Assembly (NCBI GenBank): GCA_963702545.1
Contig: CAVPDB010000006.1
Coordinates: 187,594 to 251,593, forward strand
From: an uncultured Acidobacteriota bacterium
GTDB taxonomy: Bacteria; Acidobacteriota; Polarisedimenticolia; J045
Length of the DNA: 64,000 nucleotides
Direction: 5' to 3'
Shown here: one piece after another, positions 1 through 64,000 of the stretch
Numbering within the stretch: position 1 is the first letter of the stretch
How the letters are laid out: each line of letters opens with the position of its first letter
Translations under genes and position numbers: made by a program
Notes under the pieces: generated by a model
Database searches by the model: none
What the model was told of the DNA's origin: nothing
Seen by the model: the letters and a program-made list of their open reading frames with translations, nothing else

Positions 1-1
1 C

Positions 2-787
<786 letters not shown>

Positions 788-797
788 GCGGGCGGCC

Positions 798-980
798 TCA
801 GGCCGCGCGGCGCGGGGTGGGCGCGACGAGCCGCAGCGCCGGCCGGGAGGCCTTCGCCGTGCGCTCGCGGCGGCGGTCGATCAGCTCCTGCACCAGCCCG
901 ATGCCGAGGCAGATCCAGAGGGCGGCGGTGGCCAGTCCGAGCAGGACGTTCGTGGCGTTGAGCAGGGTCAGTTGCGGCAT
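798..980 (-). CDS. Small single-pass membrane protein (60 aa)
   Basis: MPQLTLLNATNVLLGLATAALWICLGIGLVQELIDRRRERTAK...: one hydrophobic helix then a basic tail; lies just downstream of a sigma-54 promoter motif. Confidence 0.55.
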   Translation of the reverse strand: MPQLTLLNATNVLLGLATAALWICLGIGLVQELIDRRRERTAKASRPALRLVAPTPRRAA

Positions 981-1053
981 GAGGGTCACCTGTCCGACGC
1001 ACGCGAGGCCGGTGGGCGGTGCGCTCCACGTGCGGTGCGGAGAGTCTAGGGAG

Positions 1054-1069
1054 TGCAATCGCGATGCCA
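1054..1069 (-). promoter_or_regulatory. Sigma-54 (-24/-12) promoter
   Basis: Minus strand reads TGGCATCGCGATTGCA (GG-N10-GC), one mismatch from TGGCAC-N5-TTGCA; points at the 798..980 ORF. Confidence 0.75.
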
Positions 1070-1152
1070 TTCCCGTCCGTCGCCGCGGCGCCTCGAGCCC
1101 GTTGCGCGTGGGCCGCTTGCGCGCCGCGCGGGCGCGGCGGCGGGCGCGCCGG

Positions 1153-1190
1153 CGTCGGGAATCCCGACCCGCATGTGGGAAACGCCGACA
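1153..1190. promoter_or_regulatory. Tandem palindromic sites, candidate upstream activator sequences
   Basis: GTCGGG-AAT-CCCGAC (1154-1168) and the related TGTGGGAAACGCCGACA (1174-1190, TGT-N11-ACA), 21 bp apart and about 85-120 bp upstream of the sigma-54 promoter. Confidence 0.55.
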
Positions 1191-1330
1191 TGAAACGCTG
1201 TTTTTATTTCACCTTGACGGGCCTCCCGCTCGTCAGCGCGCGGCCGACGGGAGTACGGTGACATCGACCCACCCGGTCGATGTCGCCGTCGAGCCGCTGC
1301 GCGGCCGCCCGCGACGATCCCCCCGAGGAC

Positions 1331-2140
1331 ATGTCGAACCCCGCGAGTGAACCCCACGCCCCCCAGGGACTGCTGATCGACACCACGCGCTGCATCGGCT
1401 GCGGCGCCTGCTCGCTGGCCTGCGCCGAGCGCGCCGGGCTGCCCGTTCCGGACACGGCGCGCCGCGATGCCGACCTCTCCGATCGCGCCTTCACGGTGGT
1501 CCGCGCGCAGGGCGGGCGCTTCGTGCGCCGGCTCTGCATGCACTGCGACGAGCCGACCTGCGCCTCGGTCTGCCTGGTCGGCGCGTTCCGCAAGACGGCC
1601 GACGGCCCCGTGGTCTACGACGAGTCGCGCTGCATCGGCTGCCGCTACTGCATGCAGGCCTGCCCGTTCACGGTCCCGCGTTACGAGTGGGACAAGGTGC
1701 TGCCGCGCGTGCGCAAGTGCGACCTGTGCGCGCCGCGGCTGGCTGAAGGCCGGCCCACCGCCTGCGCCGCGGCCTGCCCGACCGGCGCGACGCGCTTCGG
1801 CCCCCGCGACGCGCTGCTGGCCGAGGCGCGCGCGCAGATCGCGGCCGAACCCGGGCGCTACCTCCCGCAGGTTTATGGCGCGGTGGAGGCCGGCGGGACC
1901 TCGGTCCTGCTGATCTCGGACGTCCCGTTCGCCGCGCTCGGCTACCCCGACGACCTGCCGCACGAGGCGCTGCCGGCCCTGACCTGGCGCGTCATGTCGC
2001 AGGTGCCGCGGTTCGCCGTGACCGCCGGTGTCTTCCTGGCCGGCGTCTACTGGATCACCAGCCGCCGCGAGGAGGTCGCCGCGGAGCAGGGCCGGCCCGC
2101 GCCCGGCGCCCGGCCGGACGCGGGAAAGGAGGCGCCATGA
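1331..2140 (+). CDS. 4Fe-4S dicluster protein, HybA/HmcB/NrfC-like, with C-terminal membrane anchor
   Basis: LLIDTTRCIGCGACSLAC, CMHCDEPTCASVC, CIGCRYCMQACPF, KCDLC...PTACAAACPTGA, YGAVEAGGTSVL, then a hydrophobic helix; RBS GAGGA before ATG 1331 (alternative start 1280). Confidence 0.92.
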   Translation: MSNPASEPHAPQGLLIDTTRCIGCGACSLACAERAGLPVPDTARRDADLSDRAFTVVRAQGGRFVRRLCMHCDEPTCASVCLVGAFRKTADGPVVYDESRCIGCRYCMQACPFTVPRYEWDKVLPRVRKCDLCAPRLAEGRPTACAAACPTGATRFGPRDALLAEARAQIAAEPGRYLPQVYGAVEAGGTSVLLISDVPFAALGYPDDLPHEALPALTWRVMSQVPRFAVTAGVFLAGVYWITSRREEVAAEQGRPAPGARPDAGKEAP

Positions 2141-3750
2141 CCGCGACGACGTGGCGCGAGCTGCCGGCCGCGGTCCGCTCGCAGGTTGCCGTGGCGCGGC
2201 GCTGGGGCTTCTGGGGCGCGCTCGCCGCGGCCTTCATGGCCATCGGCGCGGTCGCCACGGTGCAGCGCTTTGCGCTGGGGCTGGGCCGCACGACGAACCT
2301 GACCGACCACTTCCCGTGGGGGCTCTGGATCGGGCTCGACTTCCTGGGGATCGGGCTCGCTGCGGCCGGCTTCACGATCGTGGCCAGCGTCCACATCTTT
2401 CACGTCCACCGGTTCGAGCCGATCGTGCGACCCGCCCTGCTGACCGCCTTCATCGGCTATGTGCTGGTGATGGTGGTGCTGGTCGTCGACCTCGGACGGC
2501 CCGACCGGTTCTGGCACGCGATCTTCATGTGGAACCCGCACTCGGTGATGTTCGAGATCACCTGGTGCCTGATCCTCTACTCCACGGTGCTCGCCTTCGA
2601 GTTCGCGCCGGTCGCGCTGCAGCGCTTCGGGATCACGGCACCGCTGCCGCTGCTGCGGAAGATCGCGCTGCCGTTCATCCTGGCGGGGGTCGTGCTCTCG
2701 ACGCTGCACCAGTCGTCGTTCGGCTCGCTGTACCTGATCGTGCCCGGCCGGCTCCACCCGCTCTGGTATTCGCCGCTGCTGCCGGTGCTGTTCTTCATGT
2801 CCTGCCTGGCCGCCGGGCTCTCGACCGTCGTCTTCCTCTGCCTGCACGTCACGCGCTACGGCCGGCGGCGCCTGCCGGTCGCCGTGCTGCCCGACCTGGC
2901 AAAGGTGGTGGCGGTCGTGCTGGCGCTCTACGGCCTGGTCCGGCTGCAGGACCTCGCTGACCGCGGCGTGCTGCGGACAGGCACGCTGGGCTCGTACGAG
3001 GGACTGATGTTCGCCGGGGAGTTCCTGCTCGGCGTGGTGGCGCCGCTCGCCGTGCTCGCGATCCCGCGGGCCCGCCGCGAGCGCGCCGGACTCTACGCCG
3101 CGAGCACGCTGGTGCTGATGGGCTTCGCGGCCAACCGGATGAACACGGTCGTGACCGGCCTCGAGTCCTGGCCGCACACGACCTACTTCCCGTCCTGGCA
3201 GGAAATCGCGATCTCGCTGGGGATCGCAGCCCTTGGCTGCACGCTGTTCGCGCTGGCCGCGCGCTTCTTCGGCGTGATCCCGGACGGGGCGGACGACCCG
3301 GGGCGGGAGTCCGCGGAGGGGGCAGCGCTCCCGGCCGGCCTGCCGCTGCCGCGGCGGCGGCACTTCGCGCTGCTGGCCCTGATCCCGACCGCGCTGCTGG
3401 TGGCCAGCCTCTACGCGACGAGCGTGCTCGAGGAGACGGCGGAGACCGGGCAGTTGCCGCCGCCGCCCGCACCGCCGGTCGATCTCGCGCGCGGGCTCGC
3501 GGCCTTCGAGTTCCCGCGGGACGTGACCTTCGAGCGCGGCGACGGCAGCCCCGGGGCGGTCACCTTCCGGCACCTCTCGCACGTCGACGCCCGGGCGCCC
3601 GAGTGCGCCTCGTGCCACGCCGCGGGCTTTTCCCTGCTCGGAGGGGAGCGCGGCGGGCCGAGGCCGGCCACCGGGACGATGCACGACGGCTGGCACTGCG
3701 GCCGCTGCCACGACGCGGCGCAGGACTGCGGCTTCTGCCACGCGGGCTGA
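2137..3750 (+). CDS. NrfD/HybB-family integral membrane protein fused to a C-terminal triheme c7-type cytochrome
   Basis: TNLTDHFPWGLWIG, DLGRPDRFWH, NPHSVMFEI, STLHQSSFGSL, LHPLWYSP; after one extra helix come VTFRHLSH and three CXXCH motifs (CASCH, CGRCH, CGFCH). ATGA overlap with the upstream gene. Confidence 0.9.
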   Translation: MTATTWRELPAAVRSQVAVARRWGFWGALAAAFMAIGAVATVQRFALGLGRTTNLTDHFPWGLWIGLDFLGIGLAAAGFTIVASVHIFHVHRFEPIVRPALLTAFIGYVLVMVVLVVDLGRPDRFWHAIFMWNPHSVMFEITWCLILYSTVLAFEFAPVALQRFGITAPLPLLRKIALPFILAGVVLSTLHQSSFGSLYLIVPGRLHPLWYSPLLPVLFFMSCLAAGLSTVVFLCLHVTRYGRRRLPVAVLPDLAKVVAVVLALYGLVRLQDLADRGVLRTGTLGSYEGLMFAGEFLLGVVAPLAVLAIPRARRERAGLYAASTLVLMGFAANRMNTVVTGLESWPHTTYFPSWQEIAISLGIAALGCTLFALAARFFGVIPDGADDPGRESAEGAALPAGLPLPRRRHFALLALIPTALLVASLYATSVLEETAETGQLPPPPAPPVDLARGLAAFEFPRDVTFERGDGSPGAVTFRHLSHVDARAPECASCHAAGFSLLGGERGGPRPATGTMHDGWHCGRCHDAAQDCGFCHAG

Positions 3751-3766
3751 CCCGCGGCGCGCGCCG

Positions 3767-5110
3767 TCAGCGCGCCGGCAGGCGCTCCCGCACGGCGGTC
3801 AGCGCGCGCGCCGCGATCGCCGGCCACTCCAGGTCCGGCGACCGCGGGGCCGGCACCCGCACGGCCGGCGCAGTGACCGTATCGATCGCGCGCGCCAGCC
3901 CGGCGGCGACCTCCGGGGCGCCCGTCCCGTCCAGCAGCGTGTGCGCCGGGTAGTCCGCCACGTACTCCGCCGCGCCTCCGGTGTCGGCGATCAGCACGTG
4001 GCGGCCGAAGCTCATGCCGAGCAGCAGCAGCCCGCTGCCGTACCCCTTGCGGTAGGGCAGCGCGAGCACGTCGGCCGCCTCGAGCAGCTCCGCCAGCTCG
4101 CGGGCGCGCAGGAAGCGCGGGATCAGCCGGACGCGCTCCGCGACGCCCGCCTCGCGCGCGAGCCGGCGGGTGCGGTCGAGCGGGTCGGCGGCCGGCGCCC
4201 CGCCGTACCCCGACTCCTCTCCGGCGACGACGAGCACGGCCCGCGCGCAGCGCGGGGCGGCGAGGGCCGCGACGAGCGCGTCGAGGTTCTTGTAGGGCCG
4301 GATCCCGCCGCAGATCACCACCGCGGCCTCTCCCTCCGCGAGTCCCAGCTCGCGCCGCCCGGCCGCACGCGCGGCGGGGCAGCGCGGGTAGGTCGTGTAC
4401 AGCCCGTGACGGCTGACCGCGACCCGGTCGCGCAGGTCCGGGAACAGCGCCTCGAACTCGCCGCGCGCCTGCTCGGAGTGGACGAACAGCAGGTCGCAGG
4501 CCGCGTAGACGCGGCGCAGCGCAGCGACCTCGTCCCCCGCGCTGTCGTGCGGAACCGGGTTGTGGACGGTGTGCGCGAGCGGGAGCCCGAGGGCCCGGCA
4601 CGTGCGCCAGAACGCGGTGCCGTAGATGTCGGGCCACTGCGTCCAGACCAGGTCGTAGCGCCGGCGCCGGAGGTGGAGCGCGAGTTCCAGGCCCAGCAGG
4701 GCGCGGCGGGCCCCCTCGCCTCGGCGGCGGGCCACCGCCGCGTCCTCGGCGGTCCAGGCGGCGGCGCTCGGCAGGTCGTCCGCGCCGCCGGACGCGGACC
4801 AGCCGTCCGCAGGCCGCGGTGTGCAGAGCATGCGCCGCTGCCTGAGCAGCAGGCTGCCGAGGACGGGAAAGCACTGGTGCCGGTGCCGGGCGGGCAACTC
4901 GGAGAGCGGGGAGACGTCGCTGGCGTAGAAGTCGGCGCGCACGCCGTTCGCTTCCAGCCCTTCGGCCAGCTCGAAAGAGTAGGTCGTGATCCCGAAGTCG
5001 CCGAGCGGGTTCAGGATCGCCACCGATCGAAACGGGCTGTTCGGAACCGTTCGCTGCGTCCCCGACTGCCGCATCACCCACCCCGCGAGATCGTACCGCG
5101 GAATGGCCAT
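3767..5110 (-). CDS. Glycosyltransferase family 4 (GT-B fold)
   Basis: HTVHNPVPHD, GGIRPYKNLDAL, ADVLALPYRKGYGSGLLLLGMSFGRHVLIADTGG. Start uncertain (ATG 5110 or 5074). Confidence 0.85.
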   Translation of the reverse strand: MAIPRYDLAGWVMRQSGTQRTVPNSPFRSVAILNPLGDFGITTYSFELAEGLEANGVRADFYASDVSPLSELPARHRHQCFPVLGSLLLRQRRMLCTPRPADGWSASGGADDLPSAAAWTAEDAAVARRRGEGARRALLGLELALHLRRRRYDLVWTQWPDIYGTAFWRTCRALGLPLAHTVHNPVPHDSAGDEVAALRRVYAACDLLFVHSEQARGEFEALFPDLRDRVAVSRHGLYTTYPRCPAARAAGRRELGLAEGEAAVVICGGIRPYKNLDALVAALAAPRCARAVLVVAGEESGYGGAPAADPLDRTRRLAREAGVAERVRLIPRFLRARELAELLEAADVLALPYRKGYGSGLLLLGMSFGRHVLIADTGGAAEYVADYPAHTLLDGTGAPEVAAGLARAIDTVTAPAVRVPAPRSPDLEWPAIAARALTAVRERLPAR

Positions 5111-5139
5111 GCGGGCGGCGGCGCGGGAGGGCCGAGCCC

Positions 5140-6722
5140 TCAGGAGGCGGGCGCGGTGTCCGGCAACGCGTAGAGGTACAGCTCCGGGTTGAGGACGGTG
5201 TCCCAGTCCTCCCTGACCGGGCTCTTCCAGCGCAGCGTGCCGTCCTGGGCCAGTTCCTCGTAGAAACTGCGCTGCGCGCTCGAGCGGCCGCGGGCCCGGC
5301 TGTAGCGCCGGACGTCGTCCGCGGCGACGATCACGTGGGTCACCCCCTTCGCCTGCAGCGCGTCGATCGAGCCCCACTCCGACGAGAGGTGGCGCGAGAA
5401 GAGCACGCGCTGCGGCCCGTGCATCGCCGCCCCCTGGAAGCGCCAGTCGTCGGGCGTCGGGATCCGCGCCTTGCCGTCCTGCGCGATCACGGCGCCGGCC
5501 GGGAGGTTCTCGCGCATCCAGCGCATCAGCTCCACGCGGTAGTCGTGGCGAAAGGCCTCGACCCGCGCCAGGAGCGGCGGCAGCGCGGCGGCGAGCGGGA
5601 GCAGGAGCGCCGCGCCCGTCGCCGCGGCGCGGAGCCGCGGCCGTCCCGCCAGGAACGCGAGCCGGCCGACCGCGGGACCATCAAACCGGCCAGCGTGCGC
5701 AGCCCCAGCTCGACCGGCAGGAAGTACGTCTCGCTGTGCAGCGGCGAGAACGAGAGGACCAGGAGGTTCCAGCCGGTGAAGGCTGCGACCAGCCCCAGCT
5801 CGGGACGCGGACCGCGCCGTCGCAGCGCCTGCGCCACGCCGGCCAGGCCGAGCAGCAGGATCAGCGGCGTCACCTGCTTCAGGTTGCGGCGGTAGCGCAG
5901 GTGCGGCACCGACGAAGGCGCGACGTCGACGTCGCGGAGCTTCCCGGCCACGCCGTGCTTCCACTCGGTCGAGAAGCCGCGCTCGAAGCGGTCGTACTCG
6001 ACCAGGGCGCGGTAGTTGATGGCGGCGACGGCGACCGCGAGCGCGGCCGCCAGCAGGCCAGCCCAGGCCAGGCGCCGGCGCCACGGCGCGCGCGGCGCGT
6101 CCGGTGCCGGCGCCGGGCCCGGCGACGCCGCGCCCCGCCGCTCGCGCGCCAGCAGGACCACCGCCAGGGCCAGCGGCACGAACATGCCGCCGACGTACTT
6201 GGCCGAGATCGCGACCCCGCAGGCCGCGCCCAGCGCGAGCGCGCGCCCCGCCGACGGCCGCCGCGCGAACGCCACCAGCGCCAGCAGGAAGAGGCCGATC
6301 CCCAGCGTGAAGACGGCATCCTCCTTCATGTAGTGCGCCGACTCGTAGAGCACGTACGACGAGCCGGCGAAGAGCGCGACCGCCAGCGCCCCCAGCCAGC
6401 CGCCCGCGCTCCAGCCGATCAGCGAGAGCGCGGCCACCCCGGCCGCGGCCGCCAGCGCCGAGACGGCGCGCCCCTGCTCGATCGCCTCCTGCATCGACTG
6501 CGGCGCGCCCAGCACCAGCCCCGCGGCGTCGGTCGCGGTCAGCATGAGCAGCGGGTGCAGGAAGTTGCGCTCGTCCTTCAGGATCTGGATCCCCTTGTCC
6601 GGCTCGTTGACGTGGTAGTAGCCGGGAAAGCGGCTGTCCATCGAGTAGAGCGCGAAGGCCGCGGCGGCGACGAAGAAGGCCAGCGCGAGCCCGGCCCGGC
6701 GGGTTCCGGTCCCCGCGCTCAC
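5140..6722 (-). CDS. GT39/ArnT-PMT-like polytopic membrane glycosyltransferase (one frameshift near 5670)
   Basis: GTG 6722 overlaps the sulfatase stop (GTGA). HVNEPDK early loop, HYMKED, AISAKY and many hydrophobic helices lie in one frame; the soluble tail (WMRENLPAGAVI...GVTHVIV) continues in the frame ending at 5140. Confidence 0.7.
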
Positions 6723-8737
6723 CGCACGTACCCCAGCGAGCGCAGCTTCTCGACCTCGGCCGACGACAGGTCCTCGAGCTTGACGCGCCGCGAGACCCGC
6801 TCCGCCGGGCCGAGCGCGATCCAGGCCGCAAGCGGCTCCCAGAGCGCGCGCGCCACCTCGGGCCGCTCGCGCGCCAGGTCGTGCACCTCGCCCGGGTCGG
6901 CCTGCAGGTCGTACAGCTCCCAGACCCGCTTCACCGCCGGCCCGTCGTGCGCCGCCCACCACAGCCGCTCGAGCCGCCGCTCGTCGAGCAGCGTCCGGAC
7001 CCGCAGCGGATCGCGTGCCAGGTCGATCCCCGCCGGGTTGTGGATCAGCTTCCAGCGCGGCGTGCGGATCGAGTTCATCAGCGTGTCCTTCGTCTTGCGG
7101 ACCTCGATGAACGCGACCGCGTCGCCGTCGGGCGCGCCGGGCGGCAGGTGCCGCCACAGGCTCGGCCCCTCGAACTTCACCGGGTAGTCGACCCGCAGCG
7201 CGTCGAGGACGGTCGGCACGATCGAGACCGACTCGACGATCGTCCCGACGCGCCGGCCGCCGGCCACGCCGGGCGGGTACCAGACGAGCAGCGGCACCCG
7301 GACGTTGCCCTCGAATGGAACGTGGCCGTGGCCGAAGAAGAACTTGTGCTCCCCCAGGCTCTCGCCGTGGTCCGAGGTCAGGATCACCAGCGTCGACTCG
7401 TCCAGCCCCAGCACGCGCAGCCGCTCGAACAGCCGGCCGATCGCGGAGTCGACGTAGAGGATCTCCTCGTCGTAGCGCTGGACGTAGAGGTCGACGTCGC
7501 GCGAGCCGTTCTCGATCACCGACTCCTTGTGGATTTCGCCCAGGTAGGTCGGGCCGATCGGCGGCTCGGGGCCGTGGTAGAGGTCGGACCAGGCGTCCCC
7601 CGCGAAGGTCCCGCGGAACGGCGGCGGGGGCGTGTAGGGGGCGTGCGGGTCGAGGTAGTGCAGGTAGAGGAAGAACGGCCCGTCCTGGACCTGGTCGATC
7701 CAGTCCAGCGCGGCCTTCGTGGCCGGCGCCGAGTCGCTGGGCCCTTCGGTCGTCCCGACCTCGAAGTAGTCGTCGAACCCCTGCTGGAAGTTGAAGGCCC
7801 GCGAGAGGTTGACGTTGGTGACGACCCCGCCGGTGCGCATCCCGCGCGTGCGCAGGATCTCGGGCAGCGTCAGGACCTTGTCGGGGAGCCAGTCGCGGAC
7901 GGTGTAGATCCCGTGGGTGAAGGGGTAGGTCCCGCTCAGGATCGTGGCGACGCTCGGGCTGGTCGAGGGCTTCTGCACGATCGCGTGCTCGAACAGCGCC
8001 CCTTCGGCCGCGAGCCGGTCGATGTGGGGGCTGGTCTTCCGCGGGTAGCCGTAGCACGAGAGGTGGTCGGCGCGCAGCGTGTCGATCACGACCAGGATCA
8101 CGTTCCGCGGCGCCGGGAAGGTGACGGCCGCGGGCGCGAACGGCCCCGCCCCCTTCCCCTCGCCGCGCGGCGCGGCGACGCCGGCCAGCCCCTCGGGCGC
8201 ATCGGTCCCGTTCCAGAGCAGTCGGACGCCACCCGCCAGCGCGGCCGCGACGGCGAGCGCGACCACCAGCGTCCGCGCGACGGGGCGCGCCGCACCTCGG
8301 GCCAGCGGCCGCGCCGCCAGGACCAGCAGCGCGAGCCCGGCCAGCGCGGCCGCGACGGCCCAGCCCGCGAGCCCGTCGGGGCCGCGCAGCGGCAGCGCTT
8401 CGGCCAGGCGCGGGGCGGCGTAGCGCGCGACCCCGACCGCACCGAGCACCAGTCCCAAGAGGCGCAGCGCGCGCGCGGCCCGGCCCCCCGGCGGGACGAG
8501 CGCCGAGAGCAGCGCCCAGCCCGGGGCCGTCGCCAGGCCCGGCAGCGCCGCCGCCAGCGCGTAGACGGCGAGCGCGTGCAGCCAGACGAGCGGCGCGAGG
8601 GGTGCGCCCGGCGGCATCCCTCCCCGCGCGAACGCGAGGCTGCTTCCGACCAGCGACCCGATCGCGAGGCCGCCGATCGTGGCGCCGGCGATCCACGCCA
8701 GGGCGCCGTGCAGCGCTTCGCTCGCCCTCGTCGGCAC
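6719..8737 (-). CDS. Membrane-anchored sulfatase-like hydrolase/transferase (alkaline phosphatase superfamily)
   Basis: About 5 N-terminal TM helices, then NVILVVIDTLRADHL, STSPSVATILSG, HYLDPHAPY, TSDHGESLGEH, ELYDLQADPGE and the LRSLGY terminus; GTG 8737 preceded by GAGG. Confidence 0.88.
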   Translation of the reverse strand: MPTRASEALHGALAWIAGATIGGLAIGSLVGSSLAFARGGMPPGAPLAPLVWLHALAVYALAAALPGLATAPGWALLSALVPPGGRAARALRLLGLVLGAVGVARYAAPRLAEALPLRGPDGLAGWAVAAALAGLALLVLAARPLARGAARPVARTLVVALAVAAALAGGVRLLWNGTDAPEGLAGVAAPRGEGKGAGPFAPAAVTFPAPRNVILVVIDTLRADHLSCYGYPRKTSPHIDRLAAEGALFEHAIVQKPSTSPSVATILSGTYPFTHGIYTVRDWLPDKVLTLPEILRTRGMRTGGVVTNVNLSRAFNFQQGFDDYFEVGTTEGPSDSAPATKAALDWIDQVQDGPFFLYLHYLDPHAPYTPPPPFRGTFAGDAWSDLYHGPEPPIGPTYLGEIHKESVIENGSRDVDLYVQRYDEEILYVDSAIGRLFERLRVLGLDESTLVILTSDHGESLGEHKFFFGHGHVPFEGNVRVPLLVWYPPGVAGGRRVGTIVESVSIVPTVLDALRVDYPVKFEGPSLWRHLPPGAPDGDAVAFIEVRKTKDTLMNSIRTPRWKLIHNPAGIDLARDPLRVRTLLDERRLERLWWAAHDGPAVKRVWELYDLQADPGEVHDLARERPEVARALWEPLAAWIALGPAERVSRRVKLEDLSSAEVEKLRSLGYVR

Positions 8738-8829
8738 GGTGGGGACCTCGTTCCCGGCCGCCGGGCACCCGCCGGCGCGCCATCGGCGGCAGAGGATAGC
8801 CCAAGCTCCCCGGGCCTGCGCCCCGGGGT

Positions 8830-11800
8830 TCAGGCCCGCGCGGGCGCCGCCGGGCGCCGGATCAGCATCAGCGTGCGGTCGTCGGACTGGGGGACGCCGG
8901 CCGAGTGCGCCTCGACGGCACGCAGCACGGCCGCGGCCGCCGCCGCGAGCGGCAACCCGGCCGTCGCCGCGAGCAGCCGACCGAGCCGTTCGGGATCCTC
9001 GTCGAAGCAGGTGCCGCCCGCGTCGAGCGCCTCGGTGATGCCGTCGGTGTAGAGCAGCAGCGTGTCGCCCGGCGCGAGCTGCGCGGCCCCGGTCTCGAAC
9101 TGCGCCTCCGGGAACTTGCCGAGGAACATCGAGGCCGGCGCGTGGAGGAAGCGCACGCGCCCGTCGGCCTCGACGATCGCGGGCGGGTTGTGGCCCGCCA
9201 GGACGTACTCCAGCCGTCCCGTCGCCAGGTCCAGCATCCCCAGGAAGGCGGTGATGAAACCGTTGGGCGGGAGCTCCCCGACCAGGGTGCCGTTGACGAC
9301 CGAGGCGACCTGGCCGACCGGCCGGCCGGCGATCGCCGCGCCCTTGACCAGGACCCGGCAGAGCGACATCTGCAGCGCCGCCGGAACCCCTTTGCCCGAG
9401 ACGTCGCCGATCGCGAACGCGAGGCGGTCCGGCGCAACCAGGTAGAAGTCGTAGAAGTCGCCACCGACGTGGCGGGCCGGGATCATCTGCGCGAAAACGT
9501 CGACGTCGGCGCGGTCCGCGAAGGGCGGGAACTCGCTCGGCAGCAGCGAGCACTGGATGCGCGCCGCAACGTCGAGTTCGCTCTCCAGGAGGCGCAGCCG
9601 CGCCCGCTCCTCGTGCCGCGCCAGCCAGGCCCGCGTGCCGATCAGCACGGCACCGAGGACCAGGCCGGCCAGGAGGACCCGGAACCACCAGGTCTTGTAG
9701 AAGGGCGGCTGGACCACGACCGCGAGCGTCGTCCCCTCGTCGTTCCAGACGCCGTCGTTGTTGCTGGCGCGGACCTGGAACGCGTAGCTCCCCGGCTGCA
9801 GGTTGGTGTAGGTCGCAAAGCGCCGGTCGGCCGGCACCACGATCCAGTCCGGATCGAAGCCGACCATCCGGTAGGCGTAGCGGTTGCGAGCGGGAGCCGC
9901 GAAGTCGAGCGCCGCGAACTCGAAGGCGATGTAGTAGTCGTCCGGACCGACCTCGACCTGGCGCGTCTCCGGGATCGCGAGCGGCGTCTCCGCCTCGCGG
10001 TTGAGCTTGAGAAAGCGCGTGATCACGACCGGGGGCGGGCGCGGGTTGTCGAGGATGGCGCCCGGCAGGAAGGTCGTGAACCCCTTGATCCCGCCGAAGT
10101 ACATCCGCCCGCTCGGCCCGCGGTGGAAGGCGTTGCCGTTGAACTCGTTGCTCTGCAGCCCGTCCGACTCCGAGTAGTTGTGGAACGAGCGCCGCTCCGG
10201 GTCGAAGCGCGAGAGCCCGGCGTTGGTGCTCATCCAGAGCCGGCCGGCGTCGTCCTCGAGGATCCCGTAGATGTTGTCGCTCGGCAGGCCGTCGGCGGTG
10301 GTCAGGACCTCGGCCGCCCCGTCGCGCGGGTCGAAGCGGTTGAGCCCGCCGCCCCAGGTCCCGACCCACAAGGTCCCGCGGCTGTCCTCGTACAGGGAGA
10401 AGATGAAGTGGCTGCTCAGCGAGGGAGTTCCCGCGGCCGGCAGGAAGCGCCGGAAGGTGCCGCGCTCGCGGTCGAGCAGGTTGAGCCCCCCGCCGTGGGT
10501 CGCGACCCAGACCCGGCCCTGGCGATCCTGCAGCAGCGCGCGCACGACGTCGTTGCCGAGGCTCTCGCGGTTCGTCTCGTCGTGGCGGTAGTGTGCGAAA
10601 GTGTCGGCGCCGGGGTCGAGCCGGTCGAGTCCGCCGCCGAAGGTCCCGATCCAGAGCGCGCCGTCGCGGTCCTCCATCAGCGCGCGGATCTGGTCGTGCG
10701 CGAGGCTGCCGGGGTCGGCGGGGTCGTGGCGGTAGCTCACGAAGGTCCCGGTGCGGGGGTCGAAGCGGTCGAGCCCGCCGCCGTCGGTGCCGATCCAGTA
10801 GTGCCCGGTGCGGCTGGGGCAGATCACCCGCACGCGGTCGTCGCTGAGGCTGCGCGGATCGCCCGGCCGGGAGCGGAAGTGCGTCCACTTCCCGGTCGCC
10901 GGATCGAGCCGCTCGAGCCCGCCGCCGTGGCTCCCGACCCAGACGCCTCCGTCCGCGGCCTCGAGGAAGGTCCAGACGATCTCGTTCCCCACGCTGTCGG
11001 GGTCGCCCGGCCGCGCCCGGTAGGTGAGAAACGGCTTACGGCCCGGGTCGGCGCGGTTCAGGCCGCCGCCGTAGGTCCCGACCCAGAGCATCCCGCCGGC
11101 GTCCTCGAGGATCGCCCGGATCTCGTCGCGGCTGATGCTTCCCGGGTCGCCCGGGTCGTTCCGGTAGCGGACGAACCCGCCGGTCTCGGGCACGAAGAGT
11201 TGGAGTCCGCCGCCGTTGGTGCCGACCCAGAGCCGGCCGGCGCGGTCCTCGTGGAGCGCGGTCACGTGGTCGTGGCCGAGCGACGCACCCTGCGCGGAAT
11301 CGTGCCGGAAGTGGCGGAAGGTCCCGGCCGCGGGATCTTCCAGGAGGTCGAGGCCGCCGCCGCGCGTGCCGACCCAGAGCCGGCCCTGCCGGTCCTCGAG
11401 CAGCGCGGTCACGCCGTCGTCGGCGAGCGATCCGGCGCGCGCGGGGTCGTGCCGGAAGGTGCGGAACGCGCCCTCGCGCGGGTCGAGACGCGCGAGCCCC
11501 CCGCCCCGCGTCCCGGCCCAGAGGATCCCCGCCCGGTCGATCAGGAGGGAGTCGACGACATCCGCGGGCAGGCTGCGCGGGTCGCCCGGGTCGTGCGTGT
11601 AGTGGGTGAAGGTCCCGCGCCCCGGATCGAAGCGGGAGAGCCCGCCGCCGCCGGTGGCGACCCAGAGCAGCCCCTCGCGGTCCTCGCGGATCGCGCGGAC
11701 CAGGTCGTGGCCCAGGCTGCGGGGGTCACCCGGCTGGTTGCGGTAGACCCGGAACTCGCCGGTCCGGGGATCGTAGCGGTTGAGCCCGCCGTTGAAGGTG

Positions 11801-12123
11801 CCGATCCAGAGGATTCCAGCGCGGTCCTGGGTCAGCGTGGTGACGTGCGCCGTGCTGATCCCGCCCGCCCGGAGCGGGCTGGGCCGGAACACGACGAACT
11901 GGTAGCCGTCGTAGCGGTTCAGGCCGTCCTCCGTCCCGAACCACATGAAGCCGCGCGGATCCTGGAGGATGCACTCGACGATGCTCTGGGACAGCCCCTG
12001 CTCGAGCGAGAGCCGTTCGAAGCGCAGGGGCAACTCGCCGGCCGGGACCGGGGCGGCGAACAGGGCCGCGAGCCCGAGGCCGAGCGCCAGGACCCGTCCG
12101 GGCCGACTGCTCCGCGCGCTCAA
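8830..12123 (-). CDS. Beta-propeller/Y_Y_Y ligand-binding sensor fused to a SpoIIE (PP2C) phosphatase
   Basis: Signal peptide, FERLSLEQGLSQS, about 14 repeats of D.xG.LWVGT.GGGL.RFDP, YAYRMVGFD...YTNLQPGSYAFQVRASNNDGVW, a TM helix, then VGGDFYDF, IGDVSGKGVPAAL, AGHNPP, LYTDGITEA, QSDDRTL. TTG start inferred. Confidence 0.93.
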   Translation of the reverse strand: MSARSSRPGRVLALGLGLAALFAAPVPAGELPLRFERLSLEQGLSQSIVECILQDPRGFMWFGTEDGLNRYDGYQFVVFRPSPLRAGGISTAHVTTLTQDRAGILWIGTFNGGLNRYDPRTGEFRVYRNQPGDPRSLGHDLVRAIREDREGLLWVATGGGGLSRFDPGRGTFTHYTHDPGDPRSLPADVVDSLLIDRAGILWAGTRGGGLARLDPREGAFRTFRHDPARAGSLADDGVTALLEDRQGRLWVGTRGGGLDLLEDPAAGTFRHFRHDSAQGASLGHDHVTALHEDRAGRLWVGTNGGGLQLFVPETGGFVRYRNDPGDPGSISRDEIRAILEDAGGMLWVGTYGGGLNRADPGRKPFLTYRARPGDPDSVGNEIVWTFLEAADGGVWVGSHGGGLERLDPATGKWTHFRSRPGDPRSLSDDRVRVICPSRTGHYWIGTDGGGLDRFDPRTGTFVSYRHDPADPGSLAHDQIRALMEDRDGALWIGTFGGGLDRLDPGADTFAHYRHDETNRESLGNDVVRALLQDRQGRVWVATHGGGLNLLDRERGTFRRFLPAAGTPSLSSHFIFSLYEDSRGTLWVGTWGGGLNRFDPRDGAAEVLTTADGLPSDNIYGILEDDAGRLWMSTNAGLSRFDPERRSFHNYSESDGLQSNEFNGNAFHRGPSGRMYFGGIKGFTTFLPGAILDNPRPPPVVITRFLKLNREAETPLAIPETRQVEVGPDDYYIAFEFAALDFAAPARNRYAYRMVGFDPDWIVVPADRRFATYTNLQPGSYAFQVRASNNDGVWNDEGTTLAVVVQPPFYKTWWFRVLLAGLVLGAVLIGTRAWLARHEERARLRLLESELDVAARIQCSLLPSEFPPFADRADVDVFAQMIPARHVGGDFYDFYLVAPDRLAFAIGDVSGKGVPAALQMSLCRVLVKGAAIAGRPVGQVASVVNGTLVGELPPNGFITAFLGMLDLATGRLEYVLAGHNPPAIVEADGRVRFLHAPASMFLGKFPEAQFETGAAQLAPGDTLLLYTDGITEALDAGGTCFDEDPERLGRLLAATAGLPLAAAAAAVLRAVEAHSAGVPQSDDRTLMLIRRPAAPARA

Positions 12124-12312
12124 GTGTCCACCGCCCCCTCCGCGCCTTACCGGATGATAACGCGGGGGCCGGCTCCGGCGTGGCAGCCGCGCTGCGGATG
12201 GCCCGCGCGCCCCGAACGCAGGAAGAGGGGTGCCACGGAGCGTGATTCGGGAGATATTTTCGCTTCGCCGCGGGCGGGCGCGGATGGCGCCGCCCGGGAG
12301 GAGGAGATTCGG

Positions 12313-13498
12313 ATGCGGATGGACAGGATCCTCGTACTGCTCGCCGCCATGGCCGCCACGGGAGCCGCGCTCGCCGGGAACGGCCCGGTCCTGCGCAGCG
12401 CCCAGCCGGTCGCGGGGAGCTACATCGTGGTGCTCGAGCCGCTCGGCGCTGAAGGGCACGTTCGGCAGCGCGGCCCTGCTGCCCACCGTGGACCAGCTCG
12501 CGCGCGAGCTGGCCTTCGCCTATGGCGGAACGGTCGGCTTCGTCTACCACGCCGCACTCGACGGCTTCTCGATCAACCTGAACGCCGAGGCCGCGGAGCG
12601 GCTGGCGCGCGACGAGCGGGTGCGGTACGTCGAGGAGGACGGGATCTTCACCGCGGACGCGACGCAGCCCAACCCGACCTGGGGCCTGGATCGCGATCGA
12701 CCAGCGCGCGCTGCCGCCGAGCGGCGACTACACCTACTCCGTGAACGGCACCGGCGTCCACGCCTACATCCTGGACACCGGAATCCGCTCCACCCACGTC
12801 GACTTCGGCGGCCGCGTGCGCGCGGGCTACAGCTCGATCAACGACGGCCGCGGCACCAGCGACTGCAACGGCCACGGCACGCACACCGCGGGCACCGTCG
12901 GCAGCAAGCCTTACGGCGCGGCGAAGAAGGTCAACCTGTACCCGGTCCGCGTGCTGAACTGCTTCGGCTCGGGAACGACCTCGGGCGTGATCGCGGGCGT
13001 CGACTGGGTGACCTCCAACCACCGCAAGCCGGCGGTCGCCAACATGAGCCTGGGGGGCAGCGCCTCGACCTCGCTCGACGACGCGGTGACGCGCTCGATC
13101 GCGGCCGGCGTGACTTACGCCATCGCGGCCGGGCAACAGCAGCGCCGACGCCTGCTTCACCTCGCCGGCGCGCGTCCCGACCGCGTTGACGGTCGGCGCC
13201 ACGAACTCGGGCGACAGCCGCGCCGGGTTCTCCAACTACGGTGGCTGCCTCGACCTGTTCGCCCCGGGCGAGGGGGTCAAGTCGACCTACTACAGCTCCG
13301 ACACCGCCACGCAGCACGATGAGCGGCACCTCGATGGCCGCGCCGCACGTCGCGGGCGTGGCCGCGCTCTACCTGCAGCACAATCCCGGCGCGACGCCGG
13401 CCCAGGTCGCGGCGGCGCTGACCGGGAACGCGACGGCGGGCACGGTGGCGGACGCGGGCTCGGGATCGCCGGACCTGCTGCTGTTCACGGACTACTAG
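12313..13498 (+). CDS. Secreted S8 subtilase, aqualysin/proteinase K-like, with I9 propeptide (about 4 frameshifts)
   Basis: Signal peptide [39 protein letters not shown] (Asp), [10 protein letters not shown] (His), [26 protein letters not shown] (Ser), split across frames near 12445, 12695, 13132 and 13315. Confidence 0.88.
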
Positions 13499-13599
13499 GT
13501 CCTGGTCTCGGGATCGCCGGATCGGCCGGCGGCGGGGCGGAAGCGCTCCGCCGCCGGCAAGCTCGTTGCGGGCCGGGTGTTCTACGGGGCGGATGGGCT

Positions 13600-16066
13600 G
13601 CTCCTCAGCCGATTGCTCTGCTCGGCCGGACGGCACCTGGCTGGCCTGCCGCAATCCGGCGCACTGCGGGATAAGTACTTGCACATGGCGCGATGGATCT
13701 GTCCGCGGCACGCCTCGCACGGGCGTCATCCTCGGGTGAGGCCTAGCTTCATCAGGCAACTGTACGCGCCCGGTGGAAGCACCGATCCCTGTAATAGGCT
13801 CCCTCCCACAGCCCTGGGCGGCTAGCGAGTGCTCGGGCACACTTCAGCGGTCTCCGAGGGACTCCAGACGCAGCTATCGACCCAGGGTCCGGCCGTCCCG
13901 GTGCAGCTCGTCGATTCCCGCCTTCGGGCAGCACATGTCCAGGGTGGCCTGCCAGGGGATCGGCGGCGCCAGCTTGATCGTGGCCGTGTCGAGTCCCAGG
14001 TCCTTGCACGTCTCGTAGTCGGACGTCGCGATCGGCGGGGAGACATCGCTCCGTCTCGTCTGGGCGTTGGCATCGGTCTCCAGACGTTCCGGTCGGCGTG
14101 GAACGACGCCTCGCGGTCGTCCCGTGACCGCGACGTACTCGTCGTAGAGGCCGAACAGGTGGCCGAACTCGTGCTCCAGCAGGGCCGCGGCCCAGGGGCC
14201 CGCCAGCGAATAGCCGTCCTCCCCGGGCCGGGCGAGGATCCGATCACCGTCAGGCCGACCCCGCCGAGAGGGCGTCTTCCAGCCCCCCTCCCACGAGGTC
14301 GCTGCAGGTTCGCGACGACGACCACGGCCTTGATGTTGGGCGCGCAGAATTGCAGTTCCAGCACGTCTGGCTCGATCTGTCGGCGTCGAGCCAGATGAGG
14401 TTGCAGTTCCCGGGCTCCTCCTGGCTTCCGGAGTGCCAGCAGCGCCGCGCCACCAGGTCGACCGTCCGGCGTGTGCTCCGAGTCCTCCTTGGGTGGAGCA
14501 GCGGTGTCCCAGCGCGACCGATCCGTCGGTTTCGGCTGCGGCGAGCGGCGGTCTCGGTGGCGAGCGGCGTCTGCTGGTGCATCTGTCGGAGCACGTCGAC
14601 ATCCACATCGTTCTGCTCACGAGGTCCATCCGGTAGACGTTGATCCAACCGCGGTAGGGTGCGAACGACTCGCGCTCGAGGACTTGCGAGGCCAGTTCCT
14701 GAACGACCTCCGGAACGCGGGCAGCTCGCTCTCCTCGAACCCGGCCCCGAGGAAGAGGATGTTGTACGTGTCTCACGGGTCCTGGCCTCCGCCGAGCCTG
14801 GTAGACGGTCGGGCAGAGACGGCTGCTGGGCTGCGCCGGCGGCCAGGACGAGCAGCGCTAGCGGCCAGTCCCGCCCGGGCGCTCATGGAGATCACCGCTC
14901 GGCCGAGCCGCGGCAACTGCCAGGGCCGCAGCTTCTGCTCCAGCGTCGTACGACCAGCGAACCTGCAGTCACCTTGCCGTCACGGGTATCGAACACCGCG
15001 ACGTAGTCGTCCCGACGAAGGGGATCCGCCCGGCGAAGACCACCGCATCGGGCTTCTGCGAGGACGGCGCTCAGCTCCCCGTCCACGGCGCCTCTCCCCG
15101 AGCACCGCGCTCGCGCTCCCAGACGAGCCAGGTAGCGCGGTTGATCGTCTCCCGGTGAAGGTGCCCACGTAGTAGCCGGGCTCCCGCAGCGCGTCCGAGG
15201 GATGCTCGGGCCGATCCGCCGCCGGGTGGCAGGACGCCGTCTGGAACGGGCCGAAGCCTGGCGGATCCGGGTCCGCACTCCTCGGGTCCGACATAGACCA
15301 GCCCGAGGACGGGCACGTCCCCGTCCAGCGGGGCGTAGTCCTCGATGGAGCGCGGTCTCGATCGTCAGCGCCAGCTTGGCGTTGGCGAAGCGTCTCGCCT
15401 CGAGATCTTGGGGCAGTGCTCGTCAGCGGATACCGTCGCCAGGAGCAACAGCGCAAAGCACGAACGGCCGCACATGGTCGCTACGTCCGCCACCAGGACC
15501 CGGAACTTGACTTCCGAGCAGTCGACGTTCGCTCCCGTCCTCATCGTCACGGCCGAAAGCTCGAGGAACTGCTGCCGGGACGCTTCCCGGGACGTCGGGC
15601 TGGAGGGCCGGAGCGCGATCGTGCGGGGCGGGTGTCGCCTGCTTCTCTTCCAGCGTCCACCAGAGCGTCTTCTGTGTCGTCTTCTCGATCACCAGACGGT
15701 AGACCTACCGTTCTCGTCGGTGATGCTGACGCTGTCGACCGGGCTCCAGTTTCCCGTCGTCCTGTTCTTGCATTCCAGGTAGTTCACGGATTGGCCGATG
15801 AAGTCGTCGCGCAGCAGGCCGGCCGTGGGCGGACCCGCCGTCTGTGCGATCCCGTTCACCTCGAAGGAGATGCCCGCCCCTCCGCTGCCGCCCTTGATCA
15901 CGACGATCGGCCCCGGAGCCGGGTTCGGGGGTCCGGATCAGGGCAGGGCGGGCGTTCCGGCGTCGCGGGCGTCGTCGTCGGCACGGGTTGCGTCTTCTCG
16001 CCCGCCAGTCCCGCGCGTGATGGTCACCAACAACAGAATCTGCACGAGCACGACTGCGAGCTTCAT
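13600..16066 (-). pseudogene. Heavily frameshifted gene for a secreted M64-family (IgA peptidase-like) metalloprotease; 3' end approximate
   Basis: ATG 16066 with RBS and signal-like MKLAVVLVQILLLVT. Colinear fragments in changing frames: YNILFLG / GFEESELPAF, ESFAPYRGWINVYRMD, HEFGHLFGLYDEY, GLWEGAYY, YSCLMK, PCEACRGQI. Confidence 0.65.
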
Positions 16067-19000
16067 GGACCCCTCCCCTGGTTTTCGGCAGCGGCCGAAC
16101 CGCCCCCCAGCGCGGCCCGCATCCGCTGCAGATCGACTCGCGCGGCGACGCGCTCCCGACTCTCGGGCGGCGCCCCCGCCTCGTATGCGTCGAGCGCGGC
16201 CAGGCCTCGTTGGCGCCAGACCGCGCGTTCCGACTCGTTCCCTGCCCCCTCGGCCACCAGCACCGCCGCAGCGCGCGCCGTGGCCAGTCGCAGCTCCATC
16301 CGCTCCGCCTCGGTGAACGATTCCCGGGCCGCGGCCGCTGCGGCGGCGTGGTCCCCCAGAGCCGCCAGGACCTCGGCCCGCAGCGCGACGGTGTCGACTC
16401 GATCCGGTCGCGGGGCCCCTTTCAGGGCGAGCGCGGCATCGCAGGCCTGGCGGGCCTCACCCTTGCGCCCCCGCCGCAGCGCGGCCTCCGCTTCCAGCTC
16501 CAGCGCCAGGATGCGCAGCGTGGCCACGCTTCCGCCCGGCATCGACTGCACCCGGCGGGCCGCGCGTCGGGCATCGTCCCACCGGCCGGCGTAGGCGGAC
16601 GCGATTCCGCGCGCCAGCTCGACTCGCGCCTCGAGGTCGGCCAGCCCGCGCGCCTTGCGCGCCGCGCGGTGAGCCGCGTCGATCTCGTCCTGCGCCTCGC
16701 CGTCGCGGCCCAGCGCGGCCAGGAGCTGCGCGCGGCGCAGGCTCGCGTAGGCGACATAGGCGGGCAGCGCGCGCGCCTCGAACACCGCCGCGGCGCGCGT
16801 GGCGCTGTCGAGGGCGTCGGCGAGTCGTCCCTGCCGCTCGAAGATCTCGGCCAGCCCGGCCCAGCCCCACCCGGCGGCCTGCGAGGCCTTCTCCGGCGGC
16901 GCATCGCCCGTCACCTCGCGGTAGAGCTGGATGGCGGCCTCGATCTCTCCCGCCTGATAGCGGAGATCGGCCAGCATCGCCGCACTCGTCACCGCCATGT
17001 CGGGCCGATCCAGCTTGCGCGCCAGGTCGAGCGCCTCCGCCAGCATCGGTTCGGCATCGGCCGTGCGCCCGGTGTACTGGAACAGGCTGCCGAGGTTGAC
17101 GAGCGGATCGAGCATCAGCGGCTCGTCTTGCAGTTGCCGCGCCAGGTCGAGCGACTCGCGCATCAGCCGCTCCGCCTGGCCGAAGTCGCTCTGCAGGTAG
17201 GCCTGCACGCCGCGGCGCAGCAGCACCTCGTTCAGCAAGGCCAGGTGGCCGGTCTCACGCGCCGTCGCCTCGGCCTTCTGCAGCGCGCGGTCGGCCTCGC
17301 GCGGCCGGCCCAGCCGCAGCTCGTTGGCCGCAAACTCCATCTCCGCGCGGGTCGCGCCGACCGTGCGCCCGGCCCGCTCGAACTGATCCGCGGCCGACGC
17401 GAAGGCCGGCCCGGCCGCGCCGAAGTTGGCCGACATCACGGCCACCTGACCCCGCGTGAAGGTCGTCGCGGCCAGCCCCTCGGCGCTGTCGAGCTGCCCG
17501 TAGAGCCGCTCTGCCGCGTCCAGCTCGGCGGCCGCGCGGAGAGGCTGATCGGCGAGGATCAGCGTCTCGGCCCGCGCCAGGTGCAGCGAGGGATCGGCCG
17601 GCTCGCGCTCGATCGCGCGCTGCAGCGTGGCGAGACTCTCCGGGAGCCGTCCGGCGTCGGCCAGCGCTCCGGCGTGCAGGCGCAGCAGGCCCGCTTCGTC
17701 GGGGAAGCGCTCGACCAGCGTGGCCGTCGCGTCGACGGCCACGCTGGTGCGGCCGAAGGTCCGGGCCCAGATCGCCTTCAGCGTCAGCGCCTGCCGCTCG
17801 CCCTCGGGCGTGTCGGCGCGGGGCGCCAGGTCCAGCGCCCGGGTGGCCGCGTCGCGCGCCTTGGCGCCGTAGCCCGCCTCGTCGAAGGCCTCGGCGAGCC
17901 GCCCGTAGGCCATCGCGAAACCGGCATCCGCCTGGACCGCCGCCTCGAGCCGCGCGATCGCCTCGTTGAGCTTGCCGTCGCGCATCGCCGCCTGGCCTCG
18001 CTCGAACAGCAGCCGGGCCTCTTCCGAGTCGGAGGTCAGGCCGGCCAGATCGACCCGGTCGTCGCGCCAGGCGGTCAGGCGGCCGACGCCGGGGAGCATC
18101 GCCCGGAGCTGAGACGAGAGCCGCTCCGCCAGCTCCAGCGCATCGCCCGCTTCGGCGCGCACCGGCGCCAACTCCGCCCGGCCCTGTGCCGGCACGGGCT
18201 CGAGCGTCGCGACGTAGCGGGCTCCGTCGCGATAGAGCGTGCCCGTGACCAGATAGTCGAGGCCGAGGGTCTGGGCGAAGAGCCGCGCCGAGGCGGGGTC
18301 GAGCCGGATGCGCGACTTGCCGAGAGTGTCCGCGAGTTGGGCCGGCCCGCGCACCCGCGCCAGCCGCGAGGCCGAGAGGTCGGTCGAGATCAGGTCTGCG
18401 ACCATCGTCGCCCGCACCGCTCCGTCGGGCTCTCCGGTGCGGTCCTCCAGGGCCGCGACCGCGATCGCGACCCGCGGCTCGTCCCATCGTGGCGGCGAGC
18501 GCAGCCACTGCCAGCCGGCGGCCGCCCCCGCCAGCGTCGGCACGGTGACGATCGCGAGCACCAGGGCGAGGCGACGGCGGCGTAACGCATCCGCGGCGCC
18601 GCGCGCCCGGGTCCACTCGCCGCGCTGGACCCGCCGCAGGTCCTCCGCCAGTTCCTCCGCGCTGGCGTAGCGCTCCTCGGGGCGCTTTCGCAGCCCGCGC
18701 TCCAGGACCGCGCGCAGACCGGGCGTACTGTCGAATGTGCGCGACGCTTCCCGCTCGGCGGGCGGCTCCGAGAGAATCGCGCTGATCGTCTCGGCCTGCG
18801 TCTCGCGGCGGAACGGGTGCACACCTGTCGTCAGCTCGAAACCGACGACGGCGAGCGAGAACAGGTCGCTGGCGGGCCCGAGTTCCTGGGCTCGCAATTG
18901 CTCGGGAGACATGTACGCAATCGTTCCGACGACCGCGCCGTGATGCGTCAGCGATTCGTCCGCAGTGACGGCGGTCGAGTCCGGCACGGGGGAAACGGAG

Positions 19001-19458
19001 GCCGCTCGCGCCAGGCCGAAGTCGAGCAGCTTCACGTGTCCGCTGCTCGTGACGATGACATTCGTGGGCTTGACGTCGCGGTGGACGAGTCCGTGCTCGT
19101 GTACCGCGCGCAGGGCGTCAGCCAGTTCGGCGCACCACGCGAGGCGCTGGTCGATCCCGACGCTCCCGTCTCTTGCGGCGTCGGCCAGCGACCGGCCCTC
19201 GAGGTACTCCATGACGAGGAAGGTCCTGTCGTCCTGCTCGAGCACGTCGAAGACGGTGGCGACGAAGGGACTGACGATCGATGCCGCGATGCGGGCCTCG
19301 CGCACAAACCGGGCGCGGACGTCGGGGCGGGCGAGCAGGTCGGGATGCACCGCCTTGATCGCGACCGGGCGGTCCAGCCGCGTGTCCCGGGCGAGGAATA
19401 CCTCGCCCATGCCCCCTCTACCCAGCAGGCGCTCGACTTGGTACGGGCCGATCTGCAG
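16063..19458 (-). CDS. Membrane Ser/Thr protein kinase with extracytoplasmic TPR repeats
   Basis: LGRGGMGEVF, VAIK, HRDVKPTN, KLLDFGLA, GTIAYMSPEQ, SDLFSL; TM helix LALVLAIVTVPTLAGAAAGW; long Ala/Leu helical repeats. Start inferred from GGAGG just upstream of the kinase domain. Confidence 0.92.
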   Translation of the reverse strand: MQIGPYQVERLLGRGGMGEVFLARDTRLDRPVAIKAVHPDLLARPDVRARFVREARIAASIVSPFVATVFDVLEQDDRTFLVMEYLEGRSLADAARDGSVGIDQRLAWCAELADALRAVHEHGLVHRDVKPTNVIVTSSGHVKLLDFGLARAASVSPVPDSTAVTADESLTHHGAVVGTIAYMSPEQLRAQELGPASDLFSLAVVGFELTTGVHPFRRETQAETISAILSEPPAEREASRTFDSTPGLRAVLERGLRKRPEERYASAEELAEDLRRVQRGEWTRARGAADALRRRRLALVLAIVTVPTLAGAAAGWQWLRSPPRWDEPRVAIAVAALEDRTGEPDGAVRATMVADLISTDLSASRLARVRGPAQLADTLGKSRIRLDPASARLFAQTLGLDYLVTGTLYRDGARYVATLEPVPAQGRAELAPVRAEAGDALELAERLSSQLRAMLPGVGRLTAWRDDRVDLAGLTSDSEEARLLFERGQAAMRDGKLNEAIARLEAAVQADAGFAMAYGRLAEAFDEAGYGAKARDAATRALDLAPRADTPEGERQALTLKAIWARTFGRTSVAVDATATLVERFPDEAGLLRLHAGALADAGRLPESLATLQRAIEREPADPSLHLARAETLILADQPLRAAAELDAAERLYGQLDSAEGLAATTFTRGQVAVMSANFGAAGPAFASAADQFERAGRTVGATRAEMEFAANELRLGRPREADRALQKAEATARETGHLALLNEVLLRRGVQAYLQSDFGQAERLMRESLDLARQLQDEPLMLDPLVNLGSLFQYTGRTADAEPMLAEALDLARKLDRPDMAVTSAAMLADLRYQAGEIEAAIQLYREVTGDAPPEKASQAAGWGWAGLAEIFERQGRLADALDSATRAAAVFEARALPAYVAYASLRRAQLLAALGRDGEAQDEIDAAHRAARKARGLADLEARVELARGIASAYAGRWDDARRAARRVQSMPGGSVATLRILALELEAEAALRRGRKGEARQACDAALALKGAPRPDRVDTVALRAEVLAALGDHAAAAAAARESFTEAERMELRLATARAAAVLVAEGAGNESERAVWRQRGLAALDAYEAGAPPESRERVAARVDLQRMRAALGGGSAAAENQGRGP

Positions 19459-19616
19459 CGTGGGTCCTCCCCCTGGACGCCTCGACTGCTGGCAGCACTG
19501 CTCCGCGGCCCTCCTATACGCCTGCGGCCGGGACGGATCAAGCCTGGCTCGGCAGCCGGCGGACCCGCGATCCGGTCCGGAGGGGTGGGGCCCGAGGGGT
19601 GCTGGATTCTGAACAG

Positions 19617-19645
19617 TGGACGATTTTGGTTTAATACGGTATAAT
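19617..19645 (+). promoter_or_regulatory. Sigma-70-type promoter for the downstream beta-helix protein
   Basis: TGGACG-N17-TATAAT inside a short, strikingly AT-rich island between divergent genes. Confidence 0.6.
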
Positions 19646-19851
19646 TTGAACAATTAATTCTCGGTCGCTCCCCCGCGACTGTCCCTTCTTTCCGCGGGCG
19701 CTCCGCGTACATTCTTGCCGAGCGTCGCCACGGCGCAGGGGGGGCTGGCGGTGTGCCCACGGAGCGGGCGGCCCAGAGGGGGCCGCGCCCGTTCCGCGAT
19801 GATTCGGGCACCGCCCTCCGCCCGACCCGAGCCGCTGACGATGGAGGCGCC

Positions 19852-22800
19852 ATGACCGTGACGCATCGCATGCGGCTGCTCTTCCCCCTGGCCGTCTTCG
19901 CGCTGGCCATCGCCGCCGGGTCCGTCCCGGCCCGGGCCCAGTGCGGCACCCGCTGGATCACCCAGACGGGCAACGACGCCGTCAACAACTGCCTGTCCTC
20001 GGCGGCCCCCTGCCGGACGATCAACCACGGCATCGCGCTCGCCTGCGCCAACGACGCGATCGAGGTCGGCGAAGGGACCTGGACCGAGGACGTGCTGATC
20101 GACCGCGCGGTCTACGTCAACAGCACCGGCAACAACGCCAACACGATCCTGCGCGGGGCCGGCGCCTCCGACATCGTGCGGATCCTGGCCTCCGGCGCGC
20201 AGCTCAACGGGTTCGCGGTCAGCGGCCCCAACCCCGGCCGGGCCTGCGTGCGGATCGGCGATGCGGCGCATCCGGGGGTGCGCACCACCCAGCTCACCAA
20301 CCTGAACGTCTCGGGCTGCACCGTCGGCGTCGTCGTCGACTCGGTCGGGGCTGCCGGCGACTGGATCCGGATCACGGGCAACATCGTCGCCAACCACGCG
20401 GCCGACGGCTCCGCGAACGGCGGTGTCGGGGTGCTCGTCACCGGCGGAGCCGGCCGCGTCGACATCCGCCAGAACAACTTCAGCGGCAACGGCGGCCCGG
20501 CGGTCAAGCTGGCGTCCGGCGCCAACGGGACGCTCCAGCTGGCCGGCAACACCTTCACGAACAACGCGCTCGCGATCCTCGCCTCCGGCCGCGCCGCGGT
20601 CGAGATCCACGGCGCCACCGACCTGCGGATGGAAGGGAACCTGTTCACCGGGCAGACCGGTCTGGGCGCGGTCGACGACGGGCGGGGGGCCTGGATCGAC
20701 GGCGCGAACGGGGTCGAGTTCTTCTGCAACGAAATGCGCGGCAACGACGGCGGGCTCGCGGTGAGCGGCACCGTGACCGGGCTCGCCGCGCTGCAGAACC
20801 GGTTCTTCAACCAGACCGGCCCGGCGATCGAGATCGCGGCCGGGAGCGCGCCCGGCGTGCGGATCAACGAGACGATCGTCTACGCCAACGGACAGGGGCT
20901 CGTGAACGGCGGCACCGCCCGGTCGACGCCCGCCACAACTGGTGGGGCGCGGCCTCGGGACCGGGCGGGCCGGGCGGCGTGGGCGGAACCGGGGACACCG
21001 TCACCGGCCCGGCCGACGTCGGCAACTTCATCGCGCGCACGCTGCAGCCGGTGCTGGCCAAGGCGCCGAAGACCGGCGGCTGGTCGCGCGCCACCGGGGC
21101 CTGCTACGACACGCTGCAGCCCGCGCTCGACGCCGCGCCGACCGGCAGCCTGATCCTGATCGGCGAGGGCGAGATCCGCGGCCAGGCGACGATGACCCGC
21201 GCCGGTCGACCTGGAGGGGATCCCGGGCCAGATCCCCCTGCCCTACTGCGACAACTGCTACCGCGCCGTGATCGACGGCACGCAGTTCAGCGGGCCGCGC
21301 CGGCCGGCGCTGACGCTCTCCGGCGTCAGCGGCGTCACGCTGCGGTACCTGACGATCCACGGCGCCGGGATGGGGACGCCGGCCTGCTTCGGCGGGCACC
21401 AGGACACGGAGGTCGGGCTCGACCTGGTCAACGTGAAGAACTCGCTGTTCCAGTTCCTCGACCTCCGGGAGAACGGCACGACCGAGATCCGCGTGCGCGG
21501 GGACTCGGACGACAACACCTTCGACGGGATCTACCTGGACGGGATGATCCGCGACGGCGACAACGAGGACCGCTGCGGCCACCGCTCGCGCGAGGGGTTC
21601 CTGATCGACGGCGGCCCACGGGCCTGCGAGGGCGGGGCCGGCGCCACGGCGGACCGCAACCGGATCCTCAACTCGAGCACCTACCACATCACCCGTTCGA
21701 TCAAGCTGCGCTGGGCCAACGCCACCGAGATCGCGGCCAGCGTGGTCCACGGCGTGCCGAGCGACGAGTGGCCGGAGCCGGACGCGCAGAACATCTGGAT
21801 CGAGGCCTCCAGCGACACCTGGATCCACGACAACCCCGAGATCGGGAACCGCGGCGTGAGCCGCGCGATCGCGATCCTGGGCAGCCGCTCGTGCGAGGCC
21901 GCCGACAGCGCGCGGACGCGGATCGAGAACTCGACGATCGACATGATCGACAACTCGGGGACCGGGCTGTACCTGGTCCACGCGGCCGGCGACAACGGCG
22001 CGCCGGTCGACACGCGCGTCTCCTGCTCGACGATCCGCGGCGCCTGGAAGGGCGTGGTCGCCGACTGGGTCGGCGGCGCGCAGATCGAGCTGACCGACCT
22101 GGTCTCCGACACCAGCGGGATCGTCAACAACACCGCCGACACGCTGCTGGCGCGTCGCAACTGGTGGGGCTCGCCGAGCGGGCCGTCAGGCGCCGGGCCG
22201 GGGACGGGCACGAGCGTCACGGCGGGGGTCGACTACACCGGCTTCCTGGCCTCCTCGGCCCACGACGACGCGGACGGCGACGGGGTCTCGGAATGCCAGG
22301 GCGACCCCGACGACGGCAACCCGCTGGTCCACCCCGTCGACGGCTGCGACGCCTTCGACAACGACCTCGACGGCACGCTCGACGAGGACTTTCTCCCGGC
22401 GGCGACGCAGTGCGGGACGGGCCTCTGCGCCGCCACCGGCGCGACGGCGTGCGTCGGCGGACTGGTCCAGGACAGCTGCCAGCCGCTGGCGCCGCCCTCC
22501 CCGACCGACGCGACCTGCGACGCGGTCGACGAGGACTGCGACGGCACGGCCGACGACGACTACCCGGCGTCGCCGACGACCTGCGGCGTCGGGGTCTGCG
22601 CGCGGTCGGGCGCGATCTCGTGCGTCGGCGGGGTCGTCCAGGACACCTGTGCCCCGGGCAACCCGATCGCGCCGACCGACGCGACCTGCAACGCGCTGGA
22701 CGACGACTGCGACGGCCTGTCGGACGAGGAGTTCGCCGCGGGCCCGACCAGTTGCGGGCTCGGGGCCTGCGCCTCGACCGGCATCAGCTCCTGCAACGGC

Positions 22801-23601
22801 GGCGTGGCGGGCGATTCCTGCGTGCCGGGGCTGCCCCTCGCGCCGTCCGACACGACCTGCGACGGCGTCGACGACAACTGCGACGGCCTGGTCGACGACG
22901 GTTACCTGCCGCTCGTCACCGCCTGCGGGCTCGGCGTCTGCGAGCGGATCGGCTCGACCTCCTGCGTGGGCGGGGCGGTGCAGGACAGCTGCCTGCCCGG
23001 CCCGCCGGCGGCGCCCGACGACGCCTCGTGCAACGGGCTGGACGACGACTGCAGCGGCCAGGTCGACGAGGACTACGCCGTCCAGCCGACGGTCTGCGGC
23101 GTCGGCGCCTGCGCGGCGCTGGGCTCGATCGCGTGCGCGGCCGGCCGGCCGGTCGAGATCTGCACCCCCGGCGAGCCCAGCCCCGAGGTCTGCAACTACC
23201 TGGACGACGACTGCGACGGGATCGGCGACAACAACATCCCGGTCCCCGACGGGCCGCTGCAGCTGGGCGCCGAGCGCGCGTCTTTCTCCGGCTCGGCGAT
23301 CCTGAGCTGGCCGTCCGTCCCCGCGGCCCTCACCTACGACGTGCTGCGCGGCCGGCTGCCGCTGCTGGTGACCAGCGGCGGAGACTTCAGCACGGCGACC
23401 GACCTGTGCCTGATCGACAACGTCGAGCTGACCTCCTGGTCGGCGCCGGACGTGCCGGAGCCGGGCGACGGGTACTGGTACCTGGTGCGCGCCGCGAACT
23501 GCGCCGGCGTCAGCAGCTACGACGCCGGCGAGTCGGCGCAGACCGGCCTGGCCGGCCCCCGCGACCCGGGAATCGCCGCGTCGCCGCAGGCCTGTCCTTA
23601 G
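19852..23601 (+). CDS. Large secreted protein: parallel beta-helix repeats, Cys/Asp-rich (MopE-like) repeats and a C-terminal CP module (frameshifts near 20920 and 21200)
   Basis: Signal peptide (…VPARAQ), PCRTINHGI...DAIEVGEGTW, Asn/Gly-rich beta-helix repeats, two NWWG..SGP motifs, repeated CD.vD.DCDG..D; ends in ACP. RBS GGAGG. Confidence 0.8.
22340..23240 (+). repeat. Intragenic 171-nt (57-aa) Cys/Asp-rich tandem repeat, about 5 copies
   Basis: The D-A/T-T/S-C-D/N unit starts at 22507, 22678, 22849 and 23020 (period exactly 171 nt); each unit has CG.G.C...G...C.GG...D.C.P. Confidence 0.85.
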
Positions 23602-23603
23602 TC

Positions 23604-23720
23604 CACGGGCGGAGGGGGCGGAGGGCGACCCCTCCGCCCCCTTCGCCCATCCGCCCCCTTCGCCCGTCCGCCCCCTTCGCCCGTCCGCCCCCTTCGCCCG
23701 TCCGCCCCCTTCCACCCGTG
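23604..23720 (+). repeat. GC-rich hairpin whose 3' arm is amplified as a 17-bp tandem repeat
   Basis: GGGCGGAGGGGGCGGAGGG-cgac-CCCTCCGCCCCCTTCGCCC; the unit TCCGCCCCCTTCGCCC(G/A) occurs at 23633, 23650, 23667, 23684 and degenerately at 23701. Confidence 0.85.
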
Positions 23721-23816
23721 GCCCCACACCCCGGGGCCAGGTCGCGACTAACTCAACCTGAATGCTCGGTTTGCGAGGCCTCGCTGTAGCCTATCGGGCG
23801 ATCAGGGGAGGACCTC

Positions 23817-25702
23817 ATGCGCCTTGCGACGGTCGTCGCGTGCCTCGCCGCATCCTGCGCGCCGGATGCGTTTGCTCAGTGCGTCGACACCGACGGCGAC
23901 GGCTACGGGAATCCCGCCTCCGCCGCCTGCCCGTTCGCGTTTCTCGACTGCAACGACGGCTGGGCGTCGACCTACCCCGGGGCCCCCGAGCCGTGCGACG
24001 GCTTCGACAACGACTGCAACGGGCTGATCGACGACGATCCCGTTTGCGACCGCACCTGCGACCCGCCGGAAGCGGTCGGCGGGGACCGGCTTCTCAGCAG
24101 CGGCGGCGGGATCGGCGCCGGGAGCCGGCCGCGGACCGCGTGGAACGGCGGCGGCTTCGCCACCGCCTGGTCCGACGCACGCGGTGGACGCGACGCCATC
24201 TTCGTCGCCTTCGCGGACGAGTCCGGCTCGCGCCTCGGGGGCGAGATCGCGGTGTCGGCCAGCGCGGGCTGGGCCAAGGACCCCGCGATCGCCTGGACCG
24301 GATCGGGCTACGGCGTCGCCTGGGCCGACTCGCGCGACGGCGCGCTCGAGATCTACTTCACGCTGCTCGATCTCACCGGGGCCAAGCTCTTTCCGGAGGT
24401 CGCGCTCACCGCCGGCGAGGAGATCTCGGGCTGGCCCGACCTCGCGTGGAACGGGCGGAACTTCGGGATCGTCTGGACCGGCGAGTCGAGCGGCCTCTCC
24501 TTCGCGGCCGTCGACCGCGCCGGCGGGCGGACGGGCCCGGTGACGAGCGTCGCGACGCATACCGCGTGGCCCAACCGGGCCGCGATCGCCTGGACCGGCG
24601 AGGAGTTCGCGGTGGCCTGGAGCGGAGTCGACGGCGGTCGCGGACAGGTGTTCCTGCAGCGCCTCTCCGCGGCGGGAGACCTGCTCGGGGGGCCCGCCCC
24701 CGTGACCGCAAACCCGACGGCGTCCGAGGCCTCGAACCCCCGGCTGACCTGGTCGGGAGTGGCTTCGCCGTCGCCTGGCACGACCGGCGGCTGGGCAGCC
24801 ACCGCGCCTTCCTCGCGCGGCTCGACCCCTCGGGCGCGAAGCTCGGCGCGGACCAGCCGCTCTCGGACACCGTCTCGCTCAACCCGGACCTGGCGTGGAC
24901 CGGGCAGGAGTTCGGCGTCGCGTGGAGCGAACCGCGGGACGGGATCGCGCGGAAGATCGTCTTCACGACGGTCGACACGGGCGGCGTTCCCGTCGTCCCC
25001 GCCGTCCGCGTCTCCTCAGGCACCCTCCCGTTCGACTACCCCAGCCTGGCCTGGACCGGCGTCCGCTACGGGATCGCGTCGCGCGAGCAGGCCGGGGCGT
25101 GGCGCGTCGTGACGAATCTCGTCGACTGCAACTGCCTCGACGGCGACGGCGACCTCGCGTCCTCGTGCACCGATTGCAACGACGGCGAGGCGACGGTCTA
25201 CCCGGGCGCGGCCGAGGCGTGCAACGGCCGCGACGACGACTGCAACGCGCTGGTGGACGACCTCGCTGGGGTGGTGGACGGAGATCTCGACGGCGTCGCG
25301 GGGGCCTGCGACAACTGCCCCGCGGTGCGCAACGAGCCGCAGTCGGACGGGGACGCCGACGGAGAGGGCGACGCCTGCGACCTCGACGACGCCGTCACGC
25401 TCTTCGAACGGATCGAGCGGCCGCGCGTCGCCTGGCAGAACGACGCGGGCTACCCGTCGTACAACCTCTACCGCGGCTCGCTCGCCGCGCTGTTCGCGAC
25501 CGGCGAGTACACGCAGGAGCCGGGCTCCAACCCCTACGCCGGCCGCTTCTGCGGGCTGGCCGTTCCCTGGCAGGACGACGGCCTCGAGCCCGCGGCCGGC
25601 GAGGCCTTCTACTGGCTGGCGGCCGGGGTCGGCGCGGGAGGCGAGGAGCCGCTGGGGAGCGGATCGGGGGTGACGCGGGCCAATCCCCACCCCTGCCCGT
25701 AG
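23817..25702 (+). CDS. Secreted protein with MopE-like metal-binding motifs, propeller-like AWTG repeats, a thrombospondin-3-like repeat and a C-terminal CP module (frameshift near 24755)
   Basis: Signal peptide, DTDGDGYG...DCND...YPGAPEPCDGFDNDCNG, seven repeats like AWTGSGYGVAW, DLDGVAGACDNCPAVRNEPQSDGDADGEGDACD; ends RANPHPCP. Confidence 0.8.
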
Positions 25703-25715
25703 CGCACAGCGCCGC

Positions 25716-27437
25716 TCAGCGCGCCGGGCGGGAACCGACCCCCAGCGCCTGCAGCGCCGTCGAGACGGCGACGACCACCCCGCACCCCACCACGTTGTAC
25801 CAGAGGAACCCCAGGTCGGAGGCGAGGAAGAGTGCGATCACCGTGGCCTGCGCGACCAGCGCGGCGACCAGGACCGGCGTCGCCGTGATGCGCTTGAGGA
25901 AGAAGGCCACGACGAACAGCCCCAGTATCGTGCCGTAGAAGATCGAGCCCAGGATGTTGACCGCCTGGATCAGGTTGTCGAGCAGCGAGGCGAAGGTCGC
26001 GAAGCCGACCGCGACCAGGCCCCACAGCACGGTGAACAGCTTCGAAACCAGCAGATCGGCGCGGCGGCGTCGCGGTCCGCGCCGCGAGCGGCCCGAGGCG
26101 CTTCCAGAGGTCGATCATGCTGGTGCTGCCCAGCGCGGCCAGCTCGCTCGAGATCGAGCTCATCGCGGCGCAGAGGATCACCGCGATCAGCAGCCCGACG
26201 AGGCCGCTGGGGCAGGTAGCGCAGCACGAACGAGATGAAGACGAAGTCGGCGTCCTTGGTCTCGGTCCCCGGGAGCGGCCTTCGCGACCAGCGCTTCGGC
26301 CTCCGTCCCGCAGCTCCTCGGTCGCGCGCGGCGGCCGCGCGCAGGGCCGCCTTCGCCGGCTGCCTCGCCGCGCTCCGCGTCGAGCGCCGCGACGTAGGCC
26401 TCGCGCCGCCCCGCGCTGCGCCGCGAAGGCGCCGTCGTAGCGCCGGTCCAGCGCCGCCAGCTCGGCGGCGTGCGGCGCCCGCGGCGACGCGCTCGAGAGC
26501 CGGCGCGTTGAAGAAGACCGGCGGCTGGCGTGAACAGGTAGAAGACGAAGACCATGCACGCCGACGAACAGGATGCCGAACTGCATCGGCACCTTGAACA
26601 TCCCGTTGAAGAGCAGCCCCAGGCGGCTCTCGGTGACCGAGCGGCCGGCCAGGTAGCGCTGGACCTGGGACTGATCGGTCCCGAAGTAGGCGAGCGCCAG
26701 GAAGAACCCGCCGGTGATCCCCGACCAGAAGTTGTAGCGGCTCTCGAGAGTCGAGATCGAAGCTCACGGCGTTCATCCGGTCGAGCGCGCCGGCGAGCTT
26801 GAGCGCGTGCGGCAGCGAGACCGGCGTCGGGCAGGCTGAACAGACGATCACCACTCCGGCGATCGCCATCCCCGGCCAGCATGACGATCATCTGCTGCTT
26901 CTGGGTCTGGCTGACCGCGCGGGTGCCGCCGAAGACGGTGTAGGCGATGACGAACAGCCCCGATGCCGAGGTTGGTGGCGTGCAGCGGCCAGCCCAGGAT
27001 CGTGCTGAGGATGATCGACGGGGCGTAGATCGTGATCCCGGCCGCGAGCCCGCGCTGGATCAGGAACAGGACCGCCCCCAGGTAGCGGACCCGGCGCGTC
27101 GAAGCGGTGCTCGAGGTACTCGTAGGCGGTGTAGACCTTGAGCCGGTGGTAGATCGGCACGAAGACCGCGGCGATCACGATCATCGCCAGCGGCAGGCCG
27201 AAGTAGAACTGCACGAAGCGCATCCCGTCCTCGTACGCCTGGCCGGGGGTCGACAGGAAGGTGATCGCGCTGGCCTGGGTGGCCATGATGCTCAGAGCCC
27301 GATCGTCGGCCAGGCCAGCGTGTTGCCGCCGCGCAGGTAGCCGTCGACGTCCTTGACGTCGCGCGACTTCCACGCGCCGTAGATCGCCGATGAAGCAGCA
27401 GCGTGCCGGCCAGGACGACCCAGTCGAGCGCGGTCAC
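25716..27437 (-). CDS. Sodium:solute symporter (SSS) family transporter (multiple frameshifts)
   Basis: [95 protein letters not shown], in successive frames. Confidence 0.88.
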
Positions 27438-27591
27438 GCCGCCCACCCGGCAGGAGCGCGAAGAGCCGCGACCAGCAGCGCCAGCTCCGCCAGCAGCAGC
27501 AGGTAGACGTTGCGCCAGCTGCCGAGCAGCGGGGGCGGCTCGTCCCCGGCGCCGGGCCGGGCCGAGGCTCGCGCGGCTCGGAGGCCCCCAC
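27434..27591 (-). CDS. Small membrane protein upstream of the symporter (frameshifted)
   Basis: DEPPPLLGSWRNVYLLLLAELALLV: one hydrophobic helix; its stop overlaps the symporter GTG. Confidence 0.55.
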
Positions 27592-27594
27592 CGC

Positions 27595-30108
27595 TCAGCC
27601 CCTGGCGAGCAGGTTGGCGAACAGCCGGTAGGCGCCCGGAACGCCGGCCGGGAGCTGCCGGAAGAAGGCGAGGCCGGTGTAGACGAAGCGCCCCTTCCCG
27701 TGGCGGGCGACGAGCGTGCTCCCCTTCAGCGGCTCCTCGCCCGGGTCGGCGATCGCGAACAGCGGCGTGTAGCGCTCGATCCCACGTTCGCCGCGAAGTA
27801 GATCCCGCGCTCCTGGACCCAGCCCGCGAAGTCGGCCTCGCCGAGCTCGTTCGGGGCGCGCAGCGCCGGGTGGTCCGGGGCCAGCAGCGCGATCGCCGCC
27901 GTCTCGTCGGTGACCCGGTCACGGCCGATCTCGAACGGGTAGGGCCCGATCGCGACTCCATCGGGGCGAGCCGGTTGTTCGTGCTGTACTGCGCCACCAG
28001 CGTCCCGCCCTGCTCGACGAAGTCCATCAGCCGCGGGTGCGCCGCGCGCAGCCAGGCGCGCGTGTTGTAGGCGCGGATCCCGACGACGATCGCCGCGAAG
28101 CGCGCAGAGGTCGCCGCGCGCGGACCGTCTCCTCGTCGAGCGCGACGACCGCAGCCCCGACGTGACGCCAGGTCCTCGGCGACCGAGTCGCCGGAGCCGG
28201 GGATGTAGCCGATCGCGCCGGGCGGCAGCTGGATCGCGAGCGGCGCCAGCCGCAGCGTCGCCGGCTGCAGCACGAGCTGCACCGGGATGTGCGGGTAGTC
28301 GATCGTCGACTCGGCGAACGACCAGCGGCGGCCGTCGGCGGCCAGCACCGGCGTGACCTCGATCGGTGCGGCGCCGGCCGGCGCGGTGACCGTGAACGCG
28401 ACCGTCGCCTCGTCGCCGGCCTTCGCGAGCTTGACCGGCTGCGCCGCCGGCTCGGCCTTCCAGCCGGCCGGGAGCGGCAGCGCGACCTCGGCCTCCAGCG
28501 CGTCGCGCCCGGCGCGCACGCGCACCGCAACCGCCGCCGGGCGGCCATTGACCAGCATCGTCGCCTCGCGCGTCGGCGTGACCGTCGCCGGCGGCACGAT
28601 CACGAACGGCCGCAGGCGCTCCCCCAGCACGGGGTCGGCCGCGGCGTGCTCGACCGGAACGGCGATCGCCAGCTCGCGCTCGCCGAAGCGGAAGCGCGTC
28701 GTGACCGCCAGCGGCGGCGGGCCGAGCGGCTCCCCCGCCAGCCGCGGATCGGTCACCGCCTGCCGCCCGCGCGTGCCGGGCGCGGCCAGCCAGTACGGGA
28801 CCGAAACCGGCGCGTCGGCCGGCAGCCGGATCGCCTGCGGGAAGGTCCGGCTGCTCGCCGGCGGCGAGCGCGGCGCCCGGCTCGAGCGGCGGCACCCAGG
28901 GAAACTCGATCCGCTGCAGCACGACCGCCGCGGGCCGGCGCAGCGCGACCTCCAGCGTCGAGCTTGACCTCGCTCCCGGGCGCAGCCGTCGGCGCGGGGG
29001 CGGTGGCCCGCACGAACAGGCCGGCCGCCGACGCGACCAGGTGCTCCAGCGCCGCCCGCGCGTCGCGCACCCGGACGCCGCCGCGGGCAGCGCGTCGAGC
29101 GCGCGGTGCGCGTCGAGCAGCGCCGGGATCGCGCGCTCCGGCGCGTCGCGCTCGAGCGTCGCACGGGCCCGGTCGAGCGCGGCGATCAGTGGCGCGGCGG
29201 GCGGGCCGAAGCGGTTCCAGGTCAGGTCGAGCCCGCCCAGGACGTCGTCGCCGGGCGGCTTCGACCCGGCGAGCGGGACGAAGTACTCGAGGACCTCGCC
29301 GCGCTGCCCCGGCACGCCGAACCCCTGGCTGCGGTGCTGGCTGCGCGAGAGCGCGGCCAGCTCGCCGTATCCCAGGCCCAGCCGCGGGTCGTAGGCGCCG
29401 ACGTTCAGCTTGAGCGCGCCTTCCGGCGGCGGATCGCCGCGCCACGAGCCCCAGGTTGCGGAACAGGCGCTCGGCCTGCCACGGCGTCACGCCGTCCTGC
29501 AGTTGCTCGGGGAAGCGCGCCGGGTCGGCCGCGGCGGCGAACGCCTCGCGTGCCAGGATCGCCGACGCGGTGTGGTGGCCGTGGTTGGGCGGGTTCTCGT
29601 CGAAGCGGGTGACGATCACGTCGGGCCGGAAGGTGCGGATCACCCAGACCACGTCGGCCAGCGCCTCGTCGTGGTCCCACCACGACAGCGTCTCGGCCGC
29701 CGACTTGGAGTAGCCGAAGTCGCGCATCCGCGTGAAGCGCTGCTGCGCGCCGTCGATGCGCCGTGCAGCCAGCAGCTCCTCGGTGCGGATCACGTCGAGC
29801 AGGTCCCCCTGCTCGGCACCGATCAGGTTCTGCCCGCCGCCGCCGCGGGTCATCGACAGGTAGGCGGCGGCGAGGTGCCGGCCATTCGCGAGATAGGTCA
29901 GAAGGCGCGTGTTCTCGTCGTCGGGGTGGGCCGCGACGTAGAGTACGCGGCCCGTACTGGCCAGGCGGTCCAGCTCGTGCGCGAGGTGTCCGGCGTGCAT
30001 GAGGGGCTCCGCGGCGGCGGCGGGAAGGGCTGCGGCGAGCAGGAGGATCGCAGCGGCGACGAGGAAGCGGGCCGCGCCTGCGGTCAGGCTCGAATGCGGG
30101 CTCGTCAT
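27595..30108 (-). CDS. Secreted long-form PIG-L/LmbE family deacetylase (multiple frameshifts)
   Basis: Signal peptide (FLVAAAILLLAAALPAAAA), VLYVAAHPDDEN, TRGGGGQNLIG, RTEELLAARRIDG, DFGYSKS, HGHHTAS, RSQHRSQGFG, IDYPHIP, VGIRAYN, WVQERGIYF, FFRQLPAGVPGAYRLFANLL. ATGA overlap with bshA. Confidence 0.88.
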
Positions 30109-31295
30109 CGGGCCTCCCGTGACCGGCGGTGCTCGAGCACGCGCCGGAAGAAGGCCTCGTACCGATCGAAGGCGGCCGGCTCCGCGAAGTGCGCGACGGC
30201 GTGGGCGCGCGCCGCCCGCCCCATCGCGGCGCGGCGCGCCGGATCGCCGAGCACTTCGATCAGCGCGCGGGCCAGGCGTTCGGGATCGTGCGGTTCGACC
30301 AGACAGCCGGTCGCACCGTCGACGATCACCTCGGGGATCCCGCCGACGCGGAAGGCGAAGACCGGCACGCCGGCGCTCTGCGCCTCGAGCGCGGCGACGC
30401 CGAAGCTCTCGGTCTCGCTCGGCAGGACGAAGGCGTCGGCGTGCTGGAGGTACTCGATGAACTCCGCGCGGCGGCCCAGGAACGCCACCGCGTCGCTGAC
30501 CCCCAGCGCGTCGGCGCGCTCGACCGCGGCGCCGCGGGTCGGGCCGTCGCCGACCAGCACCAGCCGCGCCGGCCGTTCGCGCCGCACGTGGGCCAGCACC
30601 TCCATCAGCTCCGGGACCCGCTTCACCTCGCGGAAGTTGCTGACGTGGAACAGGTAGGCCGTGCCGGGCGCTCCCGGCCCCGCGAACAGCGCGGCAAGGC
30701 GCGCGCGGATCGGGCGCCGGCGCCGGCGCGTAGTGCTCGGTGTCGACGAAGTTGGGCAGCACGTCGATCGGCTGCGATTCGGGGATCCCGAGGCAGCGCC
30801 GCGCCTCGCGCCGGAGGAAGTCGGAGGGGACCGTGATCCCGTCGGCGGCGGCCACGGCGTGGGCCGTGACCGGCCGGTAGGCCGGGTCGGAGCCGACGCG
30901 CGTCACGTCGGTGCCGTGCAGCGAGGCAACCAGCGCGGGCGCCCGCGCGCCGCCGGCCTCGAGCACCTGGCGCGCCAGCAGCGCGCTGGTCGCGTGCGGC
31001 ACGGCGTAGTGCACCTGCACCAGGTCGAGCCCGTGGGTCCGCGCGATCTCGACGATCGTCGAGGCCACGGCCAGCGTGTAGGGCGCGTGCTCGAACACCG
31101 GGTAGGGCGGGACGCGGACCTCGTGGAAGGTCTCGCCGGCGCAGGGGGGCAGCTCGCGGCTGGGGCGCGACGATGGCGATCAGGTGGATCCGGTGGCCGC
31201 GCCGGGCCATGCCCAGCGCCAGCTCGGAGGCCACGACGCCGCTCCCGCCGAGGCTCGGGAAGCAGACGATGCCGATCGAGAGCGGCGAGCGTCAT
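30105..31295 (-). CDS. bshA: N-acetyl-alpha-D-glucosaminyl L-malate synthase BshA (frameshifted)
   Basis: IGIVCFPSLGGSGVVASELA, YPVFEHAPYTLA, HYAVPHATSA, LHGTDVTRVG, HVSNFREVKR, LPSETESFGVAALEA; adjacent to bshB1 and bshC. Confidence 0.9.
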
Positions 31296-32057
31296 CGGCG
31301 GGACTCGAAGGCGTGGGCGCCCGCGAACGGGTTGTCGCGGAAGTGGCGCACCGGGTCGGCCAGCCCCGGCGTCGCGACCGCGCGCAGCGGCTCGCCGTGA
31401 GCGACGCCGATCAGGCTGCCGTAGTAGCGGTCGCGGGCCTCGATCGCCGCCAGCGCGCCGGACGAGCCGATCAGTGTCGGCGCGCCGCCGGCCGGGGGCG
31501 CGACCTGCGAGGCGTGGCAGACGATCGCCGCCGCCTTGCGGGCCGCAGCGGCCGAGGTGTCGACGACGAAGCTCGGCGTCATCCGGTGGCGCAGCGCGTA
31601 GTGCAGGACCTGGCGCGGGACGAAGGGCGCCGCGGCGCCCGCGCCGTCCGGATAGCGCGCCAGGCCGGCCAGGAAGGTCGCCTTGAGCAGCAGCGCTGCG
31701 GCCGCCTCGTGGTCGGGATGCCGGTCCTCGATCCAGGGGATCAGCACGATCTCGGGACGGATCCGGCGCAGCGCCTGCACGACGGCGGCCACCTGCTCCG
31801 GTACCGCCGGGTCCAGGCCCGCGTCGGGCAGGCCCAGGTTTTCGCGCCGCTTCAGGCCCATCACCTCGGCCGCCGCCGCGGCCTCGCGCGCCCGCTGCTC
31901 CGGTGTGCCGTGCGTCGCCCGCTCGCCGCGGGTCAGGTCGAGGACGCCGGTCGAGTGCCCCAGCTCAGCCGCGCGGATCAGCGATTCCGCCGCAGAACAG
32001 CTCGACGTCGTCGGGGTGCGGGCCGACCGCCAGCAGGTCGAGGCCGAAGTCGCTCAT
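31292..32057 (-). CDS. bshB1: Bacillithiol biosynthesis deacetylase BshB1 (frameshift near 31985)
   Basis: LDLLAVGPHPDDVELFCGG, DLTRGE, RENLGLPD, DRHPDH, CHASQ, RDRYYGSLIGVAHGEP; ATGA overlaps at both ends. Confidence 0.88.
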
Positions 32058-33577
32058 CGGAGGTCCTTCAGGGTGGAATCGAACGGGTCGATCGCGTCCA
32101 GCACGCGGGACACGAACGCGTGATCGCCCCAGCGGGAGGCGAAGGTGGCAAGGCCGAAGACGCGCTCCTGCGGCGCGCCGCCGGGGTGCAGCATCCGCTG
32201 CACGCGGCGCAGTTCCTCGACGCGGGTGGCATCGCGGTGCAGCAGCGCCGCGCGGTACTTTGCCGCCAGCTTCTCGACCGACCCGCGCACGCTGGCGGCG
32301 GTCTTCTCGAGCGCGGTGTCGAGACCGGGGCCGGCGGCCAGGAGCCGCGGCGCCAGCGCGCCCAGCGCCGCGGCGAACGGCCCGGTCAGCGCCACCTCGA
32401 CCTCGGCCGCCTCGCGCGCCCCGTCGGCGCCGCCGGCCAGCCGCGCCAGCAACTCGGCCTCCGGCCGCTCCGCGTCGGCCGGGGCCAGCCCCAGCCGGTC
32501 GAGCAGCGCCCCGGTCTTCTCATCCACGACGCGGAATCGCGCCCGCGGCACCACCCGCGGCATCGTCATGCCGAACGCCGCGTAGAGCGGCGGGAGCTGC
32601 TCGAAGTAGGCGACCTCGGCCGGGCCGCCGACGTAGGCCGCGGTCGGCAGCAGCGTGTCCTGCACGATCGGCCGCAGCAATGCGCTGCTGCTGAAGGCGA
32701 GCGGGTCGGCCTCCAGCGCGGCCAGCAGCTCGGCAAGCGAGTGCCGCGTGCCGCCGCCGGCGGTCCGGAAGGCGTCGCCATCCGGCTCCAGCCGGTAGCG
32801 CGGCCCGGCCGCGCCGTGTGGATGGAAGAACGACAGCGGCGCTCCCGCCCGGATCGGGATCTGCACGGCGCGCCCCGCCGTCTCCAGCTCCGCCGCCCGC
32901 GCCGCGAGCGCCGCCGCGAGCGGCGCCGCCTCGCGCAGCGCCCGCGCGTGGACCGGTGCGGCCAGCGCGGCGATCGCCGGGTCGCGCGGGTCGAGCAGGA
33001 CCAGCCCCTGCTCCGCGAACAGCTCGGCCAGCACGCCGGCGAACGCTTCGGCCCAGCCCGCGCCGGGCCGGTAGTGCCGCGCCAGGCGCTCGGCGTGGGC
33101 CGCGCCGTGCGGCAGGTGCGCCAGCTCCGCGCGCAGCGCGTCGAGCCGGTCGAGCACCTCGGGCGGAAGCACCGCGTGCGCCACGGAGCGGCGGTCGGCG
33201 GCGTCCGCGGGAAGAGACAGCGTCAGCGGCTCGCCCTGCGGCCGCCCGATCCGGACGCTCGCGATCTCCGGGAGGTCGTGGTCCTCGGTCTGCAGCCAGA
33301 AGACGGGGACCACGGGCCGGCCCGACTCCGCGGCCAGGGCCCGAGCCAGGCGGACCGCGCTGGCCGCCTTGTAAAGCGTGAAGAGCGGCCCGAGAAACAG
33401 CCCGACCTGCTGGCCGGTGACGACCGCCGGCGCGCCATCGGCCAGCGCGGCCAGGTGCGCGTCGCGGGCGGGGCTGGGCGCCCGGCGGGCATTCTGCTGC
33501 CGCCAACTCTTCAGCACCGCGGGCGGAACGGGACGCGCCGCGCGGCCCAGGGCCGCGCGGCGGTCGTCGTGCGTCAC
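32054..33577 (-). CDS. bshC: Bacillithiol biosynthesis cysteine-adding enzyme BshC
   Basis: VVTGQQVGLFLGPLFTLYKA, VPVFWLQTEDHDLPEI, SALLRPIVQDTLLPTAAYVGGPAEVAYF, PQER. Confidence 0.93.
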   Translation of the reverse strand: MTHDDRRAALGRAARPVPPAVLKSWRQQNARRAPSPARDAHLAALADGAPAVVTGQQVGLFLGPLFTLYKAASAVRLARALAAESGRPVVPVFWLQTEDHDLPEIASVRIGRPQGEPLTLSLPADAADRRSVAHAVLPPEVLDRLDALRAELAHLPHGAAHAERLARHYRPGAGWAEAFAGVLAELFAEQGLVLLDPRDPAIAALAAPVHARALREAAPLAAALAARAAELETAGRAVQIPIRAGAPLSFFHPHGAAGPRYRLEPDGDAFRTAGGGTRHSLAELLAALEADPLAFSSSALLRPIVQDTLLPTAAYVGGPAEVAYFEQLPPLYAAFGMTMPRVVPRARFRVVDEKTGALLDRLGLAPADAERPEAELLARLAGGADGAREAAEVEVALTGPFAAALGALAPRLLAAGPGLDTALEKTAASVRGSVEKLAAKYRAALLHRDATRVEELRRVQRMLHPGGAPQERVFGLATFASRWGDHAFVSRVLDAIDPFDSTLKDLR

Positions 33578-33579
33578 GG

Positions 33580-34443
33580 CTACTTCTTCCAGTCGGCGAT
33601 CGCCTTCGCGATGTCTTCCTTGAAGAACTGGTCGTAGATGCTGTTCCCCGGGCCCAGCTTCTGCGACTGCTCGGCGGCGGCGAGCGCCTCGGCCTTCTTC
33701 CCCTGCTTGCCGAGGATGCTGGCCTTGACCCAGTTGTTCCACCAGTTCGGCTCGATCGCGATCGAGGTGTTGATGTAGGAGAGGGCCTGGTTCAGGTCGC
33801 CGCCCGAGTCGAGCAGGTAGCGCGCCGCCTGCCAGTGCGGGCGCCAGGCGTCGCCCAGCGTCTTGTCGATGCTGGCCGCGACCTGGGCCTTGGTGTCGAC
33901 GGTAATCGGGATCCGGACCCGCGTCTTCTCCCACTCCAGGTCGAGGTTCGCGCCGGAGTCGGTGGTGTCGGAGAAGAGGAAGGTCAGGCGCTCGCGCGAG
34001 GTCGCCATCGCCTGCGGCGTGAGCGTGATCCGGGCGACGTCGTTCTTCTCGTCGTAGCCGTTGGTCCCCGACAGGTCGGGCTTGGAGTTGAGGATCACGG
34101 TCCAGCTGGTCTTGCCGGGGATCGTGAAGAGCGAGTAGCTGCCGGCCGGAACCGGCTTGCCGCCCAGGGCGAAGTCGCGGCTGGCGGTCAGCTTGGTCGC
34201 CATGTTGGCGCCGGTGCGCCAGAGCGTATCGAACGGCACCAGCTCGCCCCAGATGACGCGGCCCTTGACCGCGGGGCTCGAGTACTCGATCGAGAAGTCG
34301 GTGATCCCGACCCGCTGCTCGAGCTTGGCCTTGGGGCTGGAGGCCGGGGTCTCCATCGCGCTCTGCGCGAGGGCGGGGGCGGCCGCGAGGCCGGCCAGGA
34401 CGAGGGCGGAACAAACGGCCTTGTAAACGATCGGTCTACGCAT
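33580..34443 (-). CDS. Secreted DUF2911 domain protein with C-terminal TPR
   Basis: Signal peptide (…APALAQ), SPKAKLEQRVG, IEYSSPAVKGRVIWGELVPF..LWRTGAN, GSYSLFTIP, LEWEKTRV, then a helical TPR-like tail. Confidence 0.88.
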   Translation of the reverse strand: MRRPIVYKAVCSALVLAGLAAAPALAQSAMETPASSPKAKLEQRVGITDFSIEYSSPAVKGRVIWGELVPFDTLWRTGANMATKLTASRDFALGGKPVPAGSYSLFTIPGKTSWTVILNSKPDLSGTNGYDEKNDVARITLTPQAMATSRERLTFLFSDTTDSGANLDLEWEKTRVRIPITVDTKAQVAASIDKTLGDAWRPHWQAARYLLDSGGDLNQALSYINTSIAIEPNWWNNWVKASILGKQGKKAEALAAAEQSQKLGPGNSIYDQFFKEDIAKAIADWKK

Positions 34444-34511
34444 GGAGGGCTCCTGAACTGCCGGACGCCGGGAGTGGCGGCCGGGGACGCGGTGGCACGC
34501 CGAACCGCGGG

Positions 34512-34539
34512 ATTGTACCGGCCGCGGGGGGACCGGCAA
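34512..34539 (-). promoter_or_regulatory. Candidate sigma-70 promoter of the DUF2911-bsh operon
   Basis: Minus strand TTGCCG-N16-TACAAT, about 70 nt upstream of ATG 34443. Confidence 0.4.
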
Positions 34540-34575
34540 GACGGCCGGTCGCGGCCTGAGGAGGGGGCTCGCGGC

Positions 34576-34616
34576 GCCGGCCGCGCCGGGCGGGGTTTCC
34601 GCCCGGCGCGGCCGGC
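34576..34616 (-). terminator. 18-bp perfect stem-loop after the surface-protein gene
   Basis: GCCGGCCGCGCCGGGCGG-ggttt-CCGCCCGGCGCGGCCGGC, about 15 nt after the stop at 34631; no U-tract. Confidence 0.5.
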
Positions 34617-34630
34617 TTCCGGCGCGATCG

Positions 34631-37436
34631 CTAGTTTCGCGGCGGCGAGCGCAGCGTCGTCACCACCGTGAACGGCAGCGACGGCGACGCGGTTCCCTCG
34701 CCCGCGAAGAACAACCTGAGGGTCTCGGCGTACGACGAGGACGGGCTGTAGTCGGTCACGTAGAGCGAGACGAGCTGATCCAGGTCGAGCCCGGTCGGCG
34801 CCAGCTCCGGCGGGAGCGTCAGGTTGGTGACGTTCCAGCTGGTGCGGGCCTTGGGGTTCAGCACCACCTGCCAGGTCCGGTCCTTGCCGGGCTGCGCAGG
34901 GTCGTTGTAGACGAACCAGACCCGGCCCACCTTGTTGTTCTTGGCCGGCGGCGGGTCGTCGAGGCCCCAGGTCATGACGCCGCCTGAGTACGAGAACGGG
35001 TCGATCCGCATCAGGCGCGGGATCTGCAGCGTGGCGGCCGGGGCGGTGTTGCTGGTCTCGGTGTAGGTCGAGAAGGCGGTGGGCGCGCCGTTGACCGGGA
35101 AGAAGCTCTGGTTGACCAGCGTGAACCAGTAGTCCTGCGGGAGCTGGTCGAACAGGTAGTACTGCCCGTTTGTCGCCGCCGGGACCAGGTTCTTGGTCCC
35201 GAGGCTGTAAAACTGATTGCCGCGGGTGCCGGCGACCGAGACCACGTCCACCGGGTCGACCGCGTTGAACAGCCGCGAGGCGGCGGTGCGGTTCAGGTTG
35301 ATCGTGTAGCTCGCGCCGTTGGTAAAGGCCTGGTCCAGCAGGAAGCCGTAGCTCGCCGGCCCGACGTCGCTGAAGCTCGAGTTGTCGCCCATCAGCGAGA
35401 TCGTGCCGTTCTCCTGCAGGTCGCTCTGTCTGACCGTGAACTGCTTGGACGTCTGGCCGATCCAGGAGGTCGGGCCGAACTCGAACGGCTGCACCCGGCC
35501 GAACAGTGTCGGCGTCGGGTTCAGCGAGACCGTCACCGTGCCCACGTCCGGGTCGGTCACGCCACAGCCCTCGACGCCGCCCGGCAGCGAGACCACCAGG
35601 GTCCCGACGCCGTCCGGGATGTCGACGAAGCTGAAGATCAGGTCGCCCGAGACGGTCGTGTTGGGCCGGCCGGCGGAGAAGGTCAGCGGCTTCGTCTCCG
35701 AGCTGAGGTCGACCACGCCGCTCGGGACCGGTGGTGAAGGTCTTCTCGACGGTGCCGTCGCTCCGGTCGTGGACGGCCACCAGCGCGCCGGACAAGGGAG
35801 CGCCGCAGTTGTCGACGATCTTGACGCCCAGGGTCGGGTTGCCGCCACCGCCGTCGTCCAGGACGAACGCCGCACCCACCGAGGCGTCGGCGTTGAGCGT
35901 GACGCTGCAGGCGCCGGTTCCGCTGCACGCGCCGCTCCAGCCGGTGAACTTCCAGCCCGACGCGGGGTGGGCGGCAAGGCCGACCTGGGTTCCGTCGTCG
36001 TACTGCGCCGAGCAGGCCGAATTCCCCTGGCCGCAGTTGATCCCGGCCGGCGTGCTGTCGACCCGGCCGCCGGCCGCGCCGGCGCCGGCGCTGACATTGA
36101 CCGAAAGAGTGCGCTTGGGGGTGGACTGCGCGAAGTTCGCGCCGACGCTGGCGTTGGCGTTGAGCGTGATCGCGCAGCTCCCGGTGCCGGTGCAGGCCCC
36201 GCTCCAGCCGGTGAAGTTCCAGCCCGAAGCCGGCGTGGCCGTGAGCGAGATCCCCGTGCCGACGGGCCATGCGTTCGAGCACTGCGTATTGCCCGCGCCG
36301 CACGAGATCCCGGCCGGCGTGCTGGCGACCGAGCCGCCCGCGTCCGGCGTCACGCTGACGCTCAGCGTCGGCTGGGCCGCCTCGCTGAAGTTCGCCCCGA
36401 CCGTCGAGTCCGCGTTGAGCGTGACCACGCAGGCGCCGGTGCCGCTGCAGGCCCCGGTCCAGCCGGCGAAGCTGAAGCCCGCAGCCGGGTTGGGGGTGAG
36501 CGTGATCACGGTGCCGGAGAGGAACGACTCCGAGCAGCGGGTGTTGGCCGCGCCGCACGAGATCCCCATCGGGTCGCTGGTGATCGAACCGCCCTGCTCG
36601 GGCGTGACATTGACCGTCAGCGTGCGGTTGACGGGGATCGCGTTGAAGGTCGCGGTGACGCTGCGCGCCGCGCTCATCGTGACGCTGCAGGTTCCGGTCC
36701 CGGTGCACGCCCCGCTCCAGCCGGCGAAGACCGAGCCCTGGGCGGGCGTGGCAGTCAGGGTGACCACGGTCCCGGCGTCGTAGCTCGCGGTGCAGGTCGC
36801 GCCGCAGTCGATCCCGGCGGGGCTGCTCGTCACGCTGCCGCTGCCGCTGCCGGCGCGCGAGACGGTGAGCGCCTGGTCGGGGACGTCGACCGCGAAGACC
36901 AGCGTGTGCGGCCCGGACACGGTCAGCGTGTAGCTGAAGTTCTTTCCGGCGCGCGCGAGCGAGATCGGCCGGCCGTCGAGCGTCGCCAGGATCGTCCCCC
37001 CGCCGGCCGGCGGCCTGATCGTGAACTTGACCTTCTTGCCCGCGGTGTACGACCCGGCCGTCGGCGAGACCGAGATCCCATCCCGCGCCTCGACCGTCAC
37101 CGGGTAGGTGAAGGCCGCGAAGCTCGCCTTGAGCGAGTGCTTGGCCTGGACGTTCGTGAAGGTGTAGCTGTAGCTCGTCGCCTGCGACGGCACCGGCTGG
37201 TTCGACCGGTCGACCGCGACGGAGGAGATGTAGAACCCGCTGCTCGCGGTGACCTGGAAGGTCTGGTCCGCTCCCGGCTGCACGCTGGCCGAGCGCGGCG
37301 AGACGGTACCGCCCTTACCCGCGGTCGCCTTGATCTTGAACGGCTTGGTGGACTGTGCGAGTGCGCTGCTGCCCGCGGCCAGGAACGCCAGGAGCAGCAC
37401 GAGTGCCACGGTGAGCGTGTGACGGGTCGAGCGCAT
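34631..37436 (-). CDS. Secreted surface protein with InlB B-repeat-like (Flg_new-type) domains (frameshift near 35725)
   Basis: Signal peptide MRSTRHTLTVALVLLLAFLAAGSSALAQ; four Cys-containing repeats of about 85 aa (GSVTSSPAGIDCG...VTLTATP..G..F.GWSGAC.GTG.C) plus divergent N-terminal copies; a beta-rich C-terminal region in the frame ending at 34631. Confidence 0.82.
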
Positions 37437-37573
37437 GCCTTCACCTCGGGAGGGGAAACAGCGGCGACCAGCCGCATCCCCTCGCCGGCGGCTGGATCGG
37501 GCTTCGATGGCGCGAAGTCGTGCCATGGACCTGCGTGGGACGAAGCAGGAATTGTACGTCGATTCGAGGAACG

Positions 37574-37599
37574 TTGTTCGGCGTTCTTTTGCCGAACAA
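37574..37599. promoter_or_regulatory. Perfect inverted repeat, candidate transcription-factor site
   Basis: TTGTTCGGC-N8-GCCGAACAA, beginning 17 bp upstream of a minus-strand TACAAT (37551-37556). Confidence 0.5.
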
Positions 37600-37694
37600 A
37601 CAAATCGGTCAGGCAGCGCGGCGGCGGACTTCGCTTCCCTCCGCCTCCGCTCGGGGCCGCCCGGCCGGGGGCGGCGCGGGCCGGGTCCGCTCGT

Positions 37695-38336
37695 TTACTC
37701 GCCGCTGCCCTTGAATCGATCGTCGTCCTCGGCGAACAGCACGTTGAAACTGGTGAGCGAGCCGTAGCACCCCGTAATGTAGCCCTGCAGCTTCAGCCGG
37801 GCTTCCGCCGACAGCTCCTCGGCCGCGTTGATCTGCTGTTCGAGTACGCGCAGGCGATTGCGGACCGCGACGATCTTCTGGAACAGCGTCTCGATCGGCC
37901 AGCTCTTCTCGGCCACGCCGGGACGGCCGGGCCGCAGCACCAGCTCGCCTCCGCGCCACTTCTCGGCGGGTGCGACCGGCGTAATGCCGCATTCCTCGCG
38001 GATCACGCGGCGCAGCAGGGTCTCGAGATCGGCGACGGAGCCGTCCTTCACGTCGATGGTCATCGGGGGGTCCCGGCGCTCGCGCTCGGTGGCGAGCGGG
38101 AAGGTGCTGCGGGGAGAGGCGGAAGGCGCCGCGCCGGGCGAAACCCCGGCCGCAGCGGCAGGGGCGGTCGGCGCACCGCCGCGGAAGTTGTGCTGGCTGC
38201 CGCAGTAGTCGCAGTTGACGCGCAGCGGCCGCCCGGCGGGGTCGGCCACGATCACGGTGTGCCGGCGCTCGGTCTTGCAGGCCCGGCAGAGGTCGAAGAC
38301 CGGGTCGCCCGCGCCGTAGCGGCGCTCGGCGCTCAC
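37695..38336 (-). CDS. Hypothetical protein with N-terminal Zn-ribbon-like motif
   Basis: CRACKTERRH...CDYCGSQH, an Ala/Pro linker, then a compact domain KWRGGELVLRPG...RLRVLEQQIN...YITGCYGSLTSFNVLF. Confidence 0.75.
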   Translation of the reverse strand: MSAERRYGAGDPVFDLCRACKTERRHTVIVADPAGRPLRVNCDYCGSQHNFRGGAPTAPAAAAGVSPGAAPSASPRSTFPLATERERRDPPMTIDVKDGSVADLETLLRRVIREECGITPVAPAEKWRGGELVLRPGRPGVAEKSWPIETLFQKIVAVRNRLRVLEQQINAAEELSAEARLKLQGYITGCYGSLTSFNVLFAEDDDRFKGSGE

Positions 38337-38475
38337 GGCGCGAGTCCCGGGCGCATCCGGAATCGCTTCGCCTGCCTCTCGCGCCTGCGCATCCCAACGT
38401 CCTCGCCCGGAGCCCGCAGGTTAGCACCCGCCGGGAGCCCCGGCGACGGGCCGAGTCGCCGCGGGACCGGTCTTT

Positions 38476-38766
38476 TTACACCAGCCTGCGGCGCGCGAGG
38501 AGTGCGGCGACCGCCGCCCCCAGCAGCCCGACCGCGAGCCCGGCCGGCGCGCCGATGATCGCCAGCAGGAAGAAGACCGGCTCATCGACGTGGAAGACCG
38601 CGGCCACCGCGTTGTGCAGCACGGCGAAGACCGGGAAGGCGATCGCGGAGATCCAGGCGAGCGCCAGGAAGGTCTTCGTCCAGCCGCGCGGCGTGCGGAC
38701 CCAAAGGGTGAACAGCACGACCGCGGCGAGTACCGCGGCACCGACCATCAACAGGAACTTGCTCAT
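38476..38766 (-). CDS. Small 3-TM membrane protein
   Basis: Three hydrophobic segments; ATGA overlap with the TetR stop. Confidence 0.7.
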   Translation of the reverse strand: MSKFLLMVGAAVLAAVVLFTLWVRTPRGWTKTFLALAWISAIAFPVFAVLHNAVAAVFHVDEPVFFLLAIIGAPAGLAVGLLGAAVAALLARRRLV

Positions 38767-39350
38767 CGTCCCTCCAGCAGCGTCTGTCCGATGTCCCTGA
38801 GCAGCGTCCGGCGCGCCGCGCCCGTCAGCAGCCCCACCTCGCGCCCGATGTTCGAGATCGTGCCGAGCCCCAGCAGCGCCCAGGCCGCAGCGTCAGCGTC
38901 GACGCCGCCCCGGATCCCGCGGGCGGCGCGGTGCTCGACGATCCGGTCGCGGACGTAGCGGTGAAAGCGCCGATAGGTCGCCCGCAGGTGTCCTTTGACC
39001 GCGTCGTCATCGACCTCGTCGAGCCCGGCGAAGAGCACGCGATAGAGGCCGAACTCGCCGTGGTGCGTCGCCTCGTGCGCGAGGATCCGCTCCGCCCCCG
39101 TCGCCTGCCCCTCGCCCGCGTCGAGCAGCCCGTCCCAGATCGACAGGGATCGCTCGTAGACGTGGTCGATCGCGGCCAGGAACATCGCCTTCTTGTCGTC
39201 CCAGAGGCGGTAGAGGATCGTCTCCTGGACCCCGCAGCGGCGGGCCAGCTCCGCGGTGGTGGCCCTGCGGTAGCCGACCTCGGCGAAGGCTTCGGCCAGG
39301 ACGGGGAGCAGTTCTTCGCGCTTCTCGGCGGAACGGTTGGGACGCGGCAC
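38763..39350 (-). CDS. TetR/AcrR family transcriptional regulator
   Basis: AFAEVGYRRATTAELARRCGVQETILYRLWDDKKAMF N-terminal HTH; RBS GGAGG. Confidence 0.92.
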   Translation of the reverse strand: MPRPNRSAEKREELLPVLAEAFAEVGYRRATTAELARRCGVQETILYRLWDDKKAMFLAAIDHVYERSLSIWDGLLDAGEGQATGAERILAHEATHHGEFGLYRVLFAGLDEVDDDAVKGHLRATYRRFHRYVRDRIVEHRAARGIRGGVDADAAAWALLGLGTISNIGREVGLLTGAARRTLLRDIGQTLLEGR

Positions 39351-39373
39351 GGCGGGCCTCCCGATCGCCGCGT

Positions 39374-39402
39374 AGTGTAAGTGCCTACTTGCAAAATGTC
39401 AA
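39374..39402 (-). promoter_or_regulatory. Sigma-70 promoter of tetR with overlapping palindromic operator
   Basis: Minus strand TTGACA-N17-TACACT; the near-palindrome TGTAAGT-GCCT-ACTTGCA (39376-39393) covers the spacer and -10. Confidence 0.75.
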
Positions 39403-39563
39403 GGGCCGTGGCGGGATGCCTCCGGGCGGTCGCGGCAGGCCGGTGAGCGGTCCCGGGGGGCCCCGCGGCGCGGCGCCCCGGCCGAGCCGTAGAACCCGGC
39501 CGTACCGTTTACTTTCCCGTTCGTTCCGGCGTACCTTTCCGGAAACTCGCGCGAGGGTCCCCC

Positions 39564-42500
39564 ATGCTCCGGATCGCCCGGCCCGTCCTGCTCCCGCTGC
39601 TGCTCTGCGCCGCCTTCCTTCCCGCGTCCGCCGGCGGCGACGCCGATTCGGCGGATCTCCCGCCCAACCTCCACTGGTGGGTCGTCCAGCAGACCGAGAA
39701 CGGCCAGCGGGCCGACTTCTTCATCGTGCTCAAGCACCAGGCCGACCTGTCGGCGGCCCGTGCTTTGGCCGACAAGAAGGACAAGGGCCGCTTCGTCTTC
39801 TCCGCCCTGACCCAGGCCGCGGACGCGGCGCAGGGCCCGGTGCGCACCTGGCTCGACACGCGCGGGGTGCGGTACCGGCCGTACTGGATCGTCAACGCGA
39901 TCCTGGTCCAGGGTGGCGACCGCGCCCTCGCGATCGAGGCCGCCCGCCGGCCGGAGGTGGACCGCGTCGAAGGGAACCCCGCGATCCGGAACGTCCTGCC
40001 CCGGCCGGGCGCGATCGACGAGCAGGCGGGGCCCGCGCCCTCGGCCGCGCCGGGATCGCCGGCCGCCGGTGGCGAGCCCGACGCCGTCGAGTGGAACATC
40101 AGCAAGGTGCAGGCCCCCGCGGTCTGGAACCTGGGCTTCCGCGGCGAGGGGATCGTCGTCGCCGGCCAGGACACCGGGATCCGCTGGACCCACAACACCC
40201 TGAAGAGCAAGTACCGCGGCTGGAACGGCTCGGCCGCCGATCACAACTACAACTGGCACGACGCGATCCACGAGACCGGCAGCAGCTGCGGCGCCGACTC
40301 CCCGGTCCCCTGCGACGACCACGGCCACGGCACGCACACGATGGGCACGGTCGTCGGCGACGACGGCGGCTCGAACCAGGTCGGGATGGCACCGGGCGCA
40401 AAGTGGATCGGCTGCCGCAACATGAACGCGGGCGCCGGCACCCCCGCGACCTATCTCGAGTGCTTCGAGTTCTTCCTGGCGCCGACGAAGATCGACGGCT
40501 CGGACCCGGACCCGACGAAGGCCCCCGACGTCACCAACAACTCCTGGGGCTGCCCGACCTCGGAAGGCTGCTCGTGGGACACGCTGCAGGCCGCCGTCGA
40601 CAACCAGAAGGCTGCGGGGATCATGACCGTCGTCTCGGCCGGCAACTCCGGCTCGGGCTGCAACACGGTCACCGACCCGCCCGCGCTCTACCTCTCCGCC
40701 TATACCGTCGGCTCCACCACCAGTTCGGATTCGGTGTCGGGTTTCAGCAGCCGCGGCTACGCCACCGGCACCGGTGCGATGAAGCCCGAGATCGTGGCCC
40801 CGGGGTCCGGGGTGCGCTCGGCCTACAATTCGAGCGACTCGGCCTTCACCACGATGGACGGGACGAGCATGGCCGGTCCGCACGTGGCGGGCGCGGTCGC
40901 GCTGCTCTGGTCGGCTCACTCCTGCTTCCTGAACGCGCAGGACGACACGCAGACCGCGCTGAGCGCGGCAGCGCTCGACCTGCCGGGCACGGTGGAGAGT
41001 TGCGGCGGGAACTACACCACCGGTCCGAACAACACCTGGGGCAACGGCCGACTGAACATCCTCTCGGCGGTGAACGCGGGGTGCCTGTGCGCCGTTCCGG
41101 GGGCCCCCGCGATCGACGGGGCCACCGCGCCCGCCGACAGCCGCATGACCGTGAGCTGGGACGCCGGCGTCCCGGCCGGCGATTCGTACCGCATCTACCG
41201 CTCGCTGGGCGCCTGCCCGGGCGGCGCATTCGAGCTGGTCCGCTCCGGCCAGCCCGCCTCGCCCTGGACCGACACCGGCGTCAGCGGCGGGATCACCTAT
41301 TCCTACAAGGTCGCGGCAGTCGACCCGACGGGCGGCTGCGAGTCCGCGCCGTCGGCCTGCGCCGAGGCCACGGCGACGGGCCCGTGCACGCTGGCCCCGT
41401 CGTTCACCGGGCTGGCGTCGGTGACGAACCCGGGCCAGTCGACCTGCGCCCTCTCCCTCGCGTGGCCCGCTGCGACCGCCGCCTGTCCCGGCCCGGTGCG
41501 CTACCGGATTTACCGCTCCACGACCAGCCCCGTGGCGCTCGTGCCGGCCAACGTGATCGCCTCGGGCGTCGATGGGACGAGTTACCTCGACGCCGCGGGC
41601 CTGGCCAGCGGCGGGACCTACTACTACGTCGTGCGGGCCGTCGACCTGTCGAACGGCTCCGAGGATCCGAACTCCGTGGAGCGGGCGGGCGCGCCGTCCG
41701 GGCCGATTTCGACCCAGACCCTGACCGAGACCTTCGAGGGAGTGGGCGGATTCGACCTGCCCGGCTGGAGCGCCGCCGCGCTGAGCGGGGCGGTGAACTG
41801 GGCCTGGTCCGACACCTACGCCGAGTCGCCGACCCACTCATGGCATGCGCGGGACGCCGGCAGCCGCGGGGACAAGGTGCTCACGAGCCCGGCATTCGGG
41901 GTGCAGGCCGGAAGCCGACTCTCCTTCCACCACGGCTTCCGCTTCGAGGGGACGGTGGCGTCGTGCAAGGACGGCGGAACGCTCGAGTACGCGGTCGGCC
42001 CGGCCTTTGCAACCTGGACGGTCGTCCCCGACGCGTGGTTCACCGCTAACGGCTTCAACGGCACGGTGAGCACCTGCTGCAGCAACCCGCTCGCCGGCAA
42101 GCGCGCGTGGTGCGTGTCGAACAGCTCGGCGCAGCCGGTGACGCTCGACCTGGGAGCGCTCGAGGGGAAGACCGTGCGCCTGCGCTGGCACGAGGGCGAG
42201 GACAGCAGCGGGGCCTCGGCCGGGTGGTACGTCGATACCGTCGTCGTGCGCGACGCGGCGGTCGGATCGACCTGCGAGACCGGTCACGCCCCGCCTCCGC
42301 CGGTCGCGGACAGCGTCCGGTTCACGCGCGGCGCGGGGAACCTGCTCAGCGTGACCTACGACGCGGCGAGCTGCAGCGCGCAGAAGGTGGTGGTGCTCTA
42401 CAACGCGCTCGGCACCTGGGACGGCTACCTCGGCTGCGCGCAGGCCGACGGCGGCAACGGCGGCTCGACCGTGGTGGACAGCACGGGCCAGGAGAACGCC

Positions 42501-42635
42501 TGGTACAACCTGCTCTGGACGGCCGAAGAGACGGCGGGTCACCCGGGCTTCTCGTCGAGCGGGCCCCGCGGCTGGACCGTCGGCACGCTCTGCGGGATGA
42601 GCGCAGACGACCACGGCCGGGCGGCATGCCCCTGA
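39564..42635 (+). CDS. Secreted S8 serine protease (bacillopeptidase F-like) with FN3-like domains and a C-terminal CP module
   Basis: Signal peptide, QDTGIRWTH (Asp), HGHGTHTMGT (His), GAKWIGCR, NNSWG, SAGNSG, GTSMAGPHVAG (Ser); YRIYRS...YSYKVAAVD repeats; GWYVDTV beta-sandwich; ends AACP. Confidence 0.93.
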   Translation: MLRIARPVLLPLLLCAAFLPASAGGDADSADLPPNLHWWVVQQTENGQRADFFIVLKHQADLSAARALADKKDKGRFVFSALTQAADAAQGPVRTWLDTRGVRYRPYWIVNAILVQGGDRALAIEAARRPEVDRVEGNPAIRNVLPRPGAIDEQAGPAPSAAPGSPAAGGEPDAVEWNISKVQAPAVWNLGFRGEGIVVAGQDTGIRWTHNTLKSKYRGWNGSAADHNYNWHDAIHETGSSCGADSPVPCDDHGHGTHTMGTVVGDDGGSNQVGMAPGAKWIGCRNMNAGAGTPATYLECFEFFLAPTKIDGSDPDPTKAPDVTNNSWGCPTSEGCSWDTLQAAVDNQKAAGIMTVVSAGNSGSGCNTVTDPPALYLSAYTVGSTTSSDSVSGFSSRGYATGTGAMKPEIVAPGSGVRSAYNSSDSAFTTMDGTSMAGPHVAGAVALLWSAHSCFLNAQDDTQTALSAAALDLPGTVESCGGNYTTGPNNTWGNGRLNILSAVNAGCLCAVPGAPAIDGATAPADSRMTVSWDAGVPAGDSYRIYRSLGACPGGAFELVRSGQPASPWTDTGVSGGITYSYKVAAVDPTGGCESAPSACAEATATGPCTLAPSFTGLASVTNPGQSTCALSLAWPAATAACPGPVRYRIYRSTTSPVALVPANVIASGVDGTSYLDAAGLASGGTYYYVVRAVDLSNGSEDPNSVERAGAPSGPISTQTLTETFEGVGGFDLPGWSAAALSGAVNWAWSDTYAESPTHSWHARDAGSRGDKVLTSPAFGVQAGSRLSFHHGFRFEGTVASCKDGGTLEYAVGPAFATWTVVPDAWFTANGFNGTVSTCCSNPLAGKRAWCVSNSSAQPVTLDLGALEGKTVRLRWHEGEDSSGASAGWYVDTVVVRDAAVGSTCETGHAPPPPVADSVRFTRGAGNLLSVTYDAASCSAQKVVVLYNALGTWDGYLGCAQADGGNGGSTVVDSTGQENAWYNLLWTAEETAGHPGFSSSGPRGWTVGTLCGMSADDHGRAACP

Positions 42636-43054
42636 GCGGGGCCGCAGGCCTGTAAACGGGGCGGCGCCCGCCGCGCCGCCCCCCTCCGAACCCGGCCGAA
42701 CACTCCCGGCGCCCGATTCCGTGCGTCCCCGCGGCCGCGCTCCACGGCTGACCCCTCGCGCCGCGGGGCGGAGGGGCGCCTGTCTCGAGGGTGAACACTC
42801 CCTGCCGGATTCGTCGACGACCTTGCGCGGTTCGTCTTTGCGGCAGCAACCACCCCTTCGACGCCGGCGGCGCCGCAGGCGGAAACCTCCACCAGAGAAC
42901 AGCAACGGCAGCGCGCCGAGGAGGCGACGCGTTGGCCCGCGTCTTGCTCTGAGGGATGTCGTTCCCGCGCAGTCGGGCGCGGCGGACGGCGAGGCCCAGG
43001 AGAGAGGAGAGTCCCGATCCGGGACAGGCGGAGACCCCGCCGGAGGAGAGCTAG

Positions 43055-43258
43055 ATGAGCCGCAAGCTGCAGGTGACCGAGCTCGAGAACCGTGTTGCCC
43101 CGACCGTCTTCACCACCATCGGCCAGCTGCTGTCGATGCTGCCGGCGGACTCCACCCTGCCGGCGAACATGAAGGCCATCGGCAACCTGTCGCCCGACCA
43201 GCGGATCGCGGTGTCGGATTCGCTCTGGGCGGCACTGCAGAGGGGCGCGCGTCGGTAA
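43055..43258 (+). CDS. Small protein (67 aa) with LEPR-XLL-like N-terminal motif
   Basis: Strong RBS GGAGGAG, GC3-biased codons, MSRKLQVTELENRVAP..., followed by an intrinsic terminator. Confidence 0.75.
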   Translation: MSRKLQVTELENRVAPTVFTTIGQLLSMLPADSTLPANMKAIGNLSPDQRIAVSDSLWAALQRGARR

Positions 43259-43282
43259 CCGGTCCACACCGCGAACGATGCG

Positions 43283-43313
43283 AGGCGCGGCCGCAGGCCG
43301 CGCCTTTTTTTTT
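43283..43313 (+). terminator. Rho-independent terminator
   Basis: AGGCGCGGCC-GCA-GGCCGCGCCT followed by a T-tract, about 25 nt after the stop at 43258. Confidence 0.9.
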
Positions 43314-43373
43314 GCGCCGGCGCGCGCCCCCGCCTCCGGGCTGGCTTGGCGCGGGCGGCGCCGCCCCGGCCGG

Positions 43374-44258
43374 CTACTTCGCCCCGCCGGCGGCCCCCTG
43401 GCCGAGCCCCTTGTTGACCAGCACCCGGACCTCCACCCGGCGATTCTGGGCGCGCCCCTCGGCGGTGCTTTCGTCCGCGACGGCCTTCGTGGAGCCGTAG
43501 CCCATCGGCGTGACGATCCGCCGCAGCGGAATGTCGTGCTTCACCGCCAGGTACTGGACGACAGCGTTGGCGCGGCGCTGGCTCAGCTCGAGGTTCTTGT
43601 CGAAGTCGCCCGTCGAGTCGGTGAATCCCTGGACCTCGACCGTGTAGTTCCTGGCGCCGGGCGCGCTCGCGGCGGCCTCGTCAAGCGACGCCTTGGCCTC
43701 CGGCGACAGGTCGGTCTTGTTGACTGCGAAGTGCACGGTCACGGTCTTCACCACGTCGTAGTCGTCGAGGGCCGCGATCCGCTGGTCGGTCGACGCAATG
43801 TCCCGCAGCGCCTGGTCGGCCTTGTCCGCGACCGGATCGGTCATCGTGTAGGCCGTGACTGCCGCCTTGTAGTCCGACTTCTTGAACCGGATGCCCCGGA
43901 CCACCAGCCGGCCCTCGGCATCGCCGGTGCCCTTGGCCGTGACGATCAGGCCCGGGACGAGCGCGGTGACGTCGAACTTCTCGCCGGGCTTGTCGCCCGA
44001 GGACTTCGTCTTGATCGTCGTGGTCTCGGTCAGGAGAACGACGGTGTCGGTTCGGGTGGAATCGCGCAGCACGAGCGTCTCGCCGTCACGGCTGACGATC
44101 ACCCCTTTCATTTCGACGTCCTCGCCGGCCGGCACGGCCCGCGTCTGGGCCGGCGCGGAGGCACCGAAGACGGGGCTCGATACCGGCATCCCCGCGGCCA
44201 GGACGCACCCGAGGACGGCCATGCGCCAGATCTCAGTTCTCACGAATCGCTTTCTCAT
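43374..44258 (-). CDS. OmpA-family peptidoglycan-binding protein with N-terminal beta (DUF5666-like) domain
   Basis: Signal peptide; VHFAVNKTDLS, VEVQGFTDSTG...NLELSQRRANAVVQYL, MGYGSTKAVA...GRAQNRRVEV. Confidence 0.92.
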   Translation of the reverse strand: MRKRFVRTEIWRMAVLGCVLAAGMPVSSPVFGASAPAQTRAVPAGEDVEMKGVIVSRDGETLVLRDSTRTDTVVLLTETTTIKTKSSGDKPGEKFDVTALVPGLIVTAKGTGDAEGRLVVRGIRFKKSDYKAAVTAYTMTDPVADKADQALRDIASTDQRIAALDDYDVVKTVTVHFAVNKTDLSPEAKASLDEAAASAPGARNYTVEVQGFTDSTGDFDKNLELSQRRANAVVQYLAVKHDIPLRRIVTPMGYGSTKAVADESTAEGRAQNRRVEVRVLVNKGLGQGAAGGAK

Positions 44259-44510
44259 CTTCCGGCTCCCTGATCGCTGTTCGATCGGTGTCTGCGCGGC
44301 AGAGCGCCCTACGCTGGTGCCGCCGCGGGGCCGTCCACTACGCTCTTACCGTCCGCGCCCGGGGATGGCGCCCGGGCCGGGCCTGGCCGCCGGAGTATCG
44401 CCTCAGGCCCAGGACGAGTCTAGGCGACCCTGACCTCGAGCCAAGGCGATGCACGTGATCGACTGGGCGAGCTCAGTCGGGAGGCCGGATTCCCGTGACA
44501 GCCACTCAGG

Positions 44511-44966
44511 TCAGCGCTGCTGACCCTCCGGCCACTGCACGAAGGCGCCGTTGCTGAGGAAGATGTCGGCCGCGAAGGTCTGCGTCGGGCCGCCCGTGCC
44601 CACGAGCCCGTCGTCGGCACCGCCCTTCGCGTAGGACTGCACGGTGTACTCGGTGCCATCGGCGCAGTCGTACTGCATGACGCCGGCCCAGCCGTCCTTC
44701 GTCGGGGCCTTCTTGATGTAGACCGGCTCGATGCTCAGGCCGGCGGCGCTGCCGTCGACGGGACCGGAGTAGACGGGATAGAAGTTGAAATCGACCGAGT
44801 AGCTCTCCACCGCCGTCCCGATCGAGCGCATGTCCGCCATCGTCCGCTTCTGCTTGCCGCGGTCGATCGCGTTGAGCAGGTTGGGGATCGCGATGGCGGC
44901 GATGATGCCGATGATGGCGACGACGATCAGGAGCTCGATCAGGGTGAAACCGCGGCCGTTCCTCAT
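44511..44966 (-). CDS. Type IV pilin / GspG-like protein with prepilin cleavage-methylation site
   Basis: MRNGRG/FTLIELLIVVAIIGIIAAIAIPNLL; KDGW...Y and SYAKGG GspG-like segments; RBS GGAGG. Confidence 0.9.
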   Translation of the reverse strand: MRNGRGFTLIELLIVVAIIGIIAAIAIPNLLNAIDRGKQKRTMADMRSIGTAVESYSVDFNFYPVYSGPVDGSAAGLSIEPVYIKKAPTKDGWAGVMQYDCADGTEYTVQSYAKGGADDGLVGTGGPTQTFAADIFLSNGAFVQWPEGQQR

Positions 44967-45120
44967 GACAGTCACCTCCGTGGGGCCCCCGACCTGCTCG
45001 GTACGACACCGCCCTAAGGGTACTCCCATCCCGCTGGCGCCGCACCAGTAACAGGGATGCCGACCTGGGATGTTCGAACGCCGGCCCGCGATCCCCGGCG
45101 CCGGGCCCCACCCCGGTCGT

Positions 45121-47671
45121 TCAGGGCTTCCCGGCGCTCCTCGATGTGATTTCCGCGAGCAGCACCTGGTAGCGGGGATCACCGCGCAGCGGCTTGAGGT
45201 CGTCCAGCGCGCCGAGCTGTGCGATGTAGCCGAAGCCGCTGTCGAGCGACTTGCGCAGGCAGTCGAACGCGAGGTCCTGCTTCCCCGCCATCGTCGCGCC
45301 CATCGCATAGCCCAGCCAGGCGTCCGATACCGCGTTCTGGCGCTGGGTCGTCCCGGCGATGCGAATCGCCTCGCGGTAGTACGGATCGGCTTCGGCGTGC
45401 CGTCCGGCGTAACTGAGCGTGAAGGCGAGGTTCAGCGTCGAGGCGCCGACGCTCGGCGCATCGGGCCCCAGCTGCTTGCGTCGGAGTTCCAGGGCCTGCT
45501 CCTGGATCGAGGCCGCCTCCGTGGTCTGCCCCGCCGTGCCGAGCGCGACCGCCAGCACGTCGAGCGCTTCGAGGACATCCGGGCTCTCCGGCGGGTTCAG
45601 GCGCTGCTGCGCCGCGAGCAGCTCGCGGCTCATCCTCACCGCCTCGTCGAAGCGTCCCTGCTGGCGCACGTCGTCGATGATCGAGGCGAAGGCGACCCAC
45701 GTATTGCGGTGGTCCGGCCCGTTGACGCGCACCGACGCCGCGTGGACCTCGCGGTTGATCTGCTCGGCCTCCGCGGGGCGCCCCAGCCGGCCGAGGGCGC
45801 GCGCCAGGTTGCTCATCGTCAGGAGCGTCCCCGGGTGATCGGGCCCCAGCACCCGCCGCTCGATCTCCAGCGATTCGCGCTCGCAGGCCTCGGCGTCGGC
45901 GTAGCGCGCCTGGTCGTACAGCGTCGCGCCGAGGCTCCGCCGCGCGTGCAGCGTCTCCGGGTGATCCGCCCCCCGCGCCGCGGTGCCCGCGCTGATCGCC
46001 TCCCGCAGCAGTCTCTCGGCATCGGCAGGCTTTCCTTGCCTCGAGAGCACCTGGGCCAGGTCGTCCATCGTCACCAGCGCCGAGGAGTCATGGGGGCCGA
46101 AGAGCGCCTGCTGCCGGGCCAGCGTCGCCGCCAGCAGCTCCTGGGCCTCATCGAGCCGGCCGATCCCGGACAACGCGAACGCGCGCCGGGCGGTCGTCTC
46201 CAGCGTCTCCTTCGCGTCGGGGCCGAGTGCGCGCGCCTGCATCTCGGCCGCCGGCGCCAGCAGCTCCTCGGCCCGCTCGTACAGGCCGAGCCCCGTGTAG
46301 GTCCTGCCCATCGTCGCCATCAACCGCGCCCGGACGACCGGGTCGAGATCCGGCGTCGCGGCGATCTCGCGCGCGGCGCGGTCGAGCACCTCGCGCGCCG
46401 AGACGCTCCTGCCGCGCGCTTCGCTGGGGTGGACGACGCTGAAGATGCTGGTCATGAAGTCCGCGATCCGGTCGGCCCGGTCGCGCTCGCGCGTGATGCG
46501 TCGCAGCTGCACCGCCTGCGCGATCGCGAACCCGACGAGCAGCATCAGCACCAAAGCCCCGGCGGCGATGCCGAAGCGGTGCCGCCGCACGTGCTTGCGC
46601 ACCAGGTAAAGCGTGCTTGCCGGACGCGCCTCGACCGGCAGGTCGTTCAGGTAGCGGTGCAGGTCGGCGGCCAGCTCGAGCGGCGTGGCGTAGCGCCGGT
46701 CCCGTTCGCGGGCGAGCGCCTTGCGCGTGATGCTGTCCAGGTCGCCGCGCAGCATCCCGGTCAGCTGCTTCAGGTCCACGCCGCGACGCTCGGCCGTCGA
46801 TTCCGGCGGTGCCGGTGTCCTTCGACATCGCGGTGACCAGCGGGGGCGGATCGTCCTCGCGCAGCCGCCGCAGCACCTCGTCGAGCGGCGCACGGTGCAC
46901 TTCGAATGGCCGCGCCCCGGTGAGCAGCTCGAACAGGATCACGCCCAGCGCGTAGACGTCGGTCCTCGTGTCGATATCGGCGATGCGCGGATCGGCCTGC
47001 TCGGGGCTCATGTACCCCAGCGTGCCGATCACGCTCCCGGCGCTCGTCGCCTGGGTCGCCTCGCGCCCCATGGGGTCGATCGCCTTGGCGATGCCGAAGT
47101 CGATGATCCGCGGCGCCGGCCTCCCGTCGATCTCGGTCACCAGCACGTTGGAGGGTTTCAGGTCGCGGTGGATGATCGCCTTGAGGTGCGCGTGCTGCAC
47201 CCCCTCGCAGACCTGCATGAACAGGGCGAGCCGCGCCGGCAGCGGGAGCTGCCTGGCGTCGCAGTACTCGGTGATCGGCTGGCCGTCGACGTACTCCATG
47301 ACGAAGTACGGCTGCCCGTCAGGCGTCGAGCCGGCGTCGAAGACCTTGGCGATCGTCGGGTGTTCCATGATCGCCAGGGCCTGCCGCTCGGCCTCGAAGC
47401 GGCTGAGCAGGGCCGCGTCGAAGCGGCCCGCGCGCACCAGCTTGAGGGCGACCCGGCGCGTGACCGGCTCGGTCTGCTCGGCGAGCCAGACCTGACCCAT
47501 CCCGCCCTCGCCGATCTGCCGGATCAGCCGGTACGGGCCGATCGCCGGCCCCGGCCCGGCCGGGATGCCCCTCCGGCCGGACCCGGTGGGCACCGAGGAG
47601 CCCTGGTCCCCGGGCAGGTGCGTCGAGGTCTGCTCGGGATCGTCGTGCGGGGGCCCGTTCGGGTTCGACAT
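45121..47671 (-). CDS. Ser/Thr protein kinase with TM helix and TPR repeats (frameshift near 46815)
   Basis: IGEGGMGQVW, VALK, IHRDLKPSN, IIDFGIAK, GTLGYMSPEQ; then LRGDLDSITRKAL...RRY, a TM helix and LGPDHP.TL-type TPR repeats in the second frame. Confidence 0.92.
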
Positions 47672-47791
47672 CGGCCGGGATTATGGCACGCACCCCGACC
47701 CGCCCTGACCCGCCAGGGTCCAGGGGCAGGAGAGCACCCGCAGTAGGAGGAGTGCGCGGCCGTGATCAGAACGCGGGCGAAGGCACTGGCG

Positions 47792-48667
47792 TCAGAACAC
47801 GCACGACATGTGCGCGCCGAAACCGCTCTGGTTGAGCCCGATGTTCCAGTTGGTGTTACCCGACACTTCGGCCCGGACGTGGTTCCCGAAGATGCTGACG
47901 CCGGCGCCGATGTTCTTCGTGAAGTAGTAGTCCAGCTTGGCCTGGCTGGAGATGATGCTGCCAAAGATGTCGCCCACGTCGATGCGGAAGAAACTCGCGT
48001 CGGCCATCAGGATCAGGTTCGGCGTGAAGGCGTGATTGATGAACAGGCCGACCACCGGGACCGGGGCGGTGATGTCCTCTCCTTCTTGGGCTTGCCTGCG
48101 GAAGGTCGACTCGCCCCCCTCGGTCACGGTCCCCTCGCCGGCGATCGAAGCGCTGATCCTGTAGGTGCTGAGGCCGAACGAGAAGCCGGCCTCGGTCTTC
48201 CCGTTGTTGATCGCCGACCACCGGTAGTCGAGCTGCAGGAAGTCGAGATCCACTTCGGTGTCGATCTTCGCGTCGACATCAAAGACGGTGTCGCCGACCG
48301 TGAGCGTCCGGTCGAGCTTGTTGCTGCCGTCGCGGCTGAACGAGGTGTAGCCGAAATCGAGCGAACTGGCGCTCCCGAAGCGCCAGGACCCGCGGAGGTT
48401 CCATGTCGTCGTGTCCGACGAGAGGTCCAGGTCGTCCTCGAGGTTGATGGCGGCCCCGAAGACCCTGCCTTTGCTGAGCTGGAAGGACGAGTTGAAGTTG
48501 GCCCAGAGCCCGCCGAGTTCGAAGTACCAGGTATCGGACAGGACGCGCGCGGGCCGGGGGCCGGCGGGCTCTTCGGCGGCGGCCGCCGGCAGCGCCAGCA
48601 AGGCGAAGAGAGCGGCCGAGGCAGCGGCCGCGACCGCAGTGCGGCGCAAGGGCAGCGGGATCGTCAT
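47792..48667 (-). CDS. Outer-membrane beta-barrel protein
   Basis: Signal peptide, alternating amphipathic beta pattern (INLEDDLDL, LDYRWS, PVPVVGL, KLDYYFTKNIGAGV) and a terminal Phe. Confidence 0.72.
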   Translation of the reverse strand: MTIPLPLRRTAVAAAASAALFALLALPAAAAEEPAGPRPARVLSDTWYFELGGLWANFNSSFQLSKGRVFGAAINLEDDLDLSSDTTTWNLRGSWRFGSASSLDFGYTSFSRDGSNKLDRTLTVGDTVFDVDAKIDTEVDLDFLQLDYRWSAINNGKTEAGFSFGLSTYRISASIAGEGTVTEGGESTFRRQAQEGEDITAPVPVVGLFINHAFTPNLILMADASFFRIDVGDIFGSIISSQAKLDYYFTKNIGAGVSIFGNHVRAEVSGNTNWNIGLNQSGFGAHMSCVF

Positions 48668-48810
48668 GAGCTCTCCTGTGTGGCGGGCCGGCGGAGCGTC
48701 CCGTGTCTCAGTACGGGCTTAGGTTAGCACCCGCTGGCTGTCGTTGGGCTGACGCGGGGCCGTCGCCGGGACTAGTAGGGGTCGCCGCCCCCCCCCATAC
48801 TTCCCTCCAG

Positions 48811-51800
48811 ATGCCGGGCGGGAGCGAGGGCGAGAAGAAGGCGGAGCGGCCGAGCGGCCGGGGCCGAAGGGTTGTGCGTGTCCTGATCCTGGGAGTCCTC
48901 GGCCTGTATGCCGCCTACATGGTGGCGGCCAATCTGCTGCTGCAGACGCCTTTCGTCGAGTCGCTGACGAACAAGCGCCCCGAGAAGCTGCTCATCACCT
49001 ATCGGCGGGCCTTCACCTTCTTCCCCGGCCACGTGCTGGCCTACGGCGTGACGGTCCGCAACCAGGCCTCGCGCAGCCAGCTCCAGATCACGGCCGACAA
49101 GGTCTGGGCGGTGGCGAACCCGCTGCCGCTCCTCGCGCAGGAGGTCCGGATCCTGAAGGGCAAGGTCTGGGGCCCGAAGGTCTGGCTGCGTTCGCGCCCC
49201 GAGACCGCGGAGGAGCAGCGGGCGTCCGAGCCCTTCGTCCCGCCGATCGAGGGGCTGCCGCTCAGCCTGCGGGGCCCGCCGAAGCCCCCGTCGCCGTCGC
49301 CGTGGAAGATCGTGATCGAGGCGGTCGAGGTTCAGGACGTTCGGGAGTTCTGGTACCAGTTCGTGCGGGTGAAGGGCCCCGGCACGGTGCGCGGCGCGTT
49401 CACGATCGGCCCGGCCCAGCGGGTCGAGGTCCGCTGGGACGAGTGCGACTTTCCCGCGCTCGAGCTGCTCTTCCGGAACGAGACCGTCCTCCCCGCGGCC
49501 GAGCTGCGCTCGACCGGCAGGATTGCGCCGTTCGAGTCGGACGAGAAGGACACCGCCAGGCTCCTGTCGCACTTCTCCGGCCGCGCCGACGTGAAGGGGA
49601 CGGCATCGCGCGGGCTCGCCGCCGTGCAGCCGTTCCTGGCGGGCATCGAGGGACTGTCCTTGGCCGGAGAGCCGCTCGAGTACACGGTCGCGGTGCGGAT
49701 GGAGTCCGGGGCGCTGGTTCCCGGGACGCGGGTCGACCTCTCGACCGCCCGCGGCGACGCCTCGTTCCGGGGCATGCAGGCGAGCACGGCGCTGCGCCTC
49801 GCGGCGACGATCGGCGGTGCGGGGCCGGCGCACGGTCTGGAGCTCGATCTGGCGCTGGATGGCCTGCGGGTGCACGCGGAGCGACGCGACAGCACGGCGG
49901 AAGTCGCGGGCGCGCGCACGCTGCACCTCGTCGCCAGCCTGCCGGAATTCGCGCTGGGGGTGCCGCCGAAGCGGGTCGGCCTCGACCTGGCGGTGGCGGA
50001 CCTGCGGGTCGAAGACCTGCTCGACCTGCCACCGGATCGCACCCGCGGGGGTGTCGGGCCGCGCCTCGACGTGGCCCTGGCGGGGAACACACACGCCGCG
50101 GGCCAGGTCGAGCTGGGCGACGGGGGCGGTTTTCTCCGCGCGCTGGGGCCCGGTCGAGTTCTCCAACCTGACGGCGACGGCGAACGGACGGTTGATCGTC
50201 GACGGGGGGCGTCTGGCCAGCACCGGGAGCGTCGGGCCGATCTTGAAGGACAGCGCATTGCAGGGCGGCGCGTGGGCCTCGACGATCTCCGGGACCGTAG
50301 ACCTGGAGTTCGTGGCCGGCCCGGAACTGGCCGCACTGCAGCCGATCCTCGGACCGCGCGCCGGGTTCTCGCTCTCGGGCGGGCCGGTACGCGTCGCGCT
50401 GAAGGGCGCCGTGGACCGGGGCCGGCCGGCGGCCGGCTCGACGCTGTCGCTGCAGTCCGATCGCGTCGGGGTGCGGGCCGGGAAGGGGCTCCAGGCGCTC
50501 GGGGCGATCGACCTGGACGCCGTGCTGACCGCCGACGGGGCGGGCAGGGCCGACCTCGTGCTCGGCGGGCTCGTACTGCGCCTCCCGGCGGCCGGTGGTG
50601 CGGCGATGCGCGGCGAACGGCTCGTCCTGAAGGCGGCCGGGGACGGCATCACGCTCCACGGCCCGCCGCGGCAGCTCACGGTCGTCGCCGACCTTTCCGG
50701 GCTGGGTTACGACGGCGCGGTCGGCCCGCGCGCACTGGCGCTGTCGGCGACGGCGGCAGGCCCGGTCCACATCGACGCCGGCGCGACGACCGCCGCGGGC
50801 GCCACGCTCCTGCGCTGGGGACCGCTGGAGGTCCCAGGGCTCGCAGTCCGGCTCGCCGGGCAACCGTTGCTGGACGAGCTGCGCCTGGCGACCAGCGGCA
50901 CGCTGGGCCCGGTTGCGCTGTCCGGGCGGATCGACGGCAGGCGGCTGCTGGAGTCCGCGTCCGGGCGCGTGCAACTCGACGCCCGGACGCCGGCCGGACT
51001 GGCCGGGCTGCGTGCGCTGCTGCCGGCCGACGCTCAGGTCGCGTTCGGCGGGGACGCCGTGAGCCTCGCCGCCGACGTCTCGCTGGAGCGCGGAGTGGCC
51101 CTCCCCGGCTCGCGCGTCGCCGTCCGGAGCGACGGGCTCGAGGTCACCGCATCGGGGGTGGTGGCGCGAGCGGCGGTCGACCTGACGGCACAGGTGAAAC
51201 CGGAGAACGAGCTGGCGCTGGAGACGACCCTCACCGGGATCAGCGTCGCGCACCCGGGAGCCGAGAGCGCGGGAGGCCGCGGCGAGCGCATCGTGCTGAC
51301 GGCGCACGCCCCGCTGGGCGTGCTGCAGGCGCCGCGCAAGGCGCTCGATTTCGCGCTCTCGATGACGGAGCTGCACCTCGACGACGTGACGCGCCTCGAC
51401 GATCCCCTGCCCCAGAAGGTCCAGGAGGAGATCGGGCCGGACACCTTGCGGCTCGATCTGGCCCTGGCCGGGACCGCGCGCATCGACGGAAACCTGGCGC
51501 TGGGCCCGGGGAGCCAGTTCCTGCTGGACTGCGACACGGTCGACTTCCCGCACCTCGATCTCGACATCGATGGCACGGCGCTGTTGGCGCGCGCCACCCT
51601 GGCCGGCAAGGTGACGCTGGGGCCGTACGACTACGGGACCCGCGGCCGTGGCGGGATCCTGCCCGTGACCTCGGGGCACGCCCTGCTCACTGCCCGCACC
51701 GCCGCGGGGTTGCGGGCGCTGAACAACGTGCTGAAGAACGTCCAGTGGCTGGAGTTCGAGGGCGGGATCGGCTTCGTCACGCTGGAGGCGGTCGCCGAGA

Positions 51801-52900
51801 AGGGCTCGCTGAGACCGGGCTCCAGCGCCACGCTCCAGCTGGACGACCTGGCGCTGACGGTCACCGACTTCCGTGCCGGTGGCGACGCAAACGTCCGGGC
51901 CTGGATCGGCAGCGACGCGGGGGGCGAGTTCGGGGAGCTGGAGGCCGAGCTGACCGACGTGAAGGTTTCGCGCACGGGGACGCAGGGGCTGGCCGAGGCC
52001 GAGGGGGTGACGCTCACGGCCCGCACGCGCGAGCTGCAGCTCGGGAAGGCGCCGAGGAACGTCGATGTGAAGGTCGCGCTCCGCAACGCGCGCCTGGACA
52101 CGATCGTCGGCCTCAACGGGCTGCTGCCGAAGGGAACCGGCGTGGTCTTCACGGACGGCAGCGCGCGCGTCGACGCCGAACTGGCGGGCTCCTCCGGCGG
52201 CAAGGACGGGAGCGGTTCGATCCGCGTTCGCGGCGAACGGCTGGCGATGTCGGCGCCGGGCTACGACTTCGTCGGCGACCTCGCAGTCGACGTGCCGCTG
52301 TCCGATGGCGACCTGCTCGCCGGCAGTTTCAAGATCGACGGGGCGACGGTCGGCCTGTCGCAGTTCGACGTGGCGGGCGGCGAGACCGGCCGCGGTGACT
52401 GGACCACCGGCTGGTGGGCGAACATCGGCGTCGACGACGCGGACCTGGTTCTGAAGGGGGACATCACCGCCGCAGGCGAGGTCTCCTTGACGATGCGCGA
52501 CACCGCCCCGATCGTGCAGTTCTTCACCTCGCGAACGCACCTCCCGCGCTTTCTCGCCCGCGCGATGGACGTCAGCGACGTCTCTGGCAGCGCCGTCGTC
52601 TCCTACAGCCCGGAGCGGGTCGAGGTGAAAGACCTCGAGGTCGTCAGCTACCCCGCGCAGGTCAAGGCCCGCCTGCAGGTCGACAACAAGAAGCCGGCGG
52701 GACAGCTCCTCATCGTCTACGACTGGATCGGGGTCGGGATCGGCCTGGGCGGAAAGAAGACCGAGCTCGACCTGGTCGGAGCGCGTCACTGGTACGCGCG
52801 GCTCGGGCCGGACCCGCCGGAGGACCTCGACGCCTACGTGGACGAGGAGGTCGCAAAGTGGCGGGCGACGAAGCGGGAGCTGAAGAACCAGACCCCGTAG
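48811..52900 (+). CDS. Large N-terminally anchored beta-rich periplasmic protein, AsmA/TamB-like (frameshift near 50145)
   Basis: One N-terminal TM helix (VLILGVLGLYAAYMVAANLLL), then about 1300 aa of Gly/Leu/Val beta-strand pattern with internal repeats. Confidence 0.65.
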
Positions 52901-52965
52901 CAGGTCACGCGCGGACTGACCCCGACCCACCCGGCGGTGGAGGGGCCGGGGCGGGCCGGCGGCGG

Positions 52966-53940
52966 TCATCCGACCGTGATGACTACCTTTCCGCGGGCGT
53001 GCCCAGCTTCCACGTAGCGGATGGCGGCAGGAAGGTCGCTCAGCGGAAAGCACCGGTCGACGGCGGGCGTGATCGCGCCACTCGCCATGAGGCCCTGAAG
53101 CGTGACGAGGTCCTCCTGGCAGATCTTCGCGATGAACGTGACGAGCTTCTGGCTCACGAACCAGGACGTCACCATCTGAGAGATGGAATCGAAGATCATC
53201 GTGAACGAGCCGGTGTCGGTGTTCCCTCCGCTGATCGCCACGTAGCTCCCCTTCGGCGCCAGGACACGCCTGCAGGCCGACAGCGATCTGTTCCCGACAC
53301 AATCGAAAAGCAGATCGAACTGCTGCCCGCTGCTCGCGAAGTCATCGCGCGTGTAGTCGATGACGTGATCCGCGCCGAGGGATCGGACGAGGTCCAGGTT
53401 CCTCGTGCTGCAGACGCCCGTCACCTCGGCGCCGAGCGCCTTGGCGATCTGCACGGCGAACGTGCCCACGCCTCCCGCGGCGCCGTTGATCAGGACCTTC
53501 TGTCCCGGCTGGAGACGTCCATGGTCGCGAAGGCCCTGCAGCGCCGTGAGCGCCGCGATCGGGACGCCGGCCGCCTGTTCGAACGAGATGCGATCCGGCT
53601 TGGCCACCAGTCTCGATTCGGCAGCGCACGTGTACTCGGCAAAGGCCCCCTTGCACGCGCCAAACACTGCATCGCCGGGCACGAAGCGCGTCACGCTCGT
53701 CCCGACTGCTTCCACATGGCCTGCCACGTCGACTCCGAGCCGGGGGTCCTTCGGCCCGAAGAGCCCAAAGGCGACGCGAGCCACGCGGGGCGTGCCGCGC
53801 AGGAAATGCCAGTCCAGCGGATTGACAGCGGCCGCCCGAATCCTGAGCAGAACCTCTCCGTCCTTGGGAACCGGCGTGTCGACGTCCGTGAACCGGAGGA
53901 CATCCGGGGGTCCGTATCGCGTGTAGATGGCCGCTTTCAT
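52966..53940 (-). CDS. NAD(P)-dependent MDR-family oxidoreductase (quinone oxidoreductase-like)
   Basis: YGPPDVL, AAAVNPLDW, GVDVAG, VLINGAAGGVGTFAVQIAK, GADHVIDY, GHARGKVVI. Confidence 0.92.
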   Translation of the reverse strand: MKAAIYTRYGPPDVLRFTDVDTPVPKDGEVLLRIRAAAVNPLDWHFLRGTPRVARVAFGLFGPKDPRLGVDVAGHVEAVGTSVTRFVPGDAVFGACKGAFAEYTCAAESRLVAKPDRISFEQAAGVPIAALTALQGLRDHGRLQPGQKVLINGAAGGVGTFAVQIAKALGAEVTGVCSTRNLDLVRSLGADHVIDYTRDDFASSGQQFDLLFDCVGNRSLSACRRVLAPKGSYVAISGGNTDTGSFTMIFDSISQMVTSWFVSQKLVTFIAKICQEDLVTLQGLMASGAITPAVDRCFPLSDLPAAIRYVEAGHARGKVVITVG

Positions 53941-54128
53941 GGGCAGAGCCTCACTGGCGTCCGATTCACGGATCCCCCCGATGGCATCAATCTCAGCGCG
54001 GGCTCAGGGTAGCACCGGCGCATGGCGTCGGGGCGGCCAGGCGCGCCGCTCGACCGCAGCTGCAGGTCCAGCGAGGTCGCCCCCCTTCCTGTCGTCGCCC
54101 TGGGCCGGAAGATGCGATGCACCGTGCG

Positions 54129-55079
54129 TCAGGGGCAGTCCCGCGCCGCGATCGCGCCGCCGTCGCTCGCGAAGCCCGCCGGGCCGGCGGCACCCGCGCC
54201 GCGCACCCGCGCCAGGTACGCGAAGAGCTCCCCGCGCGTCTGGTCGCGCGTGATCTCCTGCACGGCCTCGGGCGAGTGGATCCGCACACCGTCCACCTCG
54301 CCGCCGTTCATGATCATGCGCCAGAGCGTACGGTAGTCGGACAAGCGGCTGATGACCCCGCCGTCGATCCGTGGGTTCGTCGTGCTGTTGTAGAACATCC
54401 CGATGCCGAGCGGGTCGCGCACCCTCTCGGCGAAGATGCGGCGCCAGACGGCGCCCGAGCCGAGCCCGACGCAGTTCGCCGGGAACCGGTTGCAGTACGC
54501 GATCTCGGCCATCCGGCCCGCGACGTGCATCGAGTTGCTGCCGTAGAAGAACGTCGCCCCGGGCGCGGAGACGCGCGGCGCGCGGTCGAGGATGTCGGTC
54601 GTGCAGTCCGCCAGCGTCGCGCCGGGGTCGGCGACGCAAGGCCACTCATCGTTCCAGAGTCCGGAGGTCTGGCTGAACGCCTGCCGCAGCGTGATCGAGC
54701 CGTTCGGCGTCCCCGCGTACTGCGGCAGGTAGTCGGCGACCATGTCGTCGAGCGACATCGTTCCGTCGTCGACGAGGCTCATGATGACGCTCGCCGACAC
54801 GACCTTGCTCGCGGACGCGATCGGCACGAAAGTGCCCGGCCCGTAAGTCCCGAAGAATCGCTCGTGATACGACGTGCCCGCGCCGTCGAAGACCGCAATC
54901 GCCGCACCCGGCAGACCGCGGTCCACTCGGTGGAGGTCGACGACGGCGTCGGCCTGGACGAAGCTCGGGGTGCACCCCAGAGAGGGCGGCGCCGCGAGCG
55001 CCAGCGCCGCGGCGCAGGCGAGGCCCGCTGCGGCGAACCGGATCGGAAGCGGCCCCGACCTACTGCTGCTGACGAACAT
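54129..55079 (-). CDS. Secreted serine hydrolase (class C beta-lactamase-like), apparently internally deleted, with C-terminal CP tail
   Basis: Signal peptide, IASASKVV (SxxK), ITLRQAFSQTSG, PGATFFYGSN (Tyr motif); the domain stops after DQTRG and the protein ends GELFAYLARV...ARDCP. Confidence 0.8.
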   Translation of the reverse strand: MFVSSSRSGPLPIRFAAAGLACAAALALAAPPSLGCTPSFVQADAVVDLHRVDRGLPGAAIAVFDGAGTSYHERFFGTYGPGTFVPIASASKVVSASVIMSLVDDGTMSLDDMVADYLPQYAGTPNGSITLRQAFSQTSGLWNDEWPCVADPGATLADCTTDILDRAPRVSAPGATFFYGSNSMHVAGRMAEIAYCNRFPANCVGLGSGAVWRRIFAERVRDPLGIGMFYNSTTNPRIDGGVISRLSDYRTLWRMIMNGGEVDGVRIHSPEAVQEITRDQTRGELFAYLARVRGAGAAGPAGFASDGGAIAARDCP

Positions 55080-55275
55080 CTCGCCCTCCACGGGGAAGGT
55101 CGTGCTCGGCGGGTCGTCCTGCCCCTCGGGACGCGGCGCGCGGCGCCCCTTCAGTCAGGACGGGCGTTCCGCGGCTGGGTTGACGCGTCGGGCGGGGCAG
55201 GCCGGCGTCATGTCGCCGTCACTCGACCGCAGGGCCTCTGCGCCTGGCCCGGGCCGCTCGACGACGCCGAGGTGG

Positions 55276-55994
<719 letters not shown>

Positions 55995-56139
55995 GGCATG
56001 TCCTCTCCGGATAGCGGGGGGGGAGGATGGCGCGCGGTCGATCCGGCCGCAAACCCGGACCCATACCAGGAGTAAGCCGCACTCCGGCCGATCGTCCCAA
56101 GGACCCGCAGGGGCCGGCGTCCGTGCCGGCCCGCGCCGC

Positions 56140-57447
56140 TCAGAGCCGGCGCCGAGCCTTGAGGTCGAGGTACCTCTGCACGACGCCGAAGGCCAGCCGG
56201 TCGGCCGGTGTGGTCAGGACCTGGACCCCCGCCCCGGCCAGCCGCGCCGCGAGCGCACGATTGCCGGCGGTGAGCGAGAGCGCCGAGACCTTCGCGTAGG
56301 CCGCGGTGAGATCCTCCGGCACCGCGTTCGCGTGAGCGATCAGACCGGGGTCCTCGAGATTCACCAGCAGCGGCAGGTGCCGCTGCGCGAGGCCGAGCAG
56401 CGCCCGCTCGAGCACCGCGGCGTTGGCGAGATCGAGCACGGAGGTCAGCAGAACGGCCAGCGAACGGCGCGGCACCCGGCTCGCGCACCAGGCCGCGACC
56501 GCCTGGTAGTCGGGTTCTTCGAGATCCGCCCGCTCGCGGTAGATCCGATCGAACAGCGGCCCGAAGGAGCGGGTCCGCCGGTCCACCCGCACCACCTGGC
56601 GGATCTCCTTCGAGAACAGCACCAGCGTCGCCTCGTCCCCCTGCGCCACGACGACGCGCAGCAGAGCGATCACCGCGGCCAGCGCGTGGTCGAGCTTCCC
56701 CAGCGCGCCGTCGAGCGCGGCCATCGGCCGCCCGCAGTCGACCATCACGACGAGCTGCTGGTGCTGCTCCCAGGTATTCTCGCGGATCACCGGGCGGCGG
56801 CGGCGGGCGGTGGCCTTCCAATGGACACGGCGATAGTCGTCACCGGGAAGGTACTCGCGCAGCGCGTACAGCTCGGTCGAGATCCCGCGGACGGCCGTCT
56901 CGTGAGCGCCGAGCCGGTGTTCGATGGCGTGCTTGACCGCGAGCGCCGCGTCCCCCTCCAGGTGCAGCTTCGGGTAGACCTTGAACGGCTGGGCCTCCAC
57001 GAACCGTCGCTCGCCCCACGCCAGGCGCCACGGGCCGGCCACGCGGAGCGTCGCCGGGGACAGCTCCCCGGCTCCCCGCCAGAGCGGGCACACGGAGTAG
57101 GGCAGCCTGACGCGCGAGCGGCCGGGGATCGTCGCTGCGAAGTCGAGCGGCCGCTCGACGAGCAGCGTCGAGAGCGCCTCGCGGGCGCGGATGGTAAGCG
57201 GCCCGGGCTCGTGGTTCTCGATGACGAGCGCAAGCTGGGCCGCTTCTCCCTGGTGGAAGATCGCAGGGGCCTCGCGCTGCACGGCGAGCGCCAGCCGCCG
57301 CGCGCGCACGCCGTCGAACAGCGCCAGCCCGAGCACCAGCGCGTCGATCGCCAGCCCGCACCAGGCCGCCTCGACCGCGACGAAGCCGGCGACGAGCAGC
57401 AGGCTCGCCGCACCCCAGAGCGCGAAGGCGCGCGCCGAGAACGTCAT
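56140..57447 (-). CDS. DUF58 (vWA-related) protein
   Basis: Two N-terminal TM helices, [50 protein letters not shown]. Confidence 0.9.
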
Positions 57448-58430
57448 CCGCGCGGCACCTCGATCCGGTCGAGGAGCGTCCCGAGGATCTCCTCGGTCCC
57501 CTTCCCCTCGAGTTCCGTCTCGGGGGTCGCGATCAGCCGATGGCGGAGGACCGGGCGGGCCATCCGCTTGAAGTCGTCGGGGATCGCGAAGTCGCGCCCC
57601 TCCATCGCCGCCCAGGCGCGGGCCGCTGCCAGCAGCGCGATCCCGGCGCGCGGGCTGGCGCCCGCGGCGAGCTGCGGCGCGCGCCGCGTCGCTTCGACGA
57701 TCGCGTGGAGGTAGCCGAGCAGCGGCTCTTCCACCCGCACGCCGCCGAGTGCGGCGCGCAGGCGCGGCAGGTCCCCCGGCGCGAGCACGGCGGACAGCGG
57801 GATGTCGGTCGACGTGAGCTGCACGCGGCCGTCGAGGAAGCGGCGGTAGATCTCGAGCTCTTCCGCCGCCGCCGGGTAGCCGACGAGGACCTTCATCAGG
57901 AAGCGGTCGAGCTGGGCTTCCGGGAGCGGGTAGGTCCCCTCGTGCTCGAGCGGGTTCTGGGTCGCGATCACGAAGAAGGACGGCGCCAGCGCGTGGCTCA
58001 CCCCGTCGATCGTCACCTGCCGCTCCTGCATCGCCTCCAGCAGCGCCGCCTGCGTCTTGGGCGGCGTCCGATTGATCTCGTCGGCGAGCAGGACCTCGGT
58101 GAAGACCGGCCCCTTCTGCAGGTGGAACAGGCCGCGCTGGAAGTCGAAAACGTTCGTCCCGATGACGTCTGCCGGCATCAGATCGGGGGTGAACTGCACG
58201 CGCCGGAACTCGAGCCCCAGCGCCGCGGCGAGCGCGCGCGCGAGCAGCGTCTTGGCCACGCCGGGAACCCCCTCGAGCAGGACGTGTCCGCCGACGAAGA
58301 GCGCTGCGAGGATCTCGTCGAGCGGCGCTTGCTGGCCGACCACGACGCCGGCGAGCGCCTCGCGCAGCGCGACCAGCCGCGCCGCGGCCTCGGCAGGGGT
58401 GAGCGGGGATCGATCGTCGAACGGCGTCAT
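57444..58430 (-). CDS. moxR: MoxR-family AAA+ ATPase
   Basis: [80 protein letters not shown]. Confidence 0.96.
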
Positions 58431-59548
58431 CGTGGACCCTCCCGGGTGGGCGGCGGATGAACCCGCCGCCGCTGGCGCTCCCCGACCGTGCGGGCCAGCG
58501 CCAGGAACTCCGCCTCTCCCCCCTCGAAACGCTCGGGGAGCGGGTTGTCTCCCTGCTCCCTGGGGACCAGGCGGCGGGCGTGATCGAGCAGGAGCTGCCC
58601 GGCCTCGGCGGCGTGCCGCCCGACGCGGTGCAGCGAGGCCAGGCCGAGCAGGGATCGGCCGATCGAGCCGGGGTTGGTCCCCTCGGCGACCAGGCGCGGG
58701 CCGAACGGTCGCGCGAGCACGAACACGATCCCGCAGTAGATGAGACCGAGGTGCGTGAGAAGCAGGGCCAGCGGGATGCCGGTCCCGGTCCCGTCTTCCT
58801 CGCTGACGTCGCGATACCCCTGGTGCCATTCGTCGAAGAGTACCGCCCCCCCGGTCGGGACGAGGTCGCCGAGCGTCTCCTCGAGCCAGGCGAGGTTGCC
58901 GTCGCGGGCCAGCCAGGCGTTCGCCAGCAGCGTTGCGTTGTTGACGACGAGCAGCCGGCCACGCCGGCGAGGGATCTCGAAGGCGAAGGCCGTCCCCTTC
59001 GCGTCGAGCAGCCAGGCCTCGGTGCTGGGCGGCTCGCCGATGCGGGCCGAACCCGTGAGGACGACCGGCCGAGCGGTCCGCCCCGCGGCGACGCGCGACG
59101 GAGCGGGAACAAGGCCGCTCTCGGCGGTACGCCAGCGCCGCCAGCCGGACCAGCCAAGCGGCGGTTCGGCCTGGGAATCGACCCTGGACAGGCCGAAAGC
59201 GGCGAGCAGGGCCGCGTCGTAGGCTCCCGCCCCGGATGGATCGGCCAGCAGCAGGGTGTTTCCCCCGCGCTGGGACCAGCGGTCGAGCGCCTCGAGGTCC
59301 TCGCGCAGCGGCGGCGCGGCGAGCGGCATGGCGACGATCAGCAGCCCCGGCTGGTCGGGGAGGCGGGCGAGCGGGCGCTCCCACGCGCGCACGTCGACAC
59401 CGCGCCGCTCGAGATAGTGGAACGCGGCGCGCAGCCCCCGCGGCGCGCGGCTGCGCACCGACGCCGACGGCGTCGGCCGTTCGGCGAGGAGCGCCATCGC
59501 CAGCGCGAAGAGCGCCAGCAGCGCGAGGAAGCCGGCGCGTCGCTTCAC
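58427..59548 (-). CDS. DUF4350-like membrane-anchored protein
   Basis: N-terminal [39 protein letters not shown]-terminal TM then RPFGP; position in the MoxR operon. Confidence 0.8.
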
Positions 59549-60242
59549 CCGAGCAGTTCCTCGGCCATGGGGAGCAGCGCCCTCACGGCGGCCGGCCCGA
59601 CCTCGTGCTGACCGTAGAGCAGTCGATCGGTCGTGCGGGCGAAATCGGCCAGCCGAGGCAGCCGGCCCCAGGCCGGGGCGGCCTGCCGCACCGTCTCCAC
59701 GAACTCGCGATTCGTGCGCTCCTCGGCAAAGCGGCCCAGGCCGCGCAGCTCGAGCGTGGTCGCGACGAGCCGCCACAGCGCTCCCAATGCGCCCCGGCCA
59801 TCGCCCCGCGCAAGGCAGTCGTCGAGCAGCGCGCGCAGTTCGGCCGCCGTCCGCTCCGGCGTCAGCGCCTCGACCCGCGGATCGCGCTGCGTCCCCGGGA
59901 CGGGTTGCGACCGGCAGCCCAGCGGTAGAGCTGCCAGCCGATCCCGAGCGCGACCACCGCAAGCAGCACCCAGGGCAGGACGCGGATCAGGGCGAAGAAG
60001 AGGCCGCTCTCCACGAGCCCCCCGACGAGCCGCTCCAGGAACCGGTTGCGCAGGTGGACGAGGTACTCCATCACCGACGCGTCCTCGCCGGTTGCGACGC
60101 GCTCCTGCTGCACGACCTGCTGAAGGAGCGCGGGATCCGGACCGGTCGCAAAGGACGCCGCTCCCAGGTTCGCTCCGGCGACCGCGAGCGCCACGGCCAG
60201 GCCGGCCGCCGCGACGAGCGCCAGCGCGGCGACACGCCTCAC
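59545..60242 (-). CDS. DUF4129-like membrane protein (frameshift near 59915)
   Basis: Signal/TM region in frame 59862..60242; C-terminal RTNREF...DRLLYG motif in the frame ending at 59545. Confidence 0.72.
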
Positions 60243-61090
60243 GGCCCCTCGCCAAGCCGCTCGCGGATCGCGTCCTCGAGTGCCGACCCCTCCATCCGCT
60301 CACGGGTGTCGCGGTACAGCAGGGTCAGCGCCACCGCGGGATAGAGGCCGACGATCGACGTGACGAGCGCCTGTCCCAGCGACACCAAGAGGAGGAGCCA
60401 GAGCGGTATCACTCCCGCCACGCCCCCCTCCGAGGCCATCTTGAACATGTGGAAGAACCCCCACCCATAGACGGGGATCCCGATGAGCAAGGTGAGCGAG
60501 TACGAGACGAGCACGAAGATCAGCCCGATCAGCACCACCTTGAGCTGCGTCGTGTTGGCGAAGCGCTTGGTCGGGTTCCAGCCGACGAGCGTCATCGACC
60601 GGCGCAGCGCGGCCCCGAAGGCGAGTCGCTCGTACAGCACGACGGGGATCACGAAGGCGAAGTAGATCCAGAGGATCAGTCCCGGCGCCAGGCAGCAGAA
60701 CATCCCGACCCCGACGGCGAGCGCCCCCAGGATCACCGTCAGCGCGGGCCGCGGCGAGAGGGCCGCGCGGTACGCCTCGGCGATCGAGGACGGCCGGCCA
60801 TCGAGCGTCGCCCCGACGGCGTGGTAGACGGCGATCCGCACGAGGAGGTGGACCAGGCCCGCCAGCAGCATCAGCGCGTACATCGGCACCAGCATCCCGA
60901 AGACCGCCTCCGGGTTCTCGGGATTGGGGACCATTCCGCCGAGGCGCACCTGGATCAGCGCGGTGAGCACGGCCAGCGGCAGCTCCACGACGAGTGGAAC
61001 CGCCAGCAGCCGGCCGAAGTGCTGCCGCACCAGGCCGATCGGCCGATCGACGATGTCAGCAAACGAGAGTGACCCGGGCGCTTCGCTCAT
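60239..61090 (-). CDS. Polytopic membrane protein of MoxR operons (GDPD-membrane-domain-like)
   Basis: LSFADIVDR start, about 6 TM helices, ALRRSMTLV, LYRDTRERMEG..LE; ATGA overlap with the upstream gene. Confidence 0.78.
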   Translation of the reverse strand: MSEAPGSLSFADIVDRPIGLVRQHFGRLLAVPLVVELPLAVLTALIQVRLGGMVPNPENPEAVFGMLVPMYALMLLAGLVHLLVRIAVYHAVGATLDGRPSSIAEAYRAALSPRPALTVILGALAVGVGMFCCLAPGLILWIYFAFVIPVVLYERLAFGAALRRSMTLVGWNPTKRFANTTQLKVVLIGLIFVLVSYSLTLLIGIPVYGWGFFHMFKMASEGGVAGVIPLWLLLLVSLGQALVTSIVGLYPAVALTLLYRDTRERMEGSALEDAIRERLGEGP

Positions 61091-62046
61091 GTTCCCCTCC
61101 GCTCCAGGGCCCAGACCAGGAACAGTCCGAGCAGGCTCCATCCGAGCGCCGTCTTCAGCACTGCCGGAGTCTCCACGGCCGGCGAGACGAACGCTTCGAC
61201 CAGTCCGAGTACGACGAACCACGGGACCGTCCCCAGCATCAACTGCACCGAGCGGCGGCCCGCCGCGGCGAAGCCGGCCGCCCGGTTCGGCAGGGCGGGC
61301 TCGATCGCGCCGCGGGCGAGTAGCAGCCCGGCAGCGCTCGCGACGATGATCAGCGACAGCTCCAGCGGGCCGTGGGCGGCGATGAACGTCGCGAGCCGCG
61401 GAGTCATTCCCGACTGGCCCGTGGCGACGAAGATGCTGCCGAGCATCATCCCGTTCTGTGCCAGCAGGTACACCGTCGGGAGCCCGGCGAGTGCCCCGCC
61501 GGCCCAGGCGAAGAGCGCGACGCCGATGTTGTTGCTGAAGATCGCCGAGGAGAGCAACGCCGGCGGCGCCATCCGAAAGACCTGGTCGACCCAGAACTCC
61601 CCGTCCCGCAGCGACTCGAGCGTCTCCTGTCCAAGAAACAAGGCCGCGAACTCCGGCCGCACCGCCGTGATCGTCGCGCCGAGCAGGACCGCCCCAAGGA
61701 AGATCGCCGATGCGATCCCCAGCTCGGCGGACGCGGCGCGGAACACCTGCGCGTAGCCGCCGCCGAGGAAGAAGCGGCGGAGCCGTGGCAGCACCGCCTC
61801 CTCGCGCCGGCCGAGGGTGCGGTGGCCGGCGAAGGCGAGCGCACGCAACCGCGCCTCGGCCGCGGTTCCAGGGAAATGAGTGCGCGCGAAGGCGAAGTCC
61901 GAAACGACCCGACGGTGGACGGCGGCGAGCCGCTCCAGCTCGGCGTGGTGGAGGCCGGCCAGTCCGGCGCGGCGCGCGCGGGTGAGCAGCGTCTCCGCCG
62001 CGTCCCACTCCTCACGCCCGCGCTCGAGGAATGCCCGGTAGTCCAT
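61087..62046 (-). CDS. Stage II sporulation protein M (SpoIIM/DUF95) family membrane protein
   Basis: IFSNNIGVALFAWAGG, NGMMLG, IAAHGPLEL, GLVEAFVSP. Confidence 0.9.
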   Translation of the reverse strand: MDYRAFLERGREEWDAAETLLTRARRAGLAGLHHAELERLAAVHRRVVSDFAFARTHFPGTAAEARLRALAFAGHRTLGRREEAVLPRLRRFFLGGGYAQVFRAASAELGIASAIFLGAVLLGATITAVRPEFAALFLGQETLESLRDGEFWVDQVFRMAPPALLSSAIFSNNIGVALFAWAGGALAGLPTVYLLAQNGMMLGSIFVATGQSGMTPRLATFIAAHGPLELSLIIVASAAGLLLARGAIEPALPNRAAGFAAAGRRSVQLMLGTVPWFVVLGLVEAFVSPAVETPAVLKTALGWSLLGLFLVWALERRGT

Positions 62047-62053
62047 CCACGCC

Positions 62054-62770
62054 TCAGTTTGCGCCGCGGACGAAGAGCCGCTCGATCGTCTCCCAGGCCG
62101 TCTCGCCGAGTGGGGCCGCGCCGACGAACTCGGCGTGGTCGCGCTGCAGCCAGAGCAGAAGCTGCGAGGCGAGCTGCTCGCGGCGGTCAGGGAGCAGCGT
62201 CGCCGATCGCGCGAGGAACCCCTCGACCAGCGCGACGTCCTGCGGCCGGAATCGCTCCGGCCAGCGGTGCGAATCGAGCGCAGCGACGCGGCGCGCCTCG
62301 CGCACGACGACCGTCCCCGCGGCGAGGTCGCCGAGCCGCTTCTGGTGCCGGTTCAGGAACATCACCACGAGCCCGACCCCGTAGGCCGCGGGGAGAAAGT
62401 CGATCGGCCGCAGGAGGTTCCGGACGATCGATGCGAGCGGGCCGATCTCTCCGCCATCGTCGCGCACGACGCGCAGGGAAAGGACGCGCTTGCCCGGCGA
62501 CTGCCCTCCCAGCGCCAGTTCGAAGGCGATGAAGTAAGCCCAGGGGAGTGCGAGCACGAGGATCGGCAGCAGGACCAGCGGTCCAGGCGACCCCAGCCCG
62601 AAGGAAAGCTGGGCGATCGCGAGGACCGCCACGACGGCCAGCGCACCGAGCAGCAGGAGGTCGAGCGCCTGGGCCAACGCCCGGGTCCCGATTCCTGCCA
62701 GCGGCAAGTCGAGCGTGACGTCGAGTTCGGCGAGAAAGCGGCCGTCGCCGTCGGGGAGCGGGGCAGCCAT
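62054..62770 (-). CDS. RDD family protein
   Basis: LAGIGTRALAQALD, YFIAFE...GQSPGKRVLSLRVV, VRNLLRPIDFLP, QKRLGDLAAGTVVV; ATG 62770. Confidence 0.9.
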   Translation of the reverse strand: MAAPLPDGDGRFLAELDVTLDLPLAGIGTRALAQALDLLLLGALAVVAVLAIAQLSFGLGSPGPLVLLPILVLALPWAYFIAFELALGGQSPGKRVLSLRVVRDDGGEIGPLASIVRNLLRPIDFLPAAYGVGLVVMFLNRHQKRLGDLAAGTVVVREARRVAALDSHRWPERFRPQDVALVEGFLARSATLLPDRREQLASQLLLWLQRDHAEFVGAAPLGETAWETIERLFVRGAN

Positions 62771-62776
62771 GGCGGC

Positions 62777-62785
62777 ATGATACCA
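62777..62785 (-). promoter_or_regulatory. Extended -10 promoter giving a probably leaderless RDD/MoxR operon transcript
   Basis: Minus strand TG-G-TATCAT-GCCGCC-ATG; no Shine-Dalgarno. Confidence 0.5.
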
Positions 62786-62946
62786 GCGGTTGGGTGCCGG
62801 CCCGACCGGCTCAAGAGTGCACCCGGTGACCACCGCGTCGAAGCGCTGCTTCGCGAGCGCGTCCAGCGCCTCCCTTCCCTGGGAGCAGGCGGCAGCTCGC
62901 GTAGCGGCGGCGGCCCCGACGGCCGCGTCCATGCGGCTCGGCGGCC

Positions 62947-64000
62947 TCAGCAGCCGACGGTGCAGTGCGTCGCCACGAGCTTCAGGGGGACGCCGGGCGG
63001 GGCGGGACGGGAGAGGAACAGGAACGTCTGGCCGGCGTTCTCGTCCTCGCTGGCCTCGAGCAGGAGATCGGCCCGGCCGTCTCCATCCAGATCGCCGACC
63101 CAGGAAACACTCCACGGCTCCGGGTCCCCGGAGAACCCGGTCTCGGCGGCGAAAAGCGTCTGCGATCCGCCCGGCAGAGTGGAGTTCGATCCGGAACCCC
63201 GACTCCCCGGTCCGAACCCGCCGGACCTCGAGGTCCTCCGTCCCGTACCGGAGCGGCGCGACGCCACCGCGAACCGGCAAGACCGTCCCTTCCGTCAGCG
63301 CACGCGCTGTCAGTCCCGCCACGTTCCGCAGGAATGCCAAGGGCTCTTCGCAGCCGCGGGCCACGGCCTCTGCGCCCGTCTCTTCCGACGCTGCGTCGAG
63401 AACCGCGTCGTGCACGAGCCGGATGGAGACAGGCACCTGCTTCAGCTCCCGCCTCCCCTTCGGACCGCAGATCGCCCACCACGCGCCGTCGGCGTTCAGC
63501 GGGACCTCGCTTCCGTGATGCGGGCCCGGCAGCAGGAGCTGCGGCGGCTCGCCTTCCAGCTTCGCTTCGCGCCAGAGGCGCCAGGTCTCGGCGTCGAGGC
63601 CGAAGTCGCGCTCGGTGAGCTCCTTCAGCGCCGCGGCGGCGGATTTCCGCTGCGCGGGCGGGCCGCTCTCCAGGGCCGCGATCAGCATCGGAACGAGAAC
63701 GCGCGGCGTGGGGCCGCACAGCAGAAGGGTCCTCTTGGCCGCCTCGCGGACCTCGGGCTGCTCGTCCGCCATCCCCGCGAGGAGGAACGGGACGCGGTCG
63801 CCGGGCACGGCGATCCGGGTGTCGAGCAGGACCGTGAGGCTGCCCCGGCGGGCGATCGGGTCCGCCAGGGCATCGAGCAGGGCGGTCCGGATCAACGGGT
63901 CCTGCTCCCAGTCGTAGAGGCGGCCGACGGCCGACGCGTCCCTTTCGTTTCCGCTGGCGAGCAGGGAGCGGATGCGCTGCGCCTTCGCGGACGCATCCAG
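62947..64000 (-). CDS. HEAT-repeat protein with C-terminal beta domain, 5'-partial (frameshift near 63160)
   Basis: Frame is open to the window edge; DEQPEVREAAKRTL, LIAALE...RKSAAAALKELTERDFGLDAETWRLW; the C-terminus WVGDLDGDGRADLLL...TVGC is in the frame ending at 62947. Confidence 0.65.

Follow-up and report, generated by a model that had tools for sequence, protein, structure and literature searches.

A cysteine-ended, FN3-like C-terminal domain on many secreted proteins of Acidobacteriota: a candidate sorting tag

Why should four secreted proteins with different cargo, all encoded in one window of an Acidobacteriota genome (the window being the whole stretch of 64,000 nucleotides analysed), end in Cys-Pro? 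An earlier note on this DNA had described four exported proteins ending Cys-Pro-stop and proposed that they share a module for secretion or attachment. We verified the coordinates of all four open reading frames (ORFs) and found each stop where it had been placed, at 23601, 25702 and 42635 on the forward strand and at 54129 on the reverse strand. The genes and their tails are as follows.

19852..23601, forward strand: gene 1, with signal peptide, right-handed beta-helix, MopE-type Cys/Asp repeats and C-terminal domain; ORFs in three frames
23284..23598, forward strand: C-terminal domain of gene 1; A-type, three Cys, end ...SPQACP; first row of alignment A1
23817..25702, forward strand: gene 2, with signal peptide, MopE motif, propeller-like repeat region, acidic Ca-type linker and C-terminal domain
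25385..25699, forward strand: C-terminal domain of gene 2; B-type, two Cys, end ...NPHPCP; row L022 of A1
39564..42635, forward strand: S8 serine peptidase, with two internal FN3-like domains, MAM/M36-like region and C-terminal domain
42318..42632, forward strand: C-terminal domain of the S8 peptidase; C-type, four Cys, end ...GRAACP; first row of alignment A3
54129..55091, reverse strand: beta-lactamase-fold serine hydrolase, internally deleted, lacking 681 nt that the G001 orthologue has (in-frame; break points from blastn)
54132..54227, reverse strand: tail remnant of the serine hydrolase; last 32 residues, ELFAYLARVRG...AARDCP

Genes 1 and 2 are both frame-broken in the assembly when compared with the 93.8%-identical locus L040, gene 1 by 1-nt indels at window positions 20919 and 21200 and gene 2 by a 1-nt deletion at 24754. 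In L040 the two orthologues are intact (4426-8334, 94% identical, for gene 1; 8431-10377 for gene 2) and begin with a signal peptide and end in ...SPQACP and ...NAHPCP, respectively. Gene 1 matches the Pfam models Beta_helix, NosD and Cu-binding_MopE. Its tail scores 82.9 bits against the iterated HMM (E 3.4e-24 in the profile search of genomes), and the gene 2 tail scores 54.2 bits against the same HMM and has a paralogue, C16_127933, at E 1.5e-50. The S8 peptidase matches Pfam Peptidase_S8 at residues 194-470, with partial NCBIfam matches and internal FN3-like matches to the profile; its tail gives E 1.2e-22 against the C-type HMM, of whose seed it is itself a part.

The serine hydrolase ends in Cys-Pro and its tail belongs to the family, but the window copy keeps only a 32-residue remnant of the domain, which gives a fragment match of 11-16 bits. 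Its Pfam Beta-lactamase match likewise spans only profile positions 8-177 of 329. In a same-genus orthologue (L160, 1501-3144, 547 aa), 95% identical over residues 1-294, the beta-lactamase fold is complete, and an acidic linker and an entire tail domain are present; this tail ends as the window copy does and scores 24.6 bits against the A1 HMM (E 5.6e-5 at Z=34224).

By profile comparison, the four window tails are one domain family, the fourth being a remnant. A phmmer search with the gene 1 tail matched 17 other ORFs, and one with the gene 2 tail matched nine others at E<0.01, some of them common to both. The S8 peptidase tail represents a 4-Cys subtype, and hhalign of 28 A/B-type tails (A2) against 11 C-type tails (A3) gave a probability of 95.9% (E 5.3e-9, 75 columns). 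This alignment and the full domain of the L160 orthologue bear out the relatedness of the four tails that had been proposed. The domain is about 95-105 residues long. After its FN3-like core comes a Gly-rich tail, roughly 20 residues in length, whose end is Cys-Xaa-stop, mostly Cys-Pro.

The family is large and predominantly terminal. Iterated HMMs built from the gene 1 and S8 peptidase tails converge on about 81 ORFs with the domain in the window genome, a metagenome-assembled Acidobacteriota genome of 3.95 Mb that is 81.5% complete, and in 69 of the 81 the domain lies within 25 aa of the stop. Among public homologues it lies within 12 aa of the end in 110/119. The last Cys is the penultimate residue of 91/110 public (83%) and 49/69 own (71%) proteins, and the one residue after it is Pro in 68 of the 110 public proteins. 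Genome-wide, Cys-Pro ends occur in 35 of 2143 crudely called genes, where 1.7 would be expected from composition and 8.1 from the marginal frequencies of C at position -2 and P at -1. Family members or remnants make up 33 of these 35 genes (tails judged by eye and by HMM), and the other two resemble wrong-frame ORFs; the excess of Cys-Pro ends is real. The concern that the module might commonly be internal applies in part, since the FN3 core has internal relatives in the repeats of giant proteins, but the Cys-tailed form is terminal in the proportions given above. A search of representative proteins was dominated by giant multi-FN3 proteins and thus gives no measure of the size of the Cys-tailed family. 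With the full gene 1 protein as query, we recovered six orthologue loci and, beyond these, mostly MopE-repeat proteins of Myxococcota; the structural leads from one full-length homologue concern its N-terminal part only.

Sequence-profile matches place the domain in the FN3 superfamily. Among PDB sequences, the A1 profile matched 3mpc_A, a "Fn3-like protein" (E 1e-6), and the FN3 domain of 5g56_A (E 2.4e-5), in both cases over profile positions 5-83 only, and it also matched multi-FN3 giant proteins. The domain is presumably a beta-sandwich, as had been proposed; the 3mpc_A match agrees with this. Pfam fn3 (PF00041) matched one of 39 tails (E 7.8e-4) and none at its gathering score, and it gave no match at E<=1e-5 on the tails of 40 full ORFs. 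Whether the domain already had a name had been left unconfirmed; searches of the 39 tails and the window proteins found no model of the Cys-ended domain in Pfam or NCBIfam, and we found no description of the domain in literature coverage that leaves out most subscription journals. The window genome also encodes terminal FN3-like variants that lack the Cys tail, with CGxEGP ends in five ORFs and GHYG[RQ] ends in three.

The carriers appear to be exported and their cargo is diverse. A signal-peptide-like N-terminus was found in 42/69 own ORFs with a terminal domain, compared with about 32% of ORFs that lack the tail domain under the same heuristic, which is crude and flags about a third of all ORFs; among public homologues that start with M, 58/84 have such an N-terminus. 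We surveyed the cargo of the 40 shortest of 56 own ORFs of 300-1500 aa that have a terminal domain and a near-terminal Cys. This set contains three S8 peptidases as well as GH43, GH39, M10, trypsin-like, PETase-like, Kelch, FG-GAP, BNR, LamG, cohesin and beta-helix proteins, and in 16 of the 40 no family was assigned to the cargo. Acidic TSP3/MopE motifs lie upstream of the domain in 24/67 ORFs, as against 12 and 2 motif matches among 59 control windows, a mild enrichment.

The domain is present in 41/41 genomes of the window genome's class, with 5 to 121 matches each, and in 24/26 genomes of a second class. In an even sample of the phylum 33/201 genomes are positive at E<=1e-12, and none of five genomes from other phyla has the domain. 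It is thus class-wide; elsewhere in the Acidobacteriota its occurrence is scattered and its copy number lower or variable. Together, cargo, position and distribution support the proposal of a cargo-independent, lineage-restricted module that comes last in signal-peptide proteins.

We propose that the Cys-ended FN3-like domain is a cargo-independent tag that a shared factor recognises so as to export the protein or keep it at the surface, a reading that we consider evenly balanced between right and wrong. Carriers would be exported by Sec, and the domain would then fold in the periplasm. The invariant internal Cys, at A1 position 42, would bond to the penultimate Cys, and in the 4-Cys subtype a second pair would form; these bonds may fix the tail to the sandwich and so leave a fixed, carboxypeptidase-resistant C-terminus. 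A shared factor would read the folded tag and either move the cargo across the outer membrane or hold it at the surface. We infer the tag function, the disulfides, the folding in the periplasm and a structural, not an anchoring, role for the terminal Cys from the sequences. Secretin and pseudopilin-like genes, which bear on folded-protein export, were found in our searches.

The terminal Cys had been suggested as an attachment point, and as a free thiol it might anchor the protein covalently, for example by lipidation or through a thioester or thioether link. The near-invariance of the penultimate Cys would fit such a role, as would the odd number of Cys (three) in 18 of 39 aligned tails, which leaves one Cys unpaired and makes the disulfide scheme incomplete. 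A radical SAM/SPASM gene also adjoins the gene for a PorU-like C25 protein in 7/8 loci. However, the internal and penultimate Cys covary: 167 terminal domains have the two together, 7 have just one of them and 4 have neither, and a structural disulfide fits this better than a free anchoring thiol. The second Cys pair behaves in a similar way (both in 102 terminal domains, neither in 64, mismatched in 6), and the internal Cys is absent from 232/255 internal FN3 repeats of giant proteins. Moreover, the extra Cys of the 3-Cys forms lies in the F-G loop, away from the end, and the tails carry no lipobox, CaaX-like or known sortase motif. The radical SAM/SPASM gene is an unspecific link, because its homologues occur in 61/201 genomes and often stand beside C25 genes in domain-negative ones; we rejected it as a specific partner, and we found no description of the radical SAM-C25 pair within the same literature coverage. 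We regard a free anchoring thiol as very improbable, and the covariation suggests instead that a disulfide between the internal and the penultimate Cys pins the tail. A less elaborate explanation, which we hold to be rather unlikely, is that the domain is a plain modular FN3, either a stabilised end-cap, a spacer or a sticky module that binds surfaces or polysaccharides, spread by domain shuffling and served by no dedicated machinery, with the disulfide and the Pro guarding against proteolysis. FN3 domains are common spacers and binding modules of secreted enzymes, and a stabilised terminal FN3 could spread by shuffling alone. The profile matches to FN3-like domains of clostridial glycoside hydrolases and to giant multi-FN3 repeats are consistent with this explanation, as are the conserved positions, which mostly belong to the generic core (W, Y-x-V-x-R, Y-L-V), the Cys-less terminal variants in the same genome, and the fact that no translocon or sortase was firmly identified. 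Against it stands the position of the domain, which unlike a spacer FN3 occurs once per protein and always last, with the last Cys penultimate in most carriers. In addition, a genome has from tens to more than 100 carriers, their cargo is unrelated and the family is confined to a lineage, a pattern that known sorting domains also show.

If the domain is a tag, a reader or processing enzyme might be found in the same genomes, and a search by co-occurrence had been proposed. It yielded a PorU-like C25 protein that shares the distribution of the domain, a result confounded by phylogeny, and no translocon or exosortase. The PorU-like protein (G000:C12:248403-252959, 1519 aa) aligns to the NCBIfam PorU model NF033707 over 734 residues at E 2.8e-39, and the best PDB match of its C25 domain is PorU (6za2_A). 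The domain could accordingly be what this peptidase recognises and cleaves off, with cargo coupled to a surface glycolipid in a T9SS-like attachment that dispenses with SprA and PorV. Orthologues of the PorU-like protein (E<=1e-60) occur in 28/201 phylum genomes. Of these 28, 27 belong to the set of 33 that are domain-positive, and the remaining one has a single domain match at 2.5e-10; in four genomes with many other C25 proteins the domain had no match. One C25 paralogue, moreover, itself ends in the tail domain. On the other side, the protein reaches 134.6 bits, far short of the curated cut-off of 420, which none of the 201 phylum genomes exceeds; partial C25 matches occur in 91/201 genomes, including 59/168 domain-negative ones, and partial NF033707 matches in 84/201. 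Since matches to the domain and to the PorU-like protein both become weaker the further a genome lies from the query's class, shared ancestry alone may explain the co-distribution. Two models each for SprA and PorV (TIGR04189, PF14349, NF033710, PF19572) gave no match in the window genome at its 81.5% completeness, although the SprA negative is weak because the SprA controls matched in no control genome. No PorV-like gene adjoins the PorU-like gene, and the domain has no sequence similarity to T9SS CTD models. We therefore consider cleavage by a PorU-like peptidase improbable, and the PorU-like C25 protein is the only candidate partner, put forward on this phylogeny-confounded co-distribution.

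The exosortase model PF09721 had no match in the window genome, again at 81.5% completeness, and within the class weak partial matches in 5/17 genomes included no strong full-length one. Exosortase is present in 64 of the 201 sampled Acidobacteriota genomes; as a complementary system it is uninformative, most other sampled Acidobacteriota also being without it. The recurrent neighbours of carrier genes belong to large paralogous families, and no specific partner emerged from them. One such neighbour, inside the window, is a Ser/Thr kinase-TPR protein, as judged by reading its translation.

Acidobacteriota are abundant and mostly uncultured polymer degraders, and to our knowledge the delivery of their large secretomes is poorly known. 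Here, one and the same tail domain singles out 50 to more than 100 secreted proteins in a genome, and a profile of it would flag a class-wide set of exported hydrolases and peptidases directly from metagenomes. Current libraries leave the last ~100 residues of the carriers unannotated, so a family model is warranted even if the domain is a mere stabilised FN3 cap. Should the domain prove to be a sorting signal, it would add a third structural solution to T9SS CTDs and exosortase-type signals and could serve as a portable surface-display tag in Acidobacteriota carriers. A bolder reading, to which we give little credence, is an undescribed Acidobacteriota envelope pathway in which a disulfide-locked tag is recognised by its fixed C-terminus and processed by a PorU-like C25 "sortase" without SprA or PorV, so that 50 to more than 100 hydrolases and adhesin-like proteins would reach the surface of each cell. 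The tail domain offers a concrete handle on the reader of the tag, on its cleavage and on the involvement of the PorU-like protein.

Several known C-terminal modules invite comparison. PEP-CTERM, MYXO-CTERM and GlyGly-CTERM signals stand at the C-terminus of many secreted proteins of environmental Gram-negatives, whatever the cargo; in these signals a short motif precedes a TM helix and a basic tail, and the processing enzyme is exosortase, myxosortase or rhombosortase. In contrast, the domain described here is a globular domain of about 100 residues that has no hydrophobic helix and ends ...C-P, and the absence of a TM helix or basic tail, already remarked on, is seen directly in the tail sequences. 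Secreted S8 peptidases and metallopeptidases can carry a C-terminal PPC domain, which is also a small beta-sandwich. Our domain does not match the PPC model in Pfam and is not confined to peptidases.

A close parallel in organisation is the CTD of the T9SS (type A, Por_Secre_tail; type B, CHU_C; Bacteroidota). It too is a folded domain, some 70-100 residues long, with which many unrelated Sec-exported hydrolases, peptidases and adhesins end, tens of them per genome; moreover, the window genome encodes a PorU-like protein. According to published work, the T9SS CTD forms a beta-sandwich that directs cargo, and the C25-type sortase PorU, itself anchored by PorV, removes this domain (PMC5445135). 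In the survey reported in PMC4793230, T9SS was found in 60/97 Bacteroidetes genomes and in no other clade. Unlike the T9SS CTD, the present domain matches no type A or type B model of Pfam or NCBIfam (39 tails at E<=1, window proteins at E<=0.1), belongs to another phylum, and has an FN3-type core, conserved Cys pairs and a Cys-Xaa end, in a genome in which SprA and PorV were not found. With the FN3 domains of secreted glycoside hydrolases (3mpc_A, 5g56_A) it shares the W, Y-x-V-x-R and Y-Y-x-V signature. However, those domains are internal linkers with a normal G strand and no internal Cys, whereas in the present family a Gly-rich Cys tail comes after the core, with a single residue between the last Cys and the stop.

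Our data confirm and extend the observation of a shared ending on four proteins of the window, which belong to a large, lineage-restricted family defined by a Cys-ended FN3-like domain. This tail domain, about 100 residues long, marks secretome C-termini in one Acidobacteriota class. Five ORFs of at least 100 aa within the window end in Cys-Pro; one fails the coding filter, and the other four ORF calls, each closing in Cys-Pro-stop, are listed by that end:

23601, plus strand, beta-helix protein (gene 1)
25702, plus strand, propeller/MopE protein (gene 2, adjacent to gene 1)
42635, plus strand, S8 peptidase
54129, minus strand, serine hydrolase

Family searches used 34,224 six-frame ORFs of the window's genome, G000 (3.95 Mb in 24 contigs, 73% G+C, estimated completeness 81.5%), in which the window spans C6:187594-251593. 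By phmmer, the C-terminal 125 residues of gene 1 matched 17 other ORFs and the gene 2 tail matched nine at E<0.01, several of them common to both sets; the S8 and hydrolase tails found only themselves at that threshold. An HMM iterated from the gene 1 tail recovered 82 domains, spread over 70 ORFs. A four-Cys subtype of 13 ORFs includes the S8 tail, and the subtype's HMM also matches the gene 1 group and converges on the identical set. Moreover, hhalign joined an alignment of 28 tails of the first kind, including both adjacent genes, to one of 11 four-Cys tails headed by the S8 tail (probability 95.9%, E 5.3e-9, 75 columns), and the full domain of a hydrolase orthologue scored 24.6 bits (E 5.6e-5 at genome scale). 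Taken together, these comparisons indicate that all four tails are homologous, one being a remnant, and bear out the proposal of a single shared module. Of 2143 crudely called genes in the genome, 35 end in Cys-Pro, against 1.7 expected by composition and 8.1 by marginal frequencies; 33 of them are family members or remnants, as judged from tails read by eye and the HMM results, and the remaining two resemble wrong-frame ORFs.

The related locus L040, 93.8% identical to the window DNA, carries both adjacent genes intact; relative to it, genes 1 and 2 have their frames disrupted by 1-nt indels, located at 20919, 21200 and 24754 of the window. Because the downstream frames are still open and coding-like, assembly error is as likely as true pseudogenes. 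The gene 1 orthologue in L040 starts with the signal peptide MTVTRRMRVLFPLAVLALALAAGSVPARAQ and ends in ...SPQACP, and the gene 2 orthologue begins MRLATIVACLAACCGLEASAQ and finishes ...NAHPCP; therefore, the two proteins had been reconstructed correctly in the earlier note. The spacer between them (window 23629-23712) holds 4.9 copies of the 17-bp unit CCCGTCCGCCCCCTTCG, and L040 is 59 nt shorter there.

The window hydrolase (320 aa) is an internally deleted copy. Its 547-aa orthologue at 1501-3144 of L160, a locus in the same-genus genome G001, is 95% identical over residues 1-294; its beta-lactamase fold is complete, and it also has an acidic Asp/Gly linker and the whole tail domain, which ends in ...LFAYLARARGPGAVGPAGFASDGSAIAARDCP. 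Through an in-frame loss of 681 nt, the window copy lacks the final part of the beta-lactamase fold, the linker and two thirds of the domain. The tail of the window copy is only the last 32 residues of the domain. The gene upstream in L160 (3-1148, plus strand) also ends in ...SPQRCP. In the window, the S8 peptidase is followed 2 kb downstream by a GspG-like pseudopilin gene scoring under its family cut-off (44613-44954, minus strand).

The anatomy of the domain was read from 39 tails of 105 aa each, chosen for their CP ending. They share a near-invariant Trp, a Y-D/N-V-x-R-G strand, an invariant internal Cys at position 42, a P-x-x-G ... F/Y-Y-L-V-R strand, a Gly-rich G-x-G-S/T-x-G segment and the terminal Cys-Pro. 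Against solved structures, the profile matched FN3-like 3mpc_A (E 1e-6) and the FN3 domain of 5g56_A (2.4e-5), over profile positions 5-83 only. Among 1.84 billion representative proteins, its top matches were giant multi-FN3-repeat proteins, and most of these matches end before the tail, typically at positions 74 to 95. The module thus consists of an FN3-like core followed by some 20 tail residues that are specific to the family. Eight G000 ORFs carry terminal FN3-like variants that stop directly after the F-G loop, with two endings:

...C-G-x-E-G-P (single Cys, terminal Pro): five ORFs, C4_59948, C4_61801, C4_71599, C6_172614 and C21_25078
...G-H-Y-G-R/Q: three ORFs, C8_31652, C11_96920 and C16_56558

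Cysteines were tallied over 445 aligned domains from G000 and public proteins. Terminal copies have both the internal and the terminal Cys in 167 cases, one alone in seven and neither in four; in the internal FN3 repeats of giant proteins, the internal Cys is absent from 232 of 255. In the four-Cys subtype, one extra Cys comes just after the Trp and another stands in the tail (consensus C-L-P-Q-x-[IV]-x-x-C-P), and this extra pair co-varies (102 domains have both, 64 have neither and six are mismatched). Such a pattern is expected for one or two disulfides, whose pairing we infer, that would staple the tail to the sandwich. A third Cys, located in an N-C-G loop that follows the Y-L-V-R strand, occurs in 18 of the 39 CP-ended tails. 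The earlier note suggested possible surface attachment via the terminal Cys; the co-occurrence of this Cys with the internal one speaks against such a role, and a structural role is more likely than an anchor. The last Cys has exactly one residue after it in 91 of 110 public and 49 of 69 G000 members, and in 68 of the 110 public members that residue is Pro. In other Acidobacteriota the domain often ends in C, CN, CS or CQ; therefore, the penultimate Cys is the constant and Pro a lineage preference.

Pfam and NCBIfam have no model of the tail domain: each touched one of the 39 tails (Pfam fn3 at E 7.8e-4; an NCBIfam model at E 0.035), and the last ~100 residues of the window proteins fall in no family of either database. 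Our literature searches found no description of it, in keeping with the suggestion that the domain is undescribed. Resources at the level of Gene3D or SUPERFAMILY may well label it FN3-like.

The domain lies within 25 aa of the stop in 69 of about 81 G000 carriers; in 110 of 119 public homologues, it is within 12 aa of the C-terminus. Cargo was scanned in the 40 shortest of 56 G000 ORFs of 300-1500 aa with a terminal domain and near-terminal Cys. Enzymes included three S8 peptidases, GH43, GH39 and matrixin-like, trypsin-like and PETase-like proteins; other cargo included Kelch, FG-GAP, BNR/sortilin, LamG, cohesin and beta-helix proteins and one cytochrome c7-like protein, and 16 of the 40 had no Pfam family. 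Among public carriers there are also C25, M23, M4 and reprolysin-like peptidases, GDSL and others. A crude signal-peptide test, weak because it flags about a third of all ORFs, was positive for 42 of 69 G000 carriers and 58 of 84 public carriers starting with Met; negatives include several frame-broken ORFs.

Acidic calcium-type motifs, either TSP3-like D-x-D-x-D-G or MopE-like C-x-D-x-x-C-D, fall in the 100 aa before the domain in 24 of 67 G000 carriers; 59 control windows further upstream gave 12 TSP3-like and two MopE-like matches. Two neighbour families recur near carrier genes, probably as a by-product of family size: an eight-member paralogous family within 6 kb of carriers (window 16066-19653, minus strand, a Ser/Thr kinase with TPR repeats as read from its translation, and seven elsewhere in G000) and a 16-member one.

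Matches at E<=1e-5 were present in every one of the 41 genomes sampled across the window's genus, family and class, with 5 to at least 121 per genome. In an even phylum sample, 33 of 201 genomes matched at E<=1e-12: all 17 labelled as belonging to the window's family or class, and 16 of the remaining 184. The 17 include the unpublished genome G034, and the conclusions are the same without it. At E<=1e-10, five of the 16 carry between 10 and 53 matches apiece, and at 30 loci from these five, 29 of 35 domain matches lie within 12 aa of the stop. Families f32 and f69, of a separate class, have 1 to 16 copies in 24 of 26 genomes. Five genomes of other phyla (labelled as two Myxococcota and one each of Planctomycetota, Poribacteria and Neomarinimicrobiota) gave no match at E<=1e-8. 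Labels on public homologues include Acidobacteriota, Candidatus Polarisedimenticolia and Polarisedimenticolaceae, and one is Planctomycetota; one Polarisedimenticolaceae-labelled protein is 61.5% identical to a G000 protein over its full length, a lead that makes Polarisedimenticolia the probable class. Because of its strict terminal position, fixed end, copy number and cargo diversity, the domain is best read as a putative cargo-independent tag for export or retention.

The type IX translocon protein SprA and its shuttle PorV were not found in G000 with two models each; the SprA negative is weak because its controls were silent in every control genome. Exosortase was not found in G000 either, and class genomes gave only weak partial matches (5 of 17). 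G000 has two secretins and several pseudopilin-like genes, one within the window, so that folded proteins have a type II-like route available. One suggestive machinery lead emerged:

G000:C12:248403-252959, PorU-like protein of 1519 aa with C25 and FN3 domains

It matches NCBIfam PorU (NF033707) over 734 residues (E 2.8e-39), at 134.6 bits, well under the 420-bit cut-off, and the best PDB match of its C25 domain is PorU 6za2_A (4.2e-7, compared with 2.7e-6 for gingipain R). Of the 201 phylum genomes, 28 have an orthologue at E<=1e-60: 27 belong to the 33 domain-positive ones, and the 28th has one domain match at 2.5e-10. Four genomes with many other C25 proteins lack domain matches. Because both detections weaken the further a genome is from the query's class, this overlap may reflect shared ancestry. 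Against the lead, six domain-positive genomes lack an orthologue at that threshold, C25 occurs in 91 and partial PorU matches in 84 of the 201 genomes, and no PorV-like gene was found nearby. A radical SAM/SPASM gene lies immediately upstream of the long PorU-like C25 gene at seven of eight loci (G000:C12:246682-252959 and L199-L205), with an ECF sigma factor following in four; radical SAM homologues also adjoin C25 genes in many other Acidobacteriota, domain-free genomes included, and a literature search found no paper joining radical SAM/SPASM and C25 terms.

In type IX secretion, reported in Bacteroidetes only (PMC4793230), PorU is seated on PorV, cuts off the C-terminal domain and couples the cargo to anionic LPS (PMC5445135).

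Follow-up and report, generated by a model that had tools for sequence, protein, structure and literature searches.

In Escherichia coli, glutathione is salvaged in the periplasm by gamma-glutamyltranspeptidase (GGT) together with importers. Bca/BshB2 and Mca are thiol conjugate amidases; Bca, a cytoplasmic enzyme of Firmicutes, strips cysteine from S-conjugates of bacillithiol (BSH). Several SSS carriers have small membrane partners, as in the YhdT-PanF and YjcH-ActP pairs and DUF4212 with VC_2705-type symporters. Gis-Ggt has been described as the glutathione import locus of Staphylococcus aureus (PMC10355420) and SiaT as the Na+/sialic acid symporter of Proteus mirabilis (PDB 5NV9; PMC5931594), and one paper argues that no low-molecular-weight thiols are more widespread among bacteria than bacillithiol and its derivatives (PMC6282198). 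A search of the literature for a transporter, an extracytoplasmic step or a catabolic route for bacillithiol or its derivatives found none, in agreement with an earlier sequence-only reading of the present DNA, which knew of no described periplasmic bacillithiol salvage.

We analyzed a locus in a window of 64,000 nt (the whole stretch of DNA examined) in which bacillithiol biosynthesis genes lie among genes for exported and membrane proteins. Its long PIG-L/LmbE-family hydrolase shares the PIG-L fold and the AHPDD metal motif with Bca/BshB2 and Mca, and we propose that, like Bca and Mca, it targets the N-acyl group of a glucosamine thiol scaffold. However, both of these enzymes are cytoplasmic and ~220 to 290 aa long, whereas long PIG-L is exported, comprises ~830 aa with ~600 extra residues, and has HGHH instead of the usual second His motif. 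As in the YhdT, YjcH, and DUF4212 pairs, a gene for a short membrane protein lies directly upstream of the symporter gene and overlaps it, but the present microprotein has one helix and a PPF.K[ST]W..Y motif and matches no Pfam or NCBIfam family. The salvage route that we propose would resemble the E. coli gamma-glutamyl cycle and S. aureus Gis-Ggt, which cut a thiol cofactor either extracytoplasmically or once it has been imported and reuse the pieces as nutrient or precursor, and a GGT gene adjoins the module in 17 Bacteroidota loci. It would differ from GGT-based salvage in the thiol, in the hydrolase (PIG-L rather than Ntn), and in the carrier (SSS rather than ABC).

The gene array

The locus comprises the following features.

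34512..34539, minus strand: sigma-70-like promoter match (TTGCCG, 16 nt, TACAAT), based on the consensus only; the DUF2911 start codon lies ~70 nt downstream
33580..34443, minus strand: exported DUF2911-TPR protein, 287 aa, intact (PF11138)
32054..33577, minus strand: bshC, cysteine-adding enzyme, 507 aa, GTG start, intact (TIGR03998, PF10079, PF24850)
31292..32057, minus strand: bshB1, GlcNAc-Mal deacetylase, one +1-nt shift at ~31979 (TIGR04001)
30105..31295, minus strand: bshA, GT4 GlcNAc-malate synthase, spread over three frames (TIGR03999, GT4 and GT1 domains)
27595..30108, minus strand: exported long PIG-L/LmbE-family hydrolase, ~830 aa, about 10-11 indels (PF02585)
about 27434..27591, minus strand: single-helix membrane microprotein, probably one shift near the start (sequence, frames, conserved small ORF)
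25716..27437, minus strand: SSS/SLC5 Na+ symporter, ~570 aa, 13-16 indels (PF00474 pieces in several frames)

The seven co-directional genes run from 34443 to 25716 in the order given by the sequence-only reading, and its description of overlapping or closely spaced junctions was confirmed, since all six are 4-nt overlaps or 2- to 3-nt gaps. The TAG of DUF2911 is followed after 2 nt by the GTG of bshC; ATGA overlaps connect bshC to bshB1, bshB1 to bshA, and bshA to long PIG-L; the TGA of PIG-L is separated by 3 nt from the GTG of the microprotein gene, which meets the SSS gene in a GTGA overlap. A scan of both strands from 25400 to 34900 returned the listed promoter-like match as the only one (shuffles average 0.1), with none inside the array. 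The stretch appears to be one operon-like array of a promoter-like site and seven genes. Of the seven genes named in the sequence-only reading, DUF2911-TPR and bshC are intact, but the reading frames of the other five are not open as written; ~30 frameshifts, exposed by frameshift-aware alignment, had been passed over.

The first gene product belongs to PF11138 (176.9 bits versus a cutoff of 27; 2.8e-52) and is 93% identical to a homologue (P0121) across 100% of its length. Its proposed signal peptide and TPR part were both borne out: the N terminus is signal-peptide-like, an alignment of 36 homologues shows signal peptides that end in AQ, and a profile of these homologues matched TPR structures in the PDB over the C-terminal ~85 aa (E 4.6e-20). 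The single-sequence TPR_2 score is below the cutoff (20.1 versus 27). In other proteins, DUF2911 forms fusions with exported hydrolases of the M19, M28, and beta-lactamase types.

BshC scores above the equivalog cutoff of TIGR03998 (396 bits versus 265.8, residues 19-501) and carries PF10079 (7.8e-69) and the coiled-coil domain PF24850. For BshB1, whose ORF is not open as written, the 230-aa main piece by itself exceeds the TIGR04001 cutoff (213.7 bits versus 182.5); the N-terminal piece with the HPDD motif lies in another frame than the remainder, and alignment with the BshB of locus L003 showed one shift event. The GT4 and GT1 domains of BshA are split across three ORFs, with +1 nt at about 31162 and 30717, and the ATG at 31295 and the first conserved residues lie in different frames, placing a further shift just after this ATG. 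TIGR03999 is the best NCBIfam match of each BshA piece (143.3 and 172.2 bits; the cutoff for one protein is 273.7), and an intact orthologue from locus L024 scores 419.8 bits.

Long PIG-L shares 754 of 815 aligned residues (92.5%) with an 827-aa homologue, P0001, which is covered in full. The PIG-L domain scores 56 bits with PF02585 (cutoff, 28.2), and its AHPDDE and NHGHH motifs (H53, P54, D55, D56, H168, H170, and H171) are invariant in 30 homologues. A signal-peptide-like N terminus in 71 of 75 homologues upholds the signal peptide assigned earlier. The protein also carries beta-sandwich (NEW3-like) and GATase1/ThuA-like regions, and at 50% identity its family forms more than 2000 clusters (2178 with E<=1e-30). 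Among NCBIfam models, P0001 matches Mca best, but it is not a member of either thiol-amidase model (Mca TIGR03446, 57.2 bits versus 277; BshB2 TIGR04000, 16.6 versus 195), and the PIG-L domain is below the BshB1 cutoff (22 bits versus 182). Long PIG-L may nevertheless work like Mca/BshB2, although it falls outside both models.

A piece of the window's symporter belongs to PF00474 (36.4 bits versus 22.8), and the L024 orthologue scores 232 bits against a TIGR00813 cutoff of 184. The protein was mapped with the symporters of L024, L021, and L036, at 58-62% identity. Its closest solved relatives are SiaT, NIS, SMCT1, and SMVT, among which SiaT, SMCT1, and SMVT are carboxylate carriers, and SiaT is the best (E 3.8e-37). 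Two carboxylate-binding residues of SiaT (Tm1 hydroxyls) and the Na2 serines (SiaT Ser342 and Ser343) are retained. The present clade differs in having no Arg aligned with the carboxylate-binding Arg135 of SiaT, its own Arg lying three residues earlier; Gln82 is also not aligned, the Na3 aspartate is a Gln, and the clade has a ~100-aa insertion and a dedicated microprotein. The microprotein motif, followed up by a strict pattern together with one hydrophobic helix, was found as a conserved small ORF in 28 of 68 loci.

An exported module across phyla

We surveyed 80 long-PIG-L loci, obtained from one scan out of at least 599 matches, in Bacteroidota, Ignavibacteria, Acidobacteriota, Myxococcota, Binatia, and Verrucomicrobiota. 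SSS lies directly downstream of long PIG-L on the same strand in 53 of the 62 loci with at least 2 kb of downstream sequence, and DUF2911-TPR lies within 10 kb of PIG-L in 28 of the 42 loci flanked by 5 kb or more on each side (39/80 overall); 13 pairs of best PIG-L and DUF2911 matches are on contigs of equal size. Together, long PIG-L, the microprotein, SSS, and DUF2911-TPR make up an exported module that is conserved across at least six phyla. In Bacteroidota, an 838-aa M14 carboxypeptidase is encoded directly upstream on the same strand in 20 loci. DinB-type neighbours were seen in locus L008 and five Chitinophagaceae loci and were counted as support for a bacillithiol reading.

The bsh genes are rarer companions: bshC lies within 10 kb in 6 of the 80 loci, and 8 of the 80 have a BshA-like gene in that range. 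Such adjacency is confined in the survey to one Myxococcota/Binatia clade (SH-like support 99) and one Verrucomicrobiae locus. In the clade, the bsh block is kept between DUF2911 and PIG-L, in either orientation, despite inversions; in the Verrucomicrobiae MAG (L067), which falls elsewhere in the tree, a BshA gene (BshA model, 219+101 bits) follows SSS. Because the 60 Bacteroidota, 6 Acidobacteriota, and 3 Ignavibacteria loci surveyed are all free of bsh genes within 10 kb, and given the tree grouping, bsh adjacency appears to reflect about two evolutionary events. The bsh genes of the present array appear to have been placed inside a separate module of four non-Bsh genes.

Full-length homologues of long PIG-L were also found in 22 plasmid records, at 32-38% identity. 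In all seven annotated alphaproteobacterial records that we examined, a long PIG-L without signal peptide is accompanied by an ArgH-family lyase, a sugar kinase, a ROK regulator, and an ABC importer for sugars. The Loktanella cluster additionally has NagB, that of Roseinatronobacter a cysteine dioxygenase family protein, and that of Aminobacter a SufS-like protein and a Blh-like persulfide dioxygenase. The ArgH-like lyases are only marginally above the ArgH cutoff (282-352 bits versus 279.5). This gene content matches a putative breakdown of Cys-GlcN-malate into cysteine, glucosamine, and malate, the parts of bacillithiol; the hosts of these clusters presumably lack bsh genes.

Substrate of the module

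Recycling or scavenging of bacillithiol-type compounds outside the cytoplasm is the probable role of the exported module and its importer. From gene context, we infer what long PIG-L acts on, in which direction the compounds flow, and what DUF2911 does, as follows. Outside the cytoplasm, long PIG-L would take the acyl group off the glucosamine nitrogen of a bacillithiol-type compound, this group being acetyl in the case of GlcNAc-malate or cysteine in the case of BSH, its disulfide, or its S-conjugates. SSS and the microprotein would import the carboxylate-bearing product, GlcN-malate, onto which cytoplasmic BshC would put cysteine back; DUF2911-TPR would be an accessory partner of the exported hydrolase.

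The sequence-only reading had suggested such an extracytoplasmic arm of bacillithiol metabolism, and gene context partly supports the idea. The part that stands is that the exported proteins and the symporter form a unit, as the SSS, DUF2911, and signal-peptide counts above show. The link to bacillithiol is favored by bshC and bshA wedged into the module of the Myxococcota/Binatia clade, by BshA after SSS in the Verrucomicrobiae MAG, and by the content of the cytoplasmic-homologue clusters, but it finds no counterpart within 10 kb in Bacteroidota (0/60) or in any Acidobacteriota or Ignavibacteria locus. Further points in its favor are Mca as the best-matching NCBIfam model, the carboxylate carriers among the relatives of SSS with the retained SiaT residues, the fusions of DUF2911 to exported hydrolases, and the DinB-type and GGT neighbours; the low scores of the PIG-L domain with the Mca, BshB1, and BshB2 models, the unaligned SiaT Arg, and the marginal ArgH scores weigh against it. 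We regard as the best explanation, at a probability of roughly 0.5 for the whole, an operon-like array in which a conserved module encloses the bsh genes and serves extracytoplasmic bacillithiol salvage, with the indels being errors.

It is possible, though rather unlikely in our view, that the module scavenges another N-acylated compound (peptidoglycan-derived or other acetamido-sugar acids, N-acyl amino acids, or peptides) and that the bsh neighbourhood is inherited synteny. Most surveyed module loci have no bsh genes, the PIG-L domain reaches no thiol-specific cutoff, and SiaT, the nearest solved SSS protein, transports an acetamido-sugar acid. Likewise, the M14 and GGT neighbours in Bacteroidota and the fusions of DUF2911 to dipeptidases, aminopeptidases, and beta-lactamase-type peptidases suit general peptide or peptidoglycan scavenging equally well. 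Yet the 24 commonest neighbour families include no glycoside hydrolase, SusC/SusD pair, NagA, MurQ, or AmpG-type gene, and neither peptidoglycan nor sialic acid explains the ArgH-type lyase and the glucosamine and cysteine catabolism of the cytoplasmic cluster. Retention of the bsh block between DUF2911 and PIG-L through inversions, and the independent adjacency of bshA in L067, also argue for bacillithiol.

Frameshifts in the array

By frameshift-aware alignment to homologues, the five genes from bshB1 to SSS hold about 27-31 one- or two-base indels, ~26 of them insertions and ~4 deletions. We counted 1 in bshB1, 2 plus the shift after the ATG in bshA, about 10-11 in long PIG-L (the first of 11 shift events versus P0001 is a possible alignment artefact), probably 1 in the microprotein gene, 13-16 in SSS, and 0 in DUF2911 and bshC. 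Since a superoxide dismutase gene (55279-56051) and an S8 peptidase gene (12356-13495) of the same window are each likewise split across three frames, the indels are most probably sequence errors and not decay.

Bacterial gene decay is generally deletion-biased, and the excess of insertions here speaks against it. Real frameshifts, with bshB1 to SSS recently inactivated and bacillithiol no longer made via this locus, would account for the clustering of indels in five consecutive genes beside an intact DUF2911 and bshC, and for a density that climbs toward SSS. We nevertheless consider such pseudogenes very unlikely: third-position GC is 90-100% in every piece, no gene part is missing, the identity to P0001 gives no sign of relaxed selection, and the split dismutase and peptidase genes lie outside the array. 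Hardly credible, finally, is deacetylation of an envelope polymer (peptidoglycan or exopolysaccharide GlcNAc) by long PIG-L with SSS and DUF2911 as unrelated passengers, since, although PIG-L enzymes are GlcNAc de-N-acetylases and this one is exported with NEW3-like and ThuA-like regions, the conservation across phyla of SSS with its overlapping microprotein and the import and catabolism clusters of cytoplasmic family members indicate a small soluble substrate.

Implications

Extending the salvage reading, we tentatively suggest that the long PIG-L family could be the missing hydrolase of bacillithiol turnover and could define two undescribed systems. One would operate in the periplasm of diderm BSH producers as a "bacillithiol cycle" corresponding to GGT-based glutathione salvage, in which an exported amidase works with DUF2911-TPR as its partner and with a Na+-coupled importer of GlcN-malate that has the microprotein as a subunit. 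The other would be a cytoplasmic bacillithiol catabolism in Alphaproteobacteria and some Bacillus, with an ABC importer, an amidase, an ArgH-type lyase that frees fumarate from GlcN-malate, NagB alongside a glucosamine kinase, and a route for breaking down cysteine. If this is true, DUF2911, the very large family of ~830-aa "LmbE/PIG-L deacetylases", an SSS clade, and an unannotated microprotein would gain a function, diderm bacteria would have a route by which to regain cytoplasmic thiol from the periplasm, and soil and marine bacteria would obtain carbon, nitrogen, and sulfur from the bacillithiol of other cells.

Gene content of the array and its flanks

Because the G+C content of the window is ~73%, raw ORF lists were full of spurious frames. 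Genes were placed by third-position GC together with Pfam and NCBIfam scans, which yielded seven co-directional minus-strand genes, with the bacillithiol biosynthesis genes (bsh) lying among genes for an exported module: a long PIG-L/LmbE-family hydrolase (long PIG-L), a microprotein, a Na+ symporter (SSS) and a DUF2911-TPR protein.

Genes of the array, its flanks and two further genes with split frames
34443-33580, minus: DUF2911-TPR (PF11138, 176.9 bits)
33577-32054, minus: bshC (TIGR03998, 396 bits; cutoff 265.8)
32057-31292, minus: bshB1 (TIGR04001, 213.7 bits; cutoff 182.5)
31295-30105, minus: bshA (TIGR03999 is the best match of both pieces)
30108-27595, minus: long PIG-L (PF02585)
~27591-27434, minus: microprotein (conserved small ORF)
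27437-25716, minus: SSS symporter (PF00474)
34631-37436, minus: large secreted protein with GWSGACTGTGSC-type repeats, upstream of the array across a 187-nt gap; frame switch near 35750
23817-25702, plus: MopE-motif protein, convergent and downstream of the array; frame switch near 24700
55279-56051, minus: Fe/Mn superoxide dismutase, split over three frames
12356-13495, plus: S8 peptidase, split over three frames

The sequence-only reading had described seven co-directional genes with tight junctions, and this description was confirmed in part: all seven lie on the minus strand, and their junctions are, in order, a gap of 2 nt, ATGA overlaps at the next three, a gap of 3 nt and finally a GTGA overlap. 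It had overlooked the breakage of reading frames within the array. The sole sigma-70-like match within 25400-34900 is located ~70 nt 5′ of the DUF2911 start. Upstream, a GC-based frame caller placed 34631-37436 on the strand opposite to the repeat protein, and a Pfam scan of that plus-strand translation matched no family. In a 2.8-kb segment elsewhere in the window (13610-16420), third-position GC gave no clear coding phase.

Broken frames in the array

We located indels by frameshift-tolerant alignment to homologues. The long PIG-L of the window is identical at 754/815 residues to P0001, an 827-aa homologue, with 11 shift events, the first of which may be an alignment artefact. One shift was found in bshB1, two in bshA plus another just past the ATG, and 13-16 in the SSS gene; the conserved part of the microprotein lies in a frame that lacks a canonical start codon, and the DUF2911 and bshC frames were intact. 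Overall, ~26 insertions were counted versus ~4 deletions, third-position GC stayed at 90-100% in each piece of the broken genes, and no gene part was absent. Since the superoxide dismutase, S8 peptidase and MopE-motif genes are broken too, the indel-rich patches are not limited to the bsh cluster. Taken together, the excess of insertions, the retained third-position GC, the completeness of the genes and the splitting of the superoxide dismutase and S8 peptidase suggest that the indels are patchy sequence errors.

Conservation of the exported module

A search with the N-terminal portion of the long PIG-L yielded at least 8000 homologues of ~825 aa, and an exhaustive search of the family gave 2178 clusters at E<=1e-30. 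Species-representative genomes were scanned with an alignment of 30 long PIG-L homologues, and 80 listed loci, out of at least 599 matches, were analysed as neighbourhoods anchored on the long PIG-L by ORF clustering and tblastn. Sixty of the 80 are from Bacteroidota, and the others listed are from Myxococcota, Binatia, Acidobacteriota, Ignavibacteria, Verrucomicrobiota or unclassified organisms; the sampled phyla are all diderm.

Among these 80 of at least 599, the long PIG-L is immediately followed by a same-strand SSS gene in 53 of the 62 loci whose downstream sequence extends for 2 kb or more, and a DUF2911-TPR gene is found in 28 of the 42 with 5 kb or more on either side. The latter gene is convergent behind SSS in 31 listed loci and upstream on the same strand in 5, and 13 pairs of top long PIG-L and DUF2911 matches were on contigs of equal size. 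A single-helix microprotein, for which neither Pfam nor NCBIfam has a model, sits between PIG-L and SSS and overlaps the SSS start (28/68 listed loci by a strict pattern). Hydrophobic signal-like N termini were present in 71/75 long PIG-L homologues, and signal peptides in 36/36 aligned DUF2911-TPR proteins.

Several other genes were observed around the module. In 20 listed loci (in Bacteroidota, for example, L005, L009, L017, L019, L029 and L048), the gene immediately 5′ of the long PIG-L, in the same orientation, codes for an exported M14 carboxypeptidase of 838 aa whose tail is ThuA-like; this tail has no detectable sequence similarity to that of the long PIG-L. Chitinophagaceae-type loci (L009, L012, L029, L038, L039, L052, L057, L062, L064, L072, L075 and L077) carry a second small ORF of ~50-60 aa between PIG-L and the SSS microprotein, with the pattern ..GLLLG.FIKR...GL.IG..LG.., two hydrophobic stretches and no Pfam family. 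Single loci showed a SAM methyltransferase upstream of DUF2911 (L001, 2757-3608), cytochrome bd oxidase genes directly after SSS (L024, 14276-16670), and MsrB, MOSC, DUF1223 and FMN reductase upstream of the module (L067, 5182-8421).

Adjacency of bsh genes to the module

Within 10 kb of the long PIG-L, bshC was found in 6/80, BshA-like genes in 8/80 and bshB in 1/80 of the loci listed (of at least 599), and none of these in the listed Bacteroidota, Acidobacteriota or Ignavibacteria loci. PMC6282198 names Bacteroidetes, Ignavibacteriae and Acidobacteria as predicted bacillithiol producers. In bsh-positive loci the bsh block lies between DUF2911 and PIG-L, in either orientation. A FastTree of 32 chosen sequences, in which P0001 stood in for the window and was labelled 'bsh-adjacent' on that account only, placed the bsh-positive loci in one clade (SH-like support 99). 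A Verrucomicrobiae locus, L067, has a BshA gene (219+101 bits) after SSS and falls outside this clade, and we therefore count two events of bsh adjacency. Among the listed loci, the association of PIG-L, SSS and DUF2911 is conserved and bsh adjacency is confined to one clade and L067; the module is genuinely linked to bacillithiol genes, though narrowly.

Other thiol-flavoured neighbours among the 80 listed of at least 599 were DUF1572/DinB genes (5 loci), a DinB_2 gene directly after SSS in L008, a sulfurtransferase in L053, and gamma-glutamyltranspeptidase, close to the long PIG-L in 17 loci, these from Bacteroidota. An apparent DUF2911-BshC fusion, P0391, was rejected as a frameshifted, miscalled ORF; all it shows is that the two genes are neighbours on another contig.

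Family comparisons

The best NCBIfam match of the long PIG-L was Mca, far under its cutoff, and sequence searches of the PDB gave weak PIG-L matches only (LnmX, 2.9e-5; MshB, 4e-3). Among solved structures, the SSS is closest to SiaT, NIS, SMCT1 and SMVT, with glucose carriers behind. Compared with the features of SiaT in PMC5931594, the SSS retains the Na2 serines along with both Tm1 hydroxyls that contact the carboxylate of sialic acid. SiaT Arg135 is not aligned, and the SSS clade has an Arg three residues earlier. The clade motif (A/G)TQASA(I/V)TF was present in 52/54 SSS ORFs.

PDB sequence searches with the DUF2911 domain returned nothing, an Atlas search with the homologue P0139 gave DUF2911 and TPR look-alikes only, and in our literature search DUF2911 was mentioned in one secretome table only. 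The domain also occurs at the C terminus of exported M19 dipeptidases, M28/alpha-beta hydrolases and beta-lactamase-type peptidases; the fusions P0392-P0403 comprise M19 dipeptidase, M28 plus alpha/beta hydrolase, class C beta-lactamase-like plus DUF3471, and DUF6503 proteins. These fusions to exported hydrolases and peptidases fit a role of DUF2911 as a putative accessory to exported amidohydrolases.

Plasmid clusters with long PIG-L homologues

In a tblastn search of plasmids with P0001, full-length homologues (32-38% identical) were detected in 22 records, 21 from Alphaproteobacteria and one from Bacillus sp. F19; the Aminobacter protein matched P0001 over residues 34-824 (blastp, 8e-92). 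One cluster was common to the seven annotated alphaproteobacterial records opened (L081 and L083-L088); an eighth, from R. rhizoryzae, is without annotation and stands outside this count. In 7/7, the cluster encodes the parts of a sugar ABC importer (a UgpC-like ATPase, a binding protein and two sugar permeases), together with a ROK regulator, a sugar kinase, an ArgH-family lyase scoring 282-352 bits (cutoff 279.5) and a long PIG-L without signal peptide, joined in 3/7 by a DMT/EamA transporter. Additional genes encode NagB in Loktanella, a cysteine dioxygenase family protein in Roseinatronobacter, and a SufS-like enzyme and a Blh-like persulfide dioxygenase in Aminobacter. The Bacillus sp. 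F19 plasmid (L082) has a secreted long PIG-L copy with ROK, ABC, creatininase-family, ArgH-like and NagK-like genes. Homologues of the ArgH-like lyase, ROK, PfkB, binding protein and cysteine dioxygenase were absent from the 80 listed loci and the window. The plasmid-cluster hosts were assumed to lack bsh genes.

Because an amidase, a fumarate-lyase-type enzyme, a glucosamine kinase or deaminase and cysteine catabolism co-occur, the annotated content appears to match cysteine-glucosamine-malate, that is, bacillithiol; mycothiol would instead require inositol genes. The plasmid context thus argues for a bacillithiol-type substrate independently of window-type loci, and the cluster may serve the catabolism of bacillithiol or GlcNAc-malate.

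A possible extracytoplasmic arm of bacillithiol turnover

Our literature search found no description of bacillithiol uptake, periplasmic processing or catabolism. The sequence-only reading had proposed that the exported components form an extracytoplasmic arm of bacillithiol metabolism. This proposal is partly supported: the conserved exported module and the content of the plasmid clusters speak for it, but the adjacency to bsh genes is narrow (bshC in 6/80 listed loci). In the main rival, which we regard as less likely, the module would serve to scavenge some other N-acyl compound, with the bsh synteny simply inherited. We give a probability of about 0.5 to the module being an extracytoplasmic arm of bacillithiol turnover, in which the exported long PIG-L would remove the acyl group from a bacillithiol-type compound, SSS and the microprotein would bring the resulting GlcN-malate into the cell, and BshC would re-charge it by putting cysteine back.
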